Origin: Candidatus Obscuribacter phosphatis
GTDB taxonomy: Bacteria; Cyanobacteriota; Vampirovibrionia; Obscuribacterales; Obscuribacteraceae
Assembly: GCA_001899315.1 (NCBI GenBank)
Contig: MOYA01000004.1
Coordinates: 54,477-118,476 of the forward strand
Length of the DNA: 64,000 nucleotides
Reading direction: 5' to 3'
In this document: positions 1 to 64,000 of the stretch, piece by piece
Layout of the letters: each line of letters begins with the position of its first letter
Numbering within the stretch: the stretch's first letter is position 1
The notes under the pieces: generated by a model
What the model was told of the DNA's origin: nothing
What the model saw: the letters and a program-made list of their open reading frames with translations, nothing else
Databases searched by the model: none
Translations under genes and position numbers: made by a program

Positions 1-309
1 ACTCGCAGCTATACCGAAAGCCAGCCCTGCCATCTCGGCGATGGCGCAACATATGGCCGGGCTGAGCTATTGACTAAATCTACTTAGAGCTTGTTAAGAA
101 GGATTGCAATAGCCGTCTACTCTAGGTAGGGTCACAAATCATCATCGCTATTCAAGCTCCTCTTACTGTTTTTCAGCCTAAGACCAAAAAGAAAAAAACA
201 CCGCGGCATTGCGCTTATTTGTAGGGTTTCTGTGACCTCTCGAATGCACATGGCCGTCTTGAATAGCCAAAGAAAAACTCGTCTGAAGAATAAACTTGAA
301 GGAAACGCC

Positions 310-822
310 ATGTTTGCATCTAAGTACCTAAGCAGACTTGCAAGCCTGCTCTATTTCAATTTCGGAAGCGCCCGGCGGCAGGAAACACAAGCCGAGCCCT
401 CAGATGTCGCGAACCGCTTTGCCTCTTTGACCGGCGGTGAGCAGACAATTGTGCGCGAATATTTTGCAGCCAGTGCAGAGTTGCTCAGTCTTCTGAACAG
501 CATCAGCAAACGTCGCCGCGCCGTCGACCCTCAGCAAGTGCTTTCTCGCTATGAGATTTGCGAAAAGGCTTATATCGCCGCCGGTTTTGTCCCTTTCATG
601 CCCGGCGCAATCAATGCCGTCGGTCTCTGCTCGATGGAAGCGGACATGCTGGACAAATCCAGATTGATCCAACGGCATCAAGGGCAGAACATCGCTATCA
701 GCCACCTGGCACCGGTGCTGAAGCGTCGCGTGCTCAGACAACTGGTGGAAGAGCAGGTGCATGTGCTCGACAGCTCGCAGGGCGACAGGTTCGGCAGCTT
801 CGACAGGTTCGGCAAATACTAA
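310..822 (+). CDS. hypothetical protein
   Basis: ORF 232..822 trimmed to ATG 310, which follows a GAAGGAAA SD-like sequence. A hairpin plus T-run terminator lies just downstream. No family motif recognised. Confidence 0.5.
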   Translation: MFASKYLSRLASLLYFNFGSARRQETQAEPSDVANRFASLTGGEQTIVREYFAASAELLSLLNSISKRRRAVDPQQVLSRYEICEKAYIAAGFVPFMPGAINAVGLCSMEADMLDKSRLIQRHQGQNIAISHLAPVLKRRVLRQLVEEQVHVLDSSQGDRFGSFDRFGKY

Positions 823-852
823 CGAACTCGGCTCAATTCGTCGTCAGAACCA

Positions 853-890
853 GAACCGGCATGGAAGAAATCTCCATGCCGGTTCTTTCT
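853..890 (+). terminator. rho-independent terminator
   Basis: 13-bp stem GAACCGGCATGGA / TCCATGCCGGTTC followed by TTTCT, about 30 nt after the stop at 822. Confidence 0.7.
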
Positions 891-1025
891 CTGCTGACTG
901 ACTCTTTTGCAGCCTCGTAGCGCAGAGAGCCTGCCGGACTGCTATCGACAAGCCTTAGCCTAAAGAAACACATATCAAGAATAAAAAAATTCGCCAGTTT
1001 TACTACTTTGTATAGTGTTGCCGGC

Positions 1026-1092
1026 AAAAAAAAACAACAAAAGTAAGTGGAGAAGGGGATTGTACGCCTTGCGGTCTATACAATCCCCTCTC
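1026..1092 (-). terminator. rho-independent terminator (minus strand)
   Basis: Read on the minus strand: stem GGAGAGGGGATTGTA / TACAATCCCCTTCTCC, then a T-rich run (A-run 1026-1034 on plus). It lies directly after the stop of the thioredoxin-like gene. Confidence 0.65.
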
Positions 1093-1137
1093 CGAACAGA
1101 GACCTGTTATCAAAAGATGCCGTAGATACCGGTCGGC

Positions 1138-1701
1138 TTAGCCGAGCAGATACGGATGAGCCGAATCGACAGCGGAAGCGCCCTTGGCACTTTCGGCCGC
1201 CAGTTCCTTGAGCATCTCGCCCACCTGGTCGGCGGTCATTGCACCGACATGAACCAGCTGGGTCCCGGTGACGGGATTGATGAAAAGGGTGGTCGGGATC
1301 TTGTCGATCTTCGCCTTGCGCGGCAGCTTTTCCGACAGGTCGCAATCGACCTGGTAGAAATCTACCTGAGCGCCGAACCTGGCAGCAGCCTGCTCCATGA
1401 GCGGACCCTGGGTTTTGCAACCCGGGCACCAGGTGGTGAAGAACTTGACCACGATGGGCTTCGTGCCCTGAGAAAGCTTCACGGGATCGAAGTTTTCGTC
1501 GTCCAGGTCGGTGAGAGCAACACGGCTGGCGGTCTGGTTGGGAAACTCTTCTCCGACGGTTTCGTCGAAGTCGTCGTTATCCACCCAGGCAGCCTTTGAA
1601 CTGTCGTTCTTAGCAGCCTGGCGTTCCTTGCGCCATCCGAAGTATGCAATCACAATACCGAGGACAATCGAAACCGCGATGAGAGTTTCGAATGTAGACA
1701 T
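1138..1701 (-). CDS. membrane-anchored thioredoxin-domain protein
   Basis: ORF 1138..1749 trimmed to ATG 1701 (AAGGAG upstream). N-terminal TM helix LIAVSIVLGIVIAYFGW, then a thioredoxin fold with VVKFFTTWCPGCK (CxxC active site). Confidence 0.85.
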   Translation of the reverse strand: MSTFETLIAVSIVLGIVIAYFGWRKERQAAKNDSSKAAWVDNDDFDETVGEEFPNQTASRVALTDLDDENFDPVKLSQGTKPIVVKFFTTWCPGCKTQGPLMEQAAARFGAQVDFYQVDCDLSEKLPRKAKIDKIPTTLFINPVTGTQLVHVGAMTADQVGEMLKELAAESAKGASAVDSAHPYLLG

Positions 1702-2157
1702 AGTGTCTCCTTCTTTCAGAGGAGTTGAGAGGTTTAGGAAGCCGTGCACTGAGCTCGACGCCGGATGGCAGAGCCGTCATGTCAAACCCTTCTCGCCCCA
1801 GACATAAACCCGTATTCATAACTGAAGCTTGGCGCAACAGAAAATGAGTACGTCTGGATGAACTGTCGAGAAATTAGAGGGTCTTTGGTGCTTCCATCAA
1901 AAGAAAAGGTTATTGGGTTTACGGGCGCAGCTTAGTTACAAAGAGGGTCATAGATCAAGGCTTAGGTCATGAGCTTTATATCTATTAAGTCAATAAAAGC
2001 CATAGGTTGGCACTAACAATCCGGCCAGCTAGCACACCCTGACAACCGAAGTGTGTTAAGCCTTCTCAACGAACCAGCGGCAACAACCTTTCCCTCTTTC
2101 TCGGCCGTGCTATACTTTCAAATCCTTAGTGGAAGAGCTGAACAGCTTTTCTGTTTT

Positions 2158-2234
2158 GGGATCGTAGCTCAGTTGGTTAGAGCGCCTGCCTGTCACGTAG
2201 GAGGTCGCGGGTTCGAGTCCCGTCGGTCCCGCCA
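2158..2234 (+). tRNA. tRNA-Asp (GTC)
   Basis: 77-nt cloverleaf folded by hand. Acceptor GGGATCG/CGGTCCC, D-arm GCTC..GAGC, anticodon stem CCTGC/GTAGG with loop CTGTCAC (anticodon GTC), T-arm GCGGG TTCGAGT CCCGT. CCA is encoded. Confidence 0.95.
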
Positions 2235-2303
2235 TTTATTTAGACGAAATGATATTTTTGAGTGTTTAGCTGTTTTTGAGTAACAATAGCTAATGTAACT
2301 CTA

Positions 2304-4022
2304 TTGGTATTTCGGTCTATCGGTAATTCGGTTTTGTCCAGTTTCAGCGAACTACTAAGCCCGGTTCATTCCCCCGAGAAAAAGAAGATTCTCGAGGCCA
2401 TTGCAAAGCGCGGTCCGCGCCTAGTGCCAATTGATGTGGCCGCCGAAACCGGCTTGGCATTGCCTTTAGTAATAAGCGAATTAAACAATATCGCCGCCGA
2501 AACCAGCGCCCATCTGGAAGTCACCGAATCGGGCAATATCTCTTACATTTTCCAGAACAATCTTGACCAGGCCTACCTGGCAAACGCATCCCGTCAGGTT
2601 TTTCTACAGGCCTGGCGAGTCTTTGCCAATGCTTCCATGATTGTGCTGCGCTTTCTTTGCGCCGCTCTATTCTTTCTTATCCGCATATCTTTCGGGATCA
2701 TGCTGATAGTAGCCGCAGTGGCGGTGGTCGTCCTGATTGTTGTCGCCATCATCGGTGGTCTAAAAGCCCTTTCAGGCAATCAAGACTCAGACGGTCCAGA
2801 CTTTGACTTTGATTTCGGCAACCTTTTCGACTTCGGCTGGCACGGCGGCTATTACCACCGCCCATTTTATCTTTACTGGTTATTTGATTGGCTCTGGGAC
2901 TGGTTCTTCTTCTGGCGTTATGTCATTCCCTCACCGGCTGGCAGTTACGGCAGAAACATTCCCAACGAAGAAGAACAAAAGAAAAAGGGAAATTTCCTCA
3001 ACAATGTCTTTTCCTACTTGTTTGGAGACGGCAATCCTAATACCAATTTCGAAGAAACCAAATGGCAGACTGTAGCCCGGATCATTGAGCTCAACCATGG
3101 AGTTGTTACTGCCGATCAGCTGGCACCCTATATCGGTGAAGACCCAAAGAATGAAGACTGGATGATCCCAATCTTGCAACGCTATAACGGCTCTCCTGAG
3201 GTATCAGAGAGCGGTCATATCATCTATGTATTCAGAGCTTTTCAAAATCAGTCAGGTGGACACAGCATTCCGATGGGATCGCTCGATGCTGCTCGAAGCC
3301 AAACCAGACCGATTGACGAACTAGCTGGACTTTACCAAAGCCACATCAAGAGACAGTCTGCCACCAAGAAAAGTGAGACTCAACTCAGATTTATTGACAA
3401 AACTCTACAAGAAGAGGAGTGGCAGTTTCTCACCATCGACGGTGGCGCCCTCACTTCAATAGTTCTCTTTGCTGCTTTTGTTTCGATTGGCAGCCTGGCG
3501 CTGTTGTTCAATGCAGCAGCCATTCCGATATTAGCGACCCTTAAGCCTTTGCTGTTTTTGCTTGCCGGCTATGGCGGCATGTTCTTTTTCATACCGGCGG
3601 TGCGCTACGCCATTTATAAAGGCATAAACGAAGGCATCGAAAAGAGAAACAGCGCCAAGCAGGCCTACGCCACCGCGCTCTCGAGACCGAGCGAAGATCT
3701 GGCCAAAAAGCTAGACGAAGCAGCTTCAATTAGAATCAGCGGCATTCCTCAAAAGCCCGACCGCACAGTCTACAGCACCGAACGCAATGCCCAAGAGCAA
3801 TACATCGAAGAACAGCTAGAGCTGGGACTAGCAAGCAAAAACCCTGAAAAATCTAGCATAGACGGAAAGCCTAATGCAGCTGATGCAGCTCATGCAGCCG
3901 ATGCAGCTAAAGACGATGGGCACGATAATGCTGATGCCCAAGAGAATGATAAAGACCCAGGACAAATACTAAAGTTCGAGCGCAAACTAAAAATCGAAGA
4001 GCCCGAAGACTTCTCACCATAG
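2304..4022 (+). CDS. multi-pass membrane protein, unknown function
   Basis: 572-aa ORF; TTG start is uncertain. Contains hydrophobic/aromatic TM blocks. Two soluble modules both end in EV(T/S)ESG(N/H)I(S/I)Y(I/V)F. C-terminus is Ala/Asp-rich. No family assigned. Confidence 0.6.
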   Translation: MVFRSIGNSVLSSFSELLSPVHSPEKKKILEAIAKRGPRLVPIDVAAETGLALPLVISELNNIAAETSAHLEVTESGNISYIFQNNLDQAYLANASRQVFLQAWRVFANASMIVLRFLCAALFFLIRISFGIMLIVAAVAVVVLIVVAIIGGLKALSGNQDSDGPDFDFDFGNLFDFGWHGGYYHRPFYLYWLFDWLWDWFFFWRYVIPSPAGSYGRNIPNEEEQKKKGNFLNNVFSYLFGDGNPNTNFEETKWQTVARIIELNHGVVTADQLAPYIGEDPKNEDWMIPILQRYNGSPEVSESGHIIYVFRAFQNQSGGHSIPMGSLDAARSQTRPIDELAGLYQSHIKRQSATKKSETQLRFIDKTLQEEEWQFLTIDGGALTSIVLFAAFVSIGSLALLFNAAAIPILATLKPLLFLLAGYGGMFFFIPAVRYAIYKGINEGIEKRNSAKQAYATALSRPSEDLAKKLDEAASIRISGIPQKPDRTVYSTERNAQEQYIEEQLELGLASKNPEKSSIDGKPNAADAAHAADAAKDDGHDNADAQENDKDPGQILKFERKLKIEEPEDFSP

Positions 4023-4477
4023 CCGCCCCAAGCCCAGAACCCCTGCCTTGAAGCTCGAAGTTAGAGCCTGGTTTTAGACTCTCGCGCTAGCCTGGCCAAG
4101 GCAACTGAACTATCAGTAGCTATTTTGAGACTTTCTCGACGCCTTTATGAGTGCGATTAAACGCTGACAGAGCTTCTATTACAGGCGTTTTATTGCTTGC
4201 TTGAGGCGATTTCTCTAGGGTGAAATCTAATACTCTAACTCCTCCAACACCAAGACCAGAAAAAAAGACTCTTCCCCAAGATCTACCGACAGCTTCAGAT
4301 ATAGTCGCGCTCTAGCTCGGCCTGCTTGTCGACACGCGCTTCTGTAGCCCTGTCTGTCGCTCGGACAGTTCTCAACCTGCAATGTGACCTGGTTTTCACG
4401 CTCATCATCATTTCTGCTTCGTCTTAGAAAAGCCGAAATGTGTTGCCTATTTCGAAACTTTCCATCTGGAGACAGAT

Positions 4478-5215
4478 ATGGCTGAACAAACGACTTCCCG
4501 TCGGCAACTGACCGGTACGCTCTTTCTCATCGGCGGAAGAGCCAACATGACGCTCAAGCGCTTTGTCGAATTAGCTGGAGGCAAAGCCGCTTCCATCGTC
4601 ATCATCCCGCATGCCAGCGGAGTTGCCGAAGAGACCTGCGCCGATCTGCACAAAGCTTTCGACGAGCTTGGAGCCGGTCTGGTTACAAGCATCATGCCGC
4701 CTGCCGAAGGCGACACAATCCCTCAACGGCTCCCAGCCGGCACCAATGCGGTCTACATCACCGGCGGCGATCAGAAGCGCCTGATCGAACTGGTGTCTCC
4801 CGAACTGCTGTCAGACATAATCGCCGTTCTGGACAATGGCGGTGTCGTGGCTGGTACCAGTGCCGGTACTGCGGCCGCAGCCGAAACCATGATCGCCAGA
4901 GGCATGGATAGCGGCATCATCGATGTGGAAGCGCTGGAGCTCTCCCCCGGCTTCTCCCTGGCTCCCGGCTTCGTCTTCGATACCCATGTCGGAGAACGAG
5001 ACAGGCAGAATCGCCTGACAGTAGCCATTCACAGGCTGCCCAGCTTCTTCGGCATCGGGCTCGACGAAGACACCGCAGTCGAGCTGACGGCTTCCGGTGC
5101 TGTGGTTTCCGGCAAAGGCTTGGCGCGGTTCTATCGACTCCCCAAAGGCTCGAAGAATCTGCTCGAGAATGTCCAACTGACGGAACTCGCAGACGGTCAA
5201 ACCTGGACCATCTAA
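4478..5215 (+). CDS. peptidase S51 family (cyanophycinase / peptidase E-like)
   Basis: GGAGA before the ATG. Motifs LFLIGGR, ITGGDQKRL, AGTSAGTAA (nucleophile Ser context) and FDTHVGERDRQNRL match the S51 cyanophycinase pattern. Confidence 0.75.
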   Translation: MAEQTTSRRQLTGTLFLIGGRANMTLKRFVELAGGKAASIVIIPHASGVAEETCADLHKAFDELGAGLVTSIMPPAEGDTIPQRLPAGTNAVYITGGDQKRLIELVSPELLSDIIAVLDNGGVVAGTSAGTAAAAETMIARGMDSGIIDVEALELSPGFSLAPGFVFDTHVGERDRQNRLTVAIHRLPSFFGIGLDEDTAVELTASGAVVSGKGLARFYRLPKGSKNLLENVQLTELADGQTWTI

Positions 5216-5253
5216 ACAAGCTGGTTCTCTATCCGTTGAGCCGACAGCCCGAA

Positions 5254-5294
5254 AACCTAGGAATTCCCGAAAGGGTTTCTCCTAGGTTTTTTTT
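5254..5294 (+). terminator. rho-independent terminator
   Basis: Stem AACCTAGGA / TCCTAGGTT with inner CCC-GAAA-GGG, followed by T8. Confidence 0.75.
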
Positions 5295-5305
5295 GGGTGA
5301 GTTTA

Positions 5306-5320
5306 TTATTGCCTATAGTA
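5306..5320 (+). promoter_or_regulatory. recurrent 15-mer TTATTGCCTATAGTA (possible -10-containing promoter element)
   Basis: 14/15 identical to 10122-10136 and similar to 12447-12461. Contains TATAGT. Followed by ATACGGGAACAAAAGGGG, which is also shared with the 10.1-kb copy. Confidence 0.3.
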
Positions 5321-5473
5321 TTGCGATACGGGAACAAAAGGGGCTTGAAAGATTGACGACTCTCGAAGAGTAAGATTTTCGCGGACAAATCTTACAAGGT
5401 CCACAAACCCAATCAGAACAAGAGAACAAGAAAAATTTCCAACTTGCCAAGAGGATAAATTTAATCCAGCCTT

Positions 5474-6373
5474 TTGAACTTTTTGGCTTCAAAACACGTC
5501 TTTAACTACAGCGCCAAAAGCTGCCCAAACGCCCTTGCTAAAGGTTCCAAAGTAGGGAGAAAACTTCTCGTGGAAAATGACAGTAACAATTTTTCTCTAG
5601 AGTCGACTGCAAAAGATAAAGAGAGATTCAAAAACTCCAAACGCAGAACTTACGGTTCTCTGGATTTCGTCAAGCGATTCATATCGAACCTGAGTATGGA
5701 AACGATGTTCACAACAAGAGAGCTGCTGCCTCTGGTTCAGTATCGAAGTGTTTTAGACACATTCTTGTCTCGTGCCGTTAAGTCTGGTTACCTGGAAAGA
5801 CTAGCTCGTGGAGTTTTCAGAGTCAGCACTCGCATTACTAGATTTGTTACCGACGAGGAGATAGTGGCAGTGAAGCGCAAGTCGTTTAACAATCTCGTTC
5901 TGACGACAGAGAAGTCGCGCACAGAGCTAAAGATAGTCACTACAAGGAAACCAAAACCTGATGTGCCTTGCGTAATGCGTCAACCTGAGTTCCAAACACT
6001 AGGCACACAAACCAGTTTGCAGACAAACTTGGTCAATTTACTTGATACCGTAAACGGAGCCAAATACGTCCAGTGCTCAAGCAAGATCTTATTGCGACCA
6101 ATCGGCAACAGGAAGGCCGCGCTTGGAGAAACCAGAGTAGGACGAATTCTTAGAGAAATTTGGGACAAAGGAAAGGGCAAAACCACTAAAGAGGAGATAC
6201 AAGAAATCTGCGGTCGCTTGAGGAGAGAAGAAAGAATCGAACTAGTAAAGCTGCGAAAATTCATACCGCAATGGCTGAGTGAAATGCTTCCAAAAGCACC
6301 AGCAGCAGCTCTGTATAGAATCCTCGAAGAGACTCATAAGAAAAAGAGCAGATCACGAAGATTCAGCCTATAG
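5474..6373 (+). CDS. basic hypothetical protein with AbiEi-like winged-helix segment
   Basis: 299-aa ORF; TTG start is uncertain. FTTRELLPLV..LDTFLSRAVKSGYLERLARGVFRV resembles the L-x-R-L-x-x-x-G-x-L-x-R-(L/V)-x-R-G-V-(Y/F) motif of AbiEi-type antitoxin N-termini. Lys/Arg-rich C-terminus. Confidence 0.5.
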   Translation: MNFLASKHVFNYSAKSCPNALAKGSKVGRKLLVENDSNNFSLESTAKDKERFKNSKRRTYGSLDFVKRFISNLSMETMFTTRELLPLVQYRSVLDTFLSRAVKSGYLERLARGVFRVSTRITRFVTDEEIVAVKRKSFNNLVLTTEKSRTELKIVTTRKPKPDVPCVMRQPEFQTLGTQTSLQTNLVNLLDTVNGAKYVQCSSKILLRPIGNRKAALGETRVGRILREIWDKGKGKTTKEEIQEICGRLRREERIELVKLRKFIPQWLSEMLPKAPAAALYRILEETHKKKSRSRRFSL

Positions 6374-6693
6374 TGCACTTCTAGATTAATCACAGAAGCA
6401 AGTCGTTGAAACCCGACAAGACATCTGACCGGACAAGCCTATGTCTATAGGTCATCTGCCTTATTTGGCAGAAATGCAGACCTTCACTAAGAAGGAAAAA
6501 ATCGGTAATTGATAGGATAGCTGAAGCGTCGCAACTGCTGCAGAATGAAGGTGTTGGCGTGGTTAGCCAGGGAGAACGATGCCACGACACGATGAAAGGA
6601 CAATCAGAGTAAATTCCAGGAGGGAAAAACCTTTTGCACAGAAGGATGACTCTCAGAAAGCACAATCCTTCTAGATTAGTCCCCGCGAACCAC

Positions 6694-6724
6694 AAAAAGA
6701 GGCTGCTTTCGCAGCCTCTTTTTG
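6694..6724. terminator. bidirectional hairpin terminator
   Basis: Perfect 10-bp stem AAGAGGCTGC / GCAGCCTCTT with loop TTTC, an A-run before and a T-run after. Confidence 0.7.
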
Positions 6725-6851
6725 TTATCTAGGCAAGTGCCCAAGCTCAGAGCCGCTTAATTTTATAGACCCGATTAACGATAAATACCTATCATTTACT
6801 CGCGAAGCTAGCGCAGGTTCAAAAATTCGATTCAAGCGCTGATTACAAAAT

Positions 6852-6870
6852 GAAAATCGTTATCATTCTG
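6852..6870. promoter_or_regulatory. Fur/Zur-box-like AT-rich site
   Basis: GAAAATCGTTATCATTCTG matches 13 of 19 positions of the classical Fur box GATAATGATAATCATTATC (aligned by eye). It lies about 270 nt upstream of the ZIP/COG0523 genes. Confidence 0.3.
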
Positions 6871-7142
6871 ATTATTTCAGAACTCCGAGCCAATTCAAAC
6901 CAGCCCAATATACACCCCGTTAATAAAAGACAAGCGTCAGCTGCTGCGAACTTTAAGTCCCTTCGAGAATTGATTTTCCAGAAGGCTCTCTTCTAAGGTC
7001 AGAAAGTAACTTTCTATCCACTTTCCAAAATCTGAGAAGCATCTAAGCACCACCTAGGCATCACCAATTGATACGTCGCTATGCCGACTAAGCCGCAAAA
7101 AATAGCTGCCAAATTTGCGCCTATCTTCCGCTTGCCAGATCG

Positions 7143-8069
7143 ATGGATTACCAAAAAACAAAGGAAGCTATGATGGAAAACCTCATCTACGCTCTTTCGG
7201 CCGCCCTCATCATAAGTACTGTCTCTTTTGTCGGCTTGAGTACTCTTGCTCTGAGCCAGAGTCGTCTGACAAAGTTGTTACCCTATCTCGTAGCATTGGC
7301 CGCCGGAGCAATGCTCGGAAACGCATTGCTACATATGGTCCCACACTCTCTCGAGCGAAGCTTGAATCACTCGGTACCATCTGTGATCAGCACCCCTCAC
7401 AAACACGAGCACGACCAAGCTAACAGACACGAGCACGACCAAGCTCACAAACACGAGCACGACCAAGCTCACGAACACGAGCACGACCAAGCTCACAAAC
7501 ACGAGCATAAGCATATTCACGGCCACGCCGGTCTCAATGTGATTCTGCTGCTGATTACCGGGTTCTTGTCAATCTTCGCGATTGACCTCGGTCTCATTTC
7601 CAACAGCCAAAAGAGCAACTCAAATCGCTCCTTGGGCTACTTGGTGCTAGTCTCAGACGGACTAGAAAACTTCATGGATGGTATCGTCATTGGCACCACT
7701 TTCATGATCGATCCGGCTCTGGGAGTCGCAACCTCTATCGCTATCTTCCTTCATGAAGTTCCGATGGAACTCGGTGACTTCGCAGTATTGACCAACTCCG
7801 GCTTCACCGCCCGCAAAGCCTTGCTTCTCAACTTCGGCTCGGCTCTGCTCAATGTAGGGGGTGTGCTGCTTGCTTTTGTTGCCGCAAGCTTCACAGATTC
7901 ATTCACGGCCCTCGCCACTCCTCTAGCCGCTGGTGCCTTTCTCTATCTCGCTTCCGCAGGGCTTATCGCCAAGCTGCGCAGCGATGAATTCCAGGCCAAC
8001 AAAGCTGGGCTCTTCGCCATGGTTTTGCTGGGTCTGTTCCTAATGTACCTAATCATGTTCCTCGAATAA
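7143..8069 (+). CDS. ZIP-family divalent metal (zinc) transporter with His-rich loop
   Basis: HEVPMELGDFAVL signature and multiple TM segments. His-rich loop (HEHDQAHK)n. The start could instead be ATG 7170. Confidence 0.85.
   Translation: MDYQKTKEAMMENLIYALSAALIISTVSFVGLSTLALSQSRLTKLLPYLVALAAGAMLGNALLHMVPHSLERSLNHSVPSVISTPHKHEHDQANRHEHDQAHKHEHDQAHEHEHDQAHKHEHKHIHGHAGLNVILLLITGFLSIFAIDLGLISNSQKSNSNRSLGYLVLVSDGLENFMDGIVIGTTFMIDPALGVATSIAIFLHEVPMELGDFAVLTNSGFTARKALLLNFGSALLNVGGVLLAFVAASFTDSFTALATPLAAGAFLYLASAGLIAKLRSDEFQANKAGLFAMVLLGLFLMYLIMFLE
7404..7514 (+). repeat. 24-bp in-frame tandem repeat, about 4.5 copies
   Basis: CACGAGCACGACCAAGCT(A/C)AC(A/G)(A/G)A repeated head to tail. Encodes HEHDQA(N/H)(R/K/E) inside the ZIP loop. 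Confidence 0.9.
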
Positions 8070-8078
8070 GGAGCTACT

Positions 8079-9257
8079 ATGACCTCTGAAAAAATCCCCG
8101 TCACGCTCGTGACAGGCTTTCTCGGTTCGGGCAAGACGACCCTGCTCAACCACCTTCTCAGTCAACAGCACGGAAAGCGTCTTGCCATCATCGAAAATGA
8201 ATTCGGTGAGATTGGTATCGACGATACACTACTGATCGATGCCAACGGTTCCAGCGGCATCTTCAAGATGAACAACGGCTGCCTTTGCTGCACGGTCAAG
8301 GATGATTTGGTTACCACCCTGACCACCCTGCATGAGCGTCGTGCCGAGTTCGACCAAGTGGTCATCGAAACCACCGGTGTTGCCAATCCGGTCGGCGTGC
8401 TCAAGACCTTCCTGCTCAACGAAGACCTGCAAGAGATGTTCTCGGTGGACGCAGTCGTGACACTGGTGGACGCAGCCCACATTCTCGATCATCTCGATCG
8501 AGAGGAATGCCGAGAGCAAATCGCCTGCGCAGACCTAGTCATCGTCAACAAGATCGACCTTGTTTCCGAAGGCAAAGTTCTCGAAGTCGAAGCCGCCATC
8601 AAGAGCATGAATCCTCTGGCAGCGCTTGTAAGGCAACAGCGCAGCGCCATGCCGAGCAACCAGATCTTCGGTCTGAATGCCTTCATGAGCGCTCCAAACC
8701 TTCTCGGTCAGAGCGCGACCGAAAGCGGCGAAGGCAGCAACTGCGCCCATGAGGGCGAACAGTGCGGACACAATCACGATCACGGTCACGATCATGACTG
8801 CGGACACGGGCACGACCACGGTCACATCAATGGCCATGTGCACGAGCACACGCATGAATGCGATGACAAGGAAGGCCATTGCAGCCACGACCACGGTCAT
8901 GCGCATGCGCACGAGCATTCACATCATCACGACATCGACCTGCAATCGGTGAGCCTCCAAGTCGAGCAGCCAATCGACAAGGTCAAGTTCAATACTTGGT
9001 TTGCCGCACTTCTCTTCAACCAGGGCGACCGGCTCTATCGCGTCAAGGGCATCCTGCACTTCCATGGCGAAGAGCCTCTGGTGGTGCAGGCAGTACACCG
9101 GGTGGTGGAGACCGCTGGCAGAACTGGCTCCAGCCAAGCGACGGCCGCAAACGAGCAGAAAAACAAGACCAGCAGTCGCATCGTCTTCATCGGCAAGATC
9201 GGACAAGCGGAGAAAGTCGAAATCGAAACCGGCTTCAAGGCTTGCCTTCAGGTCTAA
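8079..9257 (+). CDS. COG0523 (CobW/ZigA/YeiR-like) metallochaperone GTPase
   Basis: AAGGAG SD. P-loop GFLGSGKTT, metal-binding GCLCCTV, and a long His-rich insert (HNHDHGHDHDCGHGHDHGH...). Starts 9 nt after the ZIP stop. Confidence 0.9.
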   Translation: MTSEKIPVTLVTGFLGSGKTTLLNHLLSQQHGKRLAIIENEFGEIGIDDTLLIDANGSSGIFKMNNGCLCCTVKDDLVTTLTTLHERRAEFDQVVIETTGVANPVGVLKTFLLNEDLQEMFSVDAVVTLVDAAHILDHLDREECREQIACADLVIVNKIDLVSEGKVLEVEAAIKSMNPLAALVRQQRSAMPSNQIFGLNAFMSAPNLLGQSATESGEGSNCAHEGEQCGHNHDHGHDHDCGHGHDHGHINGHVHEHTHECDDKEGHCSHDHGHAHAHEHSHHHDIDLQSVSLQVEQPIDKVKFNTWFAALLFNQGDRLYRVKGILHFHGEEPLVVQAVHRVVETAGRTGSSQATAANEQKNKTSSRIVFIGKIGQAEKVEIETGFKACLQV

Positions 9258-9290
9258 AATTCTCAATCGGCTTAGAGGAGTATCAATTCT

Positions 9291-9917
9291 ATGGATAACT
9301 TCATCCCCAAAGCTTTCACGCAAGAAAAGGACGAGTGTCCGGTCTGCCTAGCCCGACTCGATCTAGAAGCAACCATGCCTCAAGTCGCCGCCAGCCTCGA
9401 TAAGTTGCTTGTCACGGCAATGCAAGACGGTGTGGGCAGCGCTGTTTGTCGCGCCCTTCTCGACCTGCACAGCAGTTTCGGCAAAAGCCACGCCGACTAT
9501 CGGGTCGCCTTCTCGCTCAATCTCTCCATCTGGTTCTCAGCTGAGCGGTTCGGAAGGGTAAAGAAGGTGCCCGATCTAATCCTCGCCTATGAAGAGTATC
9601 GCGGCGAAGCAAGCAAATCTCTCTCTGCTCTCAAGGCAGCGGTGCAAAATCTGCAGCAAGTTTGCCTGACAGACGCAGAAGGAGAGGTATCGAGCCATGA
9701 CAGCTCTAGCAAAGACGGCTCTAGCAAAGACAGCTCCAGCAAAGACAGTTCCGGCAACGGCGATCTATCCAACAAGGGCAAGAACAGCTCGCTTGTTATC
9801 GAGCTGTCCGAGTTTCTCACCGCCTTCAACGACTTCCAAACCAAGGCTGAACGCTTCTGGCTGGAAGTTGATAAGTGGACTGACAAGCGCCGAGAGGACG
9901 CCTTCAAGGTCGTCTAA
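9291..9917 (+). CDS. hypothetical protein (third gene of putative zinc cluster)
   Basis: GAGGAG SD, 33 nt after the COG0523 stop. Contains CPVC and an SSKD(G/S)SSKDSSSKDSS low-complexity tract. No family recognised. Confidence 0.6.
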   Translation: MDNFIPKAFTQEKDECPVCLARLDLEATMPQVAASLDKLLVTAMQDGVGSAVCRALLDLHSSFGKSHADYRVAFSLNLSIWFSAERFGRVKKVPDLILAYEEYRGEASKSLSALKAAVQNLQQVCLTDAEGEVSSHDSSSKDGSSKDSSSKDSSGNGDLSNKGKNSSLVIELSEFLTAFNDFQTKAERFWLEVDKWTDKRREDAFKVV

Positions 9918-9971
9918 TCAGGGCGCCTACACGTACCAGATCGGCGCTCGGTCAGCCTCAACAGCATAAGC

Positions 9972-10005
9972 AAGGAGAGCAGTGGACTTGTCCATTGCTC
10001 TCCTT
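9972..10005 (+). terminator. hairpin, possible terminator
   Basis: 10-bp stem AAGGAGAGCA / TGCTCTCCTT; no clear T-run. Confidence 0.35.
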
Positions 10006-10121
10006 CGCTTGCCCAAATCGCAAATGGTAGACATCTGCCTGACCTGCCATTCTATGTACCGCCCGCACCCCTTATTTGTTGCTTCATTTATTCTTTGCAC
10101 CTCTTGTTTTCACTTTTACTC

Positions 10122-10136
10122 TTATTGCTTATAGTA
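10122..10136 (+). promoter_or_regulatory. recurrent 15-mer TTATTGCTTATAGTA
   Basis: See 5306-5320. Followed by ATACCCGGACAAAGGGG. Lies about 150 nt upstream of the 10285 gene. Confidence 0.3.
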
Positions 10137-10284
10137 ATACCCGGACAAAGGGGAGCGAGGATAGAGCGATGGGAAGAGGCTCTCGCTCTACTCGATAGTT
10201 CAAAAATCAAATACAAAGCGCACCTCTGGAAACCATATCTCAAGAGCCGAACCCTTAAGTGATTGCTCTATAATTGACTGCCAT

Positions 10285-11079
10285 ATGCTCAATTACATGC
10301 AAATTCTCAAAGCCCTGTTTTGCTCCCTGGCAAGCATTCTTCTCTTGGCACCGTCGCCGGCCAAAGCACAAACAGAAACCCTCTTCCTTCGCCAGAAAGG
10401 CAACATAGTAGGCACTATTAATGTCTACATGAACAAAACCGCTCTGAGAGTAGAGTTCGGGAAGCCATCCTGTTATCTCATCGCCACTGCACCGAAATGG
10501 GATATCACACTCTACAATGAGCTCAACAAAAACGGCATGTGCATGTCTCTAGACGAATGGCTAAAGCACACACCTCACTGGCTCTTTAGCCTAGAAGACG
10601 AAGAATGGCTGCGAAAAATGCCGGTTCTGCCGAGCAAAACAGAACGGCTCTTGGGCGAAAACTGTCTGGTATACAGACTTGCGCACAAAGAAAAAGACGG
10701 CAAGATCAAAGCCAAGTTAGGCGGAATACATGGACGTATTTTTATGGCTGAAAACAACTTGGCGCCGGAAGAGGCGTGCAGCATTCTCAGGCGTATACAT
10801 TCAATACCTGAGGCAATTGGCAAGGGCATACCCTTGCAAATCTTGCACGAAGCGGAAAGTCAGCCCGACGGCAAAAAGCTGGAAGCAATGACCTTCAAAT
10901 ACCCAAGAACAGCCACCAGCCAAGCGCTTCTCACTGAAAAGCGCAGCTTACTGAAAGTAGCGCCGAATAAGTTGTTTCAGGTCCCCAGCCAATTTAACAA
11001 GGTAAAGCAGGAAGATCAGGTACTCAGAGACCAAACCCATCAAGACCGGTCGCAACTCTTGCTGGAGCTGATGAACTAA
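10285..11079 (+). CDS. secreted hypothetical protein
   Basis: Signal-peptide-like N-terminus LFCSLASILLLAPSPAKAQ. No family recognised. Confidence 0.6.
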   Translation: MLNYMQILKALFCSLASILLLAPSPAKAQTETLFLRQKGNIVGTINVYMNKTALRVEFGKPSCYLIATAPKWDITLYNELNKNGMCMSLDEWLKHTPHWLFSLEDEEWLRKMPVLPSKTERLLGENCLVYRLAHKEKDGKIKAKLGGIHGRIFMAENNLAPEEACSILRRIHSIPEAIGKGIPLQILHEAESQPDGKKLEAMTFKYPRTATSQALLTEKRSLLKVAPNKLFQVPSQFNKVKQEDQVLRDQTHQDRSQLLLELMN

Positions 11080-11153
11080 GGCAAAAGAATGCAGTAAGAA
11101 AAAACGAGTGAAATCTAGAGAAAGCGAGTGAGATCTAGAGCCAGCGTGAGAGC

Positions 11154-12335
11154 GTGAGACAAACTTTCGAAAATACAAAAGCACAAGAACAAAAAGGTCA
11201 AGCGCCAGTGAACACGCCAGAAGACATAATCAATTTGTTCGAACTAGAGCAAGCAGCTCGAACAAAAATGGGCAACCAGACAGCCTGGGACTATTATGCA
11301 AGCGGCGCCATGGACGAGATCACTTTGCGCGAAAACAGGCAGAGTTATGAGCGAATTTTCTTAAGGCCGCGCATGCTTGTCGATGTCAGCCAAAGAGACT
11401 TGAGCACAAAAGTCTTGGGGCAAAAAGTCGACATGCCCATACTCATTGCCCCCACAGCTTTTCAAAAACTAGCTCATGCAGATGGAGAACTAGGAACCAT
11501 CAAGGCAGCCAATCGCTGCGGCACGATCATGTGCTTGAGCACCTTAGCCACTAGCTCTATCGAAGAAGTCGGAGCCCAAGCCGACAACAATCTCTGGTTC
11601 CAGCTATATGTTTATAAAGACCGCGAAATTACCAAAGACCTGGTGGCACGGGCGAAAGCCGCCGGCGCCAAAGCGCTGGTTGTCACAGTCGATTCGCCTT
11701 TACTTGGAAGACGAGAACGCGATATTCGCAATCGCTTTACACTACCCAAAGGGCTGACTGTAGCCAATTTGAGCAAAGCCGGTCTGGAAAATTTGCCTGA
11801 CGACGGGTCTGGTAATATGCCAGGCAATACGAAAGAATCCGGACTGGCGGCTTACATAGCTTCGCTTTACGACGAATCTCTTACATGGAAAGATCTGAAT
11901 TGGATCGCCCAGTTGAGCGATTTACCCTTGCTTGTCAAAGGCATACTGCGCGCCGACGACGCCAAGCGTGCCATTAAATGCGGTGCAGAAGGCATTATTG
12001 TCTCAAATCACGGCGGTCGACAATTAGACACGGCAATACCAACAATAAGCGCTCTGGCAATGATAAAAGATGCCGTGCCGAAAGACTTTGAACTATTTGT
12101 AGACGGCGGCATCAGAAGGGGTAGCGATATCTTGAAGGCTCTAGCCTTGGGTGCCCGAGCCGTCTTGATCGGACGCCCGGTACTCTGGGGCTTAGCCGTA
12201 GCAGGAAGCGAAGGCGTTGATCTAGCTCTCAATCTATTGCGCAAAGAACTAGATCTAAGCATGGCTTTGAGTGGTGTCAGTTCGCTCAAGGAGATCAAGC
12301 GAGACCTGCTGGTTGATAGAAAAGACCTGATTTAG
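11154..12335 (+). CDS. FMN-dependent alpha-hydroxy-acid oxidase/dehydrogenase (L-lactate or glycolate oxidase-like)
   Basis: WDYYASGA, ILIAPTAFQKLAH, VVTVDSPLLGRRERD, IVSNHGGRQLD, VDGGIRRGSD. Start is uncertain (GTG 11154, or a later GTG). Confidence 0.85.
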   Translation: MRQTFENTKAQEQKGQAPVNTPEDIINLFELEQAARTKMGNQTAWDYYASGAMDEITLRENRQSYERIFLRPRMLVDVSQRDLSTKVLGQKVDMPILIAPTAFQKLAHADGELGTIKAANRCGTIMCLSTLATSSIEEVGAQADNNLWFQLYVYKDREITKDLVARAKAAGAKALVVTVDSPLLGRRERDIRNRFTLPKGLTVANLSKAGLENLPDDGSGNMPGNTKESGLAAYIASLYDESLTWKDLNWIAQLSDLPLLVKGILRADDAKRAIKCGAEGIIVSNHGGRQLDTAIPTISALAMIKDAVPKDFELFVDGGIRRGSDILKALALGARAVLIGRPVLWGLAVAGSEGVDLALNLLRKELDLSMALSGVSSLKEIKRDLLVDRKDLI

Positions 12336-12446
12336 AGCTGATTTAGAGCTGAAGAACCCTATCTCAATTGACCACAACACCTCAAGACAAGCAAAGATAA
12401 CACAAGCAAACTAGCGCCAAAATCGAGCCTCTTTCTTTGTATTCTC

Positions 12447-12461
12447 TTATTTCTTATAGTA
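12447..12461 (+). promoter_or_regulatory. recurrent 15-mer TTATTTCTTATAGTA
   Basis: 14/15 identical to the 10122 copy. Sits between convergent genes, immediately before the 12473-12509 hairpin. Confidence 0.25.
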
Positions 12462-12472
12462 AATAAATTCAA

Positions 12473-12509
12473 AGAATAAAGTCGACAGACTGGCTGTCGA
12501 CTTTATTCT
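12473..12509. terminator. bidirectional terminator
   Basis: Perfect 16-bp stem AGAATAAAGTCGACAG / CTGTCGACTTTATTCT with loop ACTGG, between convergent genes. Confidence 0.7.
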
Positions 12510-12619
12510 AGAAACAGCACTGTGCTATCGACGCGCCTCAAGCTCAAAGCAAGAAACGCGCCGATAAACACAGTTGCAGGTAAACAGTTAAGCTGGCGAT
12601 CAGGCAGTCAGGAAAAGAC

Positions 12620-13714
12620 TCAGATGGGCTGACCGGGATTGATTAGCTCGTTGAGCACTTGCCGTTCACAGTCGCTGAGAAAGACCAGCATGTTGAGCAA
12701 GACCGGAGCGGTCTTGGCGCACGTTATCCAACCCATGGACAGCTCGCGGCTGTTGCTGGCTGCAGCATCGACGTGAATGGCGATGGCGGCACCGACGAAG
12801 TCTCGACCCTTGACCGAAACGCCAAAGGGAGGATACTCACCGCCGGTGATACCAGAGAATGCTCGCAAAGTGACAGGCGGCACGCCGAGGCTTGCTGCCA
12901 GATCCTCTGACCTGGTCTCTCCAGTCACTGCAGTCACTGTGGTCACAGCCTCGACGGGTGCCACGAAAGCGCTGAGGCGACCATAGGCATTCAGCCAAAC
13001 CACCAAAACCGGGTCTCCAGTCTTGGGCGGCTCGCTCACTTTCGCCATAGCCAAAGCCGCTTTCATCGAAGCCTCAGGCTCGAAATAGGCTTTCAAACCC
13101 TCCTTGCCTGAACTCCTCTCTGCGCCTTGCCCATAACTACCAGTCTCATCCAAGGCAACATAAGCACTGCTGGTAAAGACCGGTGTGTTGAAGTCACCAG
13201 CCATCTGCACCTGTGGCTTGACCTTGGCTTCTTTGGATTCTTTTCGGTTGCGCCAGGCGTTCTTCCAGGCTTCACCGTGGATGAACTGTTTGTAGGCAAG
13301 AATCTTTCTGGACTTATTTGCCGCCCGAGCTTTGTCGAAAGCCCCGGCAAAGTAAATCCCCATGCCGATGCGCACCATCAGAGCCGCCAGGCTGACGAGC
13401 AAAAGCTCGACCAACCAATGCCCTGACAGTTCGGCAAACAAGGTGAAGGTCCAGATAAAGACACTCAAGCCGACAAAGACTGCCAAGCGAGAACCAGCTG
13501 CTTCACGCCGCATCCTCAGGACTGAGTCCTTCCGGAGAAATGCGACGAACTCGTCATGGTTGCCCAGGCGAGGCACAACTGACGACTGAAACGCCAGTTC
13601 TTTCTTGAAACAGTCGTACATCAGATAAACACTGACAAGAGCCATGAGCGTCGAAACGCCCATGGCTAAGTCGAAGGCGAATTCATACAAGACGTTCAGT
13701 AACACGTTCAGCAC
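12620..13714 (-). CDS. membrane protein with possible YbaK/aminoacyl-tRNA-editing-like C-terminal domain
   Basis: GTG start with GGAG upstream. About 4 N-terminal TM helices. The C-terminal DLAASLGVPPVTLRAFSGITGGEYPPFGV..AIHVD weakly resembles YbaK-type domains. Confidence 0.5.
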   Translation of the reverse strand: MLNVLLNVLYEFAFDLAMGVSTLMALVSVYLMYDCFKKELAFQSSVVPRLGNHDEFVAFLRKDSVLRMRREAAGSRLAVFVGLSVFIWTFTLFAELSGHWLVELLLVSLAALMVRIGMGIYFAGAFDKARAANKSRKILAYKQFIHGEAWKNAWRNRKESKEAKVKPQVQMAGDFNTPVFTSSAYVALDETGSYGQGAERSSGKEGLKAYFEPEASMKAALAMAKVSEPPKTGDPVLVVWLNAYGRLSAFVAPVEAVTTVTAVTGETRSEDLAASLGVPPVTLRAFSGITGGEYPPFGVSVKGRDFVGAAIAIHVDAAASNSRELSMGWITCAKTAPVLLNMLVFLSDCERQVLNELINPGQPI

Positions 13715-13829
13715 GTTCTATACTCCGCTGGTTTTCTTGGTTGGAATACTCGAATACTGGCATTCTGATTTAAGCAGCGACACCACCGTGGTGCCGCTGC
13801 TGGCTGTCATCGCTGTAGTAGCTGACTAG

Positions 13830-15914
13830 CTACTTAATCGCCTCGATCTTGATCAGCTTGGGACCGAAACGATCCGAACTTTCCGGGTCGTCCTGCGGCA
13901 CTTGGCCCAAGACCGGATTGCGCTTGCCGTTCGAACCATCCGGGTAGGGATGCAGTTCGTCCATGCGCTTCTCCACCATGGGTGCAGTTACCACCGAGAG
14001 ATGCGCCCGGGTCAGTTCCCAGGGAGTGCGCACACCGGCTGTCTTGAGGAACATGAGCAGGGACCGCTGCAGGACCATGTTGTAGTTGGCCACTTTCACA
14101 TACTTGTCCTGCGGATCAAGACCACGACGCAGACGGGGGTCTTGAGTCGTAATGCCGGTCGGGCACTGATTGGTGTGGCAGCGCAGAGCCATGATGCAGC
14201 CTTCGGCAATGAGGTTGCCACGGCCGATGTTGACCATGTCGGCGCCCATGGCGATAGCAATAGCCACATCATCGCCGCGAGCAATTTGACCAGAGGCGAT
14301 GAGCACGGTTTCGTCGCGCACACCATGCTTACGCAGGATGTTGTCGACGATGGGAATGGCATGCAAAATAGGCAGACCAGCGCGATCGGCTAGGTCGACC
14401 GGTGCTGCACCAGTGCCGCCCTCGCCACCATCGATGGTGATCCAGTCCGGAGCCTCGCCGCTCTCCTTCATGTAGCGGGCGATCTCTTCGATGGCTTCTT
14501 CTCGACCGACGACAATCTTGATGCCGACCGGCTTGCCGGTGGTTTCTTGCATCAGTTTGACGAAGCGGAAGAGCGAAGGCACATCGTTGAATTCGTCCCA
14601 GGCATTGGGAGAATAGCAGTCTTCGTTCTGGGGAATACCGCGCCAGAGAGCCAGCTCGGGAGTGATCTTTTCTTTCGGCAACTTACCGCCCTGACCGGGT
14701 TTTGCACCCTGAGCCAGTTTCAGCTCGAAGCCGACGATCTGATCGTTCTCCGCCACCTGCCGCACCTTTTCCAGGTCAAGCATGGTGAAGGGCTGTTCCA
14801 TTGCCTGTCCGGCAAAGCGATAGATGCCGCGCAGGGTCTGCTCGGCAATGGCACGGGTGACCGACTTGCGGAAGCCAAACTTGGCCGGGCCAAGCTGGAC
14901 GATGATGCGACCACCGCCCACCACTTCGCCGGTCGGTTCGGTCGGAACCGAAACCAGACCAAAGGTCAGCGACGAGAGCAGCTTACGCACTTGCCAGCGC
15001 GTTTTCTTGTCGGCCTCCACCCGTTTGACCACGCCATCCAGGTGATAGGGGGTGAGCCCGCCTTCACCGGTGAGCATGTGGATATTGGCCAGCTTGGCAC
15101 CACTCGACAGAGCCTGAACAGCTTCAGCCGAGAGAGCACCCCAGCTCATGCCCGAGATATTGATCGGCCACGGACAATGGTAAGGCTTGCGGCGCTTGGC
15201 ACCGATGACCAGGGGCGGCAGACGGTTGCCCATGCGCTCGGTATCAGGAATCGGGAAGAGCCCCGGCAAGATATGGATCTCGCCTTCCTGATTGTATTTG
15301 CGCTGGGTGCCGAAGCCCAAGTTGTTGTTGATGCCCTTGGCGGAGCGATAAATATAGCGCCGAGTCACCCGATTATAGGGCGCCTCCTCGGTATCGCTCA
15401 TAAACCAATACTGCCGCAATTCGTCGCCGATGAGCTCGAAGCCATAACGGCACCAGCCAATGAGCGGGAAGTTGCGACGGATGGTGTGCTTGCGCTGCAG
15501 AAAATAGTCGTGCACGGCCACCTGGGTGAGGAAGGTCATGAGGGCAAAGATGAGCCCCGCCATTTCACTGAGGAAATGCCAGCCCAGCCACCAGGCCAGG
15601 AAGGTAAGACCGAGCGAAACAGGCAAGGCCACACTTTGCCTTTGCACGAACTCGTTGATGGAAACCTGGATGGCCACGGCCAGAACGCCGAGCACCAAGC
15701 CGTATTCCAGACCGGCGAAGCGCCAGCCCAGGGTTGTGGCAATGATGGTGATGGCAACAATGGCGTGGTGATGACGCTTGAGGTCGCGCACGCTCAAGGC
15801 GAGAGCGCCGCCTACGATTGTGAATGCCAGAGCCGAGGCGCCACCGTCGCCGATTGTCCAACCGGCTAGACCGCCAAGTAGCGCCAATGCTGTTGCAAAG
15901 ATGATCCAGAACAT
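13830..15914 (-). CDS. FMN-binding glutamate synthase family protein (GltS FMN domain) with N-terminal TM region
   Basis: ORF 13830..16079 trimmed to ATG 15914 (MFWIIFATAL...). PWPINISGMSWGALS, LTGEGG, KLAQGAKPGQGG, TIDGGEGGTGAAP and CHTNQCPTGITTQ are typical of the family. Confidence 0.85.
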   Translation of the reverse strand: MFWIIFATALALLGGLAGWTIGDGGASALAFTIVGGALALSVRDLKRHHHAIVAITIIATTLGWRFAGLEYGLVLGVLAVAIQVSINEFVQRQSVALPVSLGLTFLAWWLGWHFLSEMAGLIFALMTFLTQVAVHDYFLQRKHTIRRNFPLIGWCRYGFELIGDELRQYWFMSDTEEAPYNRVTRRYIYRSAKGINNNLGFGTQRKYNQEGEIHILPGLFPIPDTERMGNRLPPLVIGAKRRKPYHCPWPINISGMSWGALSAEAVQALSSGAKLANIHMLTGEGGLTPYHLDGVVKRVEADKKTRWQVRKLLSSLTFGLVSVPTEPTGEVVGGGRIIVQLGPAKFGFRKSVTRAIAEQTLRGIYRFAGQAMEQPFTMLDLEKVRQVAENDQIVGFELKLAQGAKPGQGGKLPKEKITPELALWRGIPQNEDCYSPNAWDEFNDVPSLFRFVKLMQETTGKPVGIKIVVGREEAIEEIARYMKESGEAPDWITIDGGEGGTGAAPVDLADRAGLPILHAIPIVDNILRKHGVRDETVLIASGQIARGDDVAIAIAMGADMVNIGRGNLIAEGCIMALRCHTNQCPTGITTQDPRLRRGLDPQDKYVKVANYNMVLQRSLLMFLKTAGVRTPWELTRAHLSVVTAPMVEKRMDELHPYPDGSNGKRNPVLGQVPQDDPESSDRFGPKLIKIEAIK

Positions 15915-15963
15915 TGTTTTGTCCTCTCTAGAGAAAGTACCGGGTTGAAAACAGGGGCGAGGC

Positions 15964-15983
15964 AATAACCGATATCGGTTATT
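15964..15983. promoter_or_regulatory. perfect 20-bp palindrome AATAACCGATATCGGTTATT (copy 1)
   Basis: Self-complementary. Lies 50 nt upstream of the gltS-like start (15914) and downstream of the pepN-1 stop (16117). Identical core at 30583-30602. Confidence 0.7.
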
Positions 15984-16116
15984 CAAAAAACTGACTGAGC
16001 AGTTTTCTTTCGCCGATAGGTCATGCCGGCCCCTGTTTTCGGTTACGTCAATTGCTTGGCTTGAGCCGATAAGCTTCAACGCTTAGGCACTTCCTCTTGG
16101 AAAAACCTATTCGTCT

Positions 16117-19017
16117 TTAGCCCACCGGCTTTTCGCCGCCGTTAGAACTGGGGACGGTCACAGAAGTCTGGTCCGCTGCCGGACCCTTCTGAGCTTCCCC
16201 GGAATTGTTGTCGGTTTCAGACTGGCCATTTGCGGTCTGCCCTTCCACCGCAGTCTTGGAAAGAGCGCCGGAAGCACCCTCCTTCACTTCGGGAGGGATG
16301 CAACCGTGCGCATCGGCCGGAAGCAGGTAGTTGACCAACGCCTCTTTCTCAGCATCGACGGCCTGCCGCAGCAGAACATTGATGCGCAGCTGTTCCAGAC
16401 CCTGGGCCAGCTGCATGCGAGTGGTCTCCACCGGATGCGCTTCGAAGAAAGCCTTGATGTCGGCTTCCTGCTCGGCGGTATCGAGAGCGCTGAGGCTGCC
16501 GAAGAGGCGGCCGATCATGCTCTCGGGCCACATGCTCTTGAGCTTGGCCCAGTTCTCCTTGATCACCTCCCAGGTACGAGCGCTCGAGGCCTCGCGAGCC
16601 AAAAGCGACCGCAGGAAGAAAGCAGCGTCCTGGACGCGGATACCGCCACCGATGACCAGGTTGAGCGAACGCTCCACCAGAGCCTTGTCGCCGAAGCGAG
16701 TGAGCAAGAACATGAAGCGCTCCTGCTCCTGCGGAGAAGCAGCGGTCTGACGCAGCTGGTCGAACTCGTCGTAGAGAGCAGCATCGCCGTTGCGCGCCAG
16801 CACGCCGAGGAAGGCGTCGAACATGTCGCTATCCACCGAAGCCGGATCTTTCTTCCAGGCTTCGTAGGCTTCGCGAGCCTTGACCTTGATCGGCTCATAG
16901 TTGCCGACGATGCCGAGGGTGCGCACCACCTGCGTGCGCAGTTCCATGCGCTTGGTGTCGCCCTTGTCTGCCGCGGCGTCGAAGCCGAGCTTCTTGATGA
17001 GCGGCTTGAAGAGCGAGCGCACCTTGCCCGCCACCGCCTCACGCGCCGGACCGGTGAAGAGCCCGTGCAGGTGAGTGAGAGCATCGGCGATGCAAGCCCA
17101 GACATTGGGATCTTCGCTGCCGCCCATGTAGTCAACCAGCTTGAGGAACTCGCTCACCTTGACCTGGCCGGCGCGAGTGGCGCTCCAGGTGTCGTTGAGC
17201 AGGTTGAACTGTTCCACCGGACCCATGGCCTTCTTGAGCACGGGCAGCAGCTTGCCGAGCAGTTCGGACGAGTAGTTGACACGGAAGAAGCCATCGCCGA
17301 AAGCGTTGACCACGACCCATTCCATGTTCTCGCCCACATAGACGACTTCCTCCGCCTTGTTGAGGACGAAGGACTGTTCCACCAGCGCGCCTTTGCACAT
17401 GGCGCGGATCTTGACCGGGATGGGCCAGATGGGCGACTTGCCGTCCCGCGCCAGAACCTTGAATTCCTTCTGGCTCAGACGCACAAAGCCCGGCATCTCG
17501 GCAGCTTCCACCTTGAGGATGGGATGACCCGAGGTGAAGACCCACTTGTTCATGATCTCCATCACCGAGATATTGACGCCGACCTTGCGGCAGCCCTCGT
17601 CGAGAGCGCCCCAGAAGTCGTCGCCGACCGTGTTGCCGAGATGGTGACGCTTCAGATAGATGCGCACACCTTCGCGGAAGGCATCGGCACCGATGAACTG
17701 CTCGATCATGCGCAGAACGCTGCAACCCTTCTCGTAAGAGATCAAGTCGAAGATCTCGTCGATCTGGAAGGGGTTGTCCACCGCCACCTGGATGGGATGG
17801 GTGGAATGAAGCTGGTCGAGGTCGAAGGCGCTGGCCCGGGAGGCAGCGAAGGTCTCCCAGGTCTTCCACTCGGGGAACATGGCGTCGACACCCATGTTTT
17901 CGAGCAGGGTGGCGAAGCTCTCGTTCAGCCAGAGGTTGTCCCACCAGTCCATGGTGGCGTCGTCGCCGAAGCGCATGTGCACCAGTTCGTGCACGACCAC
18001 GTGGGCAACCCGCTCACGCTCCTGCTGGGTGGCAGTGGCCTCGTCCAGCAAAAGATCGGTCATGCGATAGATGATGCAGCCCAGGTTCTCCATGGCGCCG
18101 GCCGCGAAGTCGGGCACAGCGATGAAGTCGATCTTGTCGTCACCGATGTACTTGGTCTGGCAGTAGTCTTCCAGCCAGCCATAGGCGAAGGCACCGACCC
18201 GCTGAGCGAACTGCAGCTGATGCTCGCTGCCCGGGATGGTCCAGAAGCTCAGCTCCACGTCGCGCACCTTGACCGTGCCGCCCAGCGCCAACTCACCAGC
18301 CATGAAAGCCAGGTAGTAGGTGGACATCTTGGGCGTGGTGGCGAACTCGACCCGCTTGAGCAGGCGCGGCTCGGCGTGACCGTGGAAGTGACCGCGCTCG
18401 ACCAGCTCATGCGGCGTCTCCACCGACATGGTCGACTCGCTCACCGGCCGCATGCAGGACAGCGCCTGGTAGCCGTGGGGCACATTCAGGGTCACCTTGA
18501 AGGTGGCCTTCATGTTGGGCTCGTCGAAGCAGGGGAAGGCGCGGCGCGCATCGGTGGCTTCGAACTGGGTGGTGGCGATGACGTGCTCCTTGCCGCTCTC
18601 GTCCTTCCAGACGCTGCGGTAGAAGCCCTTGAGCTCGTCATTGAGCGTGCCGGCGAAGTTGAGCTTGAGGCGCCAGGCACCCTTGCCCACCCGTCCGTTG
18701 AACTTGAGGGTGGAACGCTGCAGAGCTTCGTCGGAAGTGACCTCGGCAGCGAACTCGGTGCCATCGGCGTTCTCCACCGTCACCTTGCCGAGCTTGAGGT
18801 CCTTGGTATTGATGAGAATTTCCGCGGTCGGCGAGAGCACATCGATGTCGATGGCCACCGAGCCGAAGAAGGTCAGGTGTTCAAAGTCGGGCGTGAGCTC
18901 AAGGTCGTAGTGACGAGGCAGAACGTGACGGGGCAGACGATACTTGTCCCCCGTAGCCACCGCCAATGCAAGACCATTGAAGCTACCCTTGTGTTTGCAG
19001 TTTCGCAACATGCACAT
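16117..19017 (-). CDS. pepN: M1 family aminopeptidase N (GC-rich copy)
   Basis: AAGGAG SD. GAMENLGCIIYR, HELVHMRFGD-x-WLNESFA (HExxH-x18-E), an ERAP1-like C-terminal region, and a low-complexity tail. Confidence 0.9.
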   Translation of the reverse strand: MCMLRNCKHKGSFNGLALAVATGDKYRLPRHVLPRHYDLELTPDFEHLTFFGSVAIDIDVLSPTAEILINTKDLKLGKVTVENADGTEFAAEVTSDEALQRSTLKFNGRVGKGAWRLKLNFAGTLNDELKGFYRSVWKDESGKEHVIATTQFEATDARRAFPCFDEPNMKATFKVTLNVPHGYQALSCMRPVSESTMSVETPHELVERGHFHGHAEPRLLKRVEFATTPKMSTYYLAFMAGELALGGTVKVRDVELSFWTIPGSEHQLQFAQRVGAFAYGWLEDYCQTKYIGDDKIDFIAVPDFAAGAMENLGCIIYRMTDLLLDEATATQQERERVAHVVVHELVHMRFGDDATMDWWDNLWLNESFATLLENMGVDAMFPEWKTWETFAASRASAFDLDQLHSTHPIQVAVDNPFQIDEIFDLISYEKGCSVLRMIEQFIGADAFREGVRIYLKRHHLGNTVGDDFWGALDEGCRKVGVNISVMEIMNKWVFTSGHPILKVEAAEMPGFVRLSQKEFKVLARDGKSPIWPIPVKIRAMCKGALVEQSFVLNKAEEVVYVGENMEWVVVNAFGDGFFRVNYSSELLGKLLPVLKKAMGPVEQFNLLNDTWSATRAGQVKVSEFLKLVDYMGGSEDPNVWACIADALTHLHGLFTGPAREAVAGKVRSLFKPLIKKLGFDAAADKGDTKRMELRTQVVRTLGIVGNYEPIKVKAREAYEAWKKDPASVDSDMFDAFLGVLARNGDAALYDEFDQLRQTAASPQEQERFMFLLTRFGDKALVERSLNLVIGGGIRVQDAAFFLRSLLAREASSARTWEVIKENWAKLKSMWPESMIGRLFGSLSALDTAEQEADIKAFFEAHPVETTRMQLAQGLEQLRINVLLRQAVDAEKEALVNYLLPADAHGCIPPEVKEGASGALSKTAVEGQTANGQSETDNNSGEAQKGPAADQTSVTVPSSNGGEKPVG

Positions 19018-19049
19018 AAGACTTCTCCTTAGAGTGATATTCGGTTGGT

Positions 19050-19086
19050 TGTTTCAAAACAGAAAGCCCGCTTGCGGCGGGCTTTC
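19050..19086 (-). terminator. rho-independent terminator (minus strand)
   Basis: Stem GAAAGCCCGC / GCGGGCTTTC followed on the minus strand by TGTTTTG. Lies between the two pepN copies. Confidence 0.7.
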
Positions 19087-19144
19087 AGGTGGACGGCGAT
19101 GTTGGCTTTAACTACTCTTGAAGAGAAGCTCCTAAGCTTTCAGC

Positions 19145-21841
19145 TTAGCTTCGCGCTCCGACCAATCCGGTCAGAACACTCTCACTGAGATTCTTCTCTT
19201 CACGCTCACGCAGTTTGACATTGATGTCGAGCTGCTCGAGCGCTTGAGCCACAGCCATTTCGCCTGATTTGACAGGGTGCGCGGCAAAGAAAGATCTGAC
19301 ATCTTTGGCTAGTTCCGGCTTGTCGAGTGACGACACAGCCGAAACCATTCTGACCACTCCGTTTTCGGGATAGCGGTCCACCATGGTCTGCCAATTTTCT
19401 TTCAAAAACCGCCAGGCGTCGCTGCCTGCCTCTTCGTTGCTCATGAGGGCAGCGAAGAGGTAGGGAGCGTCTTGGGTGCGCACATCGTCGCTCAAACAAG
19501 CATCGATGGTGCGCTTCAACAGGGCTTTGTCACGGAAGCGCGCCAAAGCGAACAAGAAGCGCTGCACTTCTTGCGGCGAAGTAGCAGCTTTTGAGAGGGC
19601 GAGGAAATTATCGTAAGCCTTGCCTTCACCATGATAGGCAGTGATGGAAACCACTGCCGGCACTAGGTCGGCATCTAACGTGGCTCTGTCTTTGCACCAG
19701 CTCTCGAATAGTTGCATACCTTTCTGGGACAGATCTTTGTCTTCGCCGATGGTGCCCAAGGTAGAGAGCAAGGTGCTTCTCAGCTGCTTGGTCTGCACAG
19801 TCTCAGCCGAGCCCTGGGCAGCATGCAGACCGAGCTTATCAAAAGCCGGTCTAGCTAGTTTTCTGATTAGCCTGGCCATACTAGCCCGCGCTTCAGAGCC
19901 CACCGCAGTGAGACTATTGAGGTGTCCCAGGGAAGCAAGAACGATAGCCCAGACGTTGGGGTCGTTTTCGCTTTCGAAGACCTGGATGAGATTGAGGTAG
20001 TCGGAGGCAGGCAATATACCGGCTCTTACACAAGCCCAGGCATCGTTGACCAGGTTGAATCTCTCAATGCTGGAGAGTTTATCGCCGGGTCCGCCGTTCT
20101 TTGTAAGCAGCGAGGTCAGCTGTCTGTCATAGGTGACCCGGTAAAATCCGGAGCCGCCTGCATTAAGCACTACCCAAACCGCTTCGCCGCCAAGTTCCAC
20201 ATCCTTTGATTTCTCTTCCATGAGAATGCGTTTCTCGATCAGCTTGCCGTCTTTGAGCAAAGCCCGCAGACTAAGCGGAATCGGCCAGGTTGTCTCTTCT
20301 TTATTTGCTGAACCAGCTTGAGCAGTCTGGCTTTGCTTAAGGAACTTGAAGGGCGACTGCTTGAGAGCGAGCTTGCTGACGGTCTCACCGGTGCCCGCGG
20401 CAGATGCTTCCACCACTGGATGTCCAGGAGTGAAGACCCATCTATCCATGATTAAGCGCACCGGTTCGGCTTCTTTCAGACCTTCATGGCGGGCTTTGTT
20501 CTGACAGGCTTCTTCGAGAGCATCCCACAAATCGTGGGTCTCGGTGTTGCCATAACTGTGTTTCTTCAGATAGGCAGCAATGCCCTTTCTGAAGGTTTCA
20601 GCACCGATGAACTCGTGAATCTGGTAGAGAACCGAGCAGCCCTTCTCATAAGAAATGACATCGAACATTTCAGCTGCTTCATCGGGATGATTGACCGGAC
20701 ATTCGATCGGGTGGGTGCTGTTGAGAGCATCCACTCTGGAGGCAGCGGCACGGGAGAGACCGAAATCATTCCAAATCTCCCACTCGGGCTTCCATTTTGA
20801 TAGACAGAGATTTTCCATAAAGGTGGCGAAACTCTCGTTCAACCAGAGTCCATTCCACCAACCCATGGTGACAAGGTCGCCGAACCACATGTGGGCCAGT
20901 TCGTGCATGACCACTTCAGCAACGCGCTTGCGTTCAGCGTGGGTAGCATGAGCTTCGTCCAATAGAAGCGCGGTTTCACGATAGGTGATTAGACCGAGGT
21001 TCTCCATTGCTCCCGAGGCGAAGTCGGGTATGGCGATATGGTCAATTTTCTTGCCGCCCGGATAGGGAATCTCGAAATATTTCTCGTAATAGTCGATGGC
21101 AAAAGCCGAGACATCGAGCGCAAAGGAAGTCAGCTTTTCTTTGCCGGGCACCGACCAGATGCGCACTTCGATGCCGTTTACATCGATGGGCTTGCTTGAG
21201 ACGAAGTTGCCGACGCAGAAGCACACCAAATAAGTGGACATCTTCATGGTGCGCTCATAGGTGATGGTCTTCTTGCCACCGGGCGCAGGCTCGGTCTTCA
21301 CGACGGCTCCGTTAGACAAAGCCGTCAACTTTTCATCGACCGTGAGGCGCACATCGAAAGTGGCTTTGAAAGCCGGTTCGTCAAAGCAAGGAAAGGCGCG
21401 CCTAGCATCGGTAGACTCAAACTGAGTAGTGGCGATTGGCTGCTTTTCGCCTTTCTCGTCAACCCAGAAGGAGCGGTAGAAGCCCTTGAGCTTGTCGTTG
21501 AGTGTGCCTTTGAAGCTGGACTTGAGGGTCCATTTACCGGCTGCCAGTGTTTCTGCAAACTGCAGGGTGGCTATCTCGGTTTCTTCGCAGACAGTGACTT
21601 TTGCTTTGTGCTCTTGGCCGCCTGCTTGAATGGCAACAAAACTTTCTATCTCAAGCTCTTTGGCGTTGATGGCGATGCGATTTGTGGCTTGTTCGAGTTC
21701 AATCTCGATTGCTACTTCGCCATCAAAAACAAACTTTGCCAAGTCGGGGGTCAAGTGAATGTCGTAGTGACTTGGTTTGACGAAACCATCCAGTCTGAAG
21801 CCGGTTTCTTTGCCGACTGAGCCGTTGCCTGTGTGCATCAT
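19145..21841 (-). CDS. pepN: M1 family aminopeptidase N (moderate-GC copy)
   Basis: GAGGTAA SD. GAMENLGLITYR, HELAHMWFGD-x-WLNESFA. Collinear with the neighbouring copy (KGFYRS.W.DE.G, IATTQFE.TDARRAFPCFDEP). Confidence 0.9.
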   Translation of the reverse strand: MMHTGNGSVGKETGFRLDGFVKPSHYDIHLTPDLAKFVFDGEVAIEIELEQATNRIAINAKELEIESFVAIQAGGQEHKAKVTVCEETEIATLQFAETLAAGKWTLKSSFKGTLNDKLKGFYRSFWVDEKGEKQPIATTQFESTDARRAFPCFDEPAFKATFDVRLTVDEKLTALSNGAVVKTEPAPGGKKTITYERTMKMSTYLVCFCVGNFVSSKPIDVNGIEVRIWSVPGKEKLTSFALDVSAFAIDYYEKYFEIPYPGGKKIDHIAIPDFASGAMENLGLITYRETALLLDEAHATHAERKRVAEVVMHELAHMWFGDLVTMGWWNGLWLNESFATFMENLCLSKWKPEWEIWNDFGLSRAAASRVDALNSTHPIECPVNHPDEAAEMFDVISYEKGCSVLYQIHEFIGAETFRKGIAAYLKKHSYGNTETHDLWDALEEACQNKARHEGLKEAEPVRLIMDRWVFTPGHPVVEASAAGTGETVSKLALKQSPFKFLKQSQTAQAGSANKEETTWPIPLSLRALLKDGKLIEKRILMEEKSKDVELGGEAVWVVLNAGGSGFYRVTYDRQLTSLLTKNGGPGDKLSSIERFNLVNDAWACVRAGILPASDYLNLIQVFESENDPNVWAIVLASLGHLNSLTAVGSEARASMARLIRKLARPAFDKLGLHAAQGSAETVQTKQLRSTLLSTLGTIGEDKDLSQKGMQLFESWCKDRATLDADLVPAVVSITAYHGEGKAYDNFLALSKAATSPQEVQRFLFALARFRDKALLKRTIDACLSDDVRTQDAPYLFAALMSNEEAGSDAWRFLKENWQTMVDRYPENGVVRMVSAVSSLDKPELAKDVRSFFAAHPVKSGEMAVAQALEQLDINVKLREREEKNLSESVLTGLVGARS

Positions 21842-22573
21842 CGCTTACCTCAATTTCTTCCGAAAGCCGAAAGAGATTTTGGCAGAAAATGAGCTTTGAA
21901 TAATGAGATGGTTTAGGATTCGACAACCTAATGTCACAACAATTTATAGCCAAGCGGCGCGCCTGTTTGTCTCTATCTAGATGAAGCGGCTTACCTATAG
22001 AGAATAAACGAAAATTCCGAAGATTTTTCGCGCAAAGAACATGAGTACCTGATCTCTAGCCCATTTCTTCTATTTGAGGCAAGAATGTCAAGATATGAAT
22101 ATACTCACAAAAGTGAGCTCTTATATTTTGAGACACTTTCATTCAGTTTTCGGCGACCTGATTTTTCAGCCGGCAAAGCAAACAGCGCAGGCAGGCCAAG
22201 TTGCGCTAACCACGTAATTTGTGCCTCTTGGCATCTAGATCTTGAATATATTTCAGTTATCTATCTGCATCTTGAATTCCTATCTGGTTATTTCTTAGTC
22301 TCACGGCGCGTTTAGTCTTCTTTTCTTCGGATACCAATACAAGCTTTTTCTCATAAGCTCTGTCACCACTTCGAACCATAGCCACCACCTGCAGTGCGGG
22401 TCGTGGTGAGCACCTGCTTGCCAGGGGTGTGTTCGCAGCGGACCGAAGACTGAACTGAACGTTTTTCTGCTTCATCAACCAACCGTCGAAAGACTGCCGC
22501 CGGTACCAAAGCAATTCCGCTTGGACTTGAGGCCGCAGTTAACTTCGCCGGAATAAACAAAAAGGAAAGTACC

Positions 22574-23593
22574 ATGACCAAGCGTACCCTGGACGGCTTC
22601 ATCCCGTCCGACCTGCTGCACGACATCGCGCGGCTCAACCCGAACGCCTCGCTGTCCTTCATCGCCACCATCCTCGAAACCCAGAAGATCGCTCAGGCTG
22701 CTGCCTCCGGCCGCATCCCCTACCGCTTCGCCGCCGGCAAGGCCGAGCGCCAGATCTACGACGCCAAGAACACGACGCGCCTGCCCGGCACCCGTGCTCG
22801 CTTCGAAGGCGACAAGGCCACCGGCGACAAGACCACCGACAATGCCTACGACTACCACGGCGGCATGCGCGACTTCCTCAAGCAGGAATTCGGCTGGAAC
22901 TCCATCGACGGCAACGGCATGAACCTGGTGGGCACCGTCCACTACGGTCGCAACTACAACAACGCCTTCTGGAACGGCTCCAGCATGACCTACGGCGACG
23001 GCGACGGTGTCATCTTCGTCACCTTCGTCACCGCCAACGTGGTCGGCCACGAGCTGGCGCACGGCGTCACCGAGCACACCTCGGGTCTGGACTACTACGG
23101 CGAGTCCGGCGCGCTGAACGAGAGCTTCTCCGACGTCATGGGCGCCTGCTACGAGCAGTGGCTCAACAAGGAGACGGTCGACAAGGCGCACTGGCTGATC
23201 GGCAAGGGCATCTTCGGCCCGACCATCAAGGGCGTCGCCCTGCGTTCGATGATCGCCCCGGGCACCGCCTACAACGATCCGAAGCTGGGCAAGGACCCGC
23301 AGCCCGACCACTACAGCAAGCTCTACCGCGGCTCGGGCGACAACGGCGGCGTGCACATCAACAGCGGCATCCCGAACAAGGCCTTCGCCCTGTTCGCCAA
23401 CGCCGTGGGTGGCCACTCCTGGAAGGAGCCGGCGCACATCTGGTGGGAGTCGAACTGCGGCACCAACCGCGTCACCGGCCGCGCCAGCATCGCCGACTTC
23501 GCCCGCAAGACGGTCGAGAACTGCAACACCATGGCGCCCGCTCTCGTGGCCAAGCTGAAGAAGGCCTGGGACGACGTGGGCATCAAGGTCTAA
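22574..23593 (+). CDS. M4 (thermolysin-family) metalloprotease, protealysin-like short form
   Basis: VVGHELAHGVTEHTSGL (HExxH) and GALNESFSDVMG (third zinc ligand). No signal peptide. Short N-terminal segment GFIPSDLLHDIARLN. Confidence 0.85.
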   Translation: MTKRTLDGFIPSDLLHDIARLNPNASLSFIATILETQKIAQAAASGRIPYRFAAGKAERQIYDAKNTTRLPGTRARFEGDKATGDKTTDNAYDYHGGMRDFLKQEFGWNSIDGNGMNLVGTVHYGRNYNNAFWNGSSMTYGDGDGVIFVTFVTANVVGHELAHGVTEHTSGLDYYGESGALNESFSDVMGACYEQWLNKETVDKAHWLIGKGIFGPTIKGVALRSMIAPGTAYNDPKLGKDPQPDHYSKLYRGSGDNGGVHINSGIPNKAFALFANAVGGHSWKEPAHIWWESNCGTNRVTGRASIADFARKTVENCNTMAPALVAKLKKAWDDVGIKV

Positions 23594-23848
23594 GCCGTCT
23601 CTTCGGACCGCAAGACCGGAAGTTCGGAGCCTAAAACCGCACTTCAAACAGCATCTCTTTAGATGCACTCGCTGGGCGGGACGGTCAGAACTAATGATGT
23701 GACAGCACATCGGTTCGGCCGCTTCCGCCCGGCGATTTTTGTATGGACCCGACAACCGCCGTGGCGCTGAATCTACCGCGGCGGTTGGCGGCCCCTCAAC
23801 TTATCGATCACCCATCGGTATCGGTATAACGAACCAAGGGAACAAACA

Positions 23849-26065
23849 ATGTCTCCATCCAAAATGGCCATGAAGCTGATGCGTTCATGGAAACTTCTAC
23901 CGGAGATCTCCGCCACCGAGCGCCAGGCGCTGGAGGCCGGTGATGTCTGGATCGACGGCGATATCTTCGCCGGTAAGCTGCGCTTCAAGCAGGTGCTCGC
24001 CAACCCCTATGGCGGGCTGACCAAGGAAGAGCAGGAATTCATCGATGGTCCCTGTCAGGAACTCTGTGCCATGGTCGACCCGTGGCAGGCCTACCTGACC
24101 CGTCGCATCCCCGACGACGCCATGGCCTACCTCAAGGCACAGGGCTTCATGGGTCTGATGATTCCCAAGGAGTGGGGCGGCAAGGGCTTCTCGCGCCTGG
24201 CCATCTCCACCATCATGGGCAAGCTCATGCCCCACTGCAGCCAGGTGGCCACCGTGGTCATCATCGCCAACAGCCTGAGCGCCGCCGAACTGCTCATCCA
24301 CTACGGCACCCCCGAGCAGAAGAAGCACTACCTGCCCCGTCTGGCCGACGGCACCTATGTGCCCTGCTTCGGTCTGACCGAGCTCACCGCCGGCAGCGAC
24401 GCCGAGAGCATCAAGGCCACCGCCCATGCCTTCCGCGACAGCGACGGCAGCATCAAGCTGCGCTGCAACTTCGAGAAGCGCTACATGACGCTCGGCTCGA
24501 TCGCCAACATCGCCACGGTGGCCTGCAAGGTGATCGACCCCGACAATCTGCTCGGCAAGGGCGAGAACGTCGGCATCACCACCATCCTGGTGCACAAGGG
24601 CACGCCGGGCTTCTACAACGGTGACCACCACATGCCCATCGGCGGCGGCTTCGAAAACGGCCCCCTGATCGGCAAAGACGTGGTCGTCGGTCTCGACAAC
24701 ATCATCGGCGGCGCCGAATGCGCTGGTCGCGGCTGGCGCATGCTCATGGAGCAGCTGGCAGGCGGCCGCGGCATCTCGCTGCCGGCTGGTGCCATCGGCG
24801 GCATGAAGATGGCCACCACGGCCACCGGTGCCTATTCCATGGTGCGCAGCCAGTTCGGCCTGGCCATCGGCAAGATGCAGGGCGTGGAAGAGCGTGTCGG
24901 TCGCATGGCGGCCCTCACCTATCTCTTCGAAGCCTCGCGCGTCTTCCTTTGCACCGCCATCGACAACAACATCAACCCGCCGGTGACGTCGGGCATGCTC
25001 AAGGCCTACAGCACCGACTGGTCGGCGCGCGTGGTCGGCGACGGCATGGATGTCTTCAGCGGCGCCGGCGTCATGCAGGGTCCGAACAACATCCTCGGCC
25101 TGCTCTACCAGTCCATCCCGGTGGGCATCACGGTGGAAGGCGCCAACATCATGACCCGCACCTTCCTGGTGAACGGTCAGGGTGCGGTGCGCTGCCACCC
25201 CTACTCCCAGCGCATGGTCGAAGCCGTCGAGAAGGACGACCCCCGTCTCTTCCGCAACACCCTCTTCGGCTGGGTCGGTCACGTGGTCCTGGGCGCGCTG
25301 CGCACTGGTGTGCACAGCGTCACCCGCGGCCATCTGATCAGCGTGCCCAAGGTGGCACCGCAGACCAAGACCTACTACCGCCGTCTGGGCTGGGCTGCCG
25401 CTCGTTTCGGTCTGCTCACCGACCTGGGGCTTCTGCTGGTCGGCGGCAACCTCAAGAAGGAAGGTCGCCTGAACGGTCGCTATGCCGACGCCTTCGCCTG
25501 GATCACTCTGGGCGTGGCTGCTCTGCGTCGCTTCGAAGCAGAAGGCCGGCGTCCCGAAGACCTGCCCTTGGTGCAGGCCAGCGTGGAATTCGCCCTGAAC
25601 GAGGTGCAGAAGGCCTTCGAAGGCATCTACGCCAATTCCCGCATGCCGGTGGTGGGCTTCTTCATGCGCACCCTCGGTCTCTTCGGCCTGCGCATCAACC
25701 CGCTTTCGCTGGGCACCAGCGACAAGCATTCGCACGGTGCGGCGCGTGCCATCCAGAACTTCGACGAGCAGTTCCTGCGTCTCAGCGAGGGTGTCTACAT
25801 CCCCGCCGAAGACAAGCCGGCGCTCGGTCGTCTGGTCAAGGCTTTCCGCCTCAAGAGCGAAGCCGCCAGCCTCTTCGACAAGATTTCCGCCGCCCAGAAG
25901 CGCAAGCAGCTGCCCCGCGGCGGCGCCGACTTCGCGCTGGTGAGCGAGGCCCAGGCAAGCGGTGTTCTCACCGCCGCCGAAGCCCAGCAGGTCAAGGAAG
26001 CGCTCGCCGCTTGCCTGACTGCCTGCGAAGTGGACGTCTTCAAGGACGAGCACTACTACCGCTGA
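23849..26065 (+). CDS. fadE: large acyl-CoA dehydrogenase, FadE type
   Basis: Collinear by eye with E. coli FadE after its TM region: EAGDVWIDGDIF, LTKEEQEFIDGP, IPKEWGGKGFS, HYGTPEQKKHYLPRLADG, CFGLTELTAGSDA. Confidence 0.85.
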   Translation: MSPSKMAMKLMRSWKLLPEISATERQALEAGDVWIDGDIFAGKLRFKQVLANPYGGLTKEEQEFIDGPCQELCAMVDPWQAYLTRRIPDDAMAYLKAQGFMGLMIPKEWGGKGFSRLAISTIMGKLMPHCSQVATVVIIANSLSAAELLIHYGTPEQKKHYLPRLADGTYVPCFGLTELTAGSDAESIKATAHAFRDSDGSIKLRCNFEKRYMTLGSIANIATVACKVIDPDNLLGKGENVGITTILVHKGTPGFYNGDHHMPIGGGFENGPLIGKDVVVGLDNIIGGAECAGRGWRMLMEQLAGGRGISLPAGAIGGMKMATTATGAYSMVRSQFGLAIGKMQGVEERVGRMAALTYLFEASRVFLCTAIDNNINPPVTSGMLKAYSTDWSARVVGDGMDVFSGAGVMQGPNNILGLLYQSIPVGITVEGANIMTRTFLVNGQGAVRCHPYSQRMVEAVEKDDPRLFRNTLFGWVGHVVLGALRTGVHSVTRGHLISVPKVAPQTKTYYRRLGWAAARFGLLTDLGLLLVGGNLKKEGRLNGRYADAFAWITLGVAALRRFEAEGRRPEDLPLVQASVEFALNEVQKAFEGIYANSRMPVVGFFMRTLGLFGLRINPLSLGTSDKHSHGAARAIQNFDEQFLRLSEGVYIPAEDKPALGRLVKAFRLKSEAASLFDKISAAQKRKQLPRGGADFALVSEAQASGVLTAAEAQQVKEALAACLTACEVDVFKDEHYYR

Positions 26066-26134
26066 CGCGGGTTTTGTGAACCTGAACAACCGCTGACGCG
26101 GGTTTCTGAACAACCGCTAGGCGGGTTTCTGAAA
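26058..26134 (+). repeat. three direct repeats of about 24 bp, ACCGCT(G/-)A(C/G)GCGGGTTT(C/T)TGAA
   Basis: Copy 1 overlaps the fadE stop codon. Copies at about 26058, 26088 and 26112. Confidence 0.7.
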
Positions 26135-26138
26135 GAGC

Positions 26139-26171
26139 GCGGCCGAGAGCAATCTCGGTCGCGTTTTCTTT
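26139..26171 (+). terminator. rho-independent terminator
   Basis: Stem GCGGCCGAGA / TCTCGGTCGC (one mismatch), loop GCAA, then GTTTTCTTT. Confidence 0.65.
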
Positions 26172-26210
26172 CGCCTCCATTGAGTCAAACAACTAGAAAA
26201 GGAGCCTTTT

Positions 26211-28445
26211 ATGGCAAAATCCAATGCCTCTACTCCTGTGATCGTTCTCAACCTCGGTGAAACCGGCGACAAGGGCGACGACCGTCGTCCCCATGGTCAC
26301 AAGGGCGGCTGCCGTCCCCATGTGGTCATCTGCCCCGGCTATGGCGCCGAGAATTTCCCCTTCCCCAACGAGGAGACCCTCGTGGTGCGTGCCTTGGCCC
26401 GCATCAAGAAGAAGCAGGCTGCGGCTCGCGCCGCTCGCGCTTCTCGCACGGAAGATGTCGGCACCGGTATCGACAACGGTATCGACAACGAGGACCTCAA
26501 CCACCCTTTCGGCGAAGGAGGTGACCACGGCAGCGACCATGATGACCACGGTTGCGCCACCTCCCCCCACTGCCAGGGCCGGCATCCCGAGATGGAGTTG
26601 ACCGACGACGAAGTCGGCGATTCCGGGCTGCTGCGCACCTATGTTCCGGGCAGCCCCACCCTGGGCCGCATCCCCGCCAAGCGCCCGGCCGGCATCATCC
26701 CGCAGCTCGAGAAGGCTCGTGAAGCCGCTGTCGACGCCACTCTTCTGGTGGCCGCCGGTGGTCTGCGCGAACTGCTCGAAGACGGCAAGTATGACGCCAT
26801 CGTGGCCGAGCGCTTCGATGAGCAGGCCGACAAGGTGAGCTGGGCCCGTGAGAACATGGACCCCAAGTACCTGCCGGCCATCGACAGCCTGGAAGGGCAG
26901 CTGAACAAGCTGCGCCGGGTCTATCTGGCTGCGCTGCCTCGCACCCTCGACGGTCTGCGCGCCCAGAACCCCGGCACGCCCGAGTACCGGCTGCTCGATG
27001 CCGCCATCGAAGTGCTGGACGAAGAGCTGACGCCTATCATCAACGTCCTGCGTATCTGGACGGACGCTTTCGGCCAGCAGCGCAGCGGCAAGTACAAGGA
27101 GCTGGACGCCGTCGTCTTCTCGGTCGAGCAGGCGCACCACCTCTTCGAAGGCAATGTGGACGCCAGCTCCATGAGCGCCGAGACCAAGAACCGCCTCAAG
27201 ACCCGCGTCTACGGCGTGGGCAATGTCTATGTGGCGCGTTTCTCGGGCGAAGGTCCGGCCACGCTGCCCGGCACTCGCGGTCCCATCGGTGCTCATGCCA
27301 TCGAAGTGCCGCACGACGAGCGCAACATCATCACGCTCATGCTCATCCTCTACATGCACGAGTTCCGTCACGACATCTTCCACGACGTGGAAGGTCTCGG
27401 CGACGAGCTCAGCGCCGTGGTGGCCAAGGCGGTGCTCGATGCCCACGAAAAGGGCGAGCTGAAGCTGAGCAAGAACGCAGTCAAGATCGGAAAGCAGCAG
27501 GTGCCTCTGGCCAACCTCCTGGTCAAGCTCTTCGTCGACACCATCGGCGAAGTGGACGCGGACATTTCGGGCGGCGTGCTGCTCGGCGGTCCGGCCTACC
27601 TGTACAACATGCTCTCCACGTTCTCGGCCTTCAACTCGAAGCGCAAGAACATCTTCAACACGCCCAAGCTGCTGCGCACCGAGTCGTTCTACGAACTGAG
27701 CCAGGTGGGCAACGGTCAGGTCTCCCTCACCTTCCTGCCGCATCCGCCGGACTACATCCGCGCCTACATCGTTGCCGCCGCTCTCGACGAGATCGGCTTC
27801 AGCAAGGAAGCGCGTCAGTGCCGTGCACTCGCCGATCAGGGCGTCGGTTTCGACAACATTCCGGAGTACATCTCCTGGAAGTCGACCGAAGGCAAGAAGG
27901 AGCACCCCGAGATTCAGATCCCGGTGGCCGACATCAAGGCAGTCGCACCCATCGTGGCGCGCGCCCTGATTCGCACGCCGCTCAAGAGCCTCGGTGGTGC
28001 CAGCACCATCGACATCATCAACTGGACTCCCGAGCGCGAAGCCAAGGCACAGCTCCTGGCTCAGATGCTCATGGAAGGCAAGTCGGAGCTGCCCACCGAC
28101 AAGGGTGACATGCACGTCACCTACGTCATCTCGGCAGCGACGCTGGCTTACTGGGGTCTCTGCAAGTCGGGCTATCAGCCTCGCAAGGCAGCCGCCATTG
28201 TCGAGGACAACGCCCTGAAGATGATCGACCAGGTGCGCGACCGCTTCGACAAGGAGATGGCGCGCCTCAAGGCGGAAGCGGCGGAGCAGGCCGAACTGGC
28301 TGCCGATGCCGCTGCCTCCGGCGAAGCCAATCCCAATGGCGAAGCCAATCCCGCCGAAGGTGCAGCCGCCTCGGTCGAGAGCGGTGAAACCGTCGACGAG
28401 GACGCTGGCCCTGAATCCGGGGGCGGTGAAGGCACCGGCAGCTGA
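26211..28445 (+). CDS. orphan 744-aa protein with HExxH zincin motif
   Basis: AAGGAG SD. LILYMHEFRHDIFHD (H383-E-x-x-H387) and GEVDADISGG with E447 60 residues later. His/Asp-rich N-terminal patch; Ala/Glu-rich C-terminus. No signal peptide. Confidence 0.7.
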   Translation: MAKSNASTPVIVLNLGETGDKGDDRRPHGHKGGCRPHVVICPGYGAENFPFPNEETLVVRALARIKKKQAAARAARASRTEDVGTGIDNGIDNEDLNHPFGEGGDHGSDHDDHGCATSPHCQGRHPEMELTDDEVGDSGLLRTYVPGSPTLGRIPAKRPAGIIPQLEKAREAAVDATLLVAAGGLRELLEDGKYDAIVAERFDEQADKVSWARENMDPKYLPAIDSLEGQLNKLRRVYLAALPRTLDGLRAQNPGTPEYRLLDAAIEVLDEELTPIINVLRIWTDAFGQQRSGKYKELDAVVFSVEQAHHLFEGNVDASSMSAETKNRLKTRVYGVGNVYVARFSGEGPATLPGTRGPIGAHAIEVPHDERNIITLMLILYMHEFRHDIFHDVEGLGDELSAVVAKAVLDAHEKGELKLSKNAVKIGKQQVPLANLLVKLFVDTIGEVDADISGGVLLGGPAYLYNMLSTFSAFNSKRKNIFNTPKLLRTESFYELSQVGNGQVSLTFLPHPPDYIRAYIVAAALDEIGFSKEARQCRALADQGVGFDNIPEYISWKSTEGKKEHPEIQIPVADIKAVAPIVARALIRTPLKSLGGASTIDIINWTPEREAKAQLLAQMLMEGKSELPTDKGDMHVTYVISAATLAYWGLCKSGYQPRKAAAIVEDNALKMIDQVRDRFDKEMARLKAEAAEQAELAADAAASGEANPNGEANPAEGAAASVESGETVDEDAGPESGGGEGTGS

Positions 28446-28570
28446 ATCGCCGACCTTAACCGAAGCCACCGGAAGAGCAGCTGCAGCTAAAGGTCGCAAC
28501 CTGAGACGCCCTGCTCACTGACAGACAAACACGCTGGGTGGAAGACTTCTTCCGCCCGGCAGTAGCCACC

Positions 28571-28608
28571 GCGAGTGGTGCAGCGAAATTAATTGCTGCA
28601 CCACTCGC
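28571..28608. repeat. perfect 14-bp inverted repeat
   Basis: GCGAGTGGTGCAGC - 10 nt - GCTGCACCACTCGC, located where GC content drops. Confidence 0.8.
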
Positions 28609-28634
28609 CATTTCCACATAAGGACAGGTGTTCC

Positions 28635-30032
28635 ATGAAAGAGAATAAGTGGAAGAACTTCAAACCCAGATACGTTTGGGGCGGATTGATCGTCCTTCTC
28701 GGTCTGGGCATACTTGTCTCGAACCTGCTCGGCTTCGTCGCCGGCGGCGGTTCCAGCAAGCTTCCCGACCAGACTTTTTCATCCAAACCAGGTACAACGG
28801 TATATCTGAAGGCACCGAAATCCGGCGAAACAGTGCGTATCGTGCGCACCGACTCATCGGGTTCGACGCGCACCTACATGCGCATCGAATACAAAGACGG
28901 TCGCTCCGCAGTGGTTTCCTTCTCGAACAACAAGGTCTCCACTTACCGAGAGTACTATGCTCCCACGAAGGAGGAGCTGCTCAAAATCCAAGAGCAAGCC
29001 AAGAATGCCACCCCCGGTGTCAACTCGGCAGCTCAGTCGAATCCCACAGCTGAAGCCACTGACGCCGATCTGCCCCTTCGCAGACTGGCTCGCATCGTCG
29101 AACTGGCCAAGGACGGCAAAACCGTCAACGCTGAATACACCTATTTCGCCAACGGACGACTGAAAGAAGTCACCGTTCTCTCCGCCCTGGGCGACCTGGT
29201 GAGCACTACCTATTTCGAAAACGGAACTGGTATCGAGCGCATCGGCGTCTATGCCAAGGACCAGAACGGCGCTCTCGTATCAGAACAGGTCTTTGCCATC
29301 GGAGGTCGTCTGGTCGAGAGAGTCAGTGTCTCTGGCTATAACGGACTTCAGCGCGATTTCTTCGACGCCAACGGCATTCGTTACCGTTCGATCACCTACG
29401 GCTCCTGGACGTCGGAAATCACCGACTACACAGCCGATGGCAAGTCGAAAAAGATGGTCACGGCCTACGGCTATTCCGACGTCTCGGTCACCACCTATGA
29501 CGAAAAAACCGGTAAAGCACTAATGGAGAAAAGCTATCCAAATCAGAGCGATGCCGTCATCGTCCGCTACTTCGACCAGAGCAACAGCCCGAACAACTAC
29601 GGCGCCAGAGCCTTGGTGCAGCAGCGTTGGGTCAAGCTCGACAAAGCGATTCCCCAAGACCAGGTTGGTGTTGTCTCCGACGGCTACGTGCTGGATTCCA
29701 TCACCGAGTTCTATGAAGGCACTTACAACACCAAGCGTGAGCTGACCTTCTACCCCGGCGGCAAAGTGGTCAAATCGGCCGAAATCCGCAAACCGGCTTC
29801 CAGCTGGGGCACCTTTACTCGGCGCTCCTATCGTCTAGACGGTACGCTGGAAAAGGTGGAGGAAGTCGAATATAACCGCGTCAAGAGCCAGCAGCTTGTA
29901 ACCGGCGACAAGACTACCAGCGAAAGTCTGGACGGCCTGATCAAAGCTGTTTCCATTCTGCCGATTCTGACCAAGAACGGACCCGATAGTCCGGTTCGAA
30001 GCTCTAAAGCCCTCGAACTGAAGTTGGACTAA
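28635..30032 (+). CDS. membrane-anchored repeat protein (MORN-variant/YwqK-like beta-hairpin repeats?)
   Basis: ORF 28593..30032 trimmed to ATG 28635. TM helix YVWGGLIVLLGLGILVSNLLGFV. Recurrent Y(F)xNG..-type repeats (YFANGRLKEVTV, YFENGTGIERIGVY, FFDANGIRYRSITY). Confidence 0.55.
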   Translation: MKENKWKNFKPRYVWGGLIVLLGLGILVSNLLGFVAGGGSSKLPDQTFSSKPGTTVYLKAPKSGETVRIVRTDSSGSTRTYMRIEYKDGRSAVVSFSNNKVSTYREYYAPTKEELLKIQEQAKNATPGVNSAAQSNPTAEATDADLPLRRLARIVELAKDGKTVNAEYTYFANGRLKEVTVLSALGDLVSTTYFENGTGIERIGVYAKDQNGALVSEQVFAIGGRLVERVSVSGYNGLQRDFFDANGIRYRSITYGSWTSEITDYTADGKSKKMVTAYGYSDVSVTTYDEKTGKALMEKSYPNQSDAVIVRYFDQSNSPNNYGARALVQQRWVKLDKAIPQDQVGVVSDGYVLDSITEFYEGTYNTKRELTFYPGGKVVKSAEIRKPASSWGTFTRRSYRLDGTLEKVEEVEYNRVKSQQLVTGDKTTSESLDGLIKAVSILPILTKNGPDSPVRSSKALELKLD

Positions 30033-30109
30033 GTTGAAATTCCCAGAGGGGATCATCTCAAGTTTAAAACTTGCAGGTGATCCCCTCTGCACAATAGCAA
30101 GAGGAATAC

Positions 30110-30469
30110 ATGACCAGCGATCAAGAACTGAAAAACCGCATCGCAAGTGCACTCTACAATGCCGACCCTGAAGGTCTGGCCGTAACTGCTGCACCCAGCG
30201 ACGAATACTCATCCGAAGCCGAAATCATCATGGATCGCCTTGCTGAGATCAACTCAGCCAGCGACATGGCGGTGCTGATTGCCAACGTCTTCCGTCGGCA
30301 ATTCGGATGGGGCACAGTAGCAAATGCTTCTCAGTCAGAGCCTTCAGATCACGAATGGGCGGAAGCTCAGCCGCTGTATTCCGAGGCCGAGCTAGACCAA
30401 ATCTACAATCCTGAATCAGAGGTATACAAAATCCTCGGTCAGGAAATATGGAACCTGGTCAACGATTGA
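30110..30469 (+). CDS. small acidic hypothetical protein
   Basis: AGAGGA SD, 119 aa, followed by a strong terminator. Confidence 0.6.
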   Translation: MTSDQELKNRIASALYNADPEGLAVTAAPSDEYSSEAEIIMDRLAEINSASDMAVLIANVFRRQFGWGTVANASQSEPSDHEWAEAQPLYSEAELDQIYNPESEVYKILGQEIWNLVND

Positions 30470-30540
30470 CTGAGCAGCTAAGCAACTAAGAGTAAGTTCA
30501 ACGGTAACTTGTCTGAAACATGGGTTTTAGGCAGAGACTG

Positions 30541-30581
30541 GCAGAGCCTGATAGCGCAATCAATCAGGCTCTGCTTTTTTT
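30541..30581 (+). terminator. rho-independent terminator
   Basis: 12-bp stem GCAGAGCCTGAT / ATCAGGCTCTGC followed by T7. Confidence 0.85.
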
Positions 30582-30603
30582 GAATAACCGATATCGGTTA
30601 TTC
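30582..30603. repeat. perfect 22-bp palindrome GAATAACCGATATCGGTTATTC (copy 2)
   Basis: Self-complementary over all 22 nt. Directly abuts the terminator T-run, in a convergent intergenic region. Confidence 0.85.
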
Positions 30604-30806
30604 AGTTACGAGCAAATACCGCAACCAAATAAAAGACTATTTTTTTTAGCCAATTCTGCTACTGCATTACGTAGTAACAAACGCTAGGAAGCCAGCTCAT
30701 GCTGTTTAGAAGCCAAAGCCATTTACCTACGAAAGGTCCTCCCGCATACGGGCCGTCTTACATTTGCTCAACATACATTTCACAAAAATAAATCAGTCAG
30801 TCATTC

Positions 30807-32132
30807 TCAGCGTTTCATGCATATAGAAAGCACTGTTCCCGTCCTCAGCTTACGCATTCTGTCAGAACCCACATAACCTCGAGCCAGACAACTCGCAAAA
30901 ACATAACCCCTAACCTCGGACCTCTCAGATGGACCTTGAAGTTTAGAAGAGAATTGCGGGCAAGAAGAGAAGAAATTGCTGCCAATAATCGGACGAGGCA
31001 AAACAAACTGCGTTGAATTAGCAATGATGTGCATCAAGCCGCTGTATACGTAGAGATACTTTCTACTAATACGTCGACAATAATCTACGAGCAGCTCCAT
31101 AAACTCAAAGCAAGCCTTCTCAAGATTCTCTCGACTTTCACTTTGTACTCTTCCTGAACAAAGAGAACTTTGACACTTTGGCTTGCCGATAGCTATAGAG
31201 CAATCTGCTAAGCCTGATGAGTCAGAATTTCCGCCGTCTGGCTCCGCAACCCTGATCTTGAGTTTGCATCCCGGAAGAGACTCTATCAATCCATAAATTT
31301 GAAGCATGGCTATAGTTGAGTTAACTTCTGCAGTTGAGACATCCAGTTTGGCGCAAATCGAATCAATTTCATCACATCCGTTAGCAATAACAGCTAGCAC
31401 TTTAGATTCGAGTTCCGAAAGGTTTTCGCCAGAAGATGACTGATGAGGTTCAATCTGACTTGGGTGTCCAGTAATATTGGAAACACTAACGGCCGAGCTA
31501 GAAGCAGGCGCCTCACTAAAGTCGTGAACTTCAAATTCAACATCGACAGACTCTTCTTGACTCTCACAATTGGAGCGCTGCTCGTATAAGCGTTCGGCAT
31601 TTTCTTCATAGCAAGGATGCAGCCACATTGGTGAAGCAAGGCTTCTTTTGGCAAAAACAAAACTGAAGTGCGATGAGCTAAACTCCTTACATTCGCTGCA
31701 CTTAGCTGCCGCAGCTGCGTCAAGAATTGAGCGAGTTAAATTCAGGGCGGAAGAGTACGCAAGGCCAGTCAAAGCGCACAAGAAACTAGAATTGACTATA
31801 ACTCCATGTTCGTACAACCAAATGGCTGAAAACCAGGCTCTTATATTCCTTACGCGCTCGAAAAATGTACCAGCAGTCAGGCTCATGCGTCTTTTACAAA
31901 TCAAGCATTTGAACTCTCTAGAACCTTCTTGAATCTCAATTTGGTCCGAAAGACAAAGACGACAATATAAAAAACCACCACTAGTCAAGCTATCAATCAA
32001 GTCTCTCCAGCAAGTCTCAGGGTCTGGATAGACTTCATAGAAGGAACGCCACACACTACCTACATATTCTATTTTGTCTCTAGAATCGCATCGTTTGGCT
32101 ATCTCAACTAAGCCTTCTTCTAGTGGTCTCAC
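30807..32132 (-). CDS. IS1595-transposase-derived protein lacking DDE core; Zn ribbon plus DprA-like winged helix (paralogue A)
   Basis: ORF 30807..32270 trimmed to GTG 32132 (AAGGAGG 7 nt upstream). CRLC...CLIC..SLTAGTFFERVRNIRAWFSAIW..LTGLAYSSALNLTRSIL; central acidic linker plus LSELESKVLAVIANGCDEIDSICAKLDVSTAEVNSTIAMLQIYGLIESLPG; C-terminal RRISRKYLYVYSG. Confidence 0.7.
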   Translation of the reverse strand: MRPLEEGLVEIAKRCDSRDKIEYVGSVWRSFYEVYPDPETCWRDLIDSLTSGGFLYCRLCLSDQIEIQEGSREFKCLICKRRMSLTAGTFFERVRNIRAWFSAIWLYEHGVIVNSSFLCALTGLAYSSALNLTRSILDAAAAAKCSECKEFSSSHFSFVFAKRSLASPMWLHPCYEENAERLYEQRSNCESQEESVDVEFEVHDFSEAPASSSAVSVSNITGHPSQIEPHQSSSGENLSELESKVLAVIANGCDEIDSICAKLDVSTAEVNSTIAMLQIYGLIESLPGCKLKIRVAEPDGGNSDSSGLADCSIAIGKPKCQSSLCSGRVQSESRENLEKACFEFMELLVDYCRRISRKYLYVYSGLMHIIANSTQFVLPRPIIGSNFFSSCPQFSSKLQGPSERSEVRGYVFASCLARGYVGSDRMRKLRTGTVLSICMKR

Positions 32133-32208
32133 TTGATCGTCCTCCTTACTCCTATAAGTAAGAACGTAATTTCGAGAGAAAAAGTTCAAAAGATTGAGAT
32201 AAATTCTG

Positions 32209-32228
32209 AAAAACCGATATCGGTTATT
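32209..32228. promoter_or_regulatory. 20-bp palindrome copy 3 (AAAAACCGATATCGGTTATT, one mismatch)
   Basis: 77 nt upstream of the paralogue A start. It lies inside the spurious N-terminal extension of the raw ORF. Confidence 0.7.
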
Positions 32229-32640
32229 CCGAAAATCAAGAAACCAAAAAACAAAATTCTTTTGGTCCAAGGCAAACCAGATTTCATTAAATCTGCTTGA
32301 CAGCGTGCCAGCTATTCAGTAGTCTTGCCTTGAGACATTTGTCTCGTTTTGCAGGAATCACTTACCAAACCTACCAATCCAATCATCTTCATGCTTAAGT
32401 GCTTGATGGTGTGTTCCCTCGGCTGATAATGATAAGGCTCCTAGCTTTTGCTGGATCTATCAAATAGGCAGGCAACACCCCTTTCAACTCATTCAGCATA
32501 GTACCCAGCCTCTCAAAAACTTGAGGCATTGACGATAGCACTTGCACAGTTGTCAATTGCTTCTACCGGAAAAATATTGGGTATGAACTGACTTAGTTGA
32601 AAACAGGCATCTTAAGGTGCAGAATTGCCAGGAGAATGTC

Positions 32641-33849
32641 ATGAACTTAGTCAAGAAACAGCGCGAGAACCGCTATCGACTGGGAGAGCTTTTTCTAGAA
32701 ACTGGTCTAGTGGACGGTTCAGCAATTTCTGAAGGACTTTCGATTTCTAAGAGAACATCCTTTCCCATAGGACGCGTTCTCGTAATGACAGGATGGCTGG
32801 ATGATCATGATGTGAATTGCGCCTTGGAACTGCAAAATCTTCTCAGAGAAGGCACCATAGACAATCGTCTCGCCGCTGACCTGCTCAGATTCTGCCACCT
32901 CAACAAAGTAGACATAAATGAATCCTTCAGACTTAACGGCATTACAAGCTCCGGAGAATCTCCTCAAAGTAGACTAGGCAGGCTTTTCTTTGCTGCCGGA
33001 ATCGTTGATGAGAACCAACTAGCACAAGCTGGTCGAGAAGCTCAGCGGCACGACATGACGCTAGGAAGCGCGCTTCTCATGCTCCGCTTCGTATCTCAAA
33101 AGACACTCGAAGGTGCACTCAATTTACAGGTGATGCTCAGAGATGGCAAAGTCACCTTCCCCGAAGCTCTTGCATTTTGCAAAGAAATGCACGAGCGTCA
33201 AGTTAGCCTCAGAGAGGTACTAGGTGATAACGGCAAACTCGTTCGTTCTAACAGTGCCGCTCCAAGAATCGGAGAGTTCCTAGTTGCTGCGCAGTTAGTT
33301 AAGAATACTGAAGTTCTTACTGCTTGCGAAATCGGCACAGAGGAAGATAACAACATTGGCAGAGTCCTACTAAGCAGAGGACAACTTTCAGAATTGGTTT
33401 TGGAAGCTGCTCTCAAGCTCCAGAATATGATGCAGTCGAGAGTCTTTACATACAGAAGGGCGGTTAAGCTTCTCAGACTCGTCTATAAGCTAGGTGCACC
33501 GCTAGAACAAATAATTGAAGAATCGCAAGCCCTTGATGATGTTTTCAAACTACTAAGAAGAGCCGCAATAGTCCCTGAGAAGATTGTGCGAGATGTTGCC
33601 TGCGAAATTGTTGACTTTGAAGACACCGTCGCCGAAGCCCTCCTCTCAAGGGGATATATCAATCCTATTCATGCTCGCATAGGTCTAGCCTGCTTAGAGC
33701 GCATCAGAAATGGAGAAATATGTGAAGACAAGGCAGCATTTCTCATCTACCACTGCTGCAACAAACCCGGACAAGAAATGGAAATGTTTAGCCGCATTAA
33801 TTGGTCAGAACTTCGCCGCCTGCAGCTCAGACAGGACTTACTAGTATAG
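32641..33849 (+). CDS. protein of three tandem T2SSE_N/MshEN-like modules
   Basis: ORF 32617..33849 trimmed to ATG 32641 (AGGAG SD). Three modules of about 90 aa, each built as 24-aa motif, 5-aa spacer, 24-aa motif (details in findings). Confidence 0.7.
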   Translation: MNLVKKQRENRYRLGELFLETGLVDGSAISEGLSISKRTSFPIGRVLVMTGWLDDHDVNCALELQNLLREGTIDNRLAADLLRFCHLNKVDINESFRLNGITSSGESPQSRLGRLFFAAGIVDENQLAQAGREAQRHDMTLGSALLMLRFVSQKTLEGALNLQVMLRDGKVTFPEALAFCKEMHERQVSLREVLGDNGKLVRSNSAAPRIGEFLVAAQLVKNTEVLTACEIGTEEDNNIGRVLLSRGQLSELVLEAALKLQNMMQSRVFTYRRAVKLLRLVYKLGAPLEQIIEESQALDDVFKLLRRAAIVPEKIVRDVACEIVDFEDTVAEALLSRGYINPIHARIGLACLERIRNGEICEDKAAFLIYHCCNKPGQEMEMFSRINWSELRRLQLRQDLLV

Positions 33850-33877
33850 CTCTCAAAGTTTAGCTCTTCAGTGTTAG

Positions 33878-33923
33878 AACTTATGAGGGGGTGCCACCTA
33901 AAAACGGCACCCCCTCATAAGTT
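33878..33923. terminator. bidirectional terminator
   Basis: Perfect 18-bp stem AACTTATGAGGGGGTGCC / GGCACCCCCTCATAAGTT between convergent genes. Confidence 0.8.
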
Positions 33924-33954
33924 AGAGATAGAAGCAGCTTGCGAAAAGACACAA

Positions 33955-35262
33955 CTATTGTGCAATCTTTTCCAAACCCAAATAGGGTTGCAACTTTGCT
34001 GGCACTCGTATAACGCCGTTTCTTTCTTGGTGGTTCTCCAGGAAAGCCACAAGTAGGCGAGGCGTAGCCACTGCTGTGTTATTCAAGGTAAAGACAAACT
34101 CTTTTTTTGCTTTGGCGCGCTCTTCGCCTCCTCCCTCGGCATCAAGCCGATAGCGAATATTCAGACGTCTGGCCTGAAAATCGCCCAATAGCGAGCACGA
34201 ATGAGTCTCGAAGTATCCACCCCTAACTGGCATATGGGTTTCGATATCATACTTGAGCATCTGCCCTTGACCAAGGTCTCCAGCACACACCGCGACCACT
34301 CTGTACGGCAACTCCAAAGCTTCCAAAATACGTGTGGCATTCTCAAGTAACTCTTTATGCATCGCCAAAGCTTTCTCCAGATCCGCTTCCACAATTGCAA
34401 CCTGCTCTACCTTCTGAAACTGGTGAACCCTGAACAAGCCTCGCGTATCACGACCAGCCGCGCCAGCTTCACGCCTAAAGCAAGTGGTCTTACCAACCAA
34501 TCGCAGAGGCAGCTCCGCTCTGGCGAATGTTCTATCAGCCTGAAGAGCCACCAGACCGACCTCAGCTGTGCCTGCAAGAAATAGCTCGTCCTTAGCTAAT
34601 TCATAGGCATTCTCAGCTCCATAAGGGAAATAGCCGGCTCCCTCCATCGCCTGCCTTCGCACCATAAGTGGTGGCGCTATTGGTTTATAGCCCTGTTTTA
34701 CAAGCATATCGAAAGCCAGACGATGGATAGCTTCTTCCAATAAGGCGCCATTGCCGGTGAGGGCATAGGCACGCGCACCGCCGACCTTGCGACCGCCTTC
34801 GAAATCAGCCAAGCCAAGTTTCTCTGCGAGGGTCAGATGATCTAATGCATCAAAATCAAATTGTTTTGGTTCACCCCATCGCCAGAGTTCAACATTGTCA
34901 TTGTCATCTAAGCCGTCAGGAACCGCCGGTAGCATCACATTGGGAAGGCGCAGCATCAAATTCAGAAAACGTAAGCGGGCATCACAGGCTTCTTTCTCCA
35001 TCTCTTGGAGGCGCCTTCCCAACTCCCGCCCGTAGTCCCTTAGTTTGTCATCCACTACCACGCCTTGGAAGGCCAATTCTTTCATAGCGATGTTGTGTCG
35101 ATTTCTCTCAATCTGCAGTGGTGCGATTAACTTATTTAGTTGCTCAAGACGGGCATGCTCTCTGAGAAGCTCGTCAAGATCAAAAAACTCTGCAAAACCC
35201 TTCTTCTCTATTGCAGCGCGAAATAGTTCAACATTCTCAAGTACAAATTTAATATCCAGCAT
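33955..35262 (-). CDS. serS: seryl-tRNA synthetase
   Basis: ORF trimmed to ATG 35262 (GGAGG SD; MLDIKFVLENVE...). Coiled-coil N-terminus. Class II motifs FRREAGAAGRDTRGLFRVHQF and TLNNTAVATPR. Confidence 0.9.
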   Translation of the reverse strand: MLDIKFVLENVELFRAAIEKKGFAEFFDLDELLREHARLEQLNKLIAPLQIERNRHNIAMKELAFQGVVVDDKLRDYGRELGRRLQEMEKEACDARLRFLNLMLRLPNVMLPAVPDGLDDNDNVELWRWGEPKQFDFDALDHLTLAEKLGLADFEGGRKVGGARAYALTGNGALLEEAIHRLAFDMLVKQGYKPIAPPLMVRRQAMEGAGYFPYGAENAYELAKDELFLAGTAEVGLVALQADRTFARAELPLRLVGKTTCFRREAGAAGRDTRGLFRVHQFQKVEQVAIVEADLEKALAMHKELLENATRILEALELPYRVVAVCAGDLGQGQMLKYDIETHMPVRGGYFETHSCSLLGDFQARRLNIRYRLDAEGGGEERAKAKKEFVFTLNNTAVATPRLLVAFLENHQERNGVIRVPAKLQPYLGLEKIAQ

Positions 35263-35322
35263 AAAGCCTCCAAGTTCAAACAAGAAGAGAAAAAAGAAAG
35301 AGAAAGCAAACGCAAAGCAAAA

Positions 35323-35424
35323 TTCAGCCAAGCAGCCAACTTTGAACTATGGCGCAGTCGAACAAATGCAAAGCCAAGTTCAGCCAAGCAGCCAACTTTG
35401 AACTATGACGCAGCCAAACAAATG
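35323..35424. repeat. 46-bp direct repeat, two copies (period 56)
   Basis: TTCAGCCAAGCAGCCAACTTTGAACTATG.CGCAG.C.AACAAATG at 35323-35368 and 35379-35424, with 3 mismatches. Upstream of serS. Confidence 0.8.
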
Positions 35425-35497
35425 TCCAAACTAATTGGCGCACACTAAGTAGCGTAAAGCGCAAAGCTCAAAGCTCAAAGCCAACCAATCAGTCAAG

Positions 35498-35557
35498 AAC
35501 CTGATTTCAAAATGCCTGATTTCCAAGTGCCTAATGTCCAAATGCCCTGTTTGAGCC
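35498..35557. repeat. degenerate 15-bp tandem repeat, about 4 copies
   Basis: AACCTGATTTCAAA / ATGCCTGATTTCCAA / GTGCCTAATGTCCAA / ATGCCCTGTTTGAGCC. Confidence 0.6.
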
Positions 35558-35916
35558 AAGCTATGGTCATCACTTAGACACAGCTGGCAATGGTTCTAGG
35601 CAGATCCATCTTGATTGATCGCGTCTGCAAACTAGTGAATAGATACTCGTGAAGAAGTCAGTCCGCCGCAACGTCTGCTGTTCGGCACAAGGCGCTGTGT
35701 GACCATGTTGCCGAAAAGCTGAGGCAAAGCCCCATCAGCCATTTGCCTCAGCAAGTGGGTGGTTTCGCCTAGATCAATTAGTTTGAGATTGTGCATAATC
35801 GGTTACTTCCTGTACAACCATAATGGTTGAGAAAGCCAACTTGGTCAAGTAAAAGTATGCAAAGTTTTCGAGATTGGTTGCGGTCCAATCTGCAGTTGCA
35901 TGTCTCGAACCAAAAT

Positions 35917-36900
35917 TTAAAGAGCCAAACTGGTGAGCCCGGCATAGCGTGCCAACATCGCTTGCACCGTTGCGTAATGAGCTTCCCAGACATCTGGACC
36001 ATAACCACCAGCAAAGACCAAAGAGACCGGCAAACTATGTCTAAAGAAAAGATCGCTCAAAAAACGACTGCGCTCCTGCATCACTGGCAGTGGCAACTTG
36101 ATAAATTTAGTACCGGGGAGAACATCTTTTTCATAAGCATCCGAACCATCGACAAGCAAAATACAATCAGGGGCAAAGTCGGAAATGGACTGAGGAAGAG
36201 TGGCAGCCAACATTTCTAGGTAATGTCCTTGCTCGGCTTCCTTTATCGCTACATCCAAGCTGCTATGCACCTTCTCATCCGGCCAACCTTCATGCGAATG
36301 TATAGAATAAGTGTAGACCCGACCGGCTTTCATCTCTTCCTGCAGGCAGAGCACGGTACCATCACCTTGATGAAAGTCAACGTCGACGATCATCAACTTT
36401 CTCACCTTGCACTTATCGTCACGCAAAAGAGAACGGGCAGCAAGAGCGACATCATTGATTGCACAAAAACCCTGCCCCCGGTCAGGCTTGGCATGATGAT
36501 AGCCAGCCCCCAAATTGGCGCAAAAGCCGCTTTCCAGGCAAGCAAACGCTGCTTCGACAGTGCCGCCTGCCTTCAGCAAAAAATCGCTGATTATGTGATG
36601 AAGTGGAAACCTAGCGCCTGGAAGATGGCCATTCTCATCGAGAGTTTCATCCAGTTCGAAAATCTCGGTCCAGGTGAGAGAAGAAGAGAGTGAGCGAATA
36701 TAAGCTTCGCTGTGCACCAGCTGCAAAGTTTGCCTATCGATTGGAACAGGCAGACGAAACTGCACAGGCTCGCCCAAATGCTCTTCCAGCCGCGCCAATA
36801 CCAACTTTCCACGGTCGAGGGCAAAAGGCCGATTCATGCCGTATCCGACCAAATCGGTCTGATAGGCTGGGTCAAAGATCAGAAAAGCACTAAGGTCCAT
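35917..36900 (-). CDS. histone deacetylase-family (arginase-fold) deacetylase
   Basis: GAGYHHAKPDRGQGFCAINDVALAA, IVDVDFHQGDGT, GSDAYEKD. Start is uncertain (ATG 36900 or TTG 36936). Confidence 0.85.
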   Translation of the reverse strand: MDLSAFLIFDPAYQTDLVGYGMNRPFALDRGKLVLARLEEHLGEPVQFRLPVPIDRQTLQLVHSEAYIRSLSSSLTWTEIFELDETLDENGHLPGARFPLHHIISDFLLKAGGTVEAAFACLESGFCANLGAGYHHAKPDRGQGFCAINDVALAARSLLRDDKCKVRKLMIVDVDFHQGDGTVLCLQEEMKAGRVYTYSIHSHEGWPDEKVHSSLDVAIKEAEQGHYLEMLAATLPQSISDFAPDCILLVDGSDAYEKDVLPGTKFIKLPLPVMQERSRFLSDLFFRHSLPVSLVFAGGYGPDVWEAHYATVQAMLARYAGLTSLAL

Positions 36901-37022
36901 TGCATCAAATGCACTCAATTCTAGACCATCAACCAAAGCACAAACAGGCTTGATGCTTAAGCTGTAAACAGAGATGAGAAACAGGCGGCGAGAGACAAAT
37001 AGCAGAATGCAAAGAAAATAAA

Positions 37023-37122
37023 GCCTGAGTGCGAAAACCTACAGCCTGAGTGCTAAGGCCTGAGACCTAAGATCTGAGCCCTGAGCCCCGAGACCTGAGA
37101 CTTAAGACTTAAGACTCAGGAC
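37023..37122. repeat. low-complexity 7-mer repeats (CTGAGMC / TTAAGAC)
   Basis: GCCTGAGTGC twice, then CTGAGAC, CTGAGCC, CTGAGCC, CCGAGAC, CTGAGAC, TTAAGAC, TTAAGAC, TCAGGAC. Confidence 0.7.
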
Positions 37123-37526
37123 GTAAACCTAAAGGACAATTCAAAGAGTCCTCAGACCACGGGGATGTCAAGTTAAACAAGCTAGCGCGAATCTTTACTT
37201 GCATAACCGCCTGGCTATCCGAGTGTGGCAGCTGTCTGGCGATGTTGGAAAACTAACAACCTGCTTCGCCCGCTAGTTCTTGAGAACATAAACTATATTT
37301 CTTGCTTATCTGTTGCTATGGGCAGCAGTTACTTACTAGGTTCGAGGCCTGATTTACTTATCTTTCAACTGGACCTTTGAGTTCTAAATAGTGCTGACAG
37401 CCCATTAACCGCTTCACCTGGCAAGCAATAACGCTTGTCCGTGGGAGGCTGTCTTTACTCAAGAGCGTCCAACACCACTTTCGACGGCATGGACTGCGGT
37501 AGTCCTATCCGTTCAGGAGCAAATGA

Positions 37527-39005
37527 ATGTCTACTGCCTCAACCTGGCTGTGGCTGGGTCTTCTCATGGTGTTTGTGCTCGTCAATGGTCTCTTCGTAGC
37601 GATTGAGTTTGCCCTCATTCGCCTGCGCAAGACTCGCATTGAGGAGATGGTCAAACAAGGGGTGCGCGGCGCCAAGACCGTGCAAAACCTTTCGGATAAA
37701 CTGGACGATTCGGTAGCCGGCGCACAGCTGGGCATCACGATCATGGGTCTTGCTTCCGGTGCCGTCGGCGTCGAGCCGATCAAGGCAGTTCTGGAAGCCG
37801 GCATCAACGCTGCCGCCCATGTTCTGCCCCAATTGAGCGCCTGGCAGGTGCCGAACTTCGTGGCTATGGCCCTTTCGTTTATCATTCTCACCTTCTTGCA
37901 CGTCATCATCGGCGAGCAGGTGCCCAAACTGGTAGGCTTGCGCAGTCCCGAAAAGATTGCTCTGGCGCTGTCGGTTCCCTTTGTTTTCTTCTGTCGTCTG
38001 ACCTCGCCCTTCCTCTGGCTCATCGCCAAGACCACGGCATTGTTCATGCGCCTGCCCGGCATGCCCCGCGGCAGCAAGACAGAAGAGGCTCCTCCCTCAG
38101 TGGAAGAGCTGATGATTCTGGTGCAGACTTCGACCCGGGCAGGCACTCTGGGCAAAGCTGAATCAAACCTGGTACAGCGCGCCCTGGAATACCGCGGTCT
38201 TACGGTGAAAGATGTGATGGTGCCAGCCAGCCACATGGACTGCCTGCCGGAAGATATGACTCTCATGGACGCCCTTGATGTGGCGGTCAAGACCAAACAT
38301 AGCCGCTTGCCGCTCTACCGGCAGGATAGGCGTGCCGTGGTGGGAGTGCTGCGCACCCGCGAACTCTTGGACGTCTTGCGTAAGAAGTTGCGCTCTGAAG
38401 CAAAGCCGCCACGTCTGCCGCTGCCTCCGCAGCTGGTGATCAGCGGCAATGAGCCCATCGGCAAGCTCACTTCCTACATCCGCAAGCCTTTCTTCGTCAA
38501 GGCGGATACACCGGCCAGCAGCCTTCTGGAAGAGCTGAAGACTCGCCACTTGCAGCTGGCTATCGTCGTAAACGATGTCGGTGAAGCTCTCGGTCTGGTC
38601 ACCCAGGAAGACCTGGTGGAACAGCTGGTGGGCGAAATCCACGACGAAGACGACGGTCCGGTGGAAGGTGTCTTCCAGCTCAATGAAAACCAGTACCGAG
38701 TGGAGGGCGCGCTCACCCTCTACGAATTCCGTCGCGTCTTCGATGCTCGACTGGTTTCGAGCGCCGCCACCACCATCGCCGAAGTCTTTCTCGAAAACTA
38801 TCGAGGAGAAGTGGTGGAAGGAGCACGACTTGAGTTGAACGGTTTCGCCCTCAAGGTGCTTGCTTGCAAGCATGCTTCGGCAGCAAGCCAGAAAGACTCA
38901 AGCAAAGAATCTGGAGATGTGCACATCGACTGGCTCGAAGTCACCATCCTACCGGAAGGTGAGAGCCGTGAAGCCGGTGCGGGAGAGAAGCTCAGCCTGC
39001 ACTGA
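37527..39005 (+). CDS. CNNM/HlyC/CorC-family transporter (DUF21 + CBS pair + CorC_HlyC)
   Basis: AGGAG SD. LFVAIEFALIRLRKTRIEEM (DUF21 TM region), a CBS-like region (VKDVMVP...), and the C-terminal CorC-type YRVEGALTLYEFRRVF. Confidence 0.85.
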   Translation: MSTASTWLWLGLLMVFVLVNGLFVAIEFALIRLRKTRIEEMVKQGVRGAKTVQNLSDKLDDSVAGAQLGITIMGLASGAVGVEPIKAVLEAGINAAAHVLPQLSAWQVPNFVAMALSFIILTFLHVIIGEQVPKLVGLRSPEKIALALSVPFVFFCRLTSPFLWLIAKTTALFMRLPGMPRGSKTEEAPPSVEELMILVQTSTRAGTLGKAESNLVQRALEYRGLTVKDVMVPASHMDCLPEDMTLMDALDVAVKTKHSRLPLYRQDRRAVVGVLRTRELLDVLRKKLRSEAKPPRLPLPPQLVISGNEPIGKLTSYIRKPFFVKADTPASSLLEELKTRHLQLAIVVNDVGEALGLVTQEDLVEQLVGEIHDEDDGPVEGVFQLNENQYRVEGALTLYEFRRVFDARLVSSAATTIAEVFLENYRGEVVEGARLELNGFALKVLACKHASAASQKDSSKESGDVHIDWLEVTILPEGESREAGAGEKLSLH

Positions 39006-39059
39006 CTTTCTTCGTGCACTGAATTTCTTCGACAAAAACAACAACAACCGGAGGCCACT

Positions 39060-40643
39060 ATGCCCTGGATAACACTAATTGTGATATGCCTGTTTCTCGT
39101 GCTTTGTCTGGGCTTGGTAGCCTTCCGATGGAGCAAAGCGACCGACCCTGAGCCGGTTTCGCACACCGTCAACTCAGGCAAGTACAACTGGGAATCTCCG
39201 ACCTTCGAAGCGTCGGGACCTTTCTTTATCAAACCCTGGCTGCAGCCGGGTGCGAGCGCCGATTACGACTCAGCCGGAGAAGCTCTGGAACTGGTCTTCC
39301 ACACCAGCCAGCGGCCAACCAGCTGTCGGGTCGAGCTCTACAAGTTGCAGGACCCTCTGACAGCAGTGGCCGTCCTCAGACCGGATGGTCAAGCTCTCAA
39401 TCTGCCCTCGGTCGCCAACCAGGTGCAGTTCAGAGTCAAGCTGAGCGGGCTCAACCCCGACACGGTCTATGCCTACCGCATCTTCTTTGGCGTGGACGAG
39501 GTCTTTGCCTCGACTTTCTCGACCAGGAAGGAAAAGGGCGCTCCCTTTCGTGCCATCGTATTCGGTGACATGGGTTCGGGCTCGCCCTGGCAGAAGCAAA
39601 TCGCTCAGCAAATGGCTGTGCCTGATCAGGCTGCAACCGGGCACATTAAGCCGCGTGGTGCCGATCTGATTGTCTCCACCGGAGACGTCGTTTATCACCA
39701 CGGCCGCTTCAACGAGTATCTCAGCCGTTTCTTCCCGGTCTACCAAGACCTGCTCTCACGCTCCATGCTGCTCACTTGCGTGGGCAACCACGATATGGCC
39801 AAATACGATCCAGAGACGCTGATGTCCTTCAGCGACTACCCAGATTTGATGGCTTATTTCGTCCTCTTCAGTCAGCCCCTGAACGGACCGCCGGCTGTTA
39901 CACACAACCTGGGAGAGAACGAGTTGAGCGCCGCCGGCGGTCAGCAAGTAGGGGCCAATCTGCCTCCTATGACCGGCGACATCGATGCACGCAAAGCCCT
40001 GGTGACAGCAGCCGGCGATCGCTACCCGCGCATGGCCAACTTCTCCTACGACTACGGCAGCGCCCACTTCCTCTTCCTCGACGCCAATACCTACATGGAC
40101 TGGAGCGAAGAGAAGTGGCGGGCTTATGTCAGAGAGGATCTGAGAAAGGTGCCGCAAGGTATCTGGAAGGTGGTGATTCTGCATCAGCCGCCTTTCACCT
40201 CAAACGTCAAGCACCAGCGCGAGCAAGGGATGCGATTCCTGGCCGACATCTTCGAAGAAGAAGGCGTCAATCTGGTCTTCTGCGGTCATGCTCACTGCTA
40301 TGAGCGCAGCCGCCCGATCAAGTTCAAGGTGCAAGGAGGAATCAATGCTCAGGCACGCCGTGTGGAAGGCTATGTGCCGGGCAGCGTCACTATGGACTAC
40401 GACTACGACGGCGTAACGGTGAAGAAGCCGAACGGCGTCATCTATATCGTCACCGGTGGTGGTGGCGCCAAGCTGGATAGCATCAACCTGCACAACCAGC
40501 CTGGACAGTGGCAACCATGGACGGCGAAACTGGTTGGAGACCGGCACAGCTTCAGCTTGGTCGACTTCGGTAAGGACGAGATAACAGTCCGTCAGATCGA
40601 CATCAATGGTCTGGAGGTTGATCGCTTCCAGATCTGCCGCTGA
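39060..40643 (+). CDS. calcineurin-like metallophosphoesterase (purple acid phosphatase-like)
   Basis: N-terminal TM/signal anchor. FGDMGSG, TGDVVYHHG, VGNHD, LHQPPF, CGHAHCYERS. Confidence 0.85.
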   Translation: MPWITLIVICLFLVLCLGLVAFRWSKATDPEPVSHTVNSGKYNWESPTFEASGPFFIKPWLQPGASADYDSAGEALELVFHTSQRPTSCRVELYKLQDPLTAVAVLRPDGQALNLPSVANQVQFRVKLSGLNPDTVYAYRIFFGVDEVFASTFSTRKEKGAPFRAIVFGDMGSGSPWQKQIAQQMAVPDQAATGHIKPRGADLIVSTGDVVYHHGRFNEYLSRFFPVYQDLLSRSMLLTCVGNHDMAKYDPETLMSFSDYPDLMAYFVLFSQPLNGPPAVTHNLGENELSAAGGQQVGANLPPMTGDIDARKALVTAAGDRYPRMANFSYDYGSAHFLFLDANTYMDWSEEKWRAYVREDLRKVPQGIWKVVILHQPPFTSNVKHQREQGMRFLADIFEEEGVNLVFCGHAHCYERSRPIKFKVQGGINAQARRVEGYVPGSVTMDYDYDGVTVKKPNGVIYIVTGGGGAKLDSINLHNQPGQWQPWTAKLVGDRHSFSLVDFGKDEITVRQIDINGLEVDRFQICR

Positions 40644-40707
40644 ATCTGTCCGACAAGACAAGATAAGTTAGCGGCTCTAAAGCTCCACAGCTCTACAGCT
40701 CAATAAA

Positions 40708-40775
40708 GACCGGCGGTCTGGTTCTGAATTTGCAGTTAAGCACTGCCAGTTCAGCCAGCCGCCGGTCCCTTTTTT
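40708..40775 (+). terminator. long-stem rho-independent terminator
   Basis: GACCGGCGGTCTGGTTCTGAA ... TTCAGCCAGCCGCCGGTC followed by CCTTTTTT. Confidence 0.65.
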
Positions 40776-40923
40776 GCTTTCAGCTAAATTTTTTGACCTT
40801 ATTTCTACTATAGAGCTTAACAGATAGAGATATCGGGTACTTATTCGTCAGGAGTCATATTTCTCTTCTAATAACTGGTTTAATATAAATAGAGAGATCA
40901 AAGGCTCTCTTTCAAAGGATAAA

Positions 40924-42927
40924 ATGCCCCTCCAAGACTCCTTTAGTAAAAAGTCTGATAAACCGGACCAGGCGCAAGTGAAATCGCCGCGCCCGGCTAA
41001 GTGGCCGCGCGTGCCCACACTTGAAGACTTGGAGTTCAGTTTTCAAAGAGCGAAAGACAGCCCTGGTATTCCGGCAGCCATGTCTTGGAAAAGGACAGAG
41101 TCTTCCAGTTTTGTCCTTTCGGTGACTTGGGAGACCGGAGGAAAAGGCGGCGAAGCTACCTGGCTTTTGACAGCGGAAGAAATGGGCGACAACGTGGTGC
41201 TGTGGAGCTTCCGCAGCCGCGATGCAGCGGTTATTCATAAGCTGATGGAAGAAGCCATTCAGGCTCTTGACCCTTCCAATCAGCCGGAAGAAGACGAGAA
41301 CCAGATGTACGGACAGGTTACCGTCAAGCCCGGCACCAAGATAGACCATTACGAGATCGTCGAAGAGATAGGTAGCGGCGGCATGGGGGTCGTTTATCGC
41401 GGCCGCGACGATATGTTCGACCGACCAGTAGCCATCAAAGTTCTGCATTCCAAGCTGCTCAGTGACCCACTCTCCAAGAAACGCTTTGAACAAGAGGGAA
41501 GAGCCACTATCGCCCTCGCTCATCCTAACCTAATTTCGGTCTATCACTATGGTTTCTCGTCGGGCGGCTTGCCCTTTATCGTCATGGAATATGTTGACGG
41601 CAAAGGTCTGGACAAAATGTTAGAGCAGGTAGGCCACTTGGAATTCGCCGAATTTGTCGAGATTTTCTTGCAAGCTTGCGACGCCCTCGGTCATGCGCAC
41701 GAAAGGGGCATCATTCACCGCGACCTCAAGCCCAGTAACCTGATGCTTGTCAATGTCGGCAAGAAAGAAAAACTGGTCAAAATCGTAGACTTCGGCATCT
41801 CAAAAATATTGCCCCATGGGCGCTTTCCTGGACAGGACCTGACCAATGCCGGGGATGTGGTGGGCAGCCCTCTCTACATGAGCCCAGAGCAGTGCAAAGG
41901 ACTTTCTTTAGATGGTCGGTCCGACATTTATTCTCTGGGTTGCCTGATGTACCAGGCTGCTACCGGCTCGCTGCCCTTTCTCGGCGAAAACGCACTACAG
42001 ACTTTGAGTAAGCATATTTGCGATCCGCCACCCAAATTCAAAGATATTGCCCCAGATCTCAAAATTCCGCCAGACCTTGAACGCATAATCTTCAAGACCA
42101 TGGAAAAAGAGCCGGAGAAGCGCTATGAAAGCGTAGCCGAGCTGCACGCCGATCTGGAAGCGATTTTGCCCAAGGGCAAGGGTCTCAGCCTGACCACCAC
42201 TACCCTCTCCAAGGTAGCTTCGACAGCCACAGCCGGTTCTGTGCATATTCTTGTTGAAACGGAAGAATTGCCCAGAGCCACTCTAGAGGCTGCTGTGCAA
42301 ATTCAAAAAATGCTCCGGGAAGGCACGATGACCCTGGCGGAAGCAGCCAGCGCCTTGAATCGCGCCCACGTCAACGGCGGACAAATCGACATCGATACAC
42401 TCGGCAAAACCAGAGAACATGCTTCATCCCTGGTGGTAGACACACCTCTTGAAGCGGTACTGGTAGAAGCAGGTCTAATTTCCAACGCCGTCTGGCGCAC
42501 CCTTTTGCAATTGCAGGCAGCCATGCGCAGCGGTGAGATGAGCAAAGAAGAAGCTGTACAGGAATTCAGAAAAAGACATGCCAAGGTACAGCCGAAAATA
42601 ACCAAACTTGCCGAAGCGGCTAAAGAGAAACCGCAGATGAGCATTCCCACAAGCCCGGTGGAAATGCTGAAACAAGCAGGCATGATTAGCGAAGAAGACC
42701 TGGAAAAAGCTAAAAAAGAGGCTGCCGATAAAGGCACCAAACTGGAGAAAGTATTGGTAGCCATGGGTAAAATCGACACCAAAACAGTGCTGGCCAGCTA
42801 TCAATGCATGACCCTGCTATCAAATAAAAAACTGAAATTAGAACAAGCGATAATAGCGCTCAACTACTGCGCCCGCATGCGTGTTGATTTTTCAGAAGCC
42901 GTACAAGAGTTAGGCTGGGATATTTAA
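40924..42927 (+). CDS. Ser/Thr protein kinase with C-terminal MshEN/T2SSE_N-like modules
   Basis: GSGGMGVVYRG, VAIKVL, HRDLKPSNLM, DFGISK, SPEQ. About 130-aa N-terminal extension; the C-terminal 230 aa are related to the 32641 protein. Confidence 0.9.
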   Translation: MPLQDSFSKKSDKPDQAQVKSPRPAKWPRVPTLEDLEFSFQRAKDSPGIPAAMSWKRTESSSFVLSVTWETGGKGGEATWLLTAEEMGDNVVLWSFRSRDAAVIHKLMEEAIQALDPSNQPEEDENQMYGQVTVKPGTKIDHYEIVEEIGSGGMGVVYRGRDDMFDRPVAIKVLHSKLLSDPLSKKRFEQEGRATIALAHPNLISVYHYGFSSGGLPFIVMEYVDGKGLDKMLEQVGHLEFAEFVEIFLQACDALGHAHERGIIHRDLKPSNLMLVNVGKKEKLVKIVDFGISKILPHGRFPGQDLTNAGDVVGSPLYMSPEQCKGLSLDGRSDIYSLGCLMYQAATGSLPFLGENALQTLSKHICDPPPKFKDIAPDLKIPPDLERIIFKTMEKEPEKRYESVAELHADLEAILPKGKGLSLTTTTLSKVASTATAGSVHILVETEELPRATLEAAVQIQKMLREGTMTLAEAASALNRAHVNGGQIDIDTLGKTREHASSLVVDTPLEAVLVEAGLISNAVWRTLLQLQAAMRSGEMSKEEAVQEFRKRHAKVQPKITKLAEAAKEKPQMSIPTSPVEMLKQAGMISEEDLEKAKKEAADKGTKLEKVLVAMGKIDTKTVLASYQCMTLLSNKKLKLEQAIIALNYCARMRVDFSEAVQELGWDI

Positions 42928-42930
42928 AGT

Positions 42931-44076
42931 TTGACCATTGAGAAGCCCGGGCTTGACACTATATGCGGTGCATTTTTCCACAAGCCCGACTTAAATCAAT
43001 TAGCAATCAAAACTGTCAAAGAAGGCGAACGCTATCTTGTCCAAGATTTAGCTGAAAACACGTTCTTTATGCTCGGTTGCGAAGAAACAAGCCGCAGTAA
43101 AACGGCTCTAGAACAAGAGCGGCAACTTTTGCTCATTATCAATAAAATAAGTTGTGAAAGACAAGAAGAACTAGCCTTGCCTCTTTTGCAGCTAAGCAAA
43201 GATCAAAAGCCCTGGTTTCAAGGCAAAGACAGACTATGGACTCTGCGCCGCTATGTTCCAGGAATTTCTTTTGATTGGCGCGGCCTATCTGCAAATCTGC
43301 CTGAAACAGAGTCTGAAGAAAAGCAAAATCGGCTCAGCTGTCTGCAATATCAGAGCTTCTGTCAAAGAGCCGGAGAAGAGCTGGCCCGGCTGCATAACCT
43401 CTCATTCATTGGTGAAAGCCAGGCTCTAGATCAAAGACTAGATCTCAGCCTAACGGTCGACTATCGCCAGGCTTGCCTGACTAGGCTAAGGGCGCAGGCA
43501 GAAAAGACTTCTATCAGCCTGGGAGAACTTGAGGCTATCCTTGAGCCTCTCATAGATGCAGCAGTGGCAAAGCAAGAGAGACTGAGTAGAGAAAAGAAAC
43601 TACCGGCGGTATTGATTCATGGAGATTTTCACCCGGGCAATTTCAGACTGACAGAACAAGGTGCCGCTGGAATCATCGATTGGGACTTTAGTCGCTTCGA
43701 TAGCCCGCTCTTTGATTTGCTCTATTCACTCTTTATGTTTGGCGGTTCTTTCCGTCAAGGAAAGACAACTGCTAGCTTGTTGGACCAAACCAAGAGTGAA
43801 GCTTTTCTCGCCGGCTATTTTGCAGCTATCAATGCCGACCTGAAGCAAACTTACCAGCAAAGCCAAATTGATGATGAAAGAGCCTTAGCAGTTTTAGCAC
43901 TGACATTGATTTTGATTTTTGAATTGGACTTTGAAAGCAAGTTCAATGGCAGCGCCAAAAAATCTCAGTTAGAGCAAGTTAAAAGCAATCAGGAAGGTCT
44001 AATAAAAAACTTGCAAATGCTGGCTCTAGAGCAGGAAGCAGGCAAGAGCCTTATCCACGTTTGCGGTTTTTCTTAG
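42931..44076 (+). CDS. APH/choline-kinase-family phosphotransferase
   Basis: VLIHGDFHPGNF and GIIDWDFSRFDSP (Brenner and DxD motifs). TTG start 3 nt after the kinase stop. Confidence 0.75.
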   Translation: MTIEKPGLDTICGAFFHKPDLNQLAIKTVKEGERYLVQDLAENTFFMLGCEETSRSKTALEQERQLLLIINKISCERQEELALPLLQLSKDQKPWFQGKDRLWTLRRYVPGISFDWRGLSANLPETESEEKQNRLSCLQYQSFCQRAGEELARLHNLSFIGESQALDQRLDLSLTVDYRQACLTRLRAQAEKTSISLGELEAILEPLIDAAVAKQERLSREKKLPAVLIHGDFHPGNFRLTEQGAAGIIDWDFSRFDSPLFDLLYSLFMFGGSFRQGKTTASLLDQTKSEAFLAGYFAAINADLKQTYQQSQIDDERALAVLALTLILIFELDFESKFNGSAKKSQLEQVKSNQEGLIKNLQMLALEQEAGKSLIHVCGFS

Positions 44077-44626
44077 AGCGACCGGATGCTTCCACCGGCA
44101 TAGACATTTTACGACTGGCAGGAAAGCCTTTTAGATCTACGAGCTGGGTATAGCCTTCTGCTTCAGGCGAGATACGACACGTCATGGTCATCGAGAACGG
44201 CTGGGTGCCGACCACTTTGCCTTGTTCTTTAATTACTTCTTTGCCGGTGACAAGCACCTGCACATCGTTCTTCTCGAGCGAGCCAAGCGGCTTTACTGAT
44301 GTCACTTCTACAACATTAACCTGTTTAGAAACTTCAGAGTCTGATATCAGCTTGAGCACATCGATAGCAGTATCAGGTATTACTTTCTGAGCTTGCAGTG
44401 AAATTCGAGCCTGTTCTGTGAGTTCACTATGAATCATTTCATTGACCGAAACTTTGATTGTGGAAGGGTCACGGTCAAGAATATGCTTACTCAATTGGGT
44501 GCAAAATTTGCGAAGCTGCTCTTCTTTCTTTGCCTTGATTTGCTCAGGACTTTGACTGCAAGCCAAAAGACTGAGGCTGGCAGCTGCTGCAACCAAAATT
44601 GAAAGTAGAGTTTTCGGTTTCGACAT
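44051..44626 (-). CDS. lipoprotein, unknown function
   Basis: Signal peptide with lipobox LSLLAC. Convergent 26-nt overlap with the preceding gene. Confidence 0.6.
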   Translation of the reverse strand: MSKPKTLLSILVAAAASLSLLACSQSPEQIKAKKEEQLRKFCTQLSKHILDRDPSTIKVSVNEMIHSELTEQARISLQAQKVIPDTAIDVLKLISDSEVSKQVNVVEVTSVKPLGSLEKNDVQVLVTGKEVIKEQGKVVGTQPFSMTMTCRISPEAEGYTQLVDLKGFPASRKMSMPVEASGRSKKNRKRG

Positions 44627-44809
44627 TTTTCAAGTTACCCAATAAACAAGTGCCGCCCGGAAAGAGACAGCCAAATAATGTTAACTCCTAATTCTTTCCT
44701 GAGACTGCAAATTAAACACTTTACTTCCCAAGTATTTACAAGAGAGATGCTCAAAACAGGCAAGGCACCATGACAAGCGGTTGTAGTTGACCGGTCTATT
44801 TTTCACCGG

Positions 44810-44853
44810 CAAAAAGAGAACGACCGGGAGAGTTTTACTTCCTCCGGTCGTTC
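44810..44853 (-). terminator. rho-independent terminator (minus strand)
   Basis: Stem GAACGACCGG / CCGGTCGTTC followed on the minus strand by TCTTTTT. Confidence 0.7.
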
Positions 44854-44867
44854 AAACTAGCTTGGTA

Positions 44868-45449
44868 CTAGCGCTTCAGTATGCCGAGACGAACACCGAG
44901 GGTGCGCGCCAAAAGCAGACAGAGCGGAACCAAGATAGAAATAGGCACCACTGCAATGAGCATGGTGGCCATCAGGGATATCGCCAGGTCGGGACTCTCA
45001 CCGGCGCCAAGAGAGAGAAAAGGCAGGCTGGCAGCCAACTTTTCACCCAGTGGAAAGAGAAACCAGTAGAGCGTGGCGGTGATAAGCATGGTCAGCGAAG
45101 TCACCACTGCCACGTACCAGTCGGCGGCGTTCATGCCTTGCACCACTTTGATGGAATGGGCAAGCCAGATTCTGGCTTCTTTCAAGCCATTCTTAGCCGA
45201 AGTCAGAACTCCCGACTCATAGAAGTCATAGAAGAGCCTGATGTAGAGGGCCAGGACCAAATAGAAGATGGCCGCCAAGACAAGCAGACAAAAGCCTACT
45301 GCCAAGCCGGCAAAAAAGTGAGGCAGCGTGTCGATGACGGCTGCTAAGGCAAGAAGTACCGCTCCCAGGCTGTACCACTTGGTGAAAGTGGGGCCCGGGA
45401 AGCGGAACTGCCTCTTCAAGACTGCAGAGAGTTTGGAGGCGAACTTCAT
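44868..45449 (-). CDS. membrane protein, unknown function
   Basis: ORF trimmed to ATG 45449, 13 nt after the MFS stop. About 4 predicted TM helices. Confidence 0.55.
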   Translation of the reverse strand: MKFASKLSAVLKRQFRFPGPTFTKWYSLGAVLLALAAVIDTLPHFFAGLAVGFCLLVLAAIFYLVLALYIRLFYDFYESGVLTSAKNGLKEARIWLAHSIKVVQGMNAADWYVAVVTSLTMLITATLYWFLFPLGEKLAASLPFLSLGAGESPDLAISLMATMLIAVVPISILVPLCLLLARTLGVRLGILKR

Positions 45450-45462
45450 TCTCTTAGAACCC

Positions 45463-46728
45463 TTAGTTTTCCGAATCTGGGCCTGACTTTCCTTCACCGT
45501 CGGCCTTCACCCCCCGCAGAAGCGGCATGAGCAAGAAGCAAGCCAAGGTGAAGAGCCCGCTCACGATGATGAGCGGCGACAGGCTGCGGTCGAACCAGTG
45601 CACGAACATCCAGCTGCCGACAATGGCAGAGAGCTGGGCAAAGCCGTTGTAGACCGACATCAAGGCGGCGAAGGTAAAGCCTTCTGCCTTGGGAGGACAA
45701 GCCTTACCGGCCAGGCTGAGCACTGTCAGAGTGGCAATGGCGCCGGCAGCACCGAAGACCAGGCTGAGCCCGATCATGATTGCCCCGACTGCTTCGGAAT
45801 AGTTCACCACCGAGAGGTAGGAGAAGGTACCGATGGCGCCGGCCAAGATGGCGAAGGTGAGCTGGAAGCGCAGAGACTTCTTGGTGAAGTACCAACCGTA
45901 GAGGAAAGTACCGATAACCGAACCAGCCGAGCCAATGGCGCCAAGTGTGCCGATGAACTCTTGCGAGAACTTGAGCTTGTCGACCATGTGGTAGTACATG
46001 GGCGTACCGAAGCTCGGCGAGAAGTTGTAGAAAGCCAGGAAGGCAATCACACCCCAGAGCGTGGGCGATTTGAAGGCATGACCGAGCGAAAACGCGGTCT
46101 TCTTCATTTCACCGACATTCATCTGGGCCTTCTCTTCACGCAAGGCGAACCAAGAAAGCAGTGCCACCGCTGCCGGTGCGCACATGGTGATCAGGGCAGC
46201 CATGTGCAAAGCACTGGTCGGGTCAGTCGAGCCGGCAATCCAGCCGCCAGCCACCGAAGTAGCAATCTGGGCCGTGTAGAACCAGAACCACTGCACGCTC
46301 TGGAACTTGCCCACCATGTTGTACTTCTGACCGTTCTCGACCATGACCGCATCGACGATTACGTCGGAAGCAGCGGTGCCCACGGCAGTGAGCAGCAATG
46401 CCGAGACGATGAGCGAAGCATCGCTCAAGCCGGAGAGCCAGAGAAAGGCGCCGGCCGACATGGTGTTCAAGGCCAGGAGCCAAGTCTTGCGACGATAGCC
46501 GAATAGGGGGATGAAGTCGCTCACCAATCCGTAAAGCGGCTTGATCAGCCAGGGAATGGTGAGAACAGCCAGGTAAGCCGTCGACTGCGCTTCATCGAAA
46601 TGCATCACCTCTTTGAGGTAGAAGCTGAGGGGTTGATTGATCAGGCCGCTAGCCTGTGCCAGACCTTGTGCAAAGTAGACAAAGCCGAACAGATAGATCA
46701 GCCTTTTGACGTATGAATCGTCGTTCAT
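45463..46728 (-). CDS. MFS transporter, folate-biopterin (BT1) family-like
   Basis: YLFGFVYFAQGL, LTIPWLIKPLYGLVSDFIPLFGYRRKTWL. 12-TM-like layout. Confidence 0.7.
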   Translation of the reverse strand: MNDDSYVKRLIYLFGFVYFAQGLAQASGLINQPLSFYLKEVMHFDEAQSTAYLAVLTIPWLIKPLYGLVSDFIPLFGYRRKTWLLALNTMSAGAFLWLSGLSDASLIVSALLLTAVGTAASDVIVDAVMVENGQKYNMVGKFQSVQWFWFYTAQIATSVAGGWIAGSTDPTSALHMAALITMCAPAAVALLSWFALREEKAQMNVGEMKKTAFSLGHAFKSPTLWGVIAFLAFYNFSPSFGTPMYYHMVDKLKFSQEFIGTLGAIGSAGSVIGTFLYGWYFTKKSLRFQLTFAILAGAIGTFSYLSVVNYSEAVGAIMIGLSLVFGAAGAIATLTVLSLAGKACPPKAEGFTFAALMSVYNGFAQLSAIVGSWMFVHWFDRSLSPLIIVSGLFTLACFLLMPLLRGVKADGEGKSGPDSEN

Positions 46729-46873
46729 ATGCGAACTTTCCGGTCGGTCCAGCCCGGGGGTACCGGGCTTTCCGACTCTCTTTCAATAGTTTCAGATAAG
46801 TGCTCCGAATGAAGGGTTAGGAACGTACGGCTCTTTAGCCGTATGGAAAGTGAGAATTAGCCCGAGCCAAAGC

Positions 46874-47290
46874 TCAGACTTTCACAGCCTTTTTGTTCAC
46901 CAGCTTCGGTCCCTCCACGAGCTTCAAAACCGGGCAGCGACCGGCGGTGCGCTCCATGGCGGTGAGGTCGGCGGCGCTGAGATTACCGCTGGCCTCGATG
47001 AGCTCTTCGATGAGAGGGATCTTCTTGGTGGCGTCATTGGGATCGGCCACCTCGCTGTAGGTGACCTTGACGCTCAGAGTCTGGATGTCCCAGTTACGGC
47101 TCTTTGCCACCATCATCAGTGTCTGCACGGTGCAGCTACCGATTGCGGCGAGCAAAAGCTCTTTGGGAGTCGGACCCAGGGATGTGCCGCCCACCGACTT
47201 ATCCTGGTCGGCAATGACAGTGAAGGCGCCGGCGCTGATGTCCACCTTGTAGGTGTGCCCGGCTGCCAGAGTGCATGTGGCTTGCGTCAT
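46874..47290 (-). CDS. OsmC/Ohr-family peroxiredoxin-like protein
   Basis: GGTSLGPTPKELLLAAIGSCT ... TAGRCPV (two conserved Cys contexts). The start abuts the PPK2 stop. Confidence 0.8.
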   Translation of the reverse strand: MTQATCTLAAGHTYKVDISAGAFTVIADQDKSVGGTSLGPTPKELLLAAIGSCTVQTLMMVAKSRNWDIQTLSVKVTYSEVADPNDATKKIPLIEELIEASGNLSAADLTAMERTAGRCPVLKLVEGPKLVNKKAVKV

Positions 47291-47291
47291 A

Positions 47292-48200
47292 TCAACCCTG
47301 CTCCTTCTTTTCCTTGTTTTTCTTTTCGTCCTTGCCCTTGTCGTCGGACTCAGGACCGAGAGCTTCTTCGAGCTGCTGATTGATGATGCGCAGCACGTTC
47401 ACCCGGCTGTAGCGCTTGTCTTCGCTGGAAACGATGAACCAAGGCGCATAGTCGGTGCCGGTGCGGAAGAACATCTCGTTGGCCGCCCGGGTGTACTTCT
47501 TCCACTTCTTACGCGCTTCGGCGTCGGAAGGAGAGAGCTTCCAGGGCTTGTCGCGAGCGCGGTCTTCGAAACGCTTCTTCTGCTCACCCTTGGTGATGTC
47601 GAGCCAGAGCTTGACCACGACGCCGCCCTGCTGCTCCAGGCTCCAGTCCATGGCGCGCAGACCGGCATAGGTGTGCTGCCACACCGCCGGCGGTTGCAGT
47701 TCATTGACCCGAACCACCAGCACTTCTTCGAACCAGGAGCGGTCGAAGACCCGCACCTGACCATAGGCCGGCATGCGGTCGTCCTTGAAGAAGCGCCAGA
47801 GAGGCGGATGGGCGCGCTCGTCTTCGGTGGGAGCACCGATGGGCACGCTGAGAAAGAGCTTGGCATCGAAGTCGAGGGCGCCGGCAACACGCTGCGTGGC
47901 ACCGCTCTTGCCGGCACCATCACGGCCCTGCAGCACAACCACGAGAAACTTGCGCTTGGCGGCCATACGACGCACGAGCTTGTTGAAACGCTCTTCTTCG
48001 GCGTTCATCTGGCGCTCGTAGTCTTTCTTCTTATCGATCTTGACGGTGTGATCCACCGCCGCCAGATAGTCGGGAATCTCACCCTTGCCCACTTGCTCGT
48101 AGGGAGCAAGTGGGTTTTCGAAAGTGCGGGCGATCTTGATCACCCCGTTCTCGAGCAGCCGGAAAGGCTTGCCGAGAGCTTTGCTGTCTTTGTCGGACAT
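47292..48200 (-). CDS. ppk2: polyphosphate kinase 2 (PPK2)
   Basis: GGGAGG SD. VVVLQGRDGAGKSG (Walker A), FDRSWFEEVLVVRV, KLWLDITKGEQKKRFEDR, PWKLSPSD, APWFIVSSEDKRYSR. Confidence 0.9.
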   Translation of the reverse strand: MSDKDSKALGKPFRLLENGVIKIARTFENPLAPYEQVGKGEIPDYLAAVDHTVKIDKKKDYERQMNAEEERFNKLVRRMAAKRKFLVVVLQGRDGAGKSGATQRVAGALDFDAKLFLSVPIGAPTEDERAHPPLWRFFKDDRMPAYGQVRVFDRSWFEEVLVVRVNELQPPAVWQHTYAGLRAMDWSLEQQGGVVVKLWLDITKGEQKKRFEDRARDKPWKLSPSDAEARKKWKKYTRAANEMFFRTGTDYAPWFIVSSEDKRYSRVNVLRIINQQLEEALGPESDDKGKDEKKNKEKKEQG

Positions 48201-48229
48201 AGGCTTGCCTCCCGGAGGAAGCTACCGCG

Positions 48230-50056
48230 TTAGCGGTAGCTCCGCCCCGTGTAGATGTTGTTGGAATCGAAACTGTCCACCTGGACACGACCGTCATCCA
48301 GGTACTTGAAGGTCTGCTGACCGCTGAAGGCCATATAGGTCCTGTAGTACTGACGCACCATCAGGCGACCTTCCTTGTCGCGCCCTTCCACCACCACGCC
48401 GTTGCAGTCGCGCAGCACGGTCCAGACGGAGACCGCCCAGCGCACTTCGTTGTGGATGTAGTTGAGAGCGAAAGCGGGCGGCTCGGCAATGCGATCGGCA
48501 GGACCACCACACTTGCTGGTCTCCACCGGCTGAGGAGCGACGATCACGGGCTCAGCCGGCTTCTCGACCGGCTTGACCGGCTTCACTGGAACTACCGCCA
48601 CAGGGGCCTTGACCACCGGGCTGGCGCAGCCGCGGCAGCCATCGATGAAGTTGACACCGACCTCGACTTGCGGGTTGACCGTGATGTTCGGCGCCTGCAC
48701 CGTCACCGCGGGCGGATTGACCGTGATATTCGGTGCCTGCACCGTCACCGCCGGCGGATTGACCGTGATGTTCGGCGCCTCGGGCTTGTCACGATTGACG
48801 AGGAAAGCCAGGAAGGCCAGGAAGGCGAGCAGGGCGAAGAAGCCCAGACCCAGTACCGCCATCAGGCCAGACCGATACCAGGGCTGGTGCCGACCGGCAC
48901 TGTTACCCGCCGAATTGCCAGACGAATTGCCGGACGAATTGCCCGGGGGATTGCTGGGAGGCGCCGGAGGAGCCGGGGGAGCCGACGGCGCTGGGGCCTG
49001 AGGCTCCACCTGACCGGGCTTGTTGCGCACCACCATACGGACGTCCACCCGAACTTCCCGCTCCTGTTCGGTGCCCTGAACGGTGGCATCATCGGCACCG
49101 AGACCACGCTGCTTCACCACCATGCTGACCGAGGAGGCGGCCTCCTTGCCGGCGGTGGTGGCAACACCGGTCATCTTCTCGAGGGCGTCTCCGGCGGCCA
49201 TCTGGCTGAAGTCGCGCAGCATGTCGCGATAGCGAGCTTCGGCACGGGCGACGGCCTCGGGGTCGAGGGCAGCGGGCGTCGCAGCCTGGCCCGAACCGGA
49301 CTGAGTGGTGGGCTGCGCATCGCCGGGCCCTGAGGCAGAAGCAGAGGCAGAAGCAGAGCCCCCACCGGAAGCATTGGCTGCGTTGGCAGCCTTGTCACCA
49401 CCTTCCTTGAGCCCAGCCTTGAAGGCAGCACGCTCCTTGGTGGAAGCGAGAGCCGTCTCGACCTGCTTGCGGGTCTCTTCCAGTTCGCCCGAATTGTCGA
49501 TGACGACAAGCGAAAGGGCCGCCTTCTTCTCTTGCGGGAACTGGGCACGGATACGCTTGAGCAGCTCTTCGTCGGAGCGCTTGTCGCGTTCACGCAGACG
49601 GGTCATCTGCACCGCTTCGTTGGCCACGACGGTCCAGACTTCGTCATACTGCGCCTGCGAATTGGTCTCGAAGAGAAGGGGCACGAGCACCGCCACTACG
49701 CCGCTGCCGGAAGCAGCCGCCAGGGAGATGCGCCGGCTCTTCAGTTCGGCAATGGCAGGGTGAAGAATGTCCTCCAGGTCTTTGCGAGCCTGAGGATCGT
49801 TGAATACAACTTGGCCGAGCTTTTCGCGGCTGACCTTGCCGTCGACGATGATGTCGGCGCCGAAGCGTTCGACGATCATGTCGCGCACAGGGCCTTCCCC
49901 GTCACGCAGCTCTGCAGCCAGATGGTCGGTATCGATGACGGCCACGCCCATCGACTCCAGAAGCTTGCCGACGGCAGACTTGCCGGTGCCGATACTGCCG
50001 GTCACACCGATTACATAGGCGGTCTTAGACTCGTTTTCAGTCATTTTGTCAGACAT
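48230..50056 (-). CDS. coaE: dephospho-CoA kinase (CoaE) fused to low-complexity linker, TM helix, repeats and C-terminal domain
   Basis: ORF trimmed to ATG 50056 (AGGAG SD). N-terminus YVIGVTGSIGTGKSAV...IDTD...PLLFE. Then Ala/Ser/Pro-rich tracts, TM helix LMAVLGLGFFALLAFLAFLAFLV, (NITVNPPAVTVQAP)x3, and a C-terminal domain of about 110 aa. Confidence 0.8.
   Translation of the reverse strand: MSDKMTENESKTAYVIGVTGSIGTGKSAVGKLLESMGVAVIDTDHLAAELRDGEGPVRDMIVERFGADIIVDGKVSREKLGQVVFNDPQARKDLEDILHPAIAELKSRRISLAAASGSGVVAVLVPLLFETNSQAQYDEVWTVVANEAVQMTRLRERDKRSDEELLKRIRAQFPQEKKAALSLVVIDNSGELEETRKQVETALASTKERAAFKAGLKEGGDKAANAANASGGGSASASASASGPGDAQPTTQSGSGQAATPAALDPEAVARAEARYRDMLRDFSQMAAGDALEKMTGVATTAGKEAASSVSMVVKQRGLGADDATVQGTEQEREVRVDVRMVVRNKPGQVEPQAPAPSAPPAPPAPPSNPPGNSSGNSSGNSAGNSAGRHQPWYRSGLMAVLGLGFFALLAFLAFLAFLVNRDKPEAPNITVNPPAVTVQAPNITVNPPAVTVQAPNITVNPQVEVGVNFIDGCRGCASPVVKAPVAVVPVKPVKPVEKPAEPVIVAPQPVETSKCGGPADRIAEPPAFALNYIHNEVRWAVSVWTVLRDCNGVVVEGRDKEGRLMVRQYYRTYMAFSGQQTFKYLDDGRVQVDSFDSNNIYTGRSYR
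48675..48779. repeat. 42-bp in-frame tandem repeat, 2.5 copies
   Basis: TTGACCGTGAT(G/A)TTCGG(C/T)GCCTGCACCGTCACCGC(G/C)GGCGGA. Encodes NITVNPPAVTVQAP on the minus strand. Confidence 0.9.
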
Positions 50057-50552
50057 GGTTACTCCTACTTGTTTGAGCATTGAGAGTTGAGAGACAGTTG
50101 ACCCAAGCACAGCCACCCTTCCGAGTTTCGGACAGTTAAGACCCACCTTGACGCTCAGACATGCCAAAGCCACCGACCCACAAGTGAGTCGGCGTCAGCG
50201 GCAGAAAGAGACGGTAGGTCTTAAGAGAAGGTGTGTGAGACTTGGATCACCAGGAAAATATGTAAGAAAGAACTTCTGGACACTACGTATTAAGCGCCCT
50301 TATATACAAGTCATGAGATCAGGTATTAGTAAGCGTTTAGATCTTGTCTGACCAAAAACTGGCAAAAGAAGACAGAAAGACTCATTAGAGCCAAGAAATG
50401 TTTATGACAGGGTGTTAGCGCGGCTGGGCCAGTCTAGCCAAGTACTGGCAAAAAACCGAGCGGACCTACCTCGGTATTGATGTCGATACAGCGACAAAGA
50501 AAAAAGATGGCCAGGACTAGAGCAAAGCAAATCCAGAACCACTGGGCGAAAG

Positions 50553-53228
50553 TTAGTTTCTCTGGGTCAAGCATTTCACGTCCGGATAGTAGTGCTTAAG
50601 TTGAGCTTGAATCACCTTGACATCTTCCAATTTACCACTCTGTCTGGCTCTTTCCAGCTTGGTCGATAGAGCCAGCCAGTTGGACGGATCGATCATGATG
50701 GCCTGGTCGACTATTTGGTCCACCAGCCAACGGCCTAGATCTTCAAGGTTTCTAATCACTGTTACTTTCTGACCTTTGTCGCCTGGCTGCTTACTGTCTT
50801 TGGCATGCTTGCTTTCTTTGGCATCTTTTGTCTGCACCTTCATGGGTTTGCGGCTGCTTTCCAGCCGGGCTAAAAAGTAGCCGGAATAAGCGAGAACTTC
50901 TGGGTCGGTAGGCGCCATTAAGACCGCCTTACTGATTTTTTGCTTGGCAGAATTGAGATAGTCTATGCTCGGATTCTGGCTGGCATACAAAAATCCCCAA
51001 ACGGCAAGCACTCTTGCTTGTATAGACTTGTCGCGTGAACTTTCAGCTAAGTTATAGGCTTTGAGAAGCTGCGCCTCAGCCTCTTCTAAAACCTTTTCAC
51101 GTTCACGCCCTTCGCCATGCCCATCCAGAGGTTTATCAACTAAGCCGATTTTTTCTTTCGCCTTGGGACTGCTTTTTAGATCGCCCTGCTCTGCATTACC
51201 GGCATGATCACCTGAAATATTACTCGCAGCGCCGCTGAGCAGTTGACTGGTGAGAGGTCTAAACAAAAACTCAGGACTAAAGTCACCACCAGCTTTCTGA
51301 CAAAGGGCTTGCGCCAACTCAATACGCACCAGAGCCTCTGCGCCGAAGAGTTCTTTGTGATGCGCAGTATCGGCTAGCTTCTCCAACTCTCTAATTGTAG
51401 GACCGAGATTGCGACTTTTGAGCAATTCCAAACGAAGCGGAGCGAGCTTGTGCTGGTACTCCCAAAACGATTTCTGTGACTTACTTTGGCTTAGAATAAG
51501 CCTTTGATTTCTATAGTCGAAAGTTACTTTGTATCGACTCAAAAGCGGATTGCCGATGATCGCTAAATCTGAAGAAGTAATAATGCCGGTCTGCTGGCTG
51601 CCTTCCTTACCAGGAGCAACACTAAACACCGGTCCATCGATACGCAGATTATCCAATTCCAGATAGTTGAACTTGACTGAACCAGTTTCAACCAACTTGC
51701 CGTCCAAGCCCTTCAGCTGTCCTGTGCGATAGAGCGGATTAGGAATAAGCGACTTGACTCGACTTTCAGAAACATTGTTAAAGGCAGCACCGGTATCAAG
51801 CAAGAAAGAAACCTTTTGCTTACCGTCAAAACTACCTTCCACAGCTAGTCCAGACATGCCCAGACTGGGTTTGGTATTAACTATGATGGCACCATCAGCC
51901 ACCTTGCTTTTGCGAGGATCATCAAAAGTAACCTTGCCGTTCTCATAATCAACTGTGACCAAGAAACGCTTCAAGACATTGGCGCCGATTAAACCAGCCG
52001 GTTTTTCTTTTTGTATTGTTTCAAACCCAGATAGGTCAGCCACAGCGCAAGTAACGTCTTTTAGTTCCATGTCACCCAGGGTGAATGTATTGAACTTGAC
52101 TCCGTCAGCCTTGATAGAACCGGCTCCGGTGGTCATGGCAATACTTTCTTCCGGCTTGGTTGCCGCTTGTGCCAGCCCGGAGAGTTCCTTCATAAAGCGC
52201 TTGTCTAAAATAGACTGGGTAGCACCGGTGTCGAGGATGAACTTAAGTTCGTTTGTGCCGTTAATTTTAGCCCTGACCAAGATTTCATTGCCGACATAAT
52301 CAAATGGAATGGTGACCGGTCCAGCTTGCAGGCGCAAGGGTAGCTTCTCTTCCGGCATGGCAAAATCGGCATCGGTGATTGTCTCGTCGATCTTTAAAGA
52401 GTCGATGCGGGTTTCAGATACCAACTCTTTGCCGCTGAACTCTTTGACGACGAAAGGCTGCATTGTCCCTTCTACTTCGCGATAATCTTCGTAATGGTAG
52501 AGCTTGTCTATCTTTATGCCGCGCTCTAGATCAACACCAGGATAACTGCTGGCTAAGACCAGATAATTCTCCTTGTCTATGTAAAAGCTGGTTGGCACGC
52601 CGTCATTGGCGTAAATCAACAAAGTTTCACAAGGGCGACCGGCGATGACCACCGGCTTACCAAGCTCTAGTGAAGCCTCAGGAATAGATTCGAGCAATAA
52701 GAGTCCATGGTTGATGTCTTCTTCGATGCGCTTGGCGGTGATCGCATCAGCAGGCATAACAGTATCGCCCTGCTTGGTCCAACAAATTTTGCCGTCATAG
52801 ACAGTTGTATGAGGCTGACCAAGCAAATTAATGGTGATCATCTCTTTCTCGCGCTTAACCAAAAGGTCGCAACCGAAAGAGTTAGTCGACTTGGACAAAG
52901 CCGAAGTCTGGACAATTTTGCCGCTGGCTCGACAGGGTTTATCGTTGAATTTCTTATATGCTTCAAAACCGCCCAATTTAGCCAAGACTTTCTCAGCCAG
53001 CTTGACCGCCTCGCTATCACGCCTGGCTTTCAGCTTGACAGCTTCATGCCCTTTGCTGCGACTCTCAGATAGAGCATAGGCAGAAGGCGTATTTGCTAGA
53101 GAAAGAAAGGCAGAAAGGCTAGATATTGGCAAAATCGGCAGAGACAGTGCCAGCGCTGCTAGCGGCGCAACTACCAGAGTTGCTCGTTGTTTACTGACAC
53201 GATGTCTCTTTTGAAAGAAGCTAGGCAC
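50553..53228 (-). CDS. secreted protein with two retropepsin-like aspartic protease domains
   Basis: GTG start with AGGAA upstream; signal peptide. Two D-T-G-A motifs (KFILDTGATQSILD and SFLLDTGAAFNNVS), each followed about 90 aa later by an (I/L)IG(A/N) flap/dimer-type motif. Helical C-terminus. Confidence 0.7.
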   Translation of the reverse strand: MPSFFQKRHRVSKQRATLVVAPLAALALSLPILPISSLSAFLSLANTPSAYALSESRSKGHEAVKLKARRDSEAVKLAEKVLAKLGGFEAYKKFNDKPCRASGKIVQTSALSKSTNSFGCDLLVKREKEMITINLLGQPHTTVYDGKICWTKQGDTVMPADAITAKRIEEDINHGLLLLESIPEASLELGKPVVIAGRPCETLLIYANDGVPTSFYIDKENYLVLASSYPGVDLERGIKIDKLYHYEDYREVEGTMQPFVVKEFSGKELVSETRIDSLKIDETITDADFAMPEEKLPLRLQAGPVTIPFDYVGNEILVRAKINGTNELKFILDTGATQSILDKRFMKELSGLAQAATKPEESIAMTTGAGSIKADGVKFNTFTLGDMELKDVTCAVADLSGFETIQKEKPAGLIGANVLKRFLVTVDYENGKVTFDDPRKSKVADGAIIVNTKPSLGMSGLAVEGSFDGKQKVSFLLDTGAAFNNVSESRVKSLIPNPLYRTGQLKGLDGKLVETGSVKFNYLELDNLRIDGPVFSVAPGKEGSQQTGIITSSDLAIIGNPLLSRYKVTFDYRNQRLILSQSKSQKSFWEYQHKLAPLRLELLKSRNLGPTIRELEKLADTAHHKELFGAEALVRIELAQALCQKAGGDFSPEFLFRPLTSQLLSGAASNISGDHAGNAEQGDLKSSPKAKEKIGLVDKPLDGHGEGREREKVLEEAEAQLLKAYNLAESSRDKSIQARVLAVWGFLYASQNPSIDYLNSAKQKISKAVLMAPTDPEVLAYSGYFLARLESSRKPMKVQTKDAKESKHAKDSKQPGDKGQKVTVIRNLEDLGRWLVDQIVDQAIMIDPSNWLALSTKLERARQSGKLEDVKVIQAQLKHYYPDVKCLTQRN

Positions 53229-53386
53229 GATAAATTCCTGATTAGATGAAAATAGTTATTATGACAAAAGCAGCCAAAAGCTGCATCAGACGCCTGTAAA
53301 ATAACTGCAGTCGTTTTCTCGCTTGACGACCGCCAATCTTGCTCTCACTATCTTGCCCTAATTTTGATCAGAAACAGGACTTGCAG

Positions 53387-54331
53387 ATGACTGAAACACC
53401 CGCCAATTACACAACTGCCGTTTCTATTGCCGAAAAGAAAGTTGTCGTTTTGAGAGACCTCGACAGTCTGTATAACTACAGACTCTCTCAGGCGGCGGCT
53501 TGGGCCCCCATCCAGAATCTGCGCCAAGACCAAATCAGGCTTGGTTTTGTGCCCACCATGGGCGCTCTGCACGAAGGCCATCTGGAACTTGTCAGAAGAG
53601 CCCGCGAAAAATGCCAAAAAGTTATCGTTTCTATTTTTGTCAATCCGTATCAGTTTGCTCCCCACGAAGACTTCAGCAAATATCCACGTACTTTTGAAAG
53701 AGACCTGGAATTACTGCAATCGGTGGGTGCCGACGCGGTTTTCTATCCAGACGAGAAGCTCATCTATCCAAACGGCAAAGAGAAAATCACGGCGGTTATT
53801 CCACCTTCACCTCTCAATGACACCCTGGAAGGAGAGTTTCGCCCGACCTTCTTTAGAGGTGTAGCCACAGTCGTCCTCAAACTTTTCAACCTGGTTCAAC
53901 CTCATATCGCTTTTTTTGGTCAGAAAGACTACCAGCAATGGAAAGTGATCGAAACCATGGTCAAAGATCTCAATTTGCCGGTCGATATAGTGGGAGTGCC
54001 CACCGTGAGAGAGAGCGACGGTCTGGCCATGAGTTCGAGAAATGCCTATCTAGACGAAAAAGCGCGAAAAGAAGCGACAAATCTCTATAAAGCTCTCTGT
54101 ACCACTAGAGAATTGATGGAAGGCGGTAAGAACCCGTCACAAGCAGCTGCGGAGGCAGCCAAACTGCTGCAAGAAAGCCAGGGCTGGCAATTGCAATATC
54201 TAAAGGTCTGCCGTTCAGAAAGCTTAGAAGCCATGCCGGATAAGTACAGCAAACCCTGCGTCATATTGGCTGCAGCAAAGCTGGGCGAAGTTAGGCTAAT
54301 CGATAACTTGCCGATTGCCGATTTTGATTAG
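53387..54331 (+). CDS. panC: pantoate--beta-alanine ligase
   Basis: ORF trimmed to ATG 53387. GFVPTMGALHEGHLELV, SIFVNPYQF, FFGQKDYQQ, MSSRN. Confidence 0.9.
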   Translation: MTETPANYTTAVSIAEKKVVVLRDLDSLYNYRLSQAAAWAPIQNLRQDQIRLGFVPTMGALHEGHLELVRRAREKCQKVIVSIFVNPYQFAPHEDFSKYPRTFERDLELLQSVGADAVFYPDEKLIYPNGKEKITAVIPPSPLNDTLEGEFRPTFFRGVATVVLKLFNLVQPHIAFFGQKDYQQWKVIETMVKDLNLPVDIVGVPTVRESDGLAMSSRNAYLDEKARKEATNLYKALCTTRELMEGGKNPSQAAAEAAKLLQESQGWQLQYLKVCRSESLEAMPDKYSKPCVILAAAKLGEVRLIDNLPIADFD

Positions 54332-54657
54332 TGAGTCCAATCACTCACTAGGCCCATCGAAATAGGCTTTTCCTGATTAGCGGCAACAAAGCTGGTCGGT
54401 CCGTTCTGGACCGGGGTTTTAGCCTGGCTATTGAGGTTGCGATTGCGATAGTTGAGGGCTAAAACTACGTTTGGCAACATAGAAGGAAAGCTTGATGTTT
54501 CGTCGGTACTGAGCGTCAGATCGACCAATATGGCACTGACCGAATCATTGCTGCGTCCAAGCTCTATGGTTTCCTGCCATTCGGCTTGCAAGGCGTTCTT
54601 GCGCTTCATAGAGGAATTCTTGAGCTGTTGTATGTCAAATGCTGCTTCGATACTCAT
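54328..54657 (-). CDS. small hypothetical protein
   Basis: 109-aa ORF with a 4-nt convergent overlap with the panC stop. GGAGGA lies about 15 nt upstream. No family recognised. Confidence 0.45.
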   Translation of the reverse strand: MSIEAAFDIQQLKNSSMKRKNALQAEWQETIELGRSNDSVSAILVDLTLSTDETSSFPSMLPNVVLALNYRNRNLNSQAKTPVQNGPTSFVAANQEKPISMGLVSDWTH

Positions 54658-54722
54658 AATCTTTGCTCATCCTCCTCTGTGAGGGTATCTACACTGATGG
54701 GCAAATTTCTGGACAAAATTAT

Positions 54723-54797
54723 TGAATCGAGAAGATGAATTCGAAAAATGACCTCGAGAGTATGACTTCGAAAAGATGATCTCGAAAAGATGACAAC
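54723..54797. repeat. 14-15-bp tandem repeat, about 5 copies (TGAnnTCGAAAAGA)
   Basis: TTGAATCGAGAAGA / TGAATTCGAAAAA / TGACCTCGAGAGTA / TGACTTCGAAAAGA / TGATCTCGAAAAGA / TGAC. Confidence 0.75.
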
Positions 54798-54855
54798 ATA
54801 TAGTAAAACAATCGACAGCGAAAAGAAGCGGGCTTCTTTTCGACTGTTCCCTTAC

Positions 54856-55629
54856 TTATTCAGGACAAGATGCAAGCAACTGCGGAATAATCGAAAGCTT
54901 TACCTCAAGAACATTCAACAGTGCCAGATAGAGATTCCAGCTGATTGCCTCCTTTCCCGACCAAAAGGCTTCGAGCTTTGTCTGCAAAGCAGTCAAGCTT
55001 TGCGAAGCCGATAGCTGTGCCGGATTTGCGTCATTCAAAAAACTTGCCGGATAAACCAAGTCATATTCAAATGAGGCGAACCGGCCTGAAGCACGAGCAA
55101 TCAGCCAAGCCAAAGAGCTAAACGCCGGACTTTCACCAAAATAATGAACAGCAATCTGGCGCAGAGCAGGCAGCATTTCGTCAGCCGAGACGACCAAACT
55201 GCGCTTATCATCTCCTCCTTCAAAACAGGGACCAGGCCGCGAAGCAACTAGGTGCAACTCAAAACCGCTTTCGCAGAACATACGAGCAAGTAAAAAGGGA
55301 CAAGGAAAAAGCACCTTCTCAACCAATAAATCAAATAGATGTCTATTCCTATCACTTCTTTCGCTGAGCCAAGCAGTAAGTGCTTCATTCTTTAAGCCTG
55401 TCTGAAATTGCAAACGCAACAAAAACAAATCGGCAAGCCTAAAAAGATCCGGTTCGAAATCATTCCAGAACTGAAACTTCGCTCGGTCAAATCCCATGCC
55501 AATAGGCAATTTTTGTGGAATATTTTGAGGATTTCTTTGAGGTAGTTTTTGAGAAATTTTTCGAGGAATGTCTTGAGGAATTTCTCGAGCCATACTCTGG
55601 TCAATTTTTTGGTCCATATTTTGGTTCAT
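54856..55629 (-). CDS. hypothetical protein with N-terminal Q/P/I repeat
   Basis: ORF trimmed to ATG 55629 (GGAGGG SD). N-terminus has (IPQD/IPRK/ISQK/LPQR/NPQN/IPQK) 4-aa periodicity. No family recognised. Confidence 0.55.
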   Translation of the reverse strand: MNQNMDQKIDQSMAREIPQDIPRKISQKLPQRNPQNIPQKLPIGMGFDRAKFQFWNDFEPDLFRLADLFLLRLQFQTGLKNEALTAWLSERSDRNRHLFDLLVEKVLFPCPFLLARMFCESGFELHLVASRPGPCFEGGDDKRSLVVSADEMLPALRQIAVHYFGESPAFSSLAWLIARASGRFASFEYDLVYPASFLNDANPAQLSASQSLTALQTKLEAFWSGKEAISWNLYLALLNVLEVKLSIIPQLLASCPE

Positions 55630-55688
55630 ACACCCTCCATTTTTACAAGAACAAAAGCTCGGCCCCACTCTTTCTGCCTGCGAGCCAG

Positions 55689-56492
55689 TCAGGGTCTCGA
55701 AAGGCGCAAACGCATAGTCAAACCGAAGGCTGCCAGTAACTTCTGGTAGGTGAGCAAACTGGCATTTTGTCCCCGCTTAATACGAGTTAGGCTCTGACAG
55801 GAGATTCCGCATGCGTCCCGCAAGAATGTCGGCGAATAGGCAGCAGTAAGCCTAGAAATTAATGCTGAGATGCAACGCACCACCTGGTTGGGGGCACAAA
55901 CCGTCTCGCCGCAGAAAGCAGCAGGTGACACGCTATCTCTAGAAATAGAGGCAAGACTGGTGCTTGACTCTAGACCCCTATCTTGTTCAAGCTTGTCGAC
56001 AGGTGACTGCCTGTAGTTTGGATTTAGTGCTTTCACCGGTTTGACCGATCTGGCAGAACCTAGAGGACTTAGAGGATTGAGAGGACTGACACAAACCACC
56101 AATTTCAAATTACTGGCTTCAGCGATGTCCACAAGCGTAGAGAGCCTAGGCACGCGCCAACCTTTCAGACAACGCCGCAAAGTTGCCTCTGAAACGCCGG
56201 TCCAATAGCTGACCAGCTTGCCCAACAAGTTGAGATCCTCGCATTGAAAATGAAGGCACAAATCGTAGACCAAAGGTCTGGTCATTAAGACTGTGTTTCT
56301 ATGCGCCAACTCGCAAAGCAAACCGAATTCAGAAATATTAGAGGCATAGCGCAGCTTCCTCTCTTGCATAACAGAATCAAAACTAGCCTCGTCTCTATTG
56401 CGTCTTTTGGCGACTTTTCGGCGAGCGAGTTTGCTTGTCCTAGCTGTTTTTGAAGAGTTAGACTGCTCTGAAGATTCTCTGTAGTTATTCAT
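55689..56492 (-). CDS. DNA-binding protein with two XRE-like HTH segments
   Basis: ORF trimmed to ATG 56492 (GAGGTG SD). Basic N-terminus (KLARRKVAKRRNR). GVSEATLRRCLKGWRVPRLSTLVDIA and GISCQSLTRIKRGQNASLLTYQKLLAAFG look like HTH_XRE cores. Confidence 0.55.
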   Translation of the reverse strand: MNNYRESSEQSNSSKTARTSKLARRKVAKRRNRDEASFDSVMQERKLRYASNISEFGLLCELAHRNTVLMTRPLVYDLCLHFQCEDLNLLGKLVSYWTGVSEATLRRCLKGWRVPRLSTLVDIAEASNLKLVVCVSPLNPLSPLGSARSVKPVKALNPNYRQSPVDKLEQDRGLESSTSLASISRDSVSPAAFCGETVCAPNQVVRCISALISRLTAAYSPTFLRDACGISCQSLTRIKRGQNASLLTYQKLLAAFGLTMRLRLSRP

Positions 56493-56527
56493 TAAAACGC
56501 ACCTCAATGTGTAAACTAGCTAATTTG

Positions 56528-56540
56528 GAAAACCGATATA
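56528..56540. promoter_or_regulatory. half-site GAAAACCGATAT of the palindrome family
   Basis: Identical to the left arm of the 32209 copy; the right arm is not conserved. 36 nt upstream of ATG 56492. Confidence 0.35.
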
Positions 56541-56933
56541 GACGCGAGGCAAGGCGCGATGAGGCTTTGCCACACCGAGAGAAAAGCTGTATCTATAGAC
56601 AAACTGGCTTGCACCAATCTAGGGCATCCTAAGGGTCTTGCTCGTCTTTAGTTAGGTTGATCAGAACCTAGACTTAGACAGAGCTTGATGCCGCTCGCAT
56701 CTCAAAACCACTAATATAGGAACGCTTGTGTCGGTGTTTCTCTTGTCTTGCCCGCGCAAAAAATCTGAATCGGTTCACCAGAATCTAGCCAAAGCCAATA
56801 AGGCGAGTAAACCGAAAAGACAAAGAAAAGCGCGTAATTCTCCCAGAATTCTGATTATGAGATGGTTTTGGCAACTAGATTAGCCATCTTAGGATCGTTG
56901 CTACAGAGAACCAATCGCGTTAATATAGGGGCG

Positions 56934-57494
56934 ATGAAGAAGAACAGAGTTATCTTTGACGGCGGCGATTTCTTGATTAGAGATTTCATTAGGGATGATG
57001 CCGAAAGCCTTGCCTTGAGCGGAAACGATCGCGAAGTTTGGCTATGCCTTAGAGATCGCTTTCCAAGCCCCTATACCAGAAGGGACGCTCTAGACTGGAT
57101 AGACTTAGTCAATAATTCCAACCCGAAAATCAACTTTGCCATTGATGTAGAAGGCAGAGTAGCAGGCGGAATCGGTCTGATGCTACAAACAGATGTCGCT
57201 CGTGTAAGTGCCGAAATCGGATATTGGCTCGGCAAAGAATACTGGGGCAAAGGCATCATGACCAAAGCCGTATCAGGCATGTCGGAATGGGCCTTCTGCA
57301 ATTTACCAATCACCAGATTGTACGCACTTGTTTTCGACTTCAACAAAAGTTCTGCTCGAGTTTTAGAAAAATGCGGCTATCAGCTGGAAGGACGTCTGCG
57401 CAAAGCTGCCATCAAAGATGGAAAAGTTGTAGACGAACTTCTATACGCAAAAATTAGAGATGAACTGAGCACTGAAGCAAAACTTCAAAGCTAG
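56934..57494 (+). CDS. GNAT N-acetyltransferase (RimJ/RimL-like)
   Basis: ORF trimmed to ATG 56934. IGYWLGKEYWGKGIMTKAV and NKSSARVLEKCGYQLEG are typical GNAT motif A/B contexts. Confidence 0.8.
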   Translation: MKKNRVIFDGGDFLIRDFIRDDAESLALSGNDREVWLCLRDRFPSPYTRRDALDWIDLVNNSNPKINFAIDVEGRVAGGIGLMLQTDVARVSAEIGYWLGKEYWGKGIMTKAVSGMSEWAFCNLPITRLYALVFDFNKSSARVLEKCGYQLEGRLRKAAIKDGKVVDELLYAKIRDELSTEAKLQS

Positions 57495-58936
57495 AAACTG
57501 AGAGAAATCTCGACTGTCATCGGTGTGGTAAAGGCCCTCAACTTCCTAGAACCAATATAACCAGTCCTAAGACAGTTATCCAGAAGCTGCAGTTTAAGCC
57601 GGTTTCTGGACTCATCTCTGAGAAAATGTAAGACCGCCTCAGAACCATCGCTCTCATCTAAAATACCTGGTATAAAGCGAAGTGCAGAACCATATATTTG
57701 CAAATACTTTCTTGATATTCCACCAAAAATAAAGTTTATGCCAGCTTTGAATGCTTCCAAAGATAGCCGCAGAGCCGCTTCCCCATCAAATCTCTGACAA
57801 AACAAACATCTATCTGCTAAGCATTTCCGAATTGCTCTCTTTGTTAAGGAAAGCTTGTCTCTGCGCTCATATCTAAGATCTGCAGAGCGCCAACTAGCAT
57901 GCACGTCGCCATTCTCCAATCCATCAAAATACACATGCCTTTCGTAATCAGGACCTTTGAACTCCTGGTCCTCTCCCTCCCAGAATGAACCTGTATCTTC
58001 AGATTCGGCACTATCATTATCAAATGAACTAGCATTCGAAACTCTGTTTTTCACAACTGAAAATTTCAAACCAGCTAGTTCCTCAATTAGACCTTCTATT
58101 TGAAGCTCGGTCATTACTGCTGAGATATCAGAAATGGAGCGACCCAACACCTCACAAAGATCATCAAAACCCAGTGGTCTATCGCCCAGTACTGCCAATA
58201 AAGAAAAGGCTAGTTCTCTCTGCTTATCATCTGAAAAACAACTTTCTACTATATCCGAAGGCTTTGAGCATTCCGGATCATCTGCTGAGTCATTATCAAA
58301 ATCACGCTCTTTGTAGTAGGCATTCTCACTACTTTTCTCTGCAGATTCACCATGATCATTAGATTGGGAGCTAATTCTAGAATGGAGACGGCCCTCGTAA
58401 ACTTCTTCTTCAAACGGCCTAAGCCATCTAGGAGTTGCTAGACTACGCCTAGAAAACAAATCTAAAAAGTGTACGCTACTAATACAAACTCTCTCTTCCT
58501 TGTCCTTTTCTGATAGATCTACCGCAGCAAGAAGACTCTTTAATATGTGCTGTGCCGAAGAAATGCGAAGCCCAGACAAATCTGCAAGCATCAGTGAATT
58601 AACAAGTGCACCTCGCTCAAGCAGCCACATAGCCCCAAGCCAAGCACGCAGTTTTCTGACACCGGCAAAAAATGTTCCAGCAGATAAGGAAGAAGTTGAG
58701 TGACATTTAGAGCATCTAAATTTTCGGTGCCCATCTTTGAACTTAAGAGACTTGCTGAAACATTTGTGACAGAACAAAGCATCCTTCTCTCTGAGCTTGC
58801 CGTTCAGCCAAGACCAACAAAAATCTTCAGTCGGATAGGCAAGCTCAAACTCATGCCAAATACTCTTTACGAACTGATCTCTTCTGTCGCGTATCGCTGG
58901 ATCTTCGTGGAAAGAACGAAAAAATGGCTGTGACAT
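57491..58936 (-). CDS. IS1595-transposase-derived protein lacking DDE core (paralogue B)
   Basis: ORF trimmed to ATG 58936. CHKC...CSKC..SLSAGTFFAGVRKLRAWLGAMW..LSGLRISSAQHILKSLL; acidic linker; LLAVLGDRPLGFDDLCEVLGRSISDISAVMTELQIEGLIEELAG; GGISRKYLQIYGS. Confidence 0.7.
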   Translation of the reverse strand: MSQPFFRSFHEDPAIRDRRDQFVKSIWHEFELAYPTEDFCWSWLNGKLREKDALFCHKCFSKSLKFKDGHRKFRCSKCHSTSSLSAGTFFAGVRKLRAWLGAMWLLERGALVNSLMLADLSGLRISSAQHILKSLLAAVDLSEKDKEERVCISSVHFLDLFSRRSLATPRWLRPFEEEVYEGRLHSRISSQSNDHGESAEKSSENAYYKERDFDNDSADDPECSKPSDIVESCFSDDKQRELAFSLLAVLGDRPLGFDDLCEVLGRSISDISAVMTELQIEGLIEELAGLKFSVVKNRVSNASSFDNDSAESEDTGSFWEGEDQEFKGPDYERHVYFDGLENGDVHASWRSADLRYERRDKLSLTKRAIRKCLADRCLFCQRFDGEAALRLSLEAFKAGINFIFGGISRKYLQIYGSALRFIPGILDESDGSEAVLHFLRDESRNRLKLQLLDNCLRTGYIGSRKLRAFTTPMTVEISLSF

Positions 58937-59019
58937 TTTCAACACCTTGAGAGGTCCTGTTACTAATAACGATGTCAATAGGAAAAAAGTTCAATTTTTC
59001 CTTCGATTTTTATCTTTGA

Positions 59020-59055
59020 ATTTGATCCGGAGCCGATACCGGTTCCGGATCAAAT
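59020..59055. promoter_or_regulatory. 36-bp near-palindrome with CCGATACCGG core
   Basis: ATTTGATCCGGA GCCGATACCGGT TCCGGATCAAAT: perfect 12-bp arms, 32/36 positions symmetric. Lies between divergent genes (58936 minus, 59207 plus). Confidence 0.7.
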
Positions 59056-59206
59056 CTAAACATCTCGATTGAATTTGAACCTCGTCTGACCTCTTGCACG
59101 CGCAGACTTCGAGGCTAATTAGAGGGCTAAGGTGATTTAGTTTCAAACGTCCCATTTAGGGGAATACAACAGATAACCTTTATTCGGAGACATATAGGAG
59201 CTCGTC

Positions 59207-59743
59207 ATGCTAGACAAAGGGAAGCACGATAATTTTGACGCACCGAACCAGCTGACACATGCGAAAGCTCCTGAAGATCAGGGAGCCCTGGCAAAAATGC
59301 AGCTTGCAGCAGGACCTGAGCTATCGAAAGGCGACAAACTGCAGGCACCCACAGGAAAGTGTCCAGAAGGATTCGTCTCTTTCAACGATCTCAAGGCTCA
59401 TTACAAGACTCCAGAAGGTTTTCTGAGAAAGTCACCAATCGAAATGAGAGCTAACTACGGGCTGGCAAGCGGAGCTACCTCTGACGAGCTATTTGCAGCC
59501 ATGGGTAAGGAAGCCGCCCAAGTCTTCAAGGACGGGAATGCAGAAGTCAAAGCGTTGATGAGAACTAACTACGGTCTTAAAGACAAAGAATTCACACCAA
59601 GCAAGGTAACTGAAACTATCATCGCAAATGAAAGAAAACGCCTTAACTTGCCAAACGCAACTTTATCACAGCTTGAAGACGCCATTACAAATGACTCTCT
59701 CAACAAGCTTTTGCAATGCAAAATGCCCATAGACACCAATTAA
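59207..59743 (+). CDS. hypothetical protein with internal duplication
   Basis: AGGAG SD. MRANYGL... and MRTNYGLKDKEF mark a duplicated segment. No family recognised. Confidence 0.55.
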   Translation: MLDKGKHDNFDAPNQLTHAKAPEDQGALAKMQLAAGPELSKGDKLQAPTGKCPEGFVSFNDLKAHYKTPEGFLRKSPIEMRANYGLASGATSDELFAAMGKEAAQVFKDGNAEVKALMRTNYGLKDKEFTPSKVTETIIANERKRLNLPNATLSQLEDAITNDSLNKLLQCKMPIDTN

Positions 59744-59770
59744 TAAGAGTCTTTGGATACAAACCGATCA

Positions 59771-61396
59771 ATGAATGAAGATAGAGGCGCCATTTTATTG
59801 GCGTCTTCATTTTTCATCGTGTCAGCAATTGTTCTTCTTCGAACGCCAAGTTCATGGGCTCAAAATTCGGATCCTTCGCAAGTGGTAATGCCACCCAAAG
59901 CGTCGAAAGCTGAGCAAGATCACTCAACCTTTTATTCTGGTTATGCCCTATACACAAGAGGCAAGCTAGACGAAGCAATCAAAACTTTTACCCGTGGACT
60001 TGAAACTAATCCAGAAAGTGCCGACTGTCACTATGGACTGGGATTCACATTACAGAAACAAAGAAAACTTGAGCAAGCGCTTCAACACTACAATCTTGCA
60101 ATTAAGTTCAATCCCAGACTTGCCGATGCCTATAATGACAGAGGCAATCTCTTTGTCTGCCTAGGCAGACTAGATGAAGCAATCAGGGACTATAGCGTGG
60201 CTATTCTAATTAGTCCTTGGAATGCAGCCAACTATGAAGATAGGGCGCAAGCATATCTTGAAAAAAAAGAATATTCAAAGGTAATCGCGGATGCTACCAA
60301 AGCCATAGAGTTAGATAAATCAATAGTTAGAGCCTACAAGCATAGGGCTGCAGCCTGGCAAGCGATAAATAAGCCTATTCAGGCTCTGCAAGATCTAAAT
60401 CAAGCCTGCAAAAATGACAAGGAGACCATTTACTCTCTTTACGAAAGAGCCCGTCTCAAGATAGTCTTAAGTGACTTTGCGGGCGCATTAAGTGACTATT
60501 CGCAGGCTTTAGAGAGAAAACCTAATGACCCCATAATTCTTAGAGAAAGAGCGAGCCTCTATGAGCAAATGGAAGATTTTGAGAAGGCCAAGCTCGATGT
60601 AAGTAAGTTGAAGGAATGCTATAAAAATTCAAAAGAACTACTCGCTCTTGCAGACGACTGGCTCAGAGTGCTCGATGACTATCAAGAAGACAGAACCATA
60701 TCAGATCTAAGCGATACCGAAAGATATCCGCTCCTTTTGACGCTACTTTATTGGCAGCAATACCGCATGGGTACACATTCTCTTTATGGTGGCGAAAATT
60801 GCCAAGCAAATCGAAACAAAGCCAGAAAAATACTTGATGATAGTTTCGGTGTGAAAAATCGAGAAGAGCTTATCGAGCGGCTTGAAGAACTTATGCTTAG
60901 CGGCGACAACAGAACCTGGCTGTGCATGGGTGAAGCTATAAACAGCGGAGCGTCACCAATGCAGATAGACTTTGCCGTGTTTTTGTGCGGCCGCAATAGT
61001 AATGATAAAGAGGCGCTCCTCGATCAACTTAGAAAGCAATTCGTCAACTCGAGAGAATCAGGGCTTCTCGGCTGGGATCTGGCGAGGTACATTGTCGCCA
61101 CACGAGAGGGCTTCATTGCCGGCTATCTCAGTCGAGCCGAAGCAAAGTCGCGCATGCTAGCTGCCTCACTTCTGCTCCAGACGCATTTCAAGTCTTACAC
61201 TGATTGCAACCAGAACATCCTAATTGGCAAAGCAGCCTTCCAGCCTGACACATATCGCCAAACTTCCGAGTCATTGCATTCCATTACCAATTGGATAAAA
61301 ACAAGCCGCCTGAGCCCCTGGAAGCAAATCCCTTTCAATATTTCTCTGATGCAAGCGAGCAGCACGGATGCAGAAAACAAGCACAGAAGCGATTAG
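59771..61396 (+). CDS. TPR-repeat protein with DUF1266-like C-terminal domain
   Basis: Start is uncertain (TTG 59753 or ATG 59771). Signal/anchor LLASSFFIVSAIVLL. Several 34-aa TPR units (A..Y..AL...P....A...RG). The C-terminal LLGWDLARYIVATREGFIAGYLSRAEA resembles DUF1266. Confidence 0.65.
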   Translation: MNEDRGAILLASSFFIVSAIVLLRTPSSWAQNSDPSQVVMPPKASKAEQDHSTFYSGYALYTRGKLDEAIKTFTRGLETNPESADCHYGLGFTLQKQRKLEQALQHYNLAIKFNPRLADAYNDRGNLFVCLGRLDEAIRDYSVAILISPWNAANYEDRAQAYLEKKEYSKVIADATKAIELDKSIVRAYKHRAAAWQAINKPIQALQDLNQACKNDKETIYSLYERARLKIVLSDFAGALSDYSQALERKPNDPIILRERASLYEQMEDFEKAKLDVSKLKECYKNSKELLALADDWLRVLDDYQEDRTISDLSDTERYPLLLTLLYWQQYRMGTHSLYGGENCQANRNKARKILDDSFGVKNREELIERLEELMLSGDNRTWLCMGEAINSGASPMQIDFAVFLCGRNSNDKEALLDQLRKQFVNSRESGLLGWDLARYIVATREGFIAGYLSRAEAKSRMLAASLLLQTHFKSYTDCNQNILIGKAAFQPDTYRQTSESLHSITNWIKTSRLSPWKQIPFNISLMQASSTDAENKHRSD

Positions 61397-61540
61397 CAAG
61401 CAATGAAAAAAGTAAACGAGCAAGTGATACAACAATAACTAACCCTGACAATATCTACAAGGACACTGTCTACCCTGACCAATAATTAGTAGCGCTGAGA
61501 AGTCATCCTAAACAGCATTCCAGTCGGCAACAATATATGC

Positions 61541-61921
61541 TCAATTTGGCTGATTAATCATAAAGGTGGCGAAATGCTCGAAGAAGGCGTCGAGTTCGGC
61601 TCTAAAGGGCTTAAACTCTTCGGTCTGGTCTAGAGCTGAATTCATTGCCAAAAGCCAGGCATCCCGCTCCTTCATTCCTATCTTAAAGGGCATATGTCGA
61701 GCGCGCATACGGGGATGTCCCCTCTCTTGAACATATGCTTGGCTGCCTCCCATGCGGTAAATCAAATACTTTGCCAGTTTTGATTTTGCTTCGCTCAAAT
61801 CTTTTGGATAAAGCGGTCTAAGTACGCTGGAAGCCTCGACCCCCTGATAGAAATGTTCTACCAGTCTATAAAATGGCTCTTCAGAGCCAACTTGTTCGTA
61901 AATTACAGACAATGCATCCAT
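61541..61921 (-). CDS. group II truncated haemoglobin (trHbO-like)
   Basis: FYRLVEHFY, LRPLYP, GGSQAY..RGHPRMRARHMPFKIG. Confidence 0.85.
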   Translation of the reverse strand: MDALSVIYEQVGSEEPFYRLVEHFYQGVEASSVLRPLYPKDLSEAKSKLAKYLIYRMGGSQAYVQERGHPRMRARHMPFKIGMKERDAWLLAMNSALDQTEEFKPFRAELDAFFEHFATFMINQPN

Positions 61922-62054
61922 GCAAAAATTCTACCTTGCAGAAAGATCCTGGGGAAAACTCTATAGCGCCCCACGGGACCGACAAATATACTGGTCACTA
62001 TACCAAAATACTTTATACAATCTTCTACTTCACATTACGGGGGTGTCCTGAGAC

Positions 62055-62933
62055 ATGTCCGAAACCAAGATTGCCTGGAAAATCTTAGCTTCGCCTGATT
62101 CAGACGAGAAAGAATGGTTGCAAGCCTGCCAGATCGTGGGAGACAAGCCCGCACCACCAGCGGTATTAGAAAGCAATTTTTTCATTGGTCCTGAGTACAA
62201 AGCGAAGAAATCGATAAAGACCTTTCTAGATGGAGCTTTTCTGGCAGCTAGAGGTGGTGCATTCTTTCTTGATGCCTTTATTCTAGCCTGTAGTTTTTTT
62301 CTGCTCGGCTGTTTGAGTAATTTCTATTTGGGCGCTCATTATTTTAATGGCGAGCTGTTTATGCAGGGCTTAATTGAGCAGTTTAGCCTGCTCTACACAC
62401 TGCAACCACTCTGGCTGCCTGGCGTCTATACAGGTCCTATGTATGCAGAACTACCAGTAAGTCTCTTAGAGTTGTTACGGTTGCCGCCGGCGCTCTCCGA
62501 ACTCGTCGGCTCTCTAATGCCCTTTACCAAGCAAATAGAGATCCCCTTTCAATATATCTACACCGATAGATATGATAGACACTTCGTCATCAATACTCCC
62601 GACTATATCTTTCTCTGCCTCTGGAGCTGGTTTTATCACGCCGTTTTTCAGTCTTCCGCCCTTATGGCCACACCCGGAGAATTTCTCATGGGACTAAAAA
62701 CCACGACCAAAGCCGGAGCAAGATTATCGCTTGAACGGGCTACTTATAGGCATTTTGCTCGTCTTATTTGCCCGTTGACTCTCTGGATAGCTTACGCTTT
62801 GCCGCTAGTAAATAGAAAGCAGGAATCTATCGAAGACATCATATGCAATACCAAGGTCAGCCTCAGACAAGAGCCCAATGCCGAAGAACTGCTGGAAGAA
62901 GCAATAAAGAAAAAAGCGCTGACAGACTGGTAA
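62055..62933 (+). CDS. membrane protein, possibly RDD family
   Basis: Several TM segments. GEFLMGLKTTTKAGARLSLERATYRHFARLI resembles the RDD-domain core. Weak call. Confidence 0.5.
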   Translation: MSETKIAWKILASPDSDEKEWLQACQIVGDKPAPPAVLESNFFIGPEYKAKKSIKTFLDGAFLAARGGAFFLDAFILACSFFLLGCLSNFYLGAHYFNGELFMQGLIEQFSLLYTLQPLWLPGVYTGPMYAELPVSLLELLRLPPALSELVGSLMPFTKQIEIPFQYIYTDRYDRHFVINTPDYIFLCLWSWFYHAVFQSSALMATPGEFLMGLKTTTKAGARLSLERATYRHFARLICPLTLWIAYALPLVNRKQESIEDIICNTKVSLRQEPNAEELLEEAIKKKALTDW

Positions 62934-62957
62934 AATTACTCTAGTGAACATATTGTC

Positions 62958-64000
62958 ATGAGAGTAAAGATGTCGGAAGAGCAAAAGCACGACCTACCAG
63001 AAAATAAAGAGAGCGATCAGGCGCCGTCTTCTGCCCAGGAAAGCAGCCCGGCTGGCAATGGCTCGTCACTGGTTCTGCACATACCGGAAGGTGTGCGCTA
63101 CAACTGTCAAGGTTGCGGTCGCTGTTGTTCGGGCTGGTCGGTGGGCATGTCCCAAGAAGACTATGACCGCATCAAGCATGTAGACTGGCAATCGCTACAT
63201 CCGGCGCTCCAGGGCAGAGAGCTTTTCATGCACCGAGAAGCTGAATACAAAGCCGGCCTAGCCGGGCATCCCCACTATACAAAGCCGCGCGAAGACGGCT
63301 CCTGCCCCTTTCTTATAGACAAACTCTGTTTCATCCACGGCTATCTTGGCGAAGATCAAAAGCCGGTCACTTGCAGGCTCTTTCCCTACTCCTTTGTAGA
63401 AACACCTTCCGGAGTCTACACCGGCGTTGTCTATAACAGCATGGCAGCGGCTAAGAACCAGGGCAACTTGTTGACAGATCAAGTGCAGGCCCTGGAAGAA
63501 GCTCTGGAACTGACCAAGAAGTATGCTCGCGCCCTCAATAAGACCGAAGCCGCCATGGAGGTCAAGGACGCCCCTAAAGAACTGGACGGTGCCAAAGTAG
63601 CCCAACAGGACCAAACTCCTTTCCAAACAGTCGACCTGACCTTGGGCTTGACCGTTCCATGGGCCGAATTTCTAGAAGTGGATAAGAAACTGATGGATCT
63701 TGTACTCAACCGCACCGACCTCAGTATCTTCCAGATCTTGCCGGCTGGCTCAGAGATTCTTCAGAAAGCAATCAAGCTCAAGAGAGCCGGACAGCCCTTA
63801 TCTGAATTGCAGAACTTCGACCCTATAGTGCCTCCAGATTCAGACATGACACCAGGCTCCACCGAAGAGATGACACTTCGGTCTATGTTCTATAGATTCT
63901 TCCTCTATCCCCTAATTAGGGTGGACGAGAAAGGTCTCTGGCAGATGCAAAGACGCAACATTCTCAATCCAGCCAATCTATTCACCGTTGTGCGTTCCTT
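62958..64000 (+). CDS. YkgJ-family Cys-cluster protein (CxxCxxCC), 3' end outside window
   Basis: Hand translation shows an open frame from ATG 62958 (or 62970) to the window edge; it is absent from the ORF track because no stop is reached. NCQGCGRCCSG, SCPFL..KLCFIH...KPVTCRLFP. Confidence 0.75.
   Translation, partial: MRVKMSEEQKHDLPENKESDQAPSSAQESSPAGNGSSLVLHIPEGVRYNCQGCGRCCSGWSVGMSQEDYDRIKHVDWQSLHPALQGRELFMHREAEYKAGLAGHPHYTKPREDGSCPFLIDKLCFIHGYLGEDQKPVTCRLFPYSFVETPSGVYTGVVYNSMAAAKNQGNLLTDQVQALEEALELTKKYARALNKTEAAMEVKDAPKELDGAKVAQQDQTPFQTVDLTLGLTVPWAEFLEVDKKLMDLVLNRTDLSIFQILPAGSEILQKAIKLKRAGQPLSELQNFDPIVPPDSDMTPGSTEEMTLRSMFYRFFLYPLIRVDEKGLWQMQRRNILNPANLFTVVRS

Follow-up and report, generated by a model that had tools for sequence, protein, structure and literature searches.

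MshEN_N is already known as a c-di-GMP receptor module, and stand-alone proteins carrying two such modules were catalogued in 2016. In MshE of V. cholerae (PDB 5HTL), the module is a 53-residue four-helix bundle built from two 24-residue motifs and a 5-residue joint, with an h-G dipeptide opening helices 1 and 3, a turn Gly, hydrophobic clusters at positions 2/17/21 and a trailing Gln in motif II. T. thermophilus PilF, a hexameric traffic ATPase fusion, contains three consecutive, complete GSPII domains of ~140 aa with graded conservation, of which A is a non-binder, B binds c-di-GMP at 6 nM and C represents the lower-affinity site (324 nM; MshEN-like, ~500 nM) (PMC11731258). [quoted passage not shown] An arrangement without any enzyme is found in cce_1044 from Cyanothece sp. 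ATCC 51142, a stand-alone (MshEN_N)2 protein (Wang et al., 2016, Supplementary Table 4, PMC5013675) consisting of MshEN_N only, with neither a T2SSE_N1 subdomain nor an output domain.

The protein analysed here, encoded in a 64,000-nucleotide stretch of DNA (the window), shares with MshE the 53-residue unit, its motif and joint lengths, the bundle fold and the signature residues listed above. [quoted passage not shown] Like PilF, it has several MshEN-type modules of graded conservation in one polypeptide, one of them apparently having lost binding; unlike PilF, whose binding domains have both Gln residues, it comprises N-subdomains only, set at a 98-aa period and standing alone. In architecture class and in its origin from the cyanobacterial phylum it agrees with cce_1044, which has two modules as compared to three plus one here. 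The four-unit array with its fixed ~98-aa period and six-helix unit is new, as are the systematic, conserved variant of the binding motif and a large, wholly unannotated paralog family defined by the array.

Gene and repeat architecture

Based on the predicted structure, the gene product is best explained as a soluble cytoplasmic, all-helical protein of four tandem ~98-aa units, each combining an MshEN_N-type four-helix bundle (two 24-residue helix-turn-helix motifs with a 5-residue joint) with two extra helices. The features of the locus are as follows.

32630..32635, forward strand: Shine-Dalgarno-like AGGAGA, 5 nt upstream of the ATG (read from the sequence)
32641..33849, forward strand: complete open reading frame, 402 aa plus stop (direct reading, ORF call)
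32641..32676, forward strand: basic N-terminal leader MNLVKKQRENRY (K5, K6, R8, R11), ahead of module 1 (sequence)
32677..32835, forward strand: module 1, aa 13-65, RLGELFLETGLVDGSAISEGLSIS-KRTSF-PIGRVLVMTGWLDDHDVNCALELQ (motif; NF053729, 32.7 bits)
32836..32970, forward strand: unit 1 extension, aa 66-110, with the end of helix 4 (NLLREG), helices 5-6 and linker (model)
32971..33129, forward strand: module 2, aa 111-163, RLGRLFFAAGIVDENQLAQAGREA-QRHDM-TLGSALLMLRFVSQKTLEGALNLQ (motif; NF053729, 36.1 bits)
33130..33264, forward strand: unit 2 extension, aa 164-208, with VMLRDG, helices 5-6 and linker (model)
33265..33423, forward strand: module 3, aa 209-261, RIGEFLVAAQLVKNTEVLTACEIG-TEEDN-NIGRVLLSRGQLSELVLEAALKLQ (motif; NF053729, 26.0 bits)
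33424..33537, forward strand: unit 3 extension, aa 262-299 (model helices 271-284 and 288-307)
33538..33696, forward strand: degenerate module 4, aa 300-352, DVFKLLRRAAIVPEKIVRDVACEI-VDFED-TVAEALLSRGYINPIHARIGLACL (alignment to relatives)
33697..33846, forward strand: C-terminal helices and tail, aa 353-402, ending in ...RINWSELRRLQLRQDLLV (alignment, model)

A GTG at 32617 provides a second possible start codon; the ATG at 32641 is the one served by AGGAGA, and the residue aligned with it begins every ortholog in alignment A1, P0004 having an additional 15-residue N-terminal extension. By sequence-based criteria the encoded protein is soluble, with a pI of 6.4 and no transmembrane-grade segment. 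The basic leader is kept in close orthologs and modelled with low confidence (pLDDT 35), and at the other end of the protein the model places helices at 362-373, 379-384, 388-393 and 396-401, with RINW and DLL conserved among close orthologs.

The first-pass annotation had described three modules with 24-5-24 spacing, and these are present exactly as it quoted them (aa 13-65, 111-163 and 209-261), their starts at residues 13, 111 and 209 giving a period of exactly 98 aa. Pairwise Smith-Waterman scores among the 98-aa units 1-3 were 83-100 against a shuffle mean of ~25 (z = 11.7-16.8; observed score reached in 0/300 shuffles), with 16-17 of 53 core residues identical between units. The repeat is thus far above chance expectation. 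The count of three holds for intact modules but had missed a decayed fourth at aa 300-352 as well as the two extra helices of each unit. Having lost both motif Gly residues and the trailing Gln, module 4 gave no match when scanned alone against NF053729; it aligns with the intact fourth module of distant family members and scores 15 bits on the family's own module HMM, compared to 57-60 bits in those distant relatives.

The AlphaFold (AF2) model is all-helical (mean pLDDT 83), with six helices per unit and no predicted strand. Helices span residues 55-69, 75-88 and 92-98 in unit 1 and 153-167, 173-186 and 190-196 in unit 2. In the model, the (L/M)(L/M)R(E/D)G(T/K) stretch, taken earlier for a conserved helix following each module, is the end of helix 4 plus the turn into two more helices, which brings the unit to six; it was found after modules 1 and 2, whereas module 3 is followed by MMQSRV and module 4 by RIRNGE. 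Within the unit 1 extension, residues 76-99 match 8/11 positions of the relaxed published motif and may, judging from this resemblance, be a degenerate third hairpin.

Homology to the MshEN_N bundle

The description of the modules as MshEN-like was borne out by profile and structure searches alike. Against a cutoff of 38 bits, the NCBIfam profile NF053729 (MshE-related c-di-GMP motif) matched the protein with 76.5 bits (E = 9.8e-22) in three stretches, the best covering 1-53/53, while the modules scored one by one all fell below the cutoff (32.7, 36.1 and 26.0 bits; E = 4e-9 to 6e-6). Further profile matches were to the c-di-GMP-binding regions of NfrB-family glycosyltransferases and EpsG, the C-terminal MshEN region of E. 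coli NfrB being the nearest after NF053729. PilF GSPII-B gave the best PDB sequence match (E = 2e-4), and phmmer matched MshE at E = 8e-3. When compared by Foldseek, in line with the superposition that the first-pass annotation had suggested, the predicted model superposed locally on both proteins with a probability of 0.99: c-di-GMP-bound PilF GSPII-B (8pdk_B, 8pfa_B) was the best local match, with an rmsd of 1.3-1.4 Å over 53 columns and 34-36% identity, and MshE (5htl_B) aligned at 6.7 Å over 70 columns. The short aligned stretch makes for poor Foldseek E-values (2-3).

The Pfam profile proposed for the same purpose, T2SSE_N (PF05157), gave no match even at E ≤ 10. We take PF05157 to be a model of the whole GSPII domain, which would account for the miss; with NF053729 matching, homology is not refuted by it. 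The GSPII domain of the solved MshEN structure includes an α/β C-terminal subdomain (PMC12002112); this subdomain, three helices around a mixed β-sheet, is absent from our all-helical predicted model. No other domain, and no ATPase, was detected in the protein by Pfam or NCBIfam, and PADLOC returned no match, which leaves no defence-system assignment; an output domain was not found either, in agreement with the earlier claim that there is none. The MshEN_N modules are the sole recognisable domains, which places the protein in the stand-alone (MshEN_N)n class, and its description as a stand-alone protein of MshEN-like modules is supported.

Could the likeness have arisen by chance in a generic helical repeat of TPR, PPR or designed-toroid type, or in kin of the fumarase C C-terminus, unrelated to MshEN? 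Full-length Foldseek matches were indeed to designed toroids, TALE, PPR, MTERF, TolC and fumarase, phmmer also matched a designed toroid, and Pfam FumaraseC_C was hit at 25.6 bits. However, the full-length structural matches are weak (TM-score 0.09-0.2, rmsd 13-35 Å), and the FumaraseC_C hit stays below its 32.5-bit cutoff, covers 39 residues only and comes without the lyase core. [quoted passage not shown] The FumaraseC_C annotation is also precomputed for many relatives.

Candidate ligand sites and competing readings

We next compared the modules with the published motif. The strict consensus, RLGxx(L/V/I)(L/V/I)xxG(L/V/I)(L/V/I)xxxxLxxxLxxQ in both motifs, is met by 0/6 half-motifs, each agreeing at 7-9 of the 11 constrained positions. 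Under the relaxed published motif, module 1 is complete in both halves (11/11 + 11/11), and the other modules reach 9-10/11 (9/11 + 9/11 for module 2, 9/11 + 10/11 for module 3). Of the earlier statement that hydrophobic register and 5-aa spacer are kept three times, the spacing is exact; the relaxed motif is full in module 1 only. Module 1 also has both Leu clusters intact and is, by its motif, the best candidate ligand site and the most likely binder among the modules. Module 2 has Gly at motif-I position 21, a Leu-cluster position occupied by K/L/N/M in the rest of the family, and Arg in place of the motif-II turn Gly.

The asymmetry noted before, with the leading Arg in motif I only and the trailing Gln in motif II only, is correct and proved to be a trait of the whole family. 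The motif-I Gln is missing from every module in all family members examined, Ala, Ser or Gly taking its place, and motif-II position 1 is Pro in module 1 and Thr and Asn in modules 2 and 3 instead of the consensus Arg. Among 30 distinct family sequences, module 1 retains both Gly (30/30), the motif-II Pro (30/30), Arg at motif-II position 4 (29/30) and the trailing Gln (29/30), with Ala or Ser at motif-I position 24 in 30/30. The pocket variant thus combines a small residue at motif-I position 24 with Pro at position 1 and Arg at position 4 of motif II. The surface Gln at motif-II position 24 is found in 29/30, 31/33 and 24/30 sequences for modules 1, 2 and 3, respectively. Family-wide, conservation in modules 1-3 is stronger at ligand-contact columns than at fold-core columns (column entropy 0.84 vs 1.21, 1.33 vs 1.56 and 1.56 vs 1.76); this does not hold for module 4, where the core is conserved (1.28) and the contact columns drift (1.81) towards the background of 1.95. 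Intact and decayed modules together provide a natural test of the positions that matter for binding.

From the motifs, c-di-GMP binding by the modules is plausible, and the earlier idea of a multivalent nucleotide sensor or adaptor is still the preferred functional hypothesis. Taking motif, model and analogy together, we see roughly even chances that the modules bind c-di-GMP in the manner of MshE and PilF and that the protein acts as a c-di-GMP-dependent adaptor. Modules 1-3 would each take up one extended c-di-GMP monomer; guanine O6/N7 would be read through the backbone amides of two residues, the motif Gly and the one after it, the Leu/Ile/Val clusters would stack against the bases, and the leading Arg of motif I or the Pro of motif II would cap a base. 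Contact with the ribose-phosphate would come from the trailing Gln in motif II. With Ala, Ser or Gly always standing in for the motif-I Gln, the affinity would be expected in the micromolar and not the nanomolar range. As in PilF GSPII-B, occupancy might order the first part of helix 1, and it would change unit packing or the exposed surface, making the protein a c-di-GMP-dependent adaptor towards a partner protein, with the conserved C-terminal tail and the fourth unit, which would be ligand-blind, as the likeliest partner surface.

Judged by sequence, most of the deviations from consensus are also seen in proteins proven to bind. PilF GSPII-C shares with module 1 the Pro at motif-II position 1, and GSPII-B has Leu or Lys at this position (PMC11731258); its motif II, LLGRILV, may be compared with PIGRVLV and NIGRVLL in the window protein. 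Single Gln-to-Glu mutants of GSPII-B retain binding at 0.46-0.95 µM (PMC11731258). Motif I of NfrB carries Pro at position 1, Gln at position 10 (as module 3 does) and Arg at position 24, and the spacer is 4 residues long, showing that such changes are tolerated by the motif; the Arg at position 24 of NfrB is, however, able to reach phosphate, unlike the small residue seen here. Moreover, module 1 is preceded by a basic leader resembling that of MshE, which has a basic patch of Lys5/Arg7/Lys8/Arg9 (PMC5013675). Against binding stand the family-wide loss of the motif-I Gln, the Thr and Asn at motif-II position 1 of modules 2 and 3, the sub-cutoff score of every module alone together with the 0/6 strict count, and the missing Leu-cluster residue and motif-II turn Gly of module 2. 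In the PilF GSPII-A resurrection series, measurable binding required that both Gln and the motif-II Arg be restored, Ser at motif-II position 1 abolished binding, and features beyond the motif, namely an extended, N-capped helix 1 and contacts between the subdomains, could block it (PMC12002112). Because of GSPII-A, sequence alone is not predictive of c-di-GMP binding.

The conserved hydrophobic contact residues could instead form a protein-protein interface, and we regard it as possible, if doubtful, that the MshEN_N-derived modules bind no nucleotide and serve as a ligand-independent scaffold of rigid helical "landing pads" for partner proteins, a role proposed for the non-binding PilF GSPII-A domain. 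Such a scaffold would fit modules that never have the motif-I Gln and lack the motif-II Arg, that fail the strict motif in 6/6 halves and the curated cutoff one by one, and that are further from consensus than a domain that does not bind (PMC12002112). It would also suit paralogs whose fusion partners are interaction elements, namely TPR ends or disordered tails closing with a conserved C-terminal peptide, and not enzymes, as well as a neighbourhood in which c-di-GMP enzymes were not seen. It accounts poorly for the invariance of both motif Gly residues and for a Gln at motif-II position 24 that faces the solvent and is kept in modules 1-3 but not in module 4; the one role described for this Gln is to form hydrogen bonds with the ligand backbone. 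Conservation, furthermore, is higher in contact than in core columns exactly where the motif is intact, and most single deviations occur in proven binders (PMC11731258; NfrB). Alternatively, the asymmetry might fit the pocket to another ligand, for instance 3'3'-cGAMP or linear pGpG, so that the modules would be nucleotide receptors of altered specificity. We consider this quite improbable. In its favour, the deviations of module 1 are systematic and conserved, not random (Ala/Ser 30/30, Pro 30/30, position-4 Arg 29/30), and MshEN binds cGAMP weakly but detectably (PMC5013675). On the other side, both half-sites of modules 1-3 keep the Gly-x backbone-amide readers, by which guanine O6/N7 is selected and adenine is kept out (PMC5013675). 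Among c-di-GMP binders there are examples both of Pro at motif-II position 1 and of a residue other than Gln at motif-I position 24 (PMC11731258; NfrB), and we saw no sign here of cGAMP synthases in the lineage.

Genomic context and paralog family

The gene is monocistronic, its neighbours in the window being serS and a gene that encodes a DprA-type winged helix. Among the ~30 window ORFs scanned against Pfam there was no pilus or secretion gene, and neither an operon nor a fusion with a type II secretion or type IV pilus ATPase was observed. Conserved operon partners were likewise lacking, as the window, REEB67 and distant relatives' loci have different immediate neighbours; a supposed tandem duplicate beside P0299 turned out to be an unrelated 397-aa gene. 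In the window and ~0.7 Mb of related loci, a small and redundant sample, there was no intact GGDEF, EAL or HD-GYP gene. Two GGDEF candidates from a regular-expression search of the first locus set were both wrong-frame junk, a wider screen yielded nothing and, on so redundant a sample, is uninformative, and no c-di-GMP riboswitch was detected in 128 kb (window plus three loci). A GGDEF-domain gene 72 bp away from one paralog retains an RxxD site and is catalytically degenerate (RYSAEQM). This adjacency, present in three assemblies, counts as one observation because the proteins are 97-100% identical; being confined to near-identical genomes, it was discarded as independent support. Our search found no literature on c-di-GMP or second-messenger signalling in Obscuribacterales, the sole relevant statement being that Melainabacteria MEL.A1 encodes HD-GYP but not EAL domains.

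At E ≤ 1e-30, the paralog family comprises 549 representative clusters and is an Obscuribacterales-centred expansion. Organism-named members are all non-photosynthetic cyanobacteria (Obscuribacterales/Melainabacteria) or unclassified MAGs, save for a few MAGs labelled as photosynthetic genera. A link to photosynthetic cyanobacteria and cce_1044 was not established: a relative from a MAG labelled Planktothrix has its own named relatives mainly in Obscuribacterales-type or unclassified cyanobacterial MAGs, and searches from the window protein or from the Planktothrix-labelled relative returned no protein named Cyanothece. If the modules bind c-di-GMP, the family would be a leading candidate for a major c-di-GMP effector class of the lineage, and would illustrate how multivalent receptors can be linked to disordered tails and short docking peptides, not to enzymes.

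Family members occur as the array only, as the array followed by a disordered tail ending in a conserved peptide, or as the array with TPR-type ends. In long paralogs, the Pro/Ala/Ser/Gln-rich disordered tail extends over hundreds of residues and closes with the C-terminal peptide [KR][KR][KR]LxDL[IVM]P. A further reading, which we think unlikely, is that the array is the sensor part of an Obscuribacterales-specific signalling system, tethered in the long paralogs to a docking peptide or followed by TPR-type ends, with the window protein acting in this network as a multivalent adaptor, buffer or competitor under second-messenger control and the variant pocket possibly retuned; such tuning may be to a different range of affinities or to some other ligand in place of c-di-GMP. 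On NF053729, the paralogs score higher than the window protein, at 110-134 bits.

Repeat architecture and identity of the modules

The ORF at 32641..33849 (+) encodes 402 aa. A GTG at 32617, upstream of ATG 32641, is a possible alternative start; we prefer the ATG because AGGAGA lies 5 nt before it and because all orthologs in alignment A1 start at the residue aligned to it, with the related protein P0004 carrying a 15-residue N-terminal extension. The three 24-5-24 modules quoted in the first-pass annotation are found verbatim, and its count of three holds for the intact modules, having overlooked a fourth, degenerate unit:

aa 13-65: module 1, 24 + 5 + 24
aa 111-163: module 2, 24 + 5 + 24
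aa 209-261: module 3, 24 + 5 + 24
aa 300-352: module 4, both key Gly and the trailing Gln gone in the window protein

Modules 1-3 follow one another at exactly 98 aa. Pairwise local alignments of units 1-3 scored 83-100 vs ~25 for shuffled sequences (z = 11.7-16.8; 0/300 shuffles as high), with 16-17 of 53 core residues identical in register, and the 98-aa repeat is no chance pattern. Module 4 aligns with the well-preserved fourth module of distant family members. The AlphaFold model is purely helical (mean pLDDT 83, pTM 0.61) and has six helices per unit; the element (L/M)(L/M)R(E/D)G(T/K), described earlier as a conserved helix behind every module, is present after modules 1 and 2, absent after the others, and corresponds to the end of helix 4 and the turn into two further helices. 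The product is a soluble, all-helical protein (pI 6.4, near-neutral) of four six-helix units, including three intact MshEN_N-type bundles, and stands alone without an output domain, as had been proposed.

NF053729, the curated NCBIfam model for 'cyclic di-GMP-binding domain-containing protein, MshE-related', matched the protein three times (76.5 bits, E = 1e-21; cutoff 38), in keeping with the MshEN-like reading. Scanned singly, modules 1, 2 and 3 gave 32.7, 36.1 and 26.0 bits, with significant E-values and each below the cutoff of 38, and module 4 gave no score. Weaker profile matches fell on those parts of NfrB-type glycosyltransferases and EpsG that bind c-di-GMP. The suggested Pfam search yielded no match of T2SSE_N (PF05157), a model that we take to span the whole domain, alpha/beta C-terminal subdomain included. 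Foldseek against the PDB returned local matches at probability 0.99 both to c-di-GMP-bound GSPII-B, one of three consecutive domains of Thermus thermophilus PilF (34-36% identity over 53 columns at an rmsd of 1.3-1.4 A), and to MshE 5HTL, bearing out the proposed structural comparison; full-length PDB matches were meaningless. MshEN as solved has an alpha/beta C-terminal subdomain as well (PMC12002112). Given the NF053729 and local structure matches, the missing T2SSE_N and the purely helical model, we classify the protein as 'MshEN_N-only'. The observation made in the first-pass annotation is confirmed, and sequence and predicted structure, as far as they reach, support the interpretation given there. 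The domain and its stand-alone class are already known, Wang et al. (2016, PMC5013675) having catalogued MshEN_N-only architectures, among them a stand-alone (MshEN_N)2 protein of Cyanothece. What is new is an array of four units with a fixed variant motif, and the large, unannotated family centred on Obscuribacterales in which disordered tails and a conserved terminal peptide occur.

Family distribution and conservation

A 100% identical protein lies on a 754-kb contig (P0001), and another (L005) is 99% identical. A word-indexed search found 26 relatives only. An exhaustive profile search retrieved 4,133 representative clusters at E <= 1e-3, of which 549 reached E <= 1e-30; the 150 best each align over ~370-390 profile positions, the whole array. 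All named members are annotated 'hypothetical protein', and their sources are nearly all Obscuribacterales/Melainabacteria-type or unclassified MAGs, a few bearing photosynthetic genus labels (Leptolyngbya, Drouetiella, Planktothrix, Oculatellaceae). Individual genomes can hold several paralogs (P0013 and P0187 in the related MAG REEB67; L014 and P0198 on the Obscuribacterales chromosome OZ245871). Paralogs score 110-134 bits on NF053729, above the window protein, whose subfamily is therefore the more diverged branch.

Many members are ~400 aa long, and many others reach 500-1,858 aa with the array N-terminal. A Pfam scan of the long members' tails found no domain; the tails are either Pro/Ala/Ser/Gln-rich and of low complexity or TPR-type C-termini. 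In P0048, P0060, P0093, P0187, P0198 and ~120 more long relatives, the array is followed by hundreds of low-complexity residues, and most such tails end in [KR][KR][KR]LxDL[IVM]P (variants KKRLIDFMPKFGQH, KGLNAFMPKGKK), which looks like a short docking motif. The window protein ends in ...RRLQLRQDLLV.

Using a module HMM built from the family, we tabulated contact positions over ~30 distinct sequences per module.

Module 1 residues across the family
Both motif Gly: Gly, 30/30
Motif-II position 1: Pro, 30/30
Motif-II position 4: Arg, 29/30
Motif-II position 24: Gln, 29/30
Motif-I position 24: Ala or Ser, never Gln, 30/30

Column entropy (contact; core/turn; other)
Module 1: 0.84; 1.21; 1.90
Module 2: 1.33; 1.56; 2.11
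Module 3: 1.56; 1.76; 2.13
Module 4: 1.81; 1.28; 1.95

Because the module 1 contact residues are near-invariant, the departure from the canonical motif is a fixed family signature rather than decay. In modules 1-3, ligand-contact columns are better conserved than fold-core columns, whereas in module 4, which serves as an internal control, the core is conserved and the contact columns vary much as background does. Such a pattern, drawn here from phylogenetically related sequences, would be expected if modules 1-3 had retained ligand binding, and a similar one could arise from a protein-protein interface.

Prospects for c-di-GMP binding

According to the literature, c-di-GMP binding is not readable from the motif alone. 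PilF GSPII-A is a non-binder; when its N-terminal subdomain, taken alone, was put through a resurrection series, measurable binding needed both trailing Gln and the motif-II Arg restored, was lost with Ser at motif-II position 1 and fell ~10-fold with Gly-to-Ala, and in full-length GSPII-A the restored consensus was insufficient because structural context beyond the motif also blocked binding (PMC12002112). In modules 1-3 of the window protein, the motif-I Gln is replaced by Ser, Ala, Gly and the motif-II Arg by Pro, Thr, Asn. Most of these deviations are precedented, since GSPII-B, GSPII-C and NfrB bind with like changes. Motif-II position 1 is Pro in GSPII-C, the lower-affinity PilF site (324 nM; MshEN-like, ~500 nM); in GSPII-B, the two leading residues are Lys and Leu and the affinity is 6 nM, and its single Gln-to-Glu mutants kept binding (0.46-0.95 uM), the double mutant alone being dead (PMC11731258). 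E. coli NfrB binds c-di-GMP at 1 uM (PMC8669469); in its sequence, PLGQILLENQVITEEQLDTALRNR-VEGL-RLGGSMLMQGLISAEQLAQALAEQ, motif I begins with Pro (position 1), has Gln for the turn Gly and ends in Arg instead of Gln (position 24), and the spacer is 4 residues long. Two kinds of deviation lack a precedent among proven binders: motif-I position 24 carries a small side chain, and module 2 has losses of its own, namely one cluster residue and the turn Gly of motif II. Module 1 retains both hydrophobic clusters and is preceded by a basic leader (K5, K6, R8, R11) resembling that of MshE. Module 3 is intermediate, and module 4 is predicted to be unable to bind in the MshE/PilF mode. Taken together, sequence and model slightly favour c-di-GMP binding by at least one module.

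We envisage that up to three c-di-GMP monomers would occupy modules 1-3 in the MshE/PilF mode, beginning with module 1, with micromolar affinity expected because one of two Gln clamps is missing per site. Binding would order the first turn of helix 1 and alter inter-unit packing or exposed surfaces, and the ligand-blind fourth unit and conserved tail may engage a partner. Taken as a whole, the reading as a second-messenger-dependent adaptor strikes us as evenly poised. A ligand-independent scaffold, for which an interface could leave a similar entropy pattern and the GSPII-A results offer a parallel, seems rather unlikely, the module 1 contact residues being near-fixed. Altered ligand specificity would fit the conserved small residue at motif-I position 24; the NfrB precedent points the other way, and we consider it improbable. 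The strict published regex matched 0 half-motifs, and the relaxed motif (Wang et al., PMC5013675) is found in both halves of module 1 only. Chance resemblance to MshEN we judge extremely improbable, the profile and structure matches making homology to MshEN_N close to certain.

Genomic setting and other features

The gene, from the non-photosynthetic Melainabacteria/Vampirovibrionia lineage Candidatus Obscuribacterales, is monocistronic, with a 370-bp divergent gap on one side and a 105-bp convergent gap to serS on the other. Its divergent neighbour (30807-32270, -; 487 aa) has a DprA-type winged helix as sole Pfam match, Cys-rich stretches and weak CasR/CARF-associated winged-helix matches (PADLOC), and is not kept beside orthologs; a second ORF with such a winged helix as sole Pfam match lies at 57491-58978 (-; 495 aa). 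REEB67 has large-scale gene order in common with the window and different immediate neighbours, and loci of distant relatives are unrelated.

A Pfam scan of ~30 window ORFs found no GGDEF, EAL, HD-GYP, pilus or secretion genes. The 399-aa paralog P0314 is convergent, across a 72-bp gap, with a 230-aa GGDEF-domain gene (Obscuribacterales locus L049, 11272-11964, -), whose degenerate catalytic motif (RYSAEQM) and RDVD at RxxD inhibitory-site spacing suggest that it senses c-di-GMP as a receptor and is not a cyclase. The gene is also present in three further loci (L050, L055, L056); as the adjacency recurs only among assemblies with 97-100% identical proteins, we count it once. No intact cyclase or phosphodiesterase was found in the window or the related loci screened, a small, redundant sample, and no c-di-GMP riboswitch in 128 kb (window and three loci). 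The only c-di-GMP statement found in the literature on the lineage is that Melainabacteria genome MEL.A1 encodes HD-GYP domains.

A 667-aa Ser/Thr protein kinase 7 kb downstream (40924-42927, +) has a single MshEN_N-like module near its C-terminus (NF053729 33.5 bits, E = 2.7e-8; family module HMM 31 bits), and REEB67 has a 667-aa Pkinase gene at the equivalent syntenic position; kinase-MshEN fusions were catalogued by Wang et al. 2016 (PMC5013675). Base composition is strongly mosaic, with 58-65% GC blocks at 14000-20000, 22000-30000 and 46000-50000 amid 43-49% GC, the present gene included. These blocks hold glutamate-synthase-like, M1 aminopeptidase, acyl-CoA dehydrogenase and CoaE genes and long spurious antisense ORFs.

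2158-2231 (+): tRNA gene, Rfam 69.8 bits
5474-6373 (+): 299-aa ORF, AbiEi_4 antitoxin-type transcriptional regulator domain, 26.7 bits, barely over cutoff
16117-19017 (-): M1-family aminopeptidase, 966 aa, Peptidase_M1_N + Peptidase_M1 + ERAP1_C
19145-21841 (-): adjacent paralog, M1-family aminopeptidase, 898 aa, same three domains
~42661-42792 (+): kinase MshEN_N-like module, aa 580-623
50553-53228 (-): 891-aa protein, sole Pfam match retropepsin-like aspartyl protease (Asp_protease_2 / gag-asp_proteas), aa 318-421
59753-61396 (+): 547-aa protein, N-terminal TPR repeats and C-terminal DUF1266 domain
L049 13300-13440 (-): full-length Rfam 'poplar-1' sRNA, 117.3 bits vs gathering score 110.5

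Follow-up and report, generated by a model that had tools for sequence, protein, structure and literature searches.

The C-terminal tail of a Hanks-type Ser/Thr kinase of Candidatus Obscuribacter phosphatis, an uncultured relative of the cyanobacteria that does not photosynthesize, belongs to the MshEN_N family of c-di-GMP receptor modules, and the kinase open reading frame (ORF) is a lineage-restricted variant of the known Pkinase-MshEN architecture. With about even confidence, and judging from its sequence, we read the tail as a non-canonical docking, oligomerisation or autoregulatory element rather than an ordinary c-di-GMP receptor. The kinase gene lies in the 64,000-nucleotide stretch of contig MOYA01000004.1 that was analyzed, here called the window. 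Its parts, together with a stand-alone array of the same modules, are as follows, in window coordinates:

40924..42927, + strand: kinase gene, an ORF of 667 aa comprising an N-terminal domain (N-domain), a kinase domain and an MshEN_N-like tail
40987..41277 (residues 22-118), + strand: N-domain, an unnamed lineage-specific family, from an orthologue-built profile
41350..42129 (residues 143-402), + strand: Hanks-type protein kinase domain, Pfam Pkinase PF00069
42235..42387 (residues 438-488), + strand: half-module 1, family HMM positions 34-81, E 3e-07
42436..42579 (residues 505-552), + strand: half-module 2, family HMM positions 27-73, E 4e-06
42652..42918 (residues 577-665), + strand: full module, family HMM positions 3-85, E 1e-24
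32617..33849, + strand: stand-alone MshEN_N array of 410 aa (402 aa from the sources' start at 32641), NF053729, 76.4 bits in three stretches

The ORF product is a soluble, cytoplasmic Ser/Thr kinase. Its residues 143-402 match Pkinase with 156 bits (E 1.6e-45; cut-off 31.7 bits), and the catalytic motifs GSGGMG (G-loop), VAIK, HRDLKPSN, DFG and SPE can be read in the ORF. Judged by these motifs, the Hanks domain is intact and catalytically competent. Its 21 orthologues, which their sources assign to Candidatus Obscuribacter sp., are 650-687 aa long; among them 133 of the 260 kinase-domain columns are invariant, and the tail is conserved across all 21. The N-domain has a predicted secondary structure of a helix, four strands and a helix, with low AF2 confidence (pLDDT 30-40). 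It has no match in Pfam and, by profile search, no sequence match in the PDB (best E 0.44). A profile built from the orthologues matched nine other ORFs in the genome (E 2e-13 to 0.02), among them the two proteins that share the tail but have no kinase domain, and others in which DUF4388 is combined with a degenerate GGDEF domain. The AF2 model of the full-length kinase has a pTM of 0.45, too weak for reading inter-domain contacts, including any packing of the half-modules on each other or on the kinase.

Position 42241 of the window is codon 440 of the kinase ORF, and the region that the initial annotation singled out comprises the last 228 residues and the stop codon. Pfam returned nothing credible in this tail; matches to GAT, PCRF and GvpG (E 0.02-0.07) were rejected as noise from helical, charged sequence. 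The NCBIfam model NF053729 ('c-di-GMP_motif, MshE-related', 53 positions) matched kinase residues 580-623 with 33.5 bits (E 2.7e-8) and the same stretch with 34.6 bits in a whole-genome scan, both below its 38-bit cut-off. We then searched all 11,646 ORFs of the genome with an HMM built from only the three modules of the 410-aa protein. This HMM matched the kinase at residues 441-488 (HMM positions 34-81, E 4e-5), 506-554 (29-77, E 0.011) and 580-662 (5-87, E 4e-5). It thereby recovered the tail and reproduced the layout that had been proposed for it, namely the end of a second motif with helices, a second motif with helices, and a full module. The proposal that these modules and those of the 410-aa protein are of one family is borne out, and that family is MshEN_N. 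A family profile was obtained by three iterations on the genome's own paralogues (consensus of 86 positions, covering a 53-residue core and two trailing helices). With the modules of both proteins aligned in this profile, as the initial annotation had suggested, the units at 441-488, 506-554 and 580-662 scored 3e-07, 4e-06 and 1e-24. The trailing helix shared with the modules of the 410-aa protein was likewise correctly recognized: the 'LIRDG' helix of the family consensus has a counterpart in all three kinase units (KMLREG, AAMRSG and TLLSNK). The kinase tail belongs to the MshEN_N family, far beyond chance.

Solved structures were compared with a lineage profile of 57 modules, of which the kinase module is the first row. 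This profile matched residues 8-61 of MshE (5HTL, E 5e-11), PilF (6f8l, E 6.9e-26) and PilB (E 1.5e-8). The AF2 model of the full module comprises six helices (pLDDT 95.7). In Foldseek it superimposed on MshE (5htl_B) with an rmsd of 2.4 Å over 57 columns (prob 0.92) and on PilF GSPII-B with an rmsd of 1.1-1.8 Å over 41-51 columns, at E-values >1, which are common for so small a helical unit; the top-ranked rows were designed helical repeats with an rmsd >8 Å. Since the single-module Foldseek E-values are insignificant alone, our assignment of the module fold rests on the sequence-profile match, with superposition as support only.

The tandem arrangement of two motifs and a five-residue spacer is found only in the full module, which consists of 24-residue motifs at 577-600 and 606-629, a spacer at 601-605 and two trailing helices. 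Each half-module carries one motif. In half-module 1, a lone 24-residue motif (GSVHILVETEELPRATLEAAVQIQ) is strongly decayed and precedes the trailing helices (KMLREGTMTLAEAASAL); the motif aligns with the intact 'ILIGHFLIEAGLI...LQLQ' of non-kinase paralogues. Half-module 2 is a single motif, PLEAVLVEAGLISNAVWRTLLQLQ, in which Gly3 is replaced by Glu, followed by a trailing helix (AAMRSGEMSKEEAVQEF).

Guanine O6/N7 accepts a hydrogen bond from the backbone amide of Gly3 in MshE and PilF, where Gln24 binds the ribose-phosphate (PMC5013675, PMC11731258). Wang et al. attributed the loss of binding in XpsE to changes including G11V, G40L and Q61V (PMC5013675). In PilF, the GSPII-A domain has a degenerate motif beside a good one and fails to bind c-di-GMP, and Q190E plus Q218E abolishes binding by GSPII-B; the consensus is also more tolerant than first thought, as position 1 can be K, L or P (PMC11731258). 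Wang et al. 2016 give a relaxed motif (h-G at positions 2-3, L17, L21 and Q24); half-module 1 departs from it at five positions, and the sole miss of half-module 2 is Gly3 to Glu, with L2, G10, L21 and Q24 kept. The full module reads S-P-V...K21...A24 in motif 1 and K-L-E...Y21...M24 in motif 2, and is without L21 and Q24 in both. Across the four motif copies of the tail, position 3 is V, E, V and E, and Gly in none.

No match to the relaxed motif was found in the kinase and seven further orthologue or relative sequences, while the 410-aa protein has two; this motif is strict, with just 26 copies passing in the 33 ORFs of the family, and failure is weak evidence alone. Since the regular expression is harsh even on good family members, we used per-position counts by module class instead. 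In the 4-module paralogues, modules 1-3 keep Gly3 in 31/34 and 30/34 cases and the motif-2 Gln24 in 31/34, and the same counts for their terminal modules are 1/12, 4/12 and 0/12. Profiles of each class, from which the kinase and its two closest paralogues were left out, gave the kinase full module 81.9 bits for the fourth (terminal) class and 58.0, 41.3 and 41.2 bits for modules 1-3. KLEKVLL is part of the class 4 consensus, whose last residues are ELGW, and the kinase full module carries both 'KLEK' and 'ELGW' besides matching this profile best. By these sequence features, it is the decayed terminal-module type of the extended MshEN_N family of Obscuribacteraceae. Because Gly3 is gone in all four motif copies and the full module is of this decayed type, a canonical c-di-GMP site in the kinase tail is unlikely.

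The initial annotation had suggested that fusion to this domain couples the kinase to the ligand or partner that the domain recognizes. The shared family speaks for such coupling; its c-di-GMP version fares less well, as the tail has no intact binding-type module and motif 1 is lost in two units, besides the loss of Gly3 in 4/4 copies. Coupling to a partner protein would fit better than coupling to c-di-GMP in the known mode. That the tail is still a c-di-GMP sensor, in which at least one unit binds and switches the kinase, for example by relieving autoinhibition, we regard as unlikely. Membership in the MshEN_N family would be expected of a sensor. In addition, with about 20 good GGDEF domains, two EAL domains and no PilZ domain found in the genome, MshEN_N-type modules are the organism's obvious c-di-GMP receptors, which counts against a non-binding tail. 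A non-kinase protein with the same tail is encoded directly upstream of an Hpt-REC-GGDEF gene in this genome and in L047, several arrays adjoin GGDEF genes, and c-di-GMP regulation of Pkinase-MshEN fusions is considered likely by Wang et al. (PMC5013675). Half-module 2 would also suit a sensor, being nearly invariant with L2, G10, L21 and Q24 retained. However, the tail has no two-motif module of the binding class to set beside these points, no motif copy has Gly3, and the sole full module has lost Gln24, L21 and position 1 and is of a class that is degenerate family-wide. Comparable changes are found in XpsE and PilF GSPII-A, which are experimentally non-binding.

Nowhere is the protein more conserved than at residues 505-531, the motif of half-module 2 (mean column identity 0.977, 18/27 columns invariant). 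Near-invariance of this kind is expected of a ligand or partner site, and a nucleotide may still be bound there. The Gly3 contact is made via the backbone amide, which Glu also has, and L-G is retained in the two half-modules of P0170, a divergent kinase with this architecture. All three observations count against a non-binding reading. In the branch of P0033 and P0083, V-E is already in place.

It is quite improbable, though worth setting out, that this single invariant PLE motif acts as a half-site, with two kinases, or a kinase and a paralogue, each supplying one 24-residue motif to clamp one dinucleotide. Ligand would then drive dimerisation and trans-autophosphorylation, and with Glu in place of Gly the base preference may shift towards a dinucleotide that contains adenine. 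The 24-residue motifs of MshE bind one guanine apiece in an equivalent manner, and single motifs that stand alone ahead of trailing helices occur both in the kinase and in its paralogues without a kinase domain. The conservation of 505-531 would suit such a site, and the genome also encodes a DAC-domain c-di-AMP synthase. The guanine specificity of MshE comes from amide donors to O6/N7; we infer that a carboxylate could in principle accept from adenine N6. Yet the argument is inferential throughout, no intermolecular MshEN half-site is known, and a Glu side chain so near the phosphates might do no more than obstruct the site. An intramolecular pair is unlikely given the heavy decay of half-module 1. 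The full proposal is a long shot: the invariant motif TPLEAVLVEAGLISNAVWRTLLQLQ would be one half of a cyclic-dinucleotide site put to a new use, its intermolecular clamping would dimerise and activate the kinase, and Gly-to-Glu may have shifted the base preference. If true, it would be a new wiring of a second messenger to Ser/Thr phosphorylation and would give the isolated half-modules across the family a function.

The N-domain and the tail also occur together without a kinase domain, in Obscuribacteraceae proteins with a Pro/Gly/Tyr-rich linker (e.g. P0034, P0035 and P0036). Two such forms are encoded in the same genome (C1:2244092-2246059 and C1:2249753-2251348), and the kinase-free form is spread over more genera than the form with a kinase domain. 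These relatives share with the kinase the N-terminal domain, the tail layout and the terminal module ('EQAIIALNYCxRxRV...ELGW'). They differ in keeping the h-G dipeptide in both half-modules (ILIG and PLG), where the kinase has SV and LE.

In the kinase, the kinase domain sits between these two lineage-specific pieces, the N-domain and the MshEN_N-derived tail. The tail is a cut-down MshEN_N array, in which two modules have lost their first motif and kept motif 2 with the trailing helices, and the third is the terminal module. On the docking, oligomerisation or autoregulatory reading, which we prefer, with Gly3 missing from every motif copy, and Gln as well from the terminal module, it would no longer bind c-di-GMP canonically. 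Such a tail would place or gate the kinase within the organism's large MshEN_N network, where its pairing partner may be a ligand-competent paralogue or the N-domain of the kinase itself. The analysis shows the homology of the tail, the domain layout, the lost residues, the pattern of conservation and the range of taxa; the loss of c-di-GMP binding and the docking role are what we infer.

Two genes flank the kinase gene:

39060..40643, + strand: metallophosphoesterase gene, upstream of the kinase with a 280-nt gap, PF00149, E 1.9e-12
42931..44076, + strand: APH/EcKL-type small-molecule-kinase-like gene, PF01636 APH, E 6.9e-20

The APH-like gene starts 4 nt past the kinase stop codon and is probably co-transcribed with the kinase. 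It lies directly downstream of the kinase orthologue in 9/9 loci of two genera (29-61% identity), and is not downstream of the kinase in L031, L033 and L043. The metallophosphoesterase gene is also upstream of the kinase in L033.

The 410-aa array consists of three intact modules (residues 21-104, 119-202 and 217-300) and a weak, decayed terminal module (312-382); a Pfam match to FumaraseC_C was rejected as spurious. Its gene lies 8 kb upstream of the kinase, and the initial annotation had taken the two proteins to be functionally linked, a claim that our genome-wide inventory does not sustain. The link is weak because MshEN_N-type modules occur in 33 ORFs of the genome, of which about 17 encode similar stand-alone arrays 350-450 aa long. 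By our own arithmetic, chance alone would put one such ORF no more than 8 kb from a given gene, on either side, about 9% of the time. That the kinase tail and this array form a dedicated pair is very improbable, even though they share one module family and several relatives have both genes on one contig. A close relative, L033, preserves the pairing, with the array orthologue about 5.7 kb upstream of the kinase, but the surroundings of the most distant orthologue (L031) contain no array of this kind. In the window, the array and kinase genes are separated by unrelated genes, one of which (SerRS) is on the opposite strand. The 410-aa protein is also among the weaker matches to the tail profile, with an E-value of 1.5e-12 versus 1e-36 to 1e-39 for other arrays. 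Adjacency of kinase and array genes in general was rejected as a signal: by eye, about three kinase genes lie within a few kb of an array, versus about 5-6 pairs expected by chance within 5 kb (own arithmetic). The genome has about 93 Pkinase ORFs, and this kinase is the only one that overlaps the 33 module ORFs; no other kinase with an MshEN_N module was found among them.

In bacteria, the link between c-di-GMP and Hanks-type Ser/Thr kinases rests mostly on domain-architecture lists, to which this ORF adds a clean, conserved Pkinase-MshEN case in Obscuribacteraceae. It also carries a warning for annotation, in that membership in a receptor-domain family does not imply ligand binding. The kinase has kept the scaffold and the terminal module and lost the contact residues, which its kinase-free paralogues have kept. 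Comparing the two would reveal the role of the arrays' non-binding parts, and whether the kinase reads c-di-GMP directly, via paralogues or not at all.

Our literature search found no work on Obscuribacter plus c-di-GMP and no bench study of any Pkinase-MshEN protein. Among characterized domains, that of Vibrio cholerae MshE (PDB 5HTL; PMC5013675) shares with the kinase full module a four-helix unit with two 24-residue motifs five residues apart. Unlike MshE, the kinase copies are without Arg1 and Gly3, and the full module is also without Leu21 and Gln24. The kinase units carry two extra trailing helices that are absent from MshE, two of the three have a single motif, and the kinase has neither the MshEN_C subdomain nor the ATPase. 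Thermus thermophilus PilF GSPII-A and the Xanthomonas XpsE N-domain are of the MshEN fold family with degenerate key positions and, experimentally, do not bind (PMC11731258, PMC5013675). The G11V and G40L changes of XpsE resemble the changes of Gly3 to V/E in the kinase, although the PilF and XpsE domains are N-terminal on secretion/pilus ATPases and the tail is carried by a protein kinase. The published precedent for the architecture, a Hanks kinase followed by an MshEN-type domain, is Stigmatella aurantiaca PKN11 (STAUR_4477), listed as Pkinase - MshEN - UNK - REC (Wang et al. 2016, Supplementary Table 4; PMC5013675). Compared by architecture alone, this protein from the Myxococcales has a full MshEN domain and an end receiver domain, and is without the Obscuribacter-type N-domain, the half-modules and the trailing-helix extension. 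Lastly, Myxococcus xanthus Pkn1 (PMC8844925) is, like the kinase described here, a Hanks kinase fused to a decayed c-di-GMP receptor domain. In Pkn1, which is from another phylum, that domain is a PilZ beta-barrel without the c-di-GMP motifs, whereas in the Obscuribacter kinase it is an MshEN_N helical bundle.

The Ser/Thr kinase whose C-terminal tail is considered here is encoded by the following frame, in which positions 42241-42927 correspond to residues 440-667 plus the stop codon:

40924..42927, + strand, Ser/Thr kinase ORF, 667 aa

In a Pfam scan of the 667-aa ORF, residues 143-402 matched the protein kinase domain (E 1.6e-45), and no credible match lay beyond it. Since the sequence contains a glycine loop and readable VAIK, HRDLKPSN, DFG and SPE motifs, the kinase looks catalytically competent. 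No hydrophobic membrane span was seen when the sequence was read by eye. The homologues of the kinase carry the source name Candidatus Obscuribacter sp.

To describe the tail, we used an HMM made only from the three modules of the 410-aa protein, a stand-alone MshEN_N array (ORF 32617..33849, + strand). When searched against the genome's full set of 11,646 ORFs, this HMM matched the kinase tail in three units:

Residues 441-488, tail unit 1, HMM positions 34-81
Residues 506-554, tail unit 2, HMM positions 29-77
Residues 580-662, tail unit 3, HMM positions 5-87

Units 1 and 2 begin within motif 2 and extend through the trailing helices, and unit 3 is full, which reproduces the layout of two partial units followed by a full one that the initial annotation had seen by eye. 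A family profile of 86 positions, obtained by three iterations over the genome's own paralogues (consensus VRLGELLVKAGLISEEDLEEALELALKTGLPLGRVLVESGLISEELLEAALRLQSLIRDGKLSLEQAVKALKLVRRRGVSLEEALE), recovered units 1, 2 and 3 with E-values of 3e-07, 4e-06 and 1e-24. Because the spacing from unit 1 to unit 2 is ∼28 residues under the full period, the length of one motif plus spacer, motif 1 has been lost from both units and has not merely diverged. The NCBIfam model NF053729 ('c-di-GMP_motif, MshE-related'; 53 positions, cut-off 38 bits) matches the 410-aa ORF in three places (76.4 bits) and reaches 33.5 bits (E 2.7e-8), below its cut-off, on kinase residues 580-623.

We then aligned 57 modules with the kinase full module as the first row. 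The resulting profile matches MshE (5HTL) over residues 8-61 (E 5e-11), the c-di-GMP-binding MshEN_N unit (PMC5013675), as well as four stretches of Thermus thermophilus PilF (E 6.9e-26) and PilB. Since its positions 55-86, which hold the two trailing helices, found no natural match, these helices are a lineage-specific extension. AF2 on the same alignment modelled the kinase full module as six helices with a pLDDT of 95.7. Foldseek matches of this model include 5htl_B (prob 0.92, rmsd 2.4 A, 57 columns) and PilF GSPII-B (rmsd 1.1-1.8 A), at E-values >1 because the unit is small. Profile, model and structural matches thus show related sequences and folds, not unrelated ones, and the proposal that the kinase tail and the 410-aa protein carry modules of the same family holds.

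In MshE and PilF, guanine O6/N7 is held by the backbone amides of Gly3 and of the residue after it, the stacking clusters consist of Leu2, Leu17 and Leu21, the ribose-phosphate is held by Gln24, and position 1 can be R, K, L or P (PMC5013675, PMC11731258). The corresponding residues of the kinase are:

Half-module 1: G-S-V ... E10 ... L17, V21, Q24
Half-module 2: P-L-E ... G10 ... W17, L21, Q24
Full module, motif 1: S-P-V ... G10, L17, K21, A24
Full module, motif 2: K-L-E ... G10, V17, Y21, M24

As a regex, the relaxed motif defined by Wang et al. matched twice in the 410-aa protein and in neither the kinase's four copies nor seven orthologue/relative sequences. Because this regex is harsh, with no more than 26 family copies passing it, residues were also counted by module class. 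Modules 1-3 of the four-module paralogues have Gly3 in 31/34 (motif 1) and 30/34 (motif 2) copies, and 31/34 retain Gln24 of motif 2. For terminal modules, the counts are 1/12 and 4/12 for Gly3 and 0/12 for Gln24 of motif 2. Class-specific profiles from which the kinase and its two closest paralogues were excluded rated the kinase full module best as a terminal module, with 81.9 bits versus 58.0, 41.3 and 41.2 bits for classes 1-3, and it shares KLEKVLL and the C-terminal ELGW with the class 4 consensus. The same kind of change is found in relatives that do not bind experimentally, namely XpsE, where loss of binding was attributed to changes including G11V, G40L and Q61V (Wang et al. 2016, PMC5013675), and PilF GSPII-A, with one good and one degenerate motif (PMC11731258). 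In PilF GSPII-B, Q190E plus Q218E abolishes c-di-GMP binding (PMC11731258). The MshEN-type modules initially reported in the kinase are real, and the initial interpretation of them is right in part. Gly3 is absent from 4/4 motif copies, and from all these comparisons we infer that a canonical c-di-GMP site is missing.

Across four-module arrays (e.g. C3:226772-228010, C2:565953-567605 and C1:1523286-1524584 in this genome), the fourth module is systematically decayed. The signature that these terminal modules nevertheless retain (KLEK..., ...ALxYC..., C-terminal ELGW) is their own and suggests that they have a separate function.

Among 21 orthologues, the most conserved stretch of the kinase protein is residues 505-531 (VDTPLEAVLVEAGLISNAVWRTLLQLQ), with a mean column identity of 0.977 and 18/27 columns invariant, compared with 0.882 for the kinase domain. 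Such conservation speaks against a purely structural tail, and something specific probably binds here. The bound partner may be the surface of a protein or a different part of the kinase itself, or the motif may serve as half of a nucleotide site, and we therefore keep two ligand-based rival readings.

The kinase N-terminal domain (residues 22-118; 40987-41277) forms its own, unnamed family, with no Pfam or PDB match; P31, W80 and D100 are invariant in it. The domain recurs in the genome at the head of two kinase-free proteins with a Pro/Gly/Tyr-rich linker and the same tail, and of several proteins in which DUF4388 is combined with a degenerate GGDEF domain:

C1:2244092-2246059, kinase-free protein (N-domain, linker, tail), 655 aa
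C1:2249753-2251348, kinase-free protein (N-domain, linker, tail), 531 aa
C5:38431-39459, C3:697844-699514, C1:588767-590302, C3:114049-115665, C1:917963-919567, C1:2277701-2279308 and C1:1958102-1959715, other N-domain loci

Of the 201 genomes sampled from the class, only members of the organism's own family (44/47 genomes) and one sister family (2/2) contain the tail; the kinase form (660-730-aa frames, ≥269 bits) is restricted to three genera, and the kinase-free form occurs in many more. Searching 1.84 billion representative proteins with the tail profile gave 999 clusters, and among the best 150 of these, those long enough to hold a kinase include three kinases (P0013, P0083 and P0170). 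Both half-modules of kinase-free tails retain h-G (ILIG, PLG) where the kinase has SV and LE, and the divergent kinase P0170 retains ELG and SLG. In the simplest history, an N-domain-linker-tail protein would have gained a kinase domain, and the contact glycines would later have been lost in the branch containing the present kinase.

The 5.5-Mb genome holds 86 NF053729 matches, and the family profile finds 33 ORFs with about 90 modules; judging from ORF lengths, about 17 of these ORFs are stand-alone arrays of 350-450 aa. MshEN_N-type modules are thus greatly expanded, exceeding the highest gene count of Wang et al. (22, in Myxococcus xanthus; PMC5013675). Among about 93 Pkinase ORFs, a very high density of Hanks-type kinases for a bacterium, only this one carries the module. 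The genome also encodes about 20 strong GGDEF domains and 2 EAL domains; it has no PilZ domains. On a metagenome contig, a kinase-free gene with the same tail (6001-7527) lies directly upstream of an Hpt-REC-GGDEF gene (7613-9679), and in the present genome the kinase-free C1:2249753-2251348 lies close upstream of a GGDEF match (C1:2252928-2253398); this ties the wider tail family to c-di-GMP. A short way upstream of array ORF C3:361791-362996, a 716-aa open frame contains a partial GGDEF match (40.9 bits, C3:361423-361710). The frame adjoins a four-module MshEN_N array or may run on into it, and may reflect a GGDEF-array fusion or a mis-called start. The arrays C2:220475-223807, C2:624383-626707, C3:519529-521997 and C3:739521-741614 run into long acidic/low-complexity regions with C-termini that are TPR-like by eye only; P0070, a homologue of the 410-aa protein, has TPR Pfam domains.

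A functional link between the kinase and the 410-aa protein across 8 kb, as initially proposed, was not borne out. The genes between them are unrelated, one being on the other strand; by our arithmetic, the chance of a module ORF within 8 kb on either side is about 9% (33 ORFs, 5.5 Mb); against the tail profile, the 410-aa protein gives one of the weaker scores; and the neighbourhood, kept in a close relative, is not found around a distant orthologue. What these data show is a shared family and not a pairing of the two proteins. A neighbour kept more constantly beside the kinase is the gene that starts 4 nt past its stop codon:

42931-44076, APH/EcKL-like phosphotransferase gene

It lies downstream of the kinase in 9/9 loci of two genera (29-61% identity) and is missing beside more distant kinase orthologues.

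Fusions of MshEN to Ser/Thr kinases were described by Wang et al. (2016, PMC5013675), who list Stigmatella PKN11 as Pkinase-MshEN-UNK-REC, and M. xanthus Pkn1 joins a kinase to a PilZ domain without binding motifs (PMC8844925), so the present fusion belongs to a kind already known. The new features are the layout, which runs from N-domain and kinase through two half-modules to the terminal module, the extension by trailing helices, the confinement to a single lineage, and the contrast with kinase-free paralogues that are predicted to be ligand-competent.

Follow-up and report, generated by a model that had tools for sequence, protein, structure and literature searches.

A bitopic paralogue of dephospho-CoA kinase with two new predicted domains in Obscuribacterales

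In bacteria, dephospho-CoA kinase (DPCK, CoaE) is regarded as a soluble enzyme with a housekeeping role. In the window, a 64,000-nucleotide stretch of DNA from Candidatus Obscuribacter phosphatis to which all positions below refer, a gene on the minus strand at 48230..50056 (P0001, hereafter CoaE-long) encodes 608 aa plus a stop, and the first-pass annotation described it as a kinase of this type that is continued through a membrane helix into an outward-facing domain. The locus therefore raises the question of whether such a fusion is genuine, whether it still acts as a dephospho-CoA kinase, and what the additional residues may do at the membrane. A literature search found no paper on a membrane-crossing bacterial dephospho-CoA kinase.

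The reading frame and its kinase domain

The CoaE-long frame opens with the ATG at 50056, preceded by an AGGAG box as ribosome-binding site, contains no internal stops, and has full-length homologues. These comprise 53 database proteins (clusters) at 30-96% identity, and in approximately 50 independently assembled genomes the same architecture lies in a single open frame of 550-840 aa. The simplest objection to the fusion is that a frameshift or a chimera, introduced by sequencing or assembly, joined coaE to a downstream membrane-protein gene. However, the architecture is uninterrupted in all of these genomes and clusters, down to 30% identity; in no homologue is the kinase domain followed by a stop codon; and the linkers vary in length yet stay in frame. 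In addition, no relative has a separate C-terminal gene directly after a stand-alone coaE. P0044 (347 aa), a candidate for such a gene, starts in the middle of a domain and is a fragment. An artefact is thus practically inconceivable, and the fusion gene proposed at 48230-50056 is real.

The dephospho-CoA kinase domain occupies 49478..50017 on the minus strand (aa 14-193). It matches PF01121 with E=1.6e-43 and 148.9 bits (cut-off 27) over profile positions 1-179 of 180, and the TIGR00152 equivalog with 146.7 bits (cut-off 65.55). The P-loop GVTGSIGTGKS (aa 17-27), the IDTD motif (aa 41-44), the PLLFE motif (aa 126-130) and the lid RLRERDKRS (aa 153-161) are all present and do not vary in alignment A1. 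The general P-loop pattern GxxxxGK[ST] is found as GSIGTGKS (aa 20-27), of which G25, K26 and S27 are invariant in the 23 homologues of alignment A1, as are D44, P126, L127, L128, R153 and R157. The domain aligns end to end, with matching motifs, with the solved DPCKs 2F6R, 1UF9, 1JJV, 2IF2 and 1VHL, and the best PDB sequence match is 2F6R (E=1.1e-29). Similar to the stand-alone enzymes of E. coli (1VHL/1N3B), H. influenzae (1JJV) and T. thermophilus (1UF9), the N-terminal 205 aa form a complete CoaE domain, in agreement with the earlier description of the first ~200 aa as a normal CoaE. What distinguishes CoaE-long from these enzymes is the addition of 400 residues (a domain here called MID, a transmembrane helix, repeats, and a C-terminal domain here called CT) and its occurrence as a second copy beside a normal coaE.

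In M. tuberculosis CoaE, Lys14, Asp32, Leu114 and Arg140 are critical by mutagenesis (PMC3019153); their counterparts in CoaE-long, mapped by motif, are K26, D44, L127/L128 and R153/R157, so these catalytic residues are conserved. The mycobacterial enzyme also carries a C-terminal extension outside the kinase fold, the soluble and cytoplasmic UPF0157 domain (PRK03333; PMC2765170, PMC3019153). In contrast, the extension of CoaE-long crosses the membrane and is devoid of the UPF0157 domain; against NF002879/PRK03333, CoaE-long scores 123.3 bits, below the cut-off of 215, and only the kinase part is covered (profile positions 4-188 of 395).

Based on the results presented above, we infer that CoaE-long is an active dephospho-CoA kinase, as far as its motifs and profile scores can tell. 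A competing reading is that the CoaE-like domain has been repurposed, either for another nucleotide substrate with a 3'-OH or for nucleotide binding or scaffolding only, and that the core function lies in the MID-TM-CT part. One role that can be envisaged for MID-TM-CT under this reading is to organise PPK2 or polyphosphate at the membrane. Such repurposing would fit a redundant second copy in a genome that has the whole CoA pathway, and two orthologues point in its direction: in genome G099 the P-loop has diverged and the CoaE score drops to 98 bits, and the orthologue of genome G211 retains MID-TM-CT beside PPK2 without the kinase domain, which implies that the non-kinase part may have a role of its own. 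Nevertheless, repurposing appears improbable, since the equivalog score lies far above its cut-off, the CoaE model scores 152 bits for CoaE-long versus 85+45 bits for the stand-alone copy, the catalytic and substrate-cleft residues are all invariant, and the CoaE-long kinase evolves more slowly than its short paralogue: for the same species pairs, the kinase divergence of the long and short forms is 0.71 versus 0.93 and 0.85 versus 1.26, respectively.

Paralogy and origin of CoaE-long

A search for a second coaE found a stand-alone gene of 231 aa in the same genome, 86 kb away, which retains the P-loop, DTD and PLLFE; coaX, coaBC and coaD are also present. The first-pass annotation had called the fused enzyme essential. 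Its kinase assignment stands, but the fused copy is not the sole DPCK and need not be essential; CoaE-long is an accessory paralogue. The reverse assignment, with CoaE-long as the main housekeeping DPCK and the short copy as accessory or diverging, draws on the short coaE of this genus, which contains ~25 inserted aa and whose Pfam match is weaker and split, and on four genomes (G007, G022, G156 and G284) in which only the long form was found. These four genomes, however, are just 84-92% complete, and the congeners of G007 have both forms; moreover, approximately half of the family and all other searched families of the class have the short form only, and the short form retains the motifs named above. 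We therefore consider this assignment very unlikely.

Among the sampled genomes of one family of non-photosynthetic cyanobacterial relatives, which the source names place in Obscuribacterales, about half carry CoaE-long, and the protein is altogether absent from the remaining half or so. In the tree, the long forms make up one clade (SH-aLRT 95) that is sister to the short CoaEs of the same family (94), and both together are supported at 96. This placement speaks for one old duplication and not for transfer, and the phylogeny shows that CoaE-long descends from a duplicated copy of the coaE of this family. The GC content of 63%, compared with ~47% in the flanks, made horizontal acquisition of the kinase a candidate; it was rejected because of the sister relationship to the family's short CoaEs and because the same offset recurs in other genera.

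Two predicted domains and one membrane helix

Between the kinase and MID lies a low-complexity linker rich in Ala, Ser, Gly and Pro (49265..49441, minus strand; aa 206-264), which contains short tandem repeats at 49332-49358 and varies in length and sequence between the homologues of A1, with the frame always kept. MID itself (49013..49264, minus strand; aa 265-348) is supported by an AF2 model and by a conserved block in alignments A1 and A5. The model (pLDDT 80, pTM 0.64) predicts a 29-residue helix (aa 266-294) followed by a long beta-hairpin whose strands (aa 303-317 and 330-344) are joined by a variable loop. The helical segment that had been predicted earlier is part of this larger conserved domain of helix and beta-hairpin. 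MID occurs in 48 of the 101 family genomes, as a single copy each time and exclusively within long CoaE frames; Foldseek gave no PDB match at E<=1, and a profile search of PDB sequences gave one match at chance level (E 0.32). Judged by its predicted model, MID is a new, confidently folded domain that is exclusive to the CoaE-long family.

MID is followed by a Pro-rich and (GNS)n juxtamembrane tract (48866..49012, minus strand; aa 349-397), presumably on the cytoplasmic side, with tandem repeats at 48911-48943 and 48957-48984. Next comes the transmembrane helix LMAVLGLGFFALLAFLAFLAFLV (48797..48865, minus strand; aa 398-420), with a Kyte-Doolittle 19-residue maximum of 2.69. It is the sole segment of this grade outside the kinase core, as the first-pass annotation had it, and one such segment is found there in 23/23 aligned homologues; CoaE-long is truly bitopic, spanning the membrane once.

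Beyond the helix, on the side that is probably periplasmic, TRF detects a 42-bp tandem repeat (48670..48780, minus strand; aa ~429-462) of 2.6 copies with 91% matches and a score of 194. It encodes six x-[IV]-T-V-[NQ]-x-P heptads; units 1 and 2 differ at three positions, all synonymous, and V-T-V-N repeats recur in most homologues in A1. Of the three peptide copies described earlier, two are full copies of NITVNPPAVTVQAP and the third is only partial. The next element, a CxxC (C474 and C477) with a Pro/Val/Lys-rich spacer, extends over 48521..48637 (minus strand; aa 474-512), and most homologues in A1 have a Cys pair at this position. The four Cys residues once assigned to the C-terminal domain are hence divided: C516 and C551 belong to the folded domain, but C474 and C477 are located in the linker.

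CT (48233..48511, minus strand; aa 516-608) is supported by an AF2 model (pLDDT 86, pTM 0.72) and conserved columns. The model predicts two short helices and a six-stranded antiparallel beta-meander of roughly 95 aa; C516 and C551 are conserved, and the invariant columns are C, P, F, W, G, G, Y, F and R. Within CoaE-long, Pfam and NCBIfam recognise the kinase alone. For CT, there was no Pfam match, no Foldseek match in the PDB at E<0.1, and no match at E<=10 in a PDB profile search. Several known families were considered and found no support. An RHS/YD repeat (PF05593) was matched by one homologue only, at E=0.061 and below the cut-off, and Foldseek matches to teneurin, which would indicate a YD shell, had E 0.6-0.8 and TM 0.2-0.4; for TonB_C and RodZ_C, the C-terminal domains of known bitopic proteins that likewise have a Pro-rich spacer in the periplasm, Pfam had no match in P0001 (E<=0.1) or in eight homologues (E<=1), and Foldseek gave none either. 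CT is therefore, on the evidence of its model, a new and confidently folded domain.

CT is found in 53/96 genomes of the family and in 0/204 genomes from other families of the class, and a search of 1.84 billion representatives yielded just 35 clusters. A 1518-aa match from this cluster search is a WD40/coiled-coil protein. In sister genera, CT stands not behind CoaE but behind J-domains (HPD motif; PF00226 E=1.5e-10), in the order J-domain, coiled coil, TM, CT, so it looks like a lineage-specific modular periplasmic domain. These proteins resemble E. coli DjlA, a membrane-anchored J-domain co-chaperone with an N-terminal TM and no periplasmic domain, in that both hold a cytoplasmic effector at the inner membrane; the comparison concerns the paralogues of the TM-CT module and not the kinase of CoaE-long.

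Since the charges flanking the membrane helix are nearly balanced, the topology rests on domain logic. With one helix, the only simple topology would place the kinase and MID in the cytoplasm and CT in the periplasm. J-domains must face DnaK in the cytoplasm; the occurrence of the same CT behind them independently supports this N-in/C-out orientation. Most homologues have 0-1 Cys on the N-terminal side of the helix and 4 on the C-terminal side. The single helix, the Cys distribution and the J-domain-CT proteins thus all favour the outward-facing domain that had been suggested at first.

A membrane-bound DPCK is not without precedent: COASY has a membrane-anchored DPCK domain that faces the cytosol and places the last step of CoA synthesis at a membrane. 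COASY differs from CoaE-long in its N-terminal hydrophobic anchor, its PPAT fusion and the lack of a domain on the opposite membrane side, and the two arrangements arose independently. The same order as in CoaE-long, with an N-terminal cytoplasmic kinase, a juxtamembrane segment, one TM helix and an extracytoplasmic domain, is seen in single-pass receptor Ser/Thr kinases of the PknB type. The resemblance stops at this membrane layout: the kinase of CoaE-long is a P-loop small-molecule kinase and not of the Hanks type, and its outer domain is not PASTA. PknB is a functional analogy only.

The conserved neighbourhood and a possible envelope role

Downstream of CoaE-long on the minus strand are genes for a PPK2 of 302 aa (47292..48200; PF03976 E=1.2e-61), an OsmC-like protein of 138 aa (46874..47290; PF02566 E=4.3e-13) and a BT1/MFS transporter of 421 aa (45463..46728; PF03092 E=2e-39). 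The CoaE-long stop and the PPK2 start are separated by 29 nt with a GGGAGG box, the OsmC ATG lies 1 nt past the PPK2 stop, and the BT1 gene, with a GC3 of 75%, follows 145 nt downstream of OsmC; an unusual GC3 of 74-79% is common to all four genes. A promoter scan gave 0 promoter-like sites, and the terminator-like sites were at chance level. The closest solved relatives of PPK2 are 3CZP and polyphosphate:AMP phosphotransferases, and it is nearest to the PPK2s that phosphorylate AMP/ADP. Across 13 loci from different genera, to ~35% identity, PPK2 is retained in 10 and OsmC in 12, and BT1 is syntenic as well. The gaps, Pfam matches and synteny bear out the tight operon with PPK2 and OsmC that had been proposed, but this content was incomplete, and the block also includes the BT1 gene. 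Import of a CoA precursor by BT1 for an incomplete pathway is not supported, since coaX, coaBC and coaD are present.

Directly upstream of CoaE-long, in 13/13 loci, is a gene for a secreted double Asp_protease_2 protein. A specific functional tie to this protease is weakened by the presence of its family in 99/101 genomes, with or without CoaE-long. Moreover, PPK2-OsmC-BT1 adjoin the protease gene even in genomes that have no CoaE-long, and PPK2 is absent from three CoaE-long loci; metabolic coupling may thus be merely positional.

Taken together, it is reasonably probable that CoaE-long is an accessory, active dephospho-CoA kinase which arose from a coaE duplication, was fused to MID, a TM helix, a spacer and CT, and is fixed at the envelope. 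The kinase and MID would sit in the cytoplasm and CT in the periplasm, and the TM-spacer-CT module would hold the kinase at sites or partners recognised by CT, with MID probably oligomerising the protein. CoaE-long would thereby carry out, as an accessory enzyme, the final reaction of CoA synthesis close to the membrane; PPK2, presumably co-expressed, would regenerate ADP/ATP, the co-substrate, from polyphosphate and possibly feed ATP to the kinase; and OsmC (peroxide detoxification) and BT1, presumably co-expressed too, would complete a stress- or polyphosphate-linked CoA supply module.

The outer domain might instead act as a receptor, in which case CT would sense a periplasmic cue and switch the kinase via the TM helix and MID-mediated oligomerisation, so that CoA output is controlled from outside. 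Candidate cues would be a ligand, the redox state via Cys, or proteolysis by the secreted aspartic protease encoded next door. In favour of a receptor are the conserved order of the parts, from the N-terminal kinase through the juxtamembrane domain and the single TM to the extracytoplasmic domain, an exclusive MID between kinase and TM, the conservation of both the CxxC and the C516/C551 pair on the outer side, and the protease gene directly upstream in the 13 loci. However, the long, variable low-complexity linkers (kinase-MID, MID-TM and TM-CT) are poor transmitters of conformational change, the J-domains that share CT are recruiters and not switchable enzymes, and the protease family is widespread irrespective of CoaE-long; we regard the receptor as a minority possibility. 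It is likewise conceivable, though rather unlikely, that CT senses an envelope or redox cue through its Cys pair and the CxxC, gates polyphosphate-fuelled CoA production via PPK2, and also controls the membrane-tethered J-domain co-chaperones.

Purifying selection has kept CoaE-long throughout the existence of the whole family, which implies that the place or timing of the last step of CoA synthesis can matter to the cell. The constant PPK2 neighbourhood suggests a link between polyphosphate stores and CoA supply, in a lineage that is discussed in connection with phosphorus-removal sludge. The analysis also brings to light two confidently folded predicted domains without known relatives, MID and CT. 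If the receptor reading were true, CT would represent a new periplasmic domain family with a sensor or anchor function; as a modular, putatively periplasmic domain that is common to J-domain proteins, it offers a handle on the envelope biology of the uncultured Obscuribacterales.

The fused gene and its conservation

In the uncultured Candidatus Obscuribacter phosphatis, CoaE-long (window 48230-50056, minus strand) is read in a single uninterrupted frame of 608 codons, and its ATG start lies eight bases downstream of AGGAG. A complete CoaE domain occupies aa 14-193 (Pfam E=1.6e-43), and the protein scores 146.7 bits against the NCBIfam dephospho-CoA kinase (DPCK) equivalog TIGR00152 (cut-off 65.55). 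The sole transmembrane-grade segment outside the kinase core in a hydropathy scan is at aa 398-420. Downstream of this helix the chain runs through V-T-V-N heptads and two Cys to a spacer rich in Pro and Val, and the four Cys residues of the protein are 474 and 477 (CxxC), 516 and 551. The first-pass annotation had described a CoaE domain, a TM helix, repeats and a four-Cys C-terminal part in a single ORF, which is correct apart from small details. The 42-bp tandem repeat is present (48670-48780; 2.6 copies, 91% identity by Tandem Repeats Finder), but it encodes NITVNPPAVTVQAP twice plus a partial third copy rather than three full copies; units 1 and 2 differ at three nucleotides, all synonymous.

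A search of 5.8 billion proteins, limited to similar lengths, found 53 relatives with source names of Candidatus Obscuribacter, Obscuribacterales or Melainabacteria, most with the full architecture at 30-96% identity; one short 'hypothetical protein' match (P0044) is a fragment. In a whole-genome search, roughly half of the members of the organism's family have the CoaE match inside one unbroken frame, 550-840 codons long, and profile matches to two further domains, MID (aa 265-348) and CT (aa 516-608), land in these same frames. The family alignment shows three conserved elements set apart by variable low-complexity tracts; linker lengths differ, and the reading frame is never broken. An assembly error that merged two genes is implausible as the origin of CoaE-long because independent assemblies show the same architecture. 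Whether relatives carry the fusion, a point left to be checked, is thus answered: it is uninterrupted in them, and it is real.

Paralogy and kinase conservation

A second, stand-alone coaE, which the first-pass annotation had listed as a point to check, was found in the same genome, 86 kb from CoaE-long; it encodes 231 aa, 40% identical to the fused copy (1432-2127, minus strand, in locus L002; about 190350-190961 of contig C4 of the window's genome, G000). Since coaX, coaBC and coaD are also present, the CoA pathway is complete without the fused gene. The earlier interpretation of a membrane-tethered fusion is supported, but CoaE-long is an accessory paralogue and not the cell's sole CoaE. 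In the stand-alone coaE of this genus, ~25 residues inserted into the CoA-binding region break the Pfam match in two (45 + 85 bits versus 152 bits for the fused copy), and of the pair it is this short copy that has diverged further.

A maximum-likelihood tree was built from 50 CoaE domains. All 14 long forms make up one clade (SH-aLRT 95), whose sister group is the family's own 21 short forms (support 94), and a further node (support 96) sets both groups apart from the remaining families of the class. Because the long clade is sister to the family's short forms, the tree points to a single duplication close to the root of the family, followed by vertical descent and losses. Long forms are nearly always accompanied by a short form in the same genome (the four long-only genomes are 84-92% complete), and outside the family only short forms occur among the genomes searched. 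No PF01121 match, long or short, was found in G020, G041 and G051 (one genus, 90-91% complete) or in G132 and G220 (88-89% complete); assembly gaps are possible in these family genomes, as is a very divergent or alternative dephospho-CoA kinase.

In mycobacterial CoaE, Lys14, Asp32, Leu114 and Arg140 are critical (PMC3019153). These are matched by motif in the long form by K26 of the P-loop, D44 of IDTD, P126-L128 and R153/R157, which are invariant in 23 of 23 long-form homologues, and solved DPCKs align with the long-form kinase domain over its full length. In addition, this domain is less diverged than the short one between the same species pairs (0.71 versus 0.93 and 0.85 versus 1.26 substitutions per site). 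On the most economical reading of these sequences, CoaE-long would be catalytically active as a dephospho-CoA kinase.

MID, CT and topology

MID was modelled by AlphaFold2 with the family alignment (pLDDT 80) as a helix of 29 residues that leads into a long beta-hairpin of two strands; across homologues the hairpin loop ranges in length from 0 to about 50 residues. Its profile matches 48 of 101 genomes, in single copy and exclusively within long CoaE frames, and neither Foldseek nor a PDB profile search returned anything meaningful. CT was modelled as two short helices and a six-stranded antiparallel meander (pLDDT 86, pTM 0.72), with C516 invariant and C551 nearly so. CT has no match among Pfam families, PDB sequences or solved structures (best Foldseek E-value 0.14), and a search of 1.84 billion representative proteins returned no more than 35 clusters at E<=0.001. 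The CT profile matches 53 of 96 genomes of the family and none of 204 genomes across ten other families of the class.

A few CT matches lie in shorter frames, which were extracted and fall into three architectures. The first (five genomes) comprises a J-domain with the HPD motif, a charged coiled-coil region, a TM helix and CT; P0079 is a database example (Pfam DnaJ E=1.5e-10). The second (three genomes) has a degenerate J-like domain, a TM helix and CT, and the third, in G211 alone, is MID-TM-CT with no kinase and with PPK2 still downstream of it. The J-domain proteins have 440-500 aa and a C-terminal extension (L055, L056, L057, L058 and L061; G242, G128, G216 and G261), and the J-like proteins about 335 aa (L052-L054; G148, G160 and G266). 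Both types are paralogous membrane proteins in which CT is reused, and they make up an undescribed family of putative periplasm-reaching J-proteins. The kinase-less orthologue (433 aa) is at 1037-2338, minus strand, of L062, with neighbours at 176-967, 3222-4130 and 4127-5110; just upstream on the same contig, inspection by eye picked out a probable panC, from its pantothenate synthetase motif, and a gene resembling ilvC.

The partner of J-domains is cytoplasmic Hsp70, and CoaE requires ATP; with a single TM helix, CT would therefore lie outside the cytoplasm in the kinase and the J-domain proteins alike. The placement of Cys residues fits this, as most homologues have 0-1 Cys N-terminal of the helix and 4 C-terminal of it. 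Because the charges flanking the helix are nearly balanced, we only infer that CT is extracytoplasmic and the kinase side cytoplasmic. Five distant CoaE-long homologues (P0038, P0041, P0043, P0045 and P0046) carry 13-17 clustered Cys (CxCxCxxxCxxxCxCxxxCxCxC) next to the membrane on the cytoplasmic side, in place of the window protein's Pro-rich stretch and (GNS)n; this cluster may be a metal-binding or lipidated segment.

Neighbourhood and proposed role

The tight operon with PPK2 and OsmC that had been proposed is borne out by the spacing: PPK2 starts 29 nt past the CoaE-long stop codon, with a GGGAGG box ahead, OsmC starts 1 nt past the PPK2 stop, and a BT1 transporter gene follows 145 nt further on. 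The order secreted double aspartic protease, CoaE-long, PPK2, OsmC, BT1 occurs in 13 genomes of 11 genera and persists to about 35% kinase identity, with PPK2 absent from 3 of 13 CoaE-long loci. The protease (891 aa; window 50553-53228, minus strand) matches PF13650 (Asp_protease_2) in two stretches (E=6.2e-27), and proteins of its type occur in 99 of 101 genomes of the bacterial family, most often alongside at least one paralogue. In genomes without CoaE-long the protease still adjoins PPK2-OsmC-BT1; CoaE-long therefore sits in a gene neighbourhood older than itself, and adjacency alone makes a weaker argument. In other genera, a conserved, divergently oriented ORF of ~140 aa separates the protease gene from PPK2 or from the MID-TM-CT gene (plus strand; L067 7717-8136, L070 2202-2648 and L062 2789-3202), with the common motif CE(R/L)IL(R/Q)DVLR; the 496-bp AT-rich spacer at the equivalent place in the window (50057-50552) holds no ORF of this size.

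The four genes from CoaE-long to BT1 (window 45463-50056) are a compositional outlier, with GC of 57-64% versus 49.2% for the genome. Their GC3 is 74-79%, compared with 50% for the protease gene, 55% for the short coaE, 62% for EF-Tu (58-63% across EF-Tu, RpsB and GroEL) and a genome median of 52%; just 2.5% of long open frames reach 75%. Recent transfer of the block is ruled out because orthologous loci in other genera show the same offset. The tight spacing and shared composition point to a common transcription unit. Further GC-rich blocks of the window are at about 14-20 kb, 22-30 kb and 38-40 kb.

The operon's PPK2 is closest to the 3CZP C-terminal domain and polyphosphate:AMP phosphotransferases. 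Among the genome's three PPK2 paralogues (G000:C1:2225491-2226162, C1:916942-917637 and C4:101837-102508) the operon copy is the most divergent, at 209 bits against the Pfam model versus 327 and 231 for the others.

We propose that CoaE-long is tethered on the inner side of the cytoplasmic membrane and would be active there as a dephospho-CoA kinase, that MID probably oligomerises it, and that the TM-spacer-CT part would position the kinase via a periplasmic interaction or possibly regulate it. Dephospho-CoA kinase uses ATP and releases ADP, and a PPK2 of the polyphosphate:AMP-phosphotransferase-like type can use polyphosphate to rephosphorylate AMP or ADP, so polyphosphate could keep CoA formation going through this operon. 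OsmC and the antioxidant role of CoA, known from protein CoAlation in prokaryotes (PMC7865483), suggest a stress setting. Similarly to the anchoring proposed here, eukaryotic CoA synthase on the outer mitochondrial membrane is a precedent for a membrane-anchored DPCK (PMC7865483); the literature searched gave no bacterial precedent. The structural and evolutionary facts on CoaE-long are solid, and the protein brings two undescribed domains, MID and CT, to a known enzyme family.
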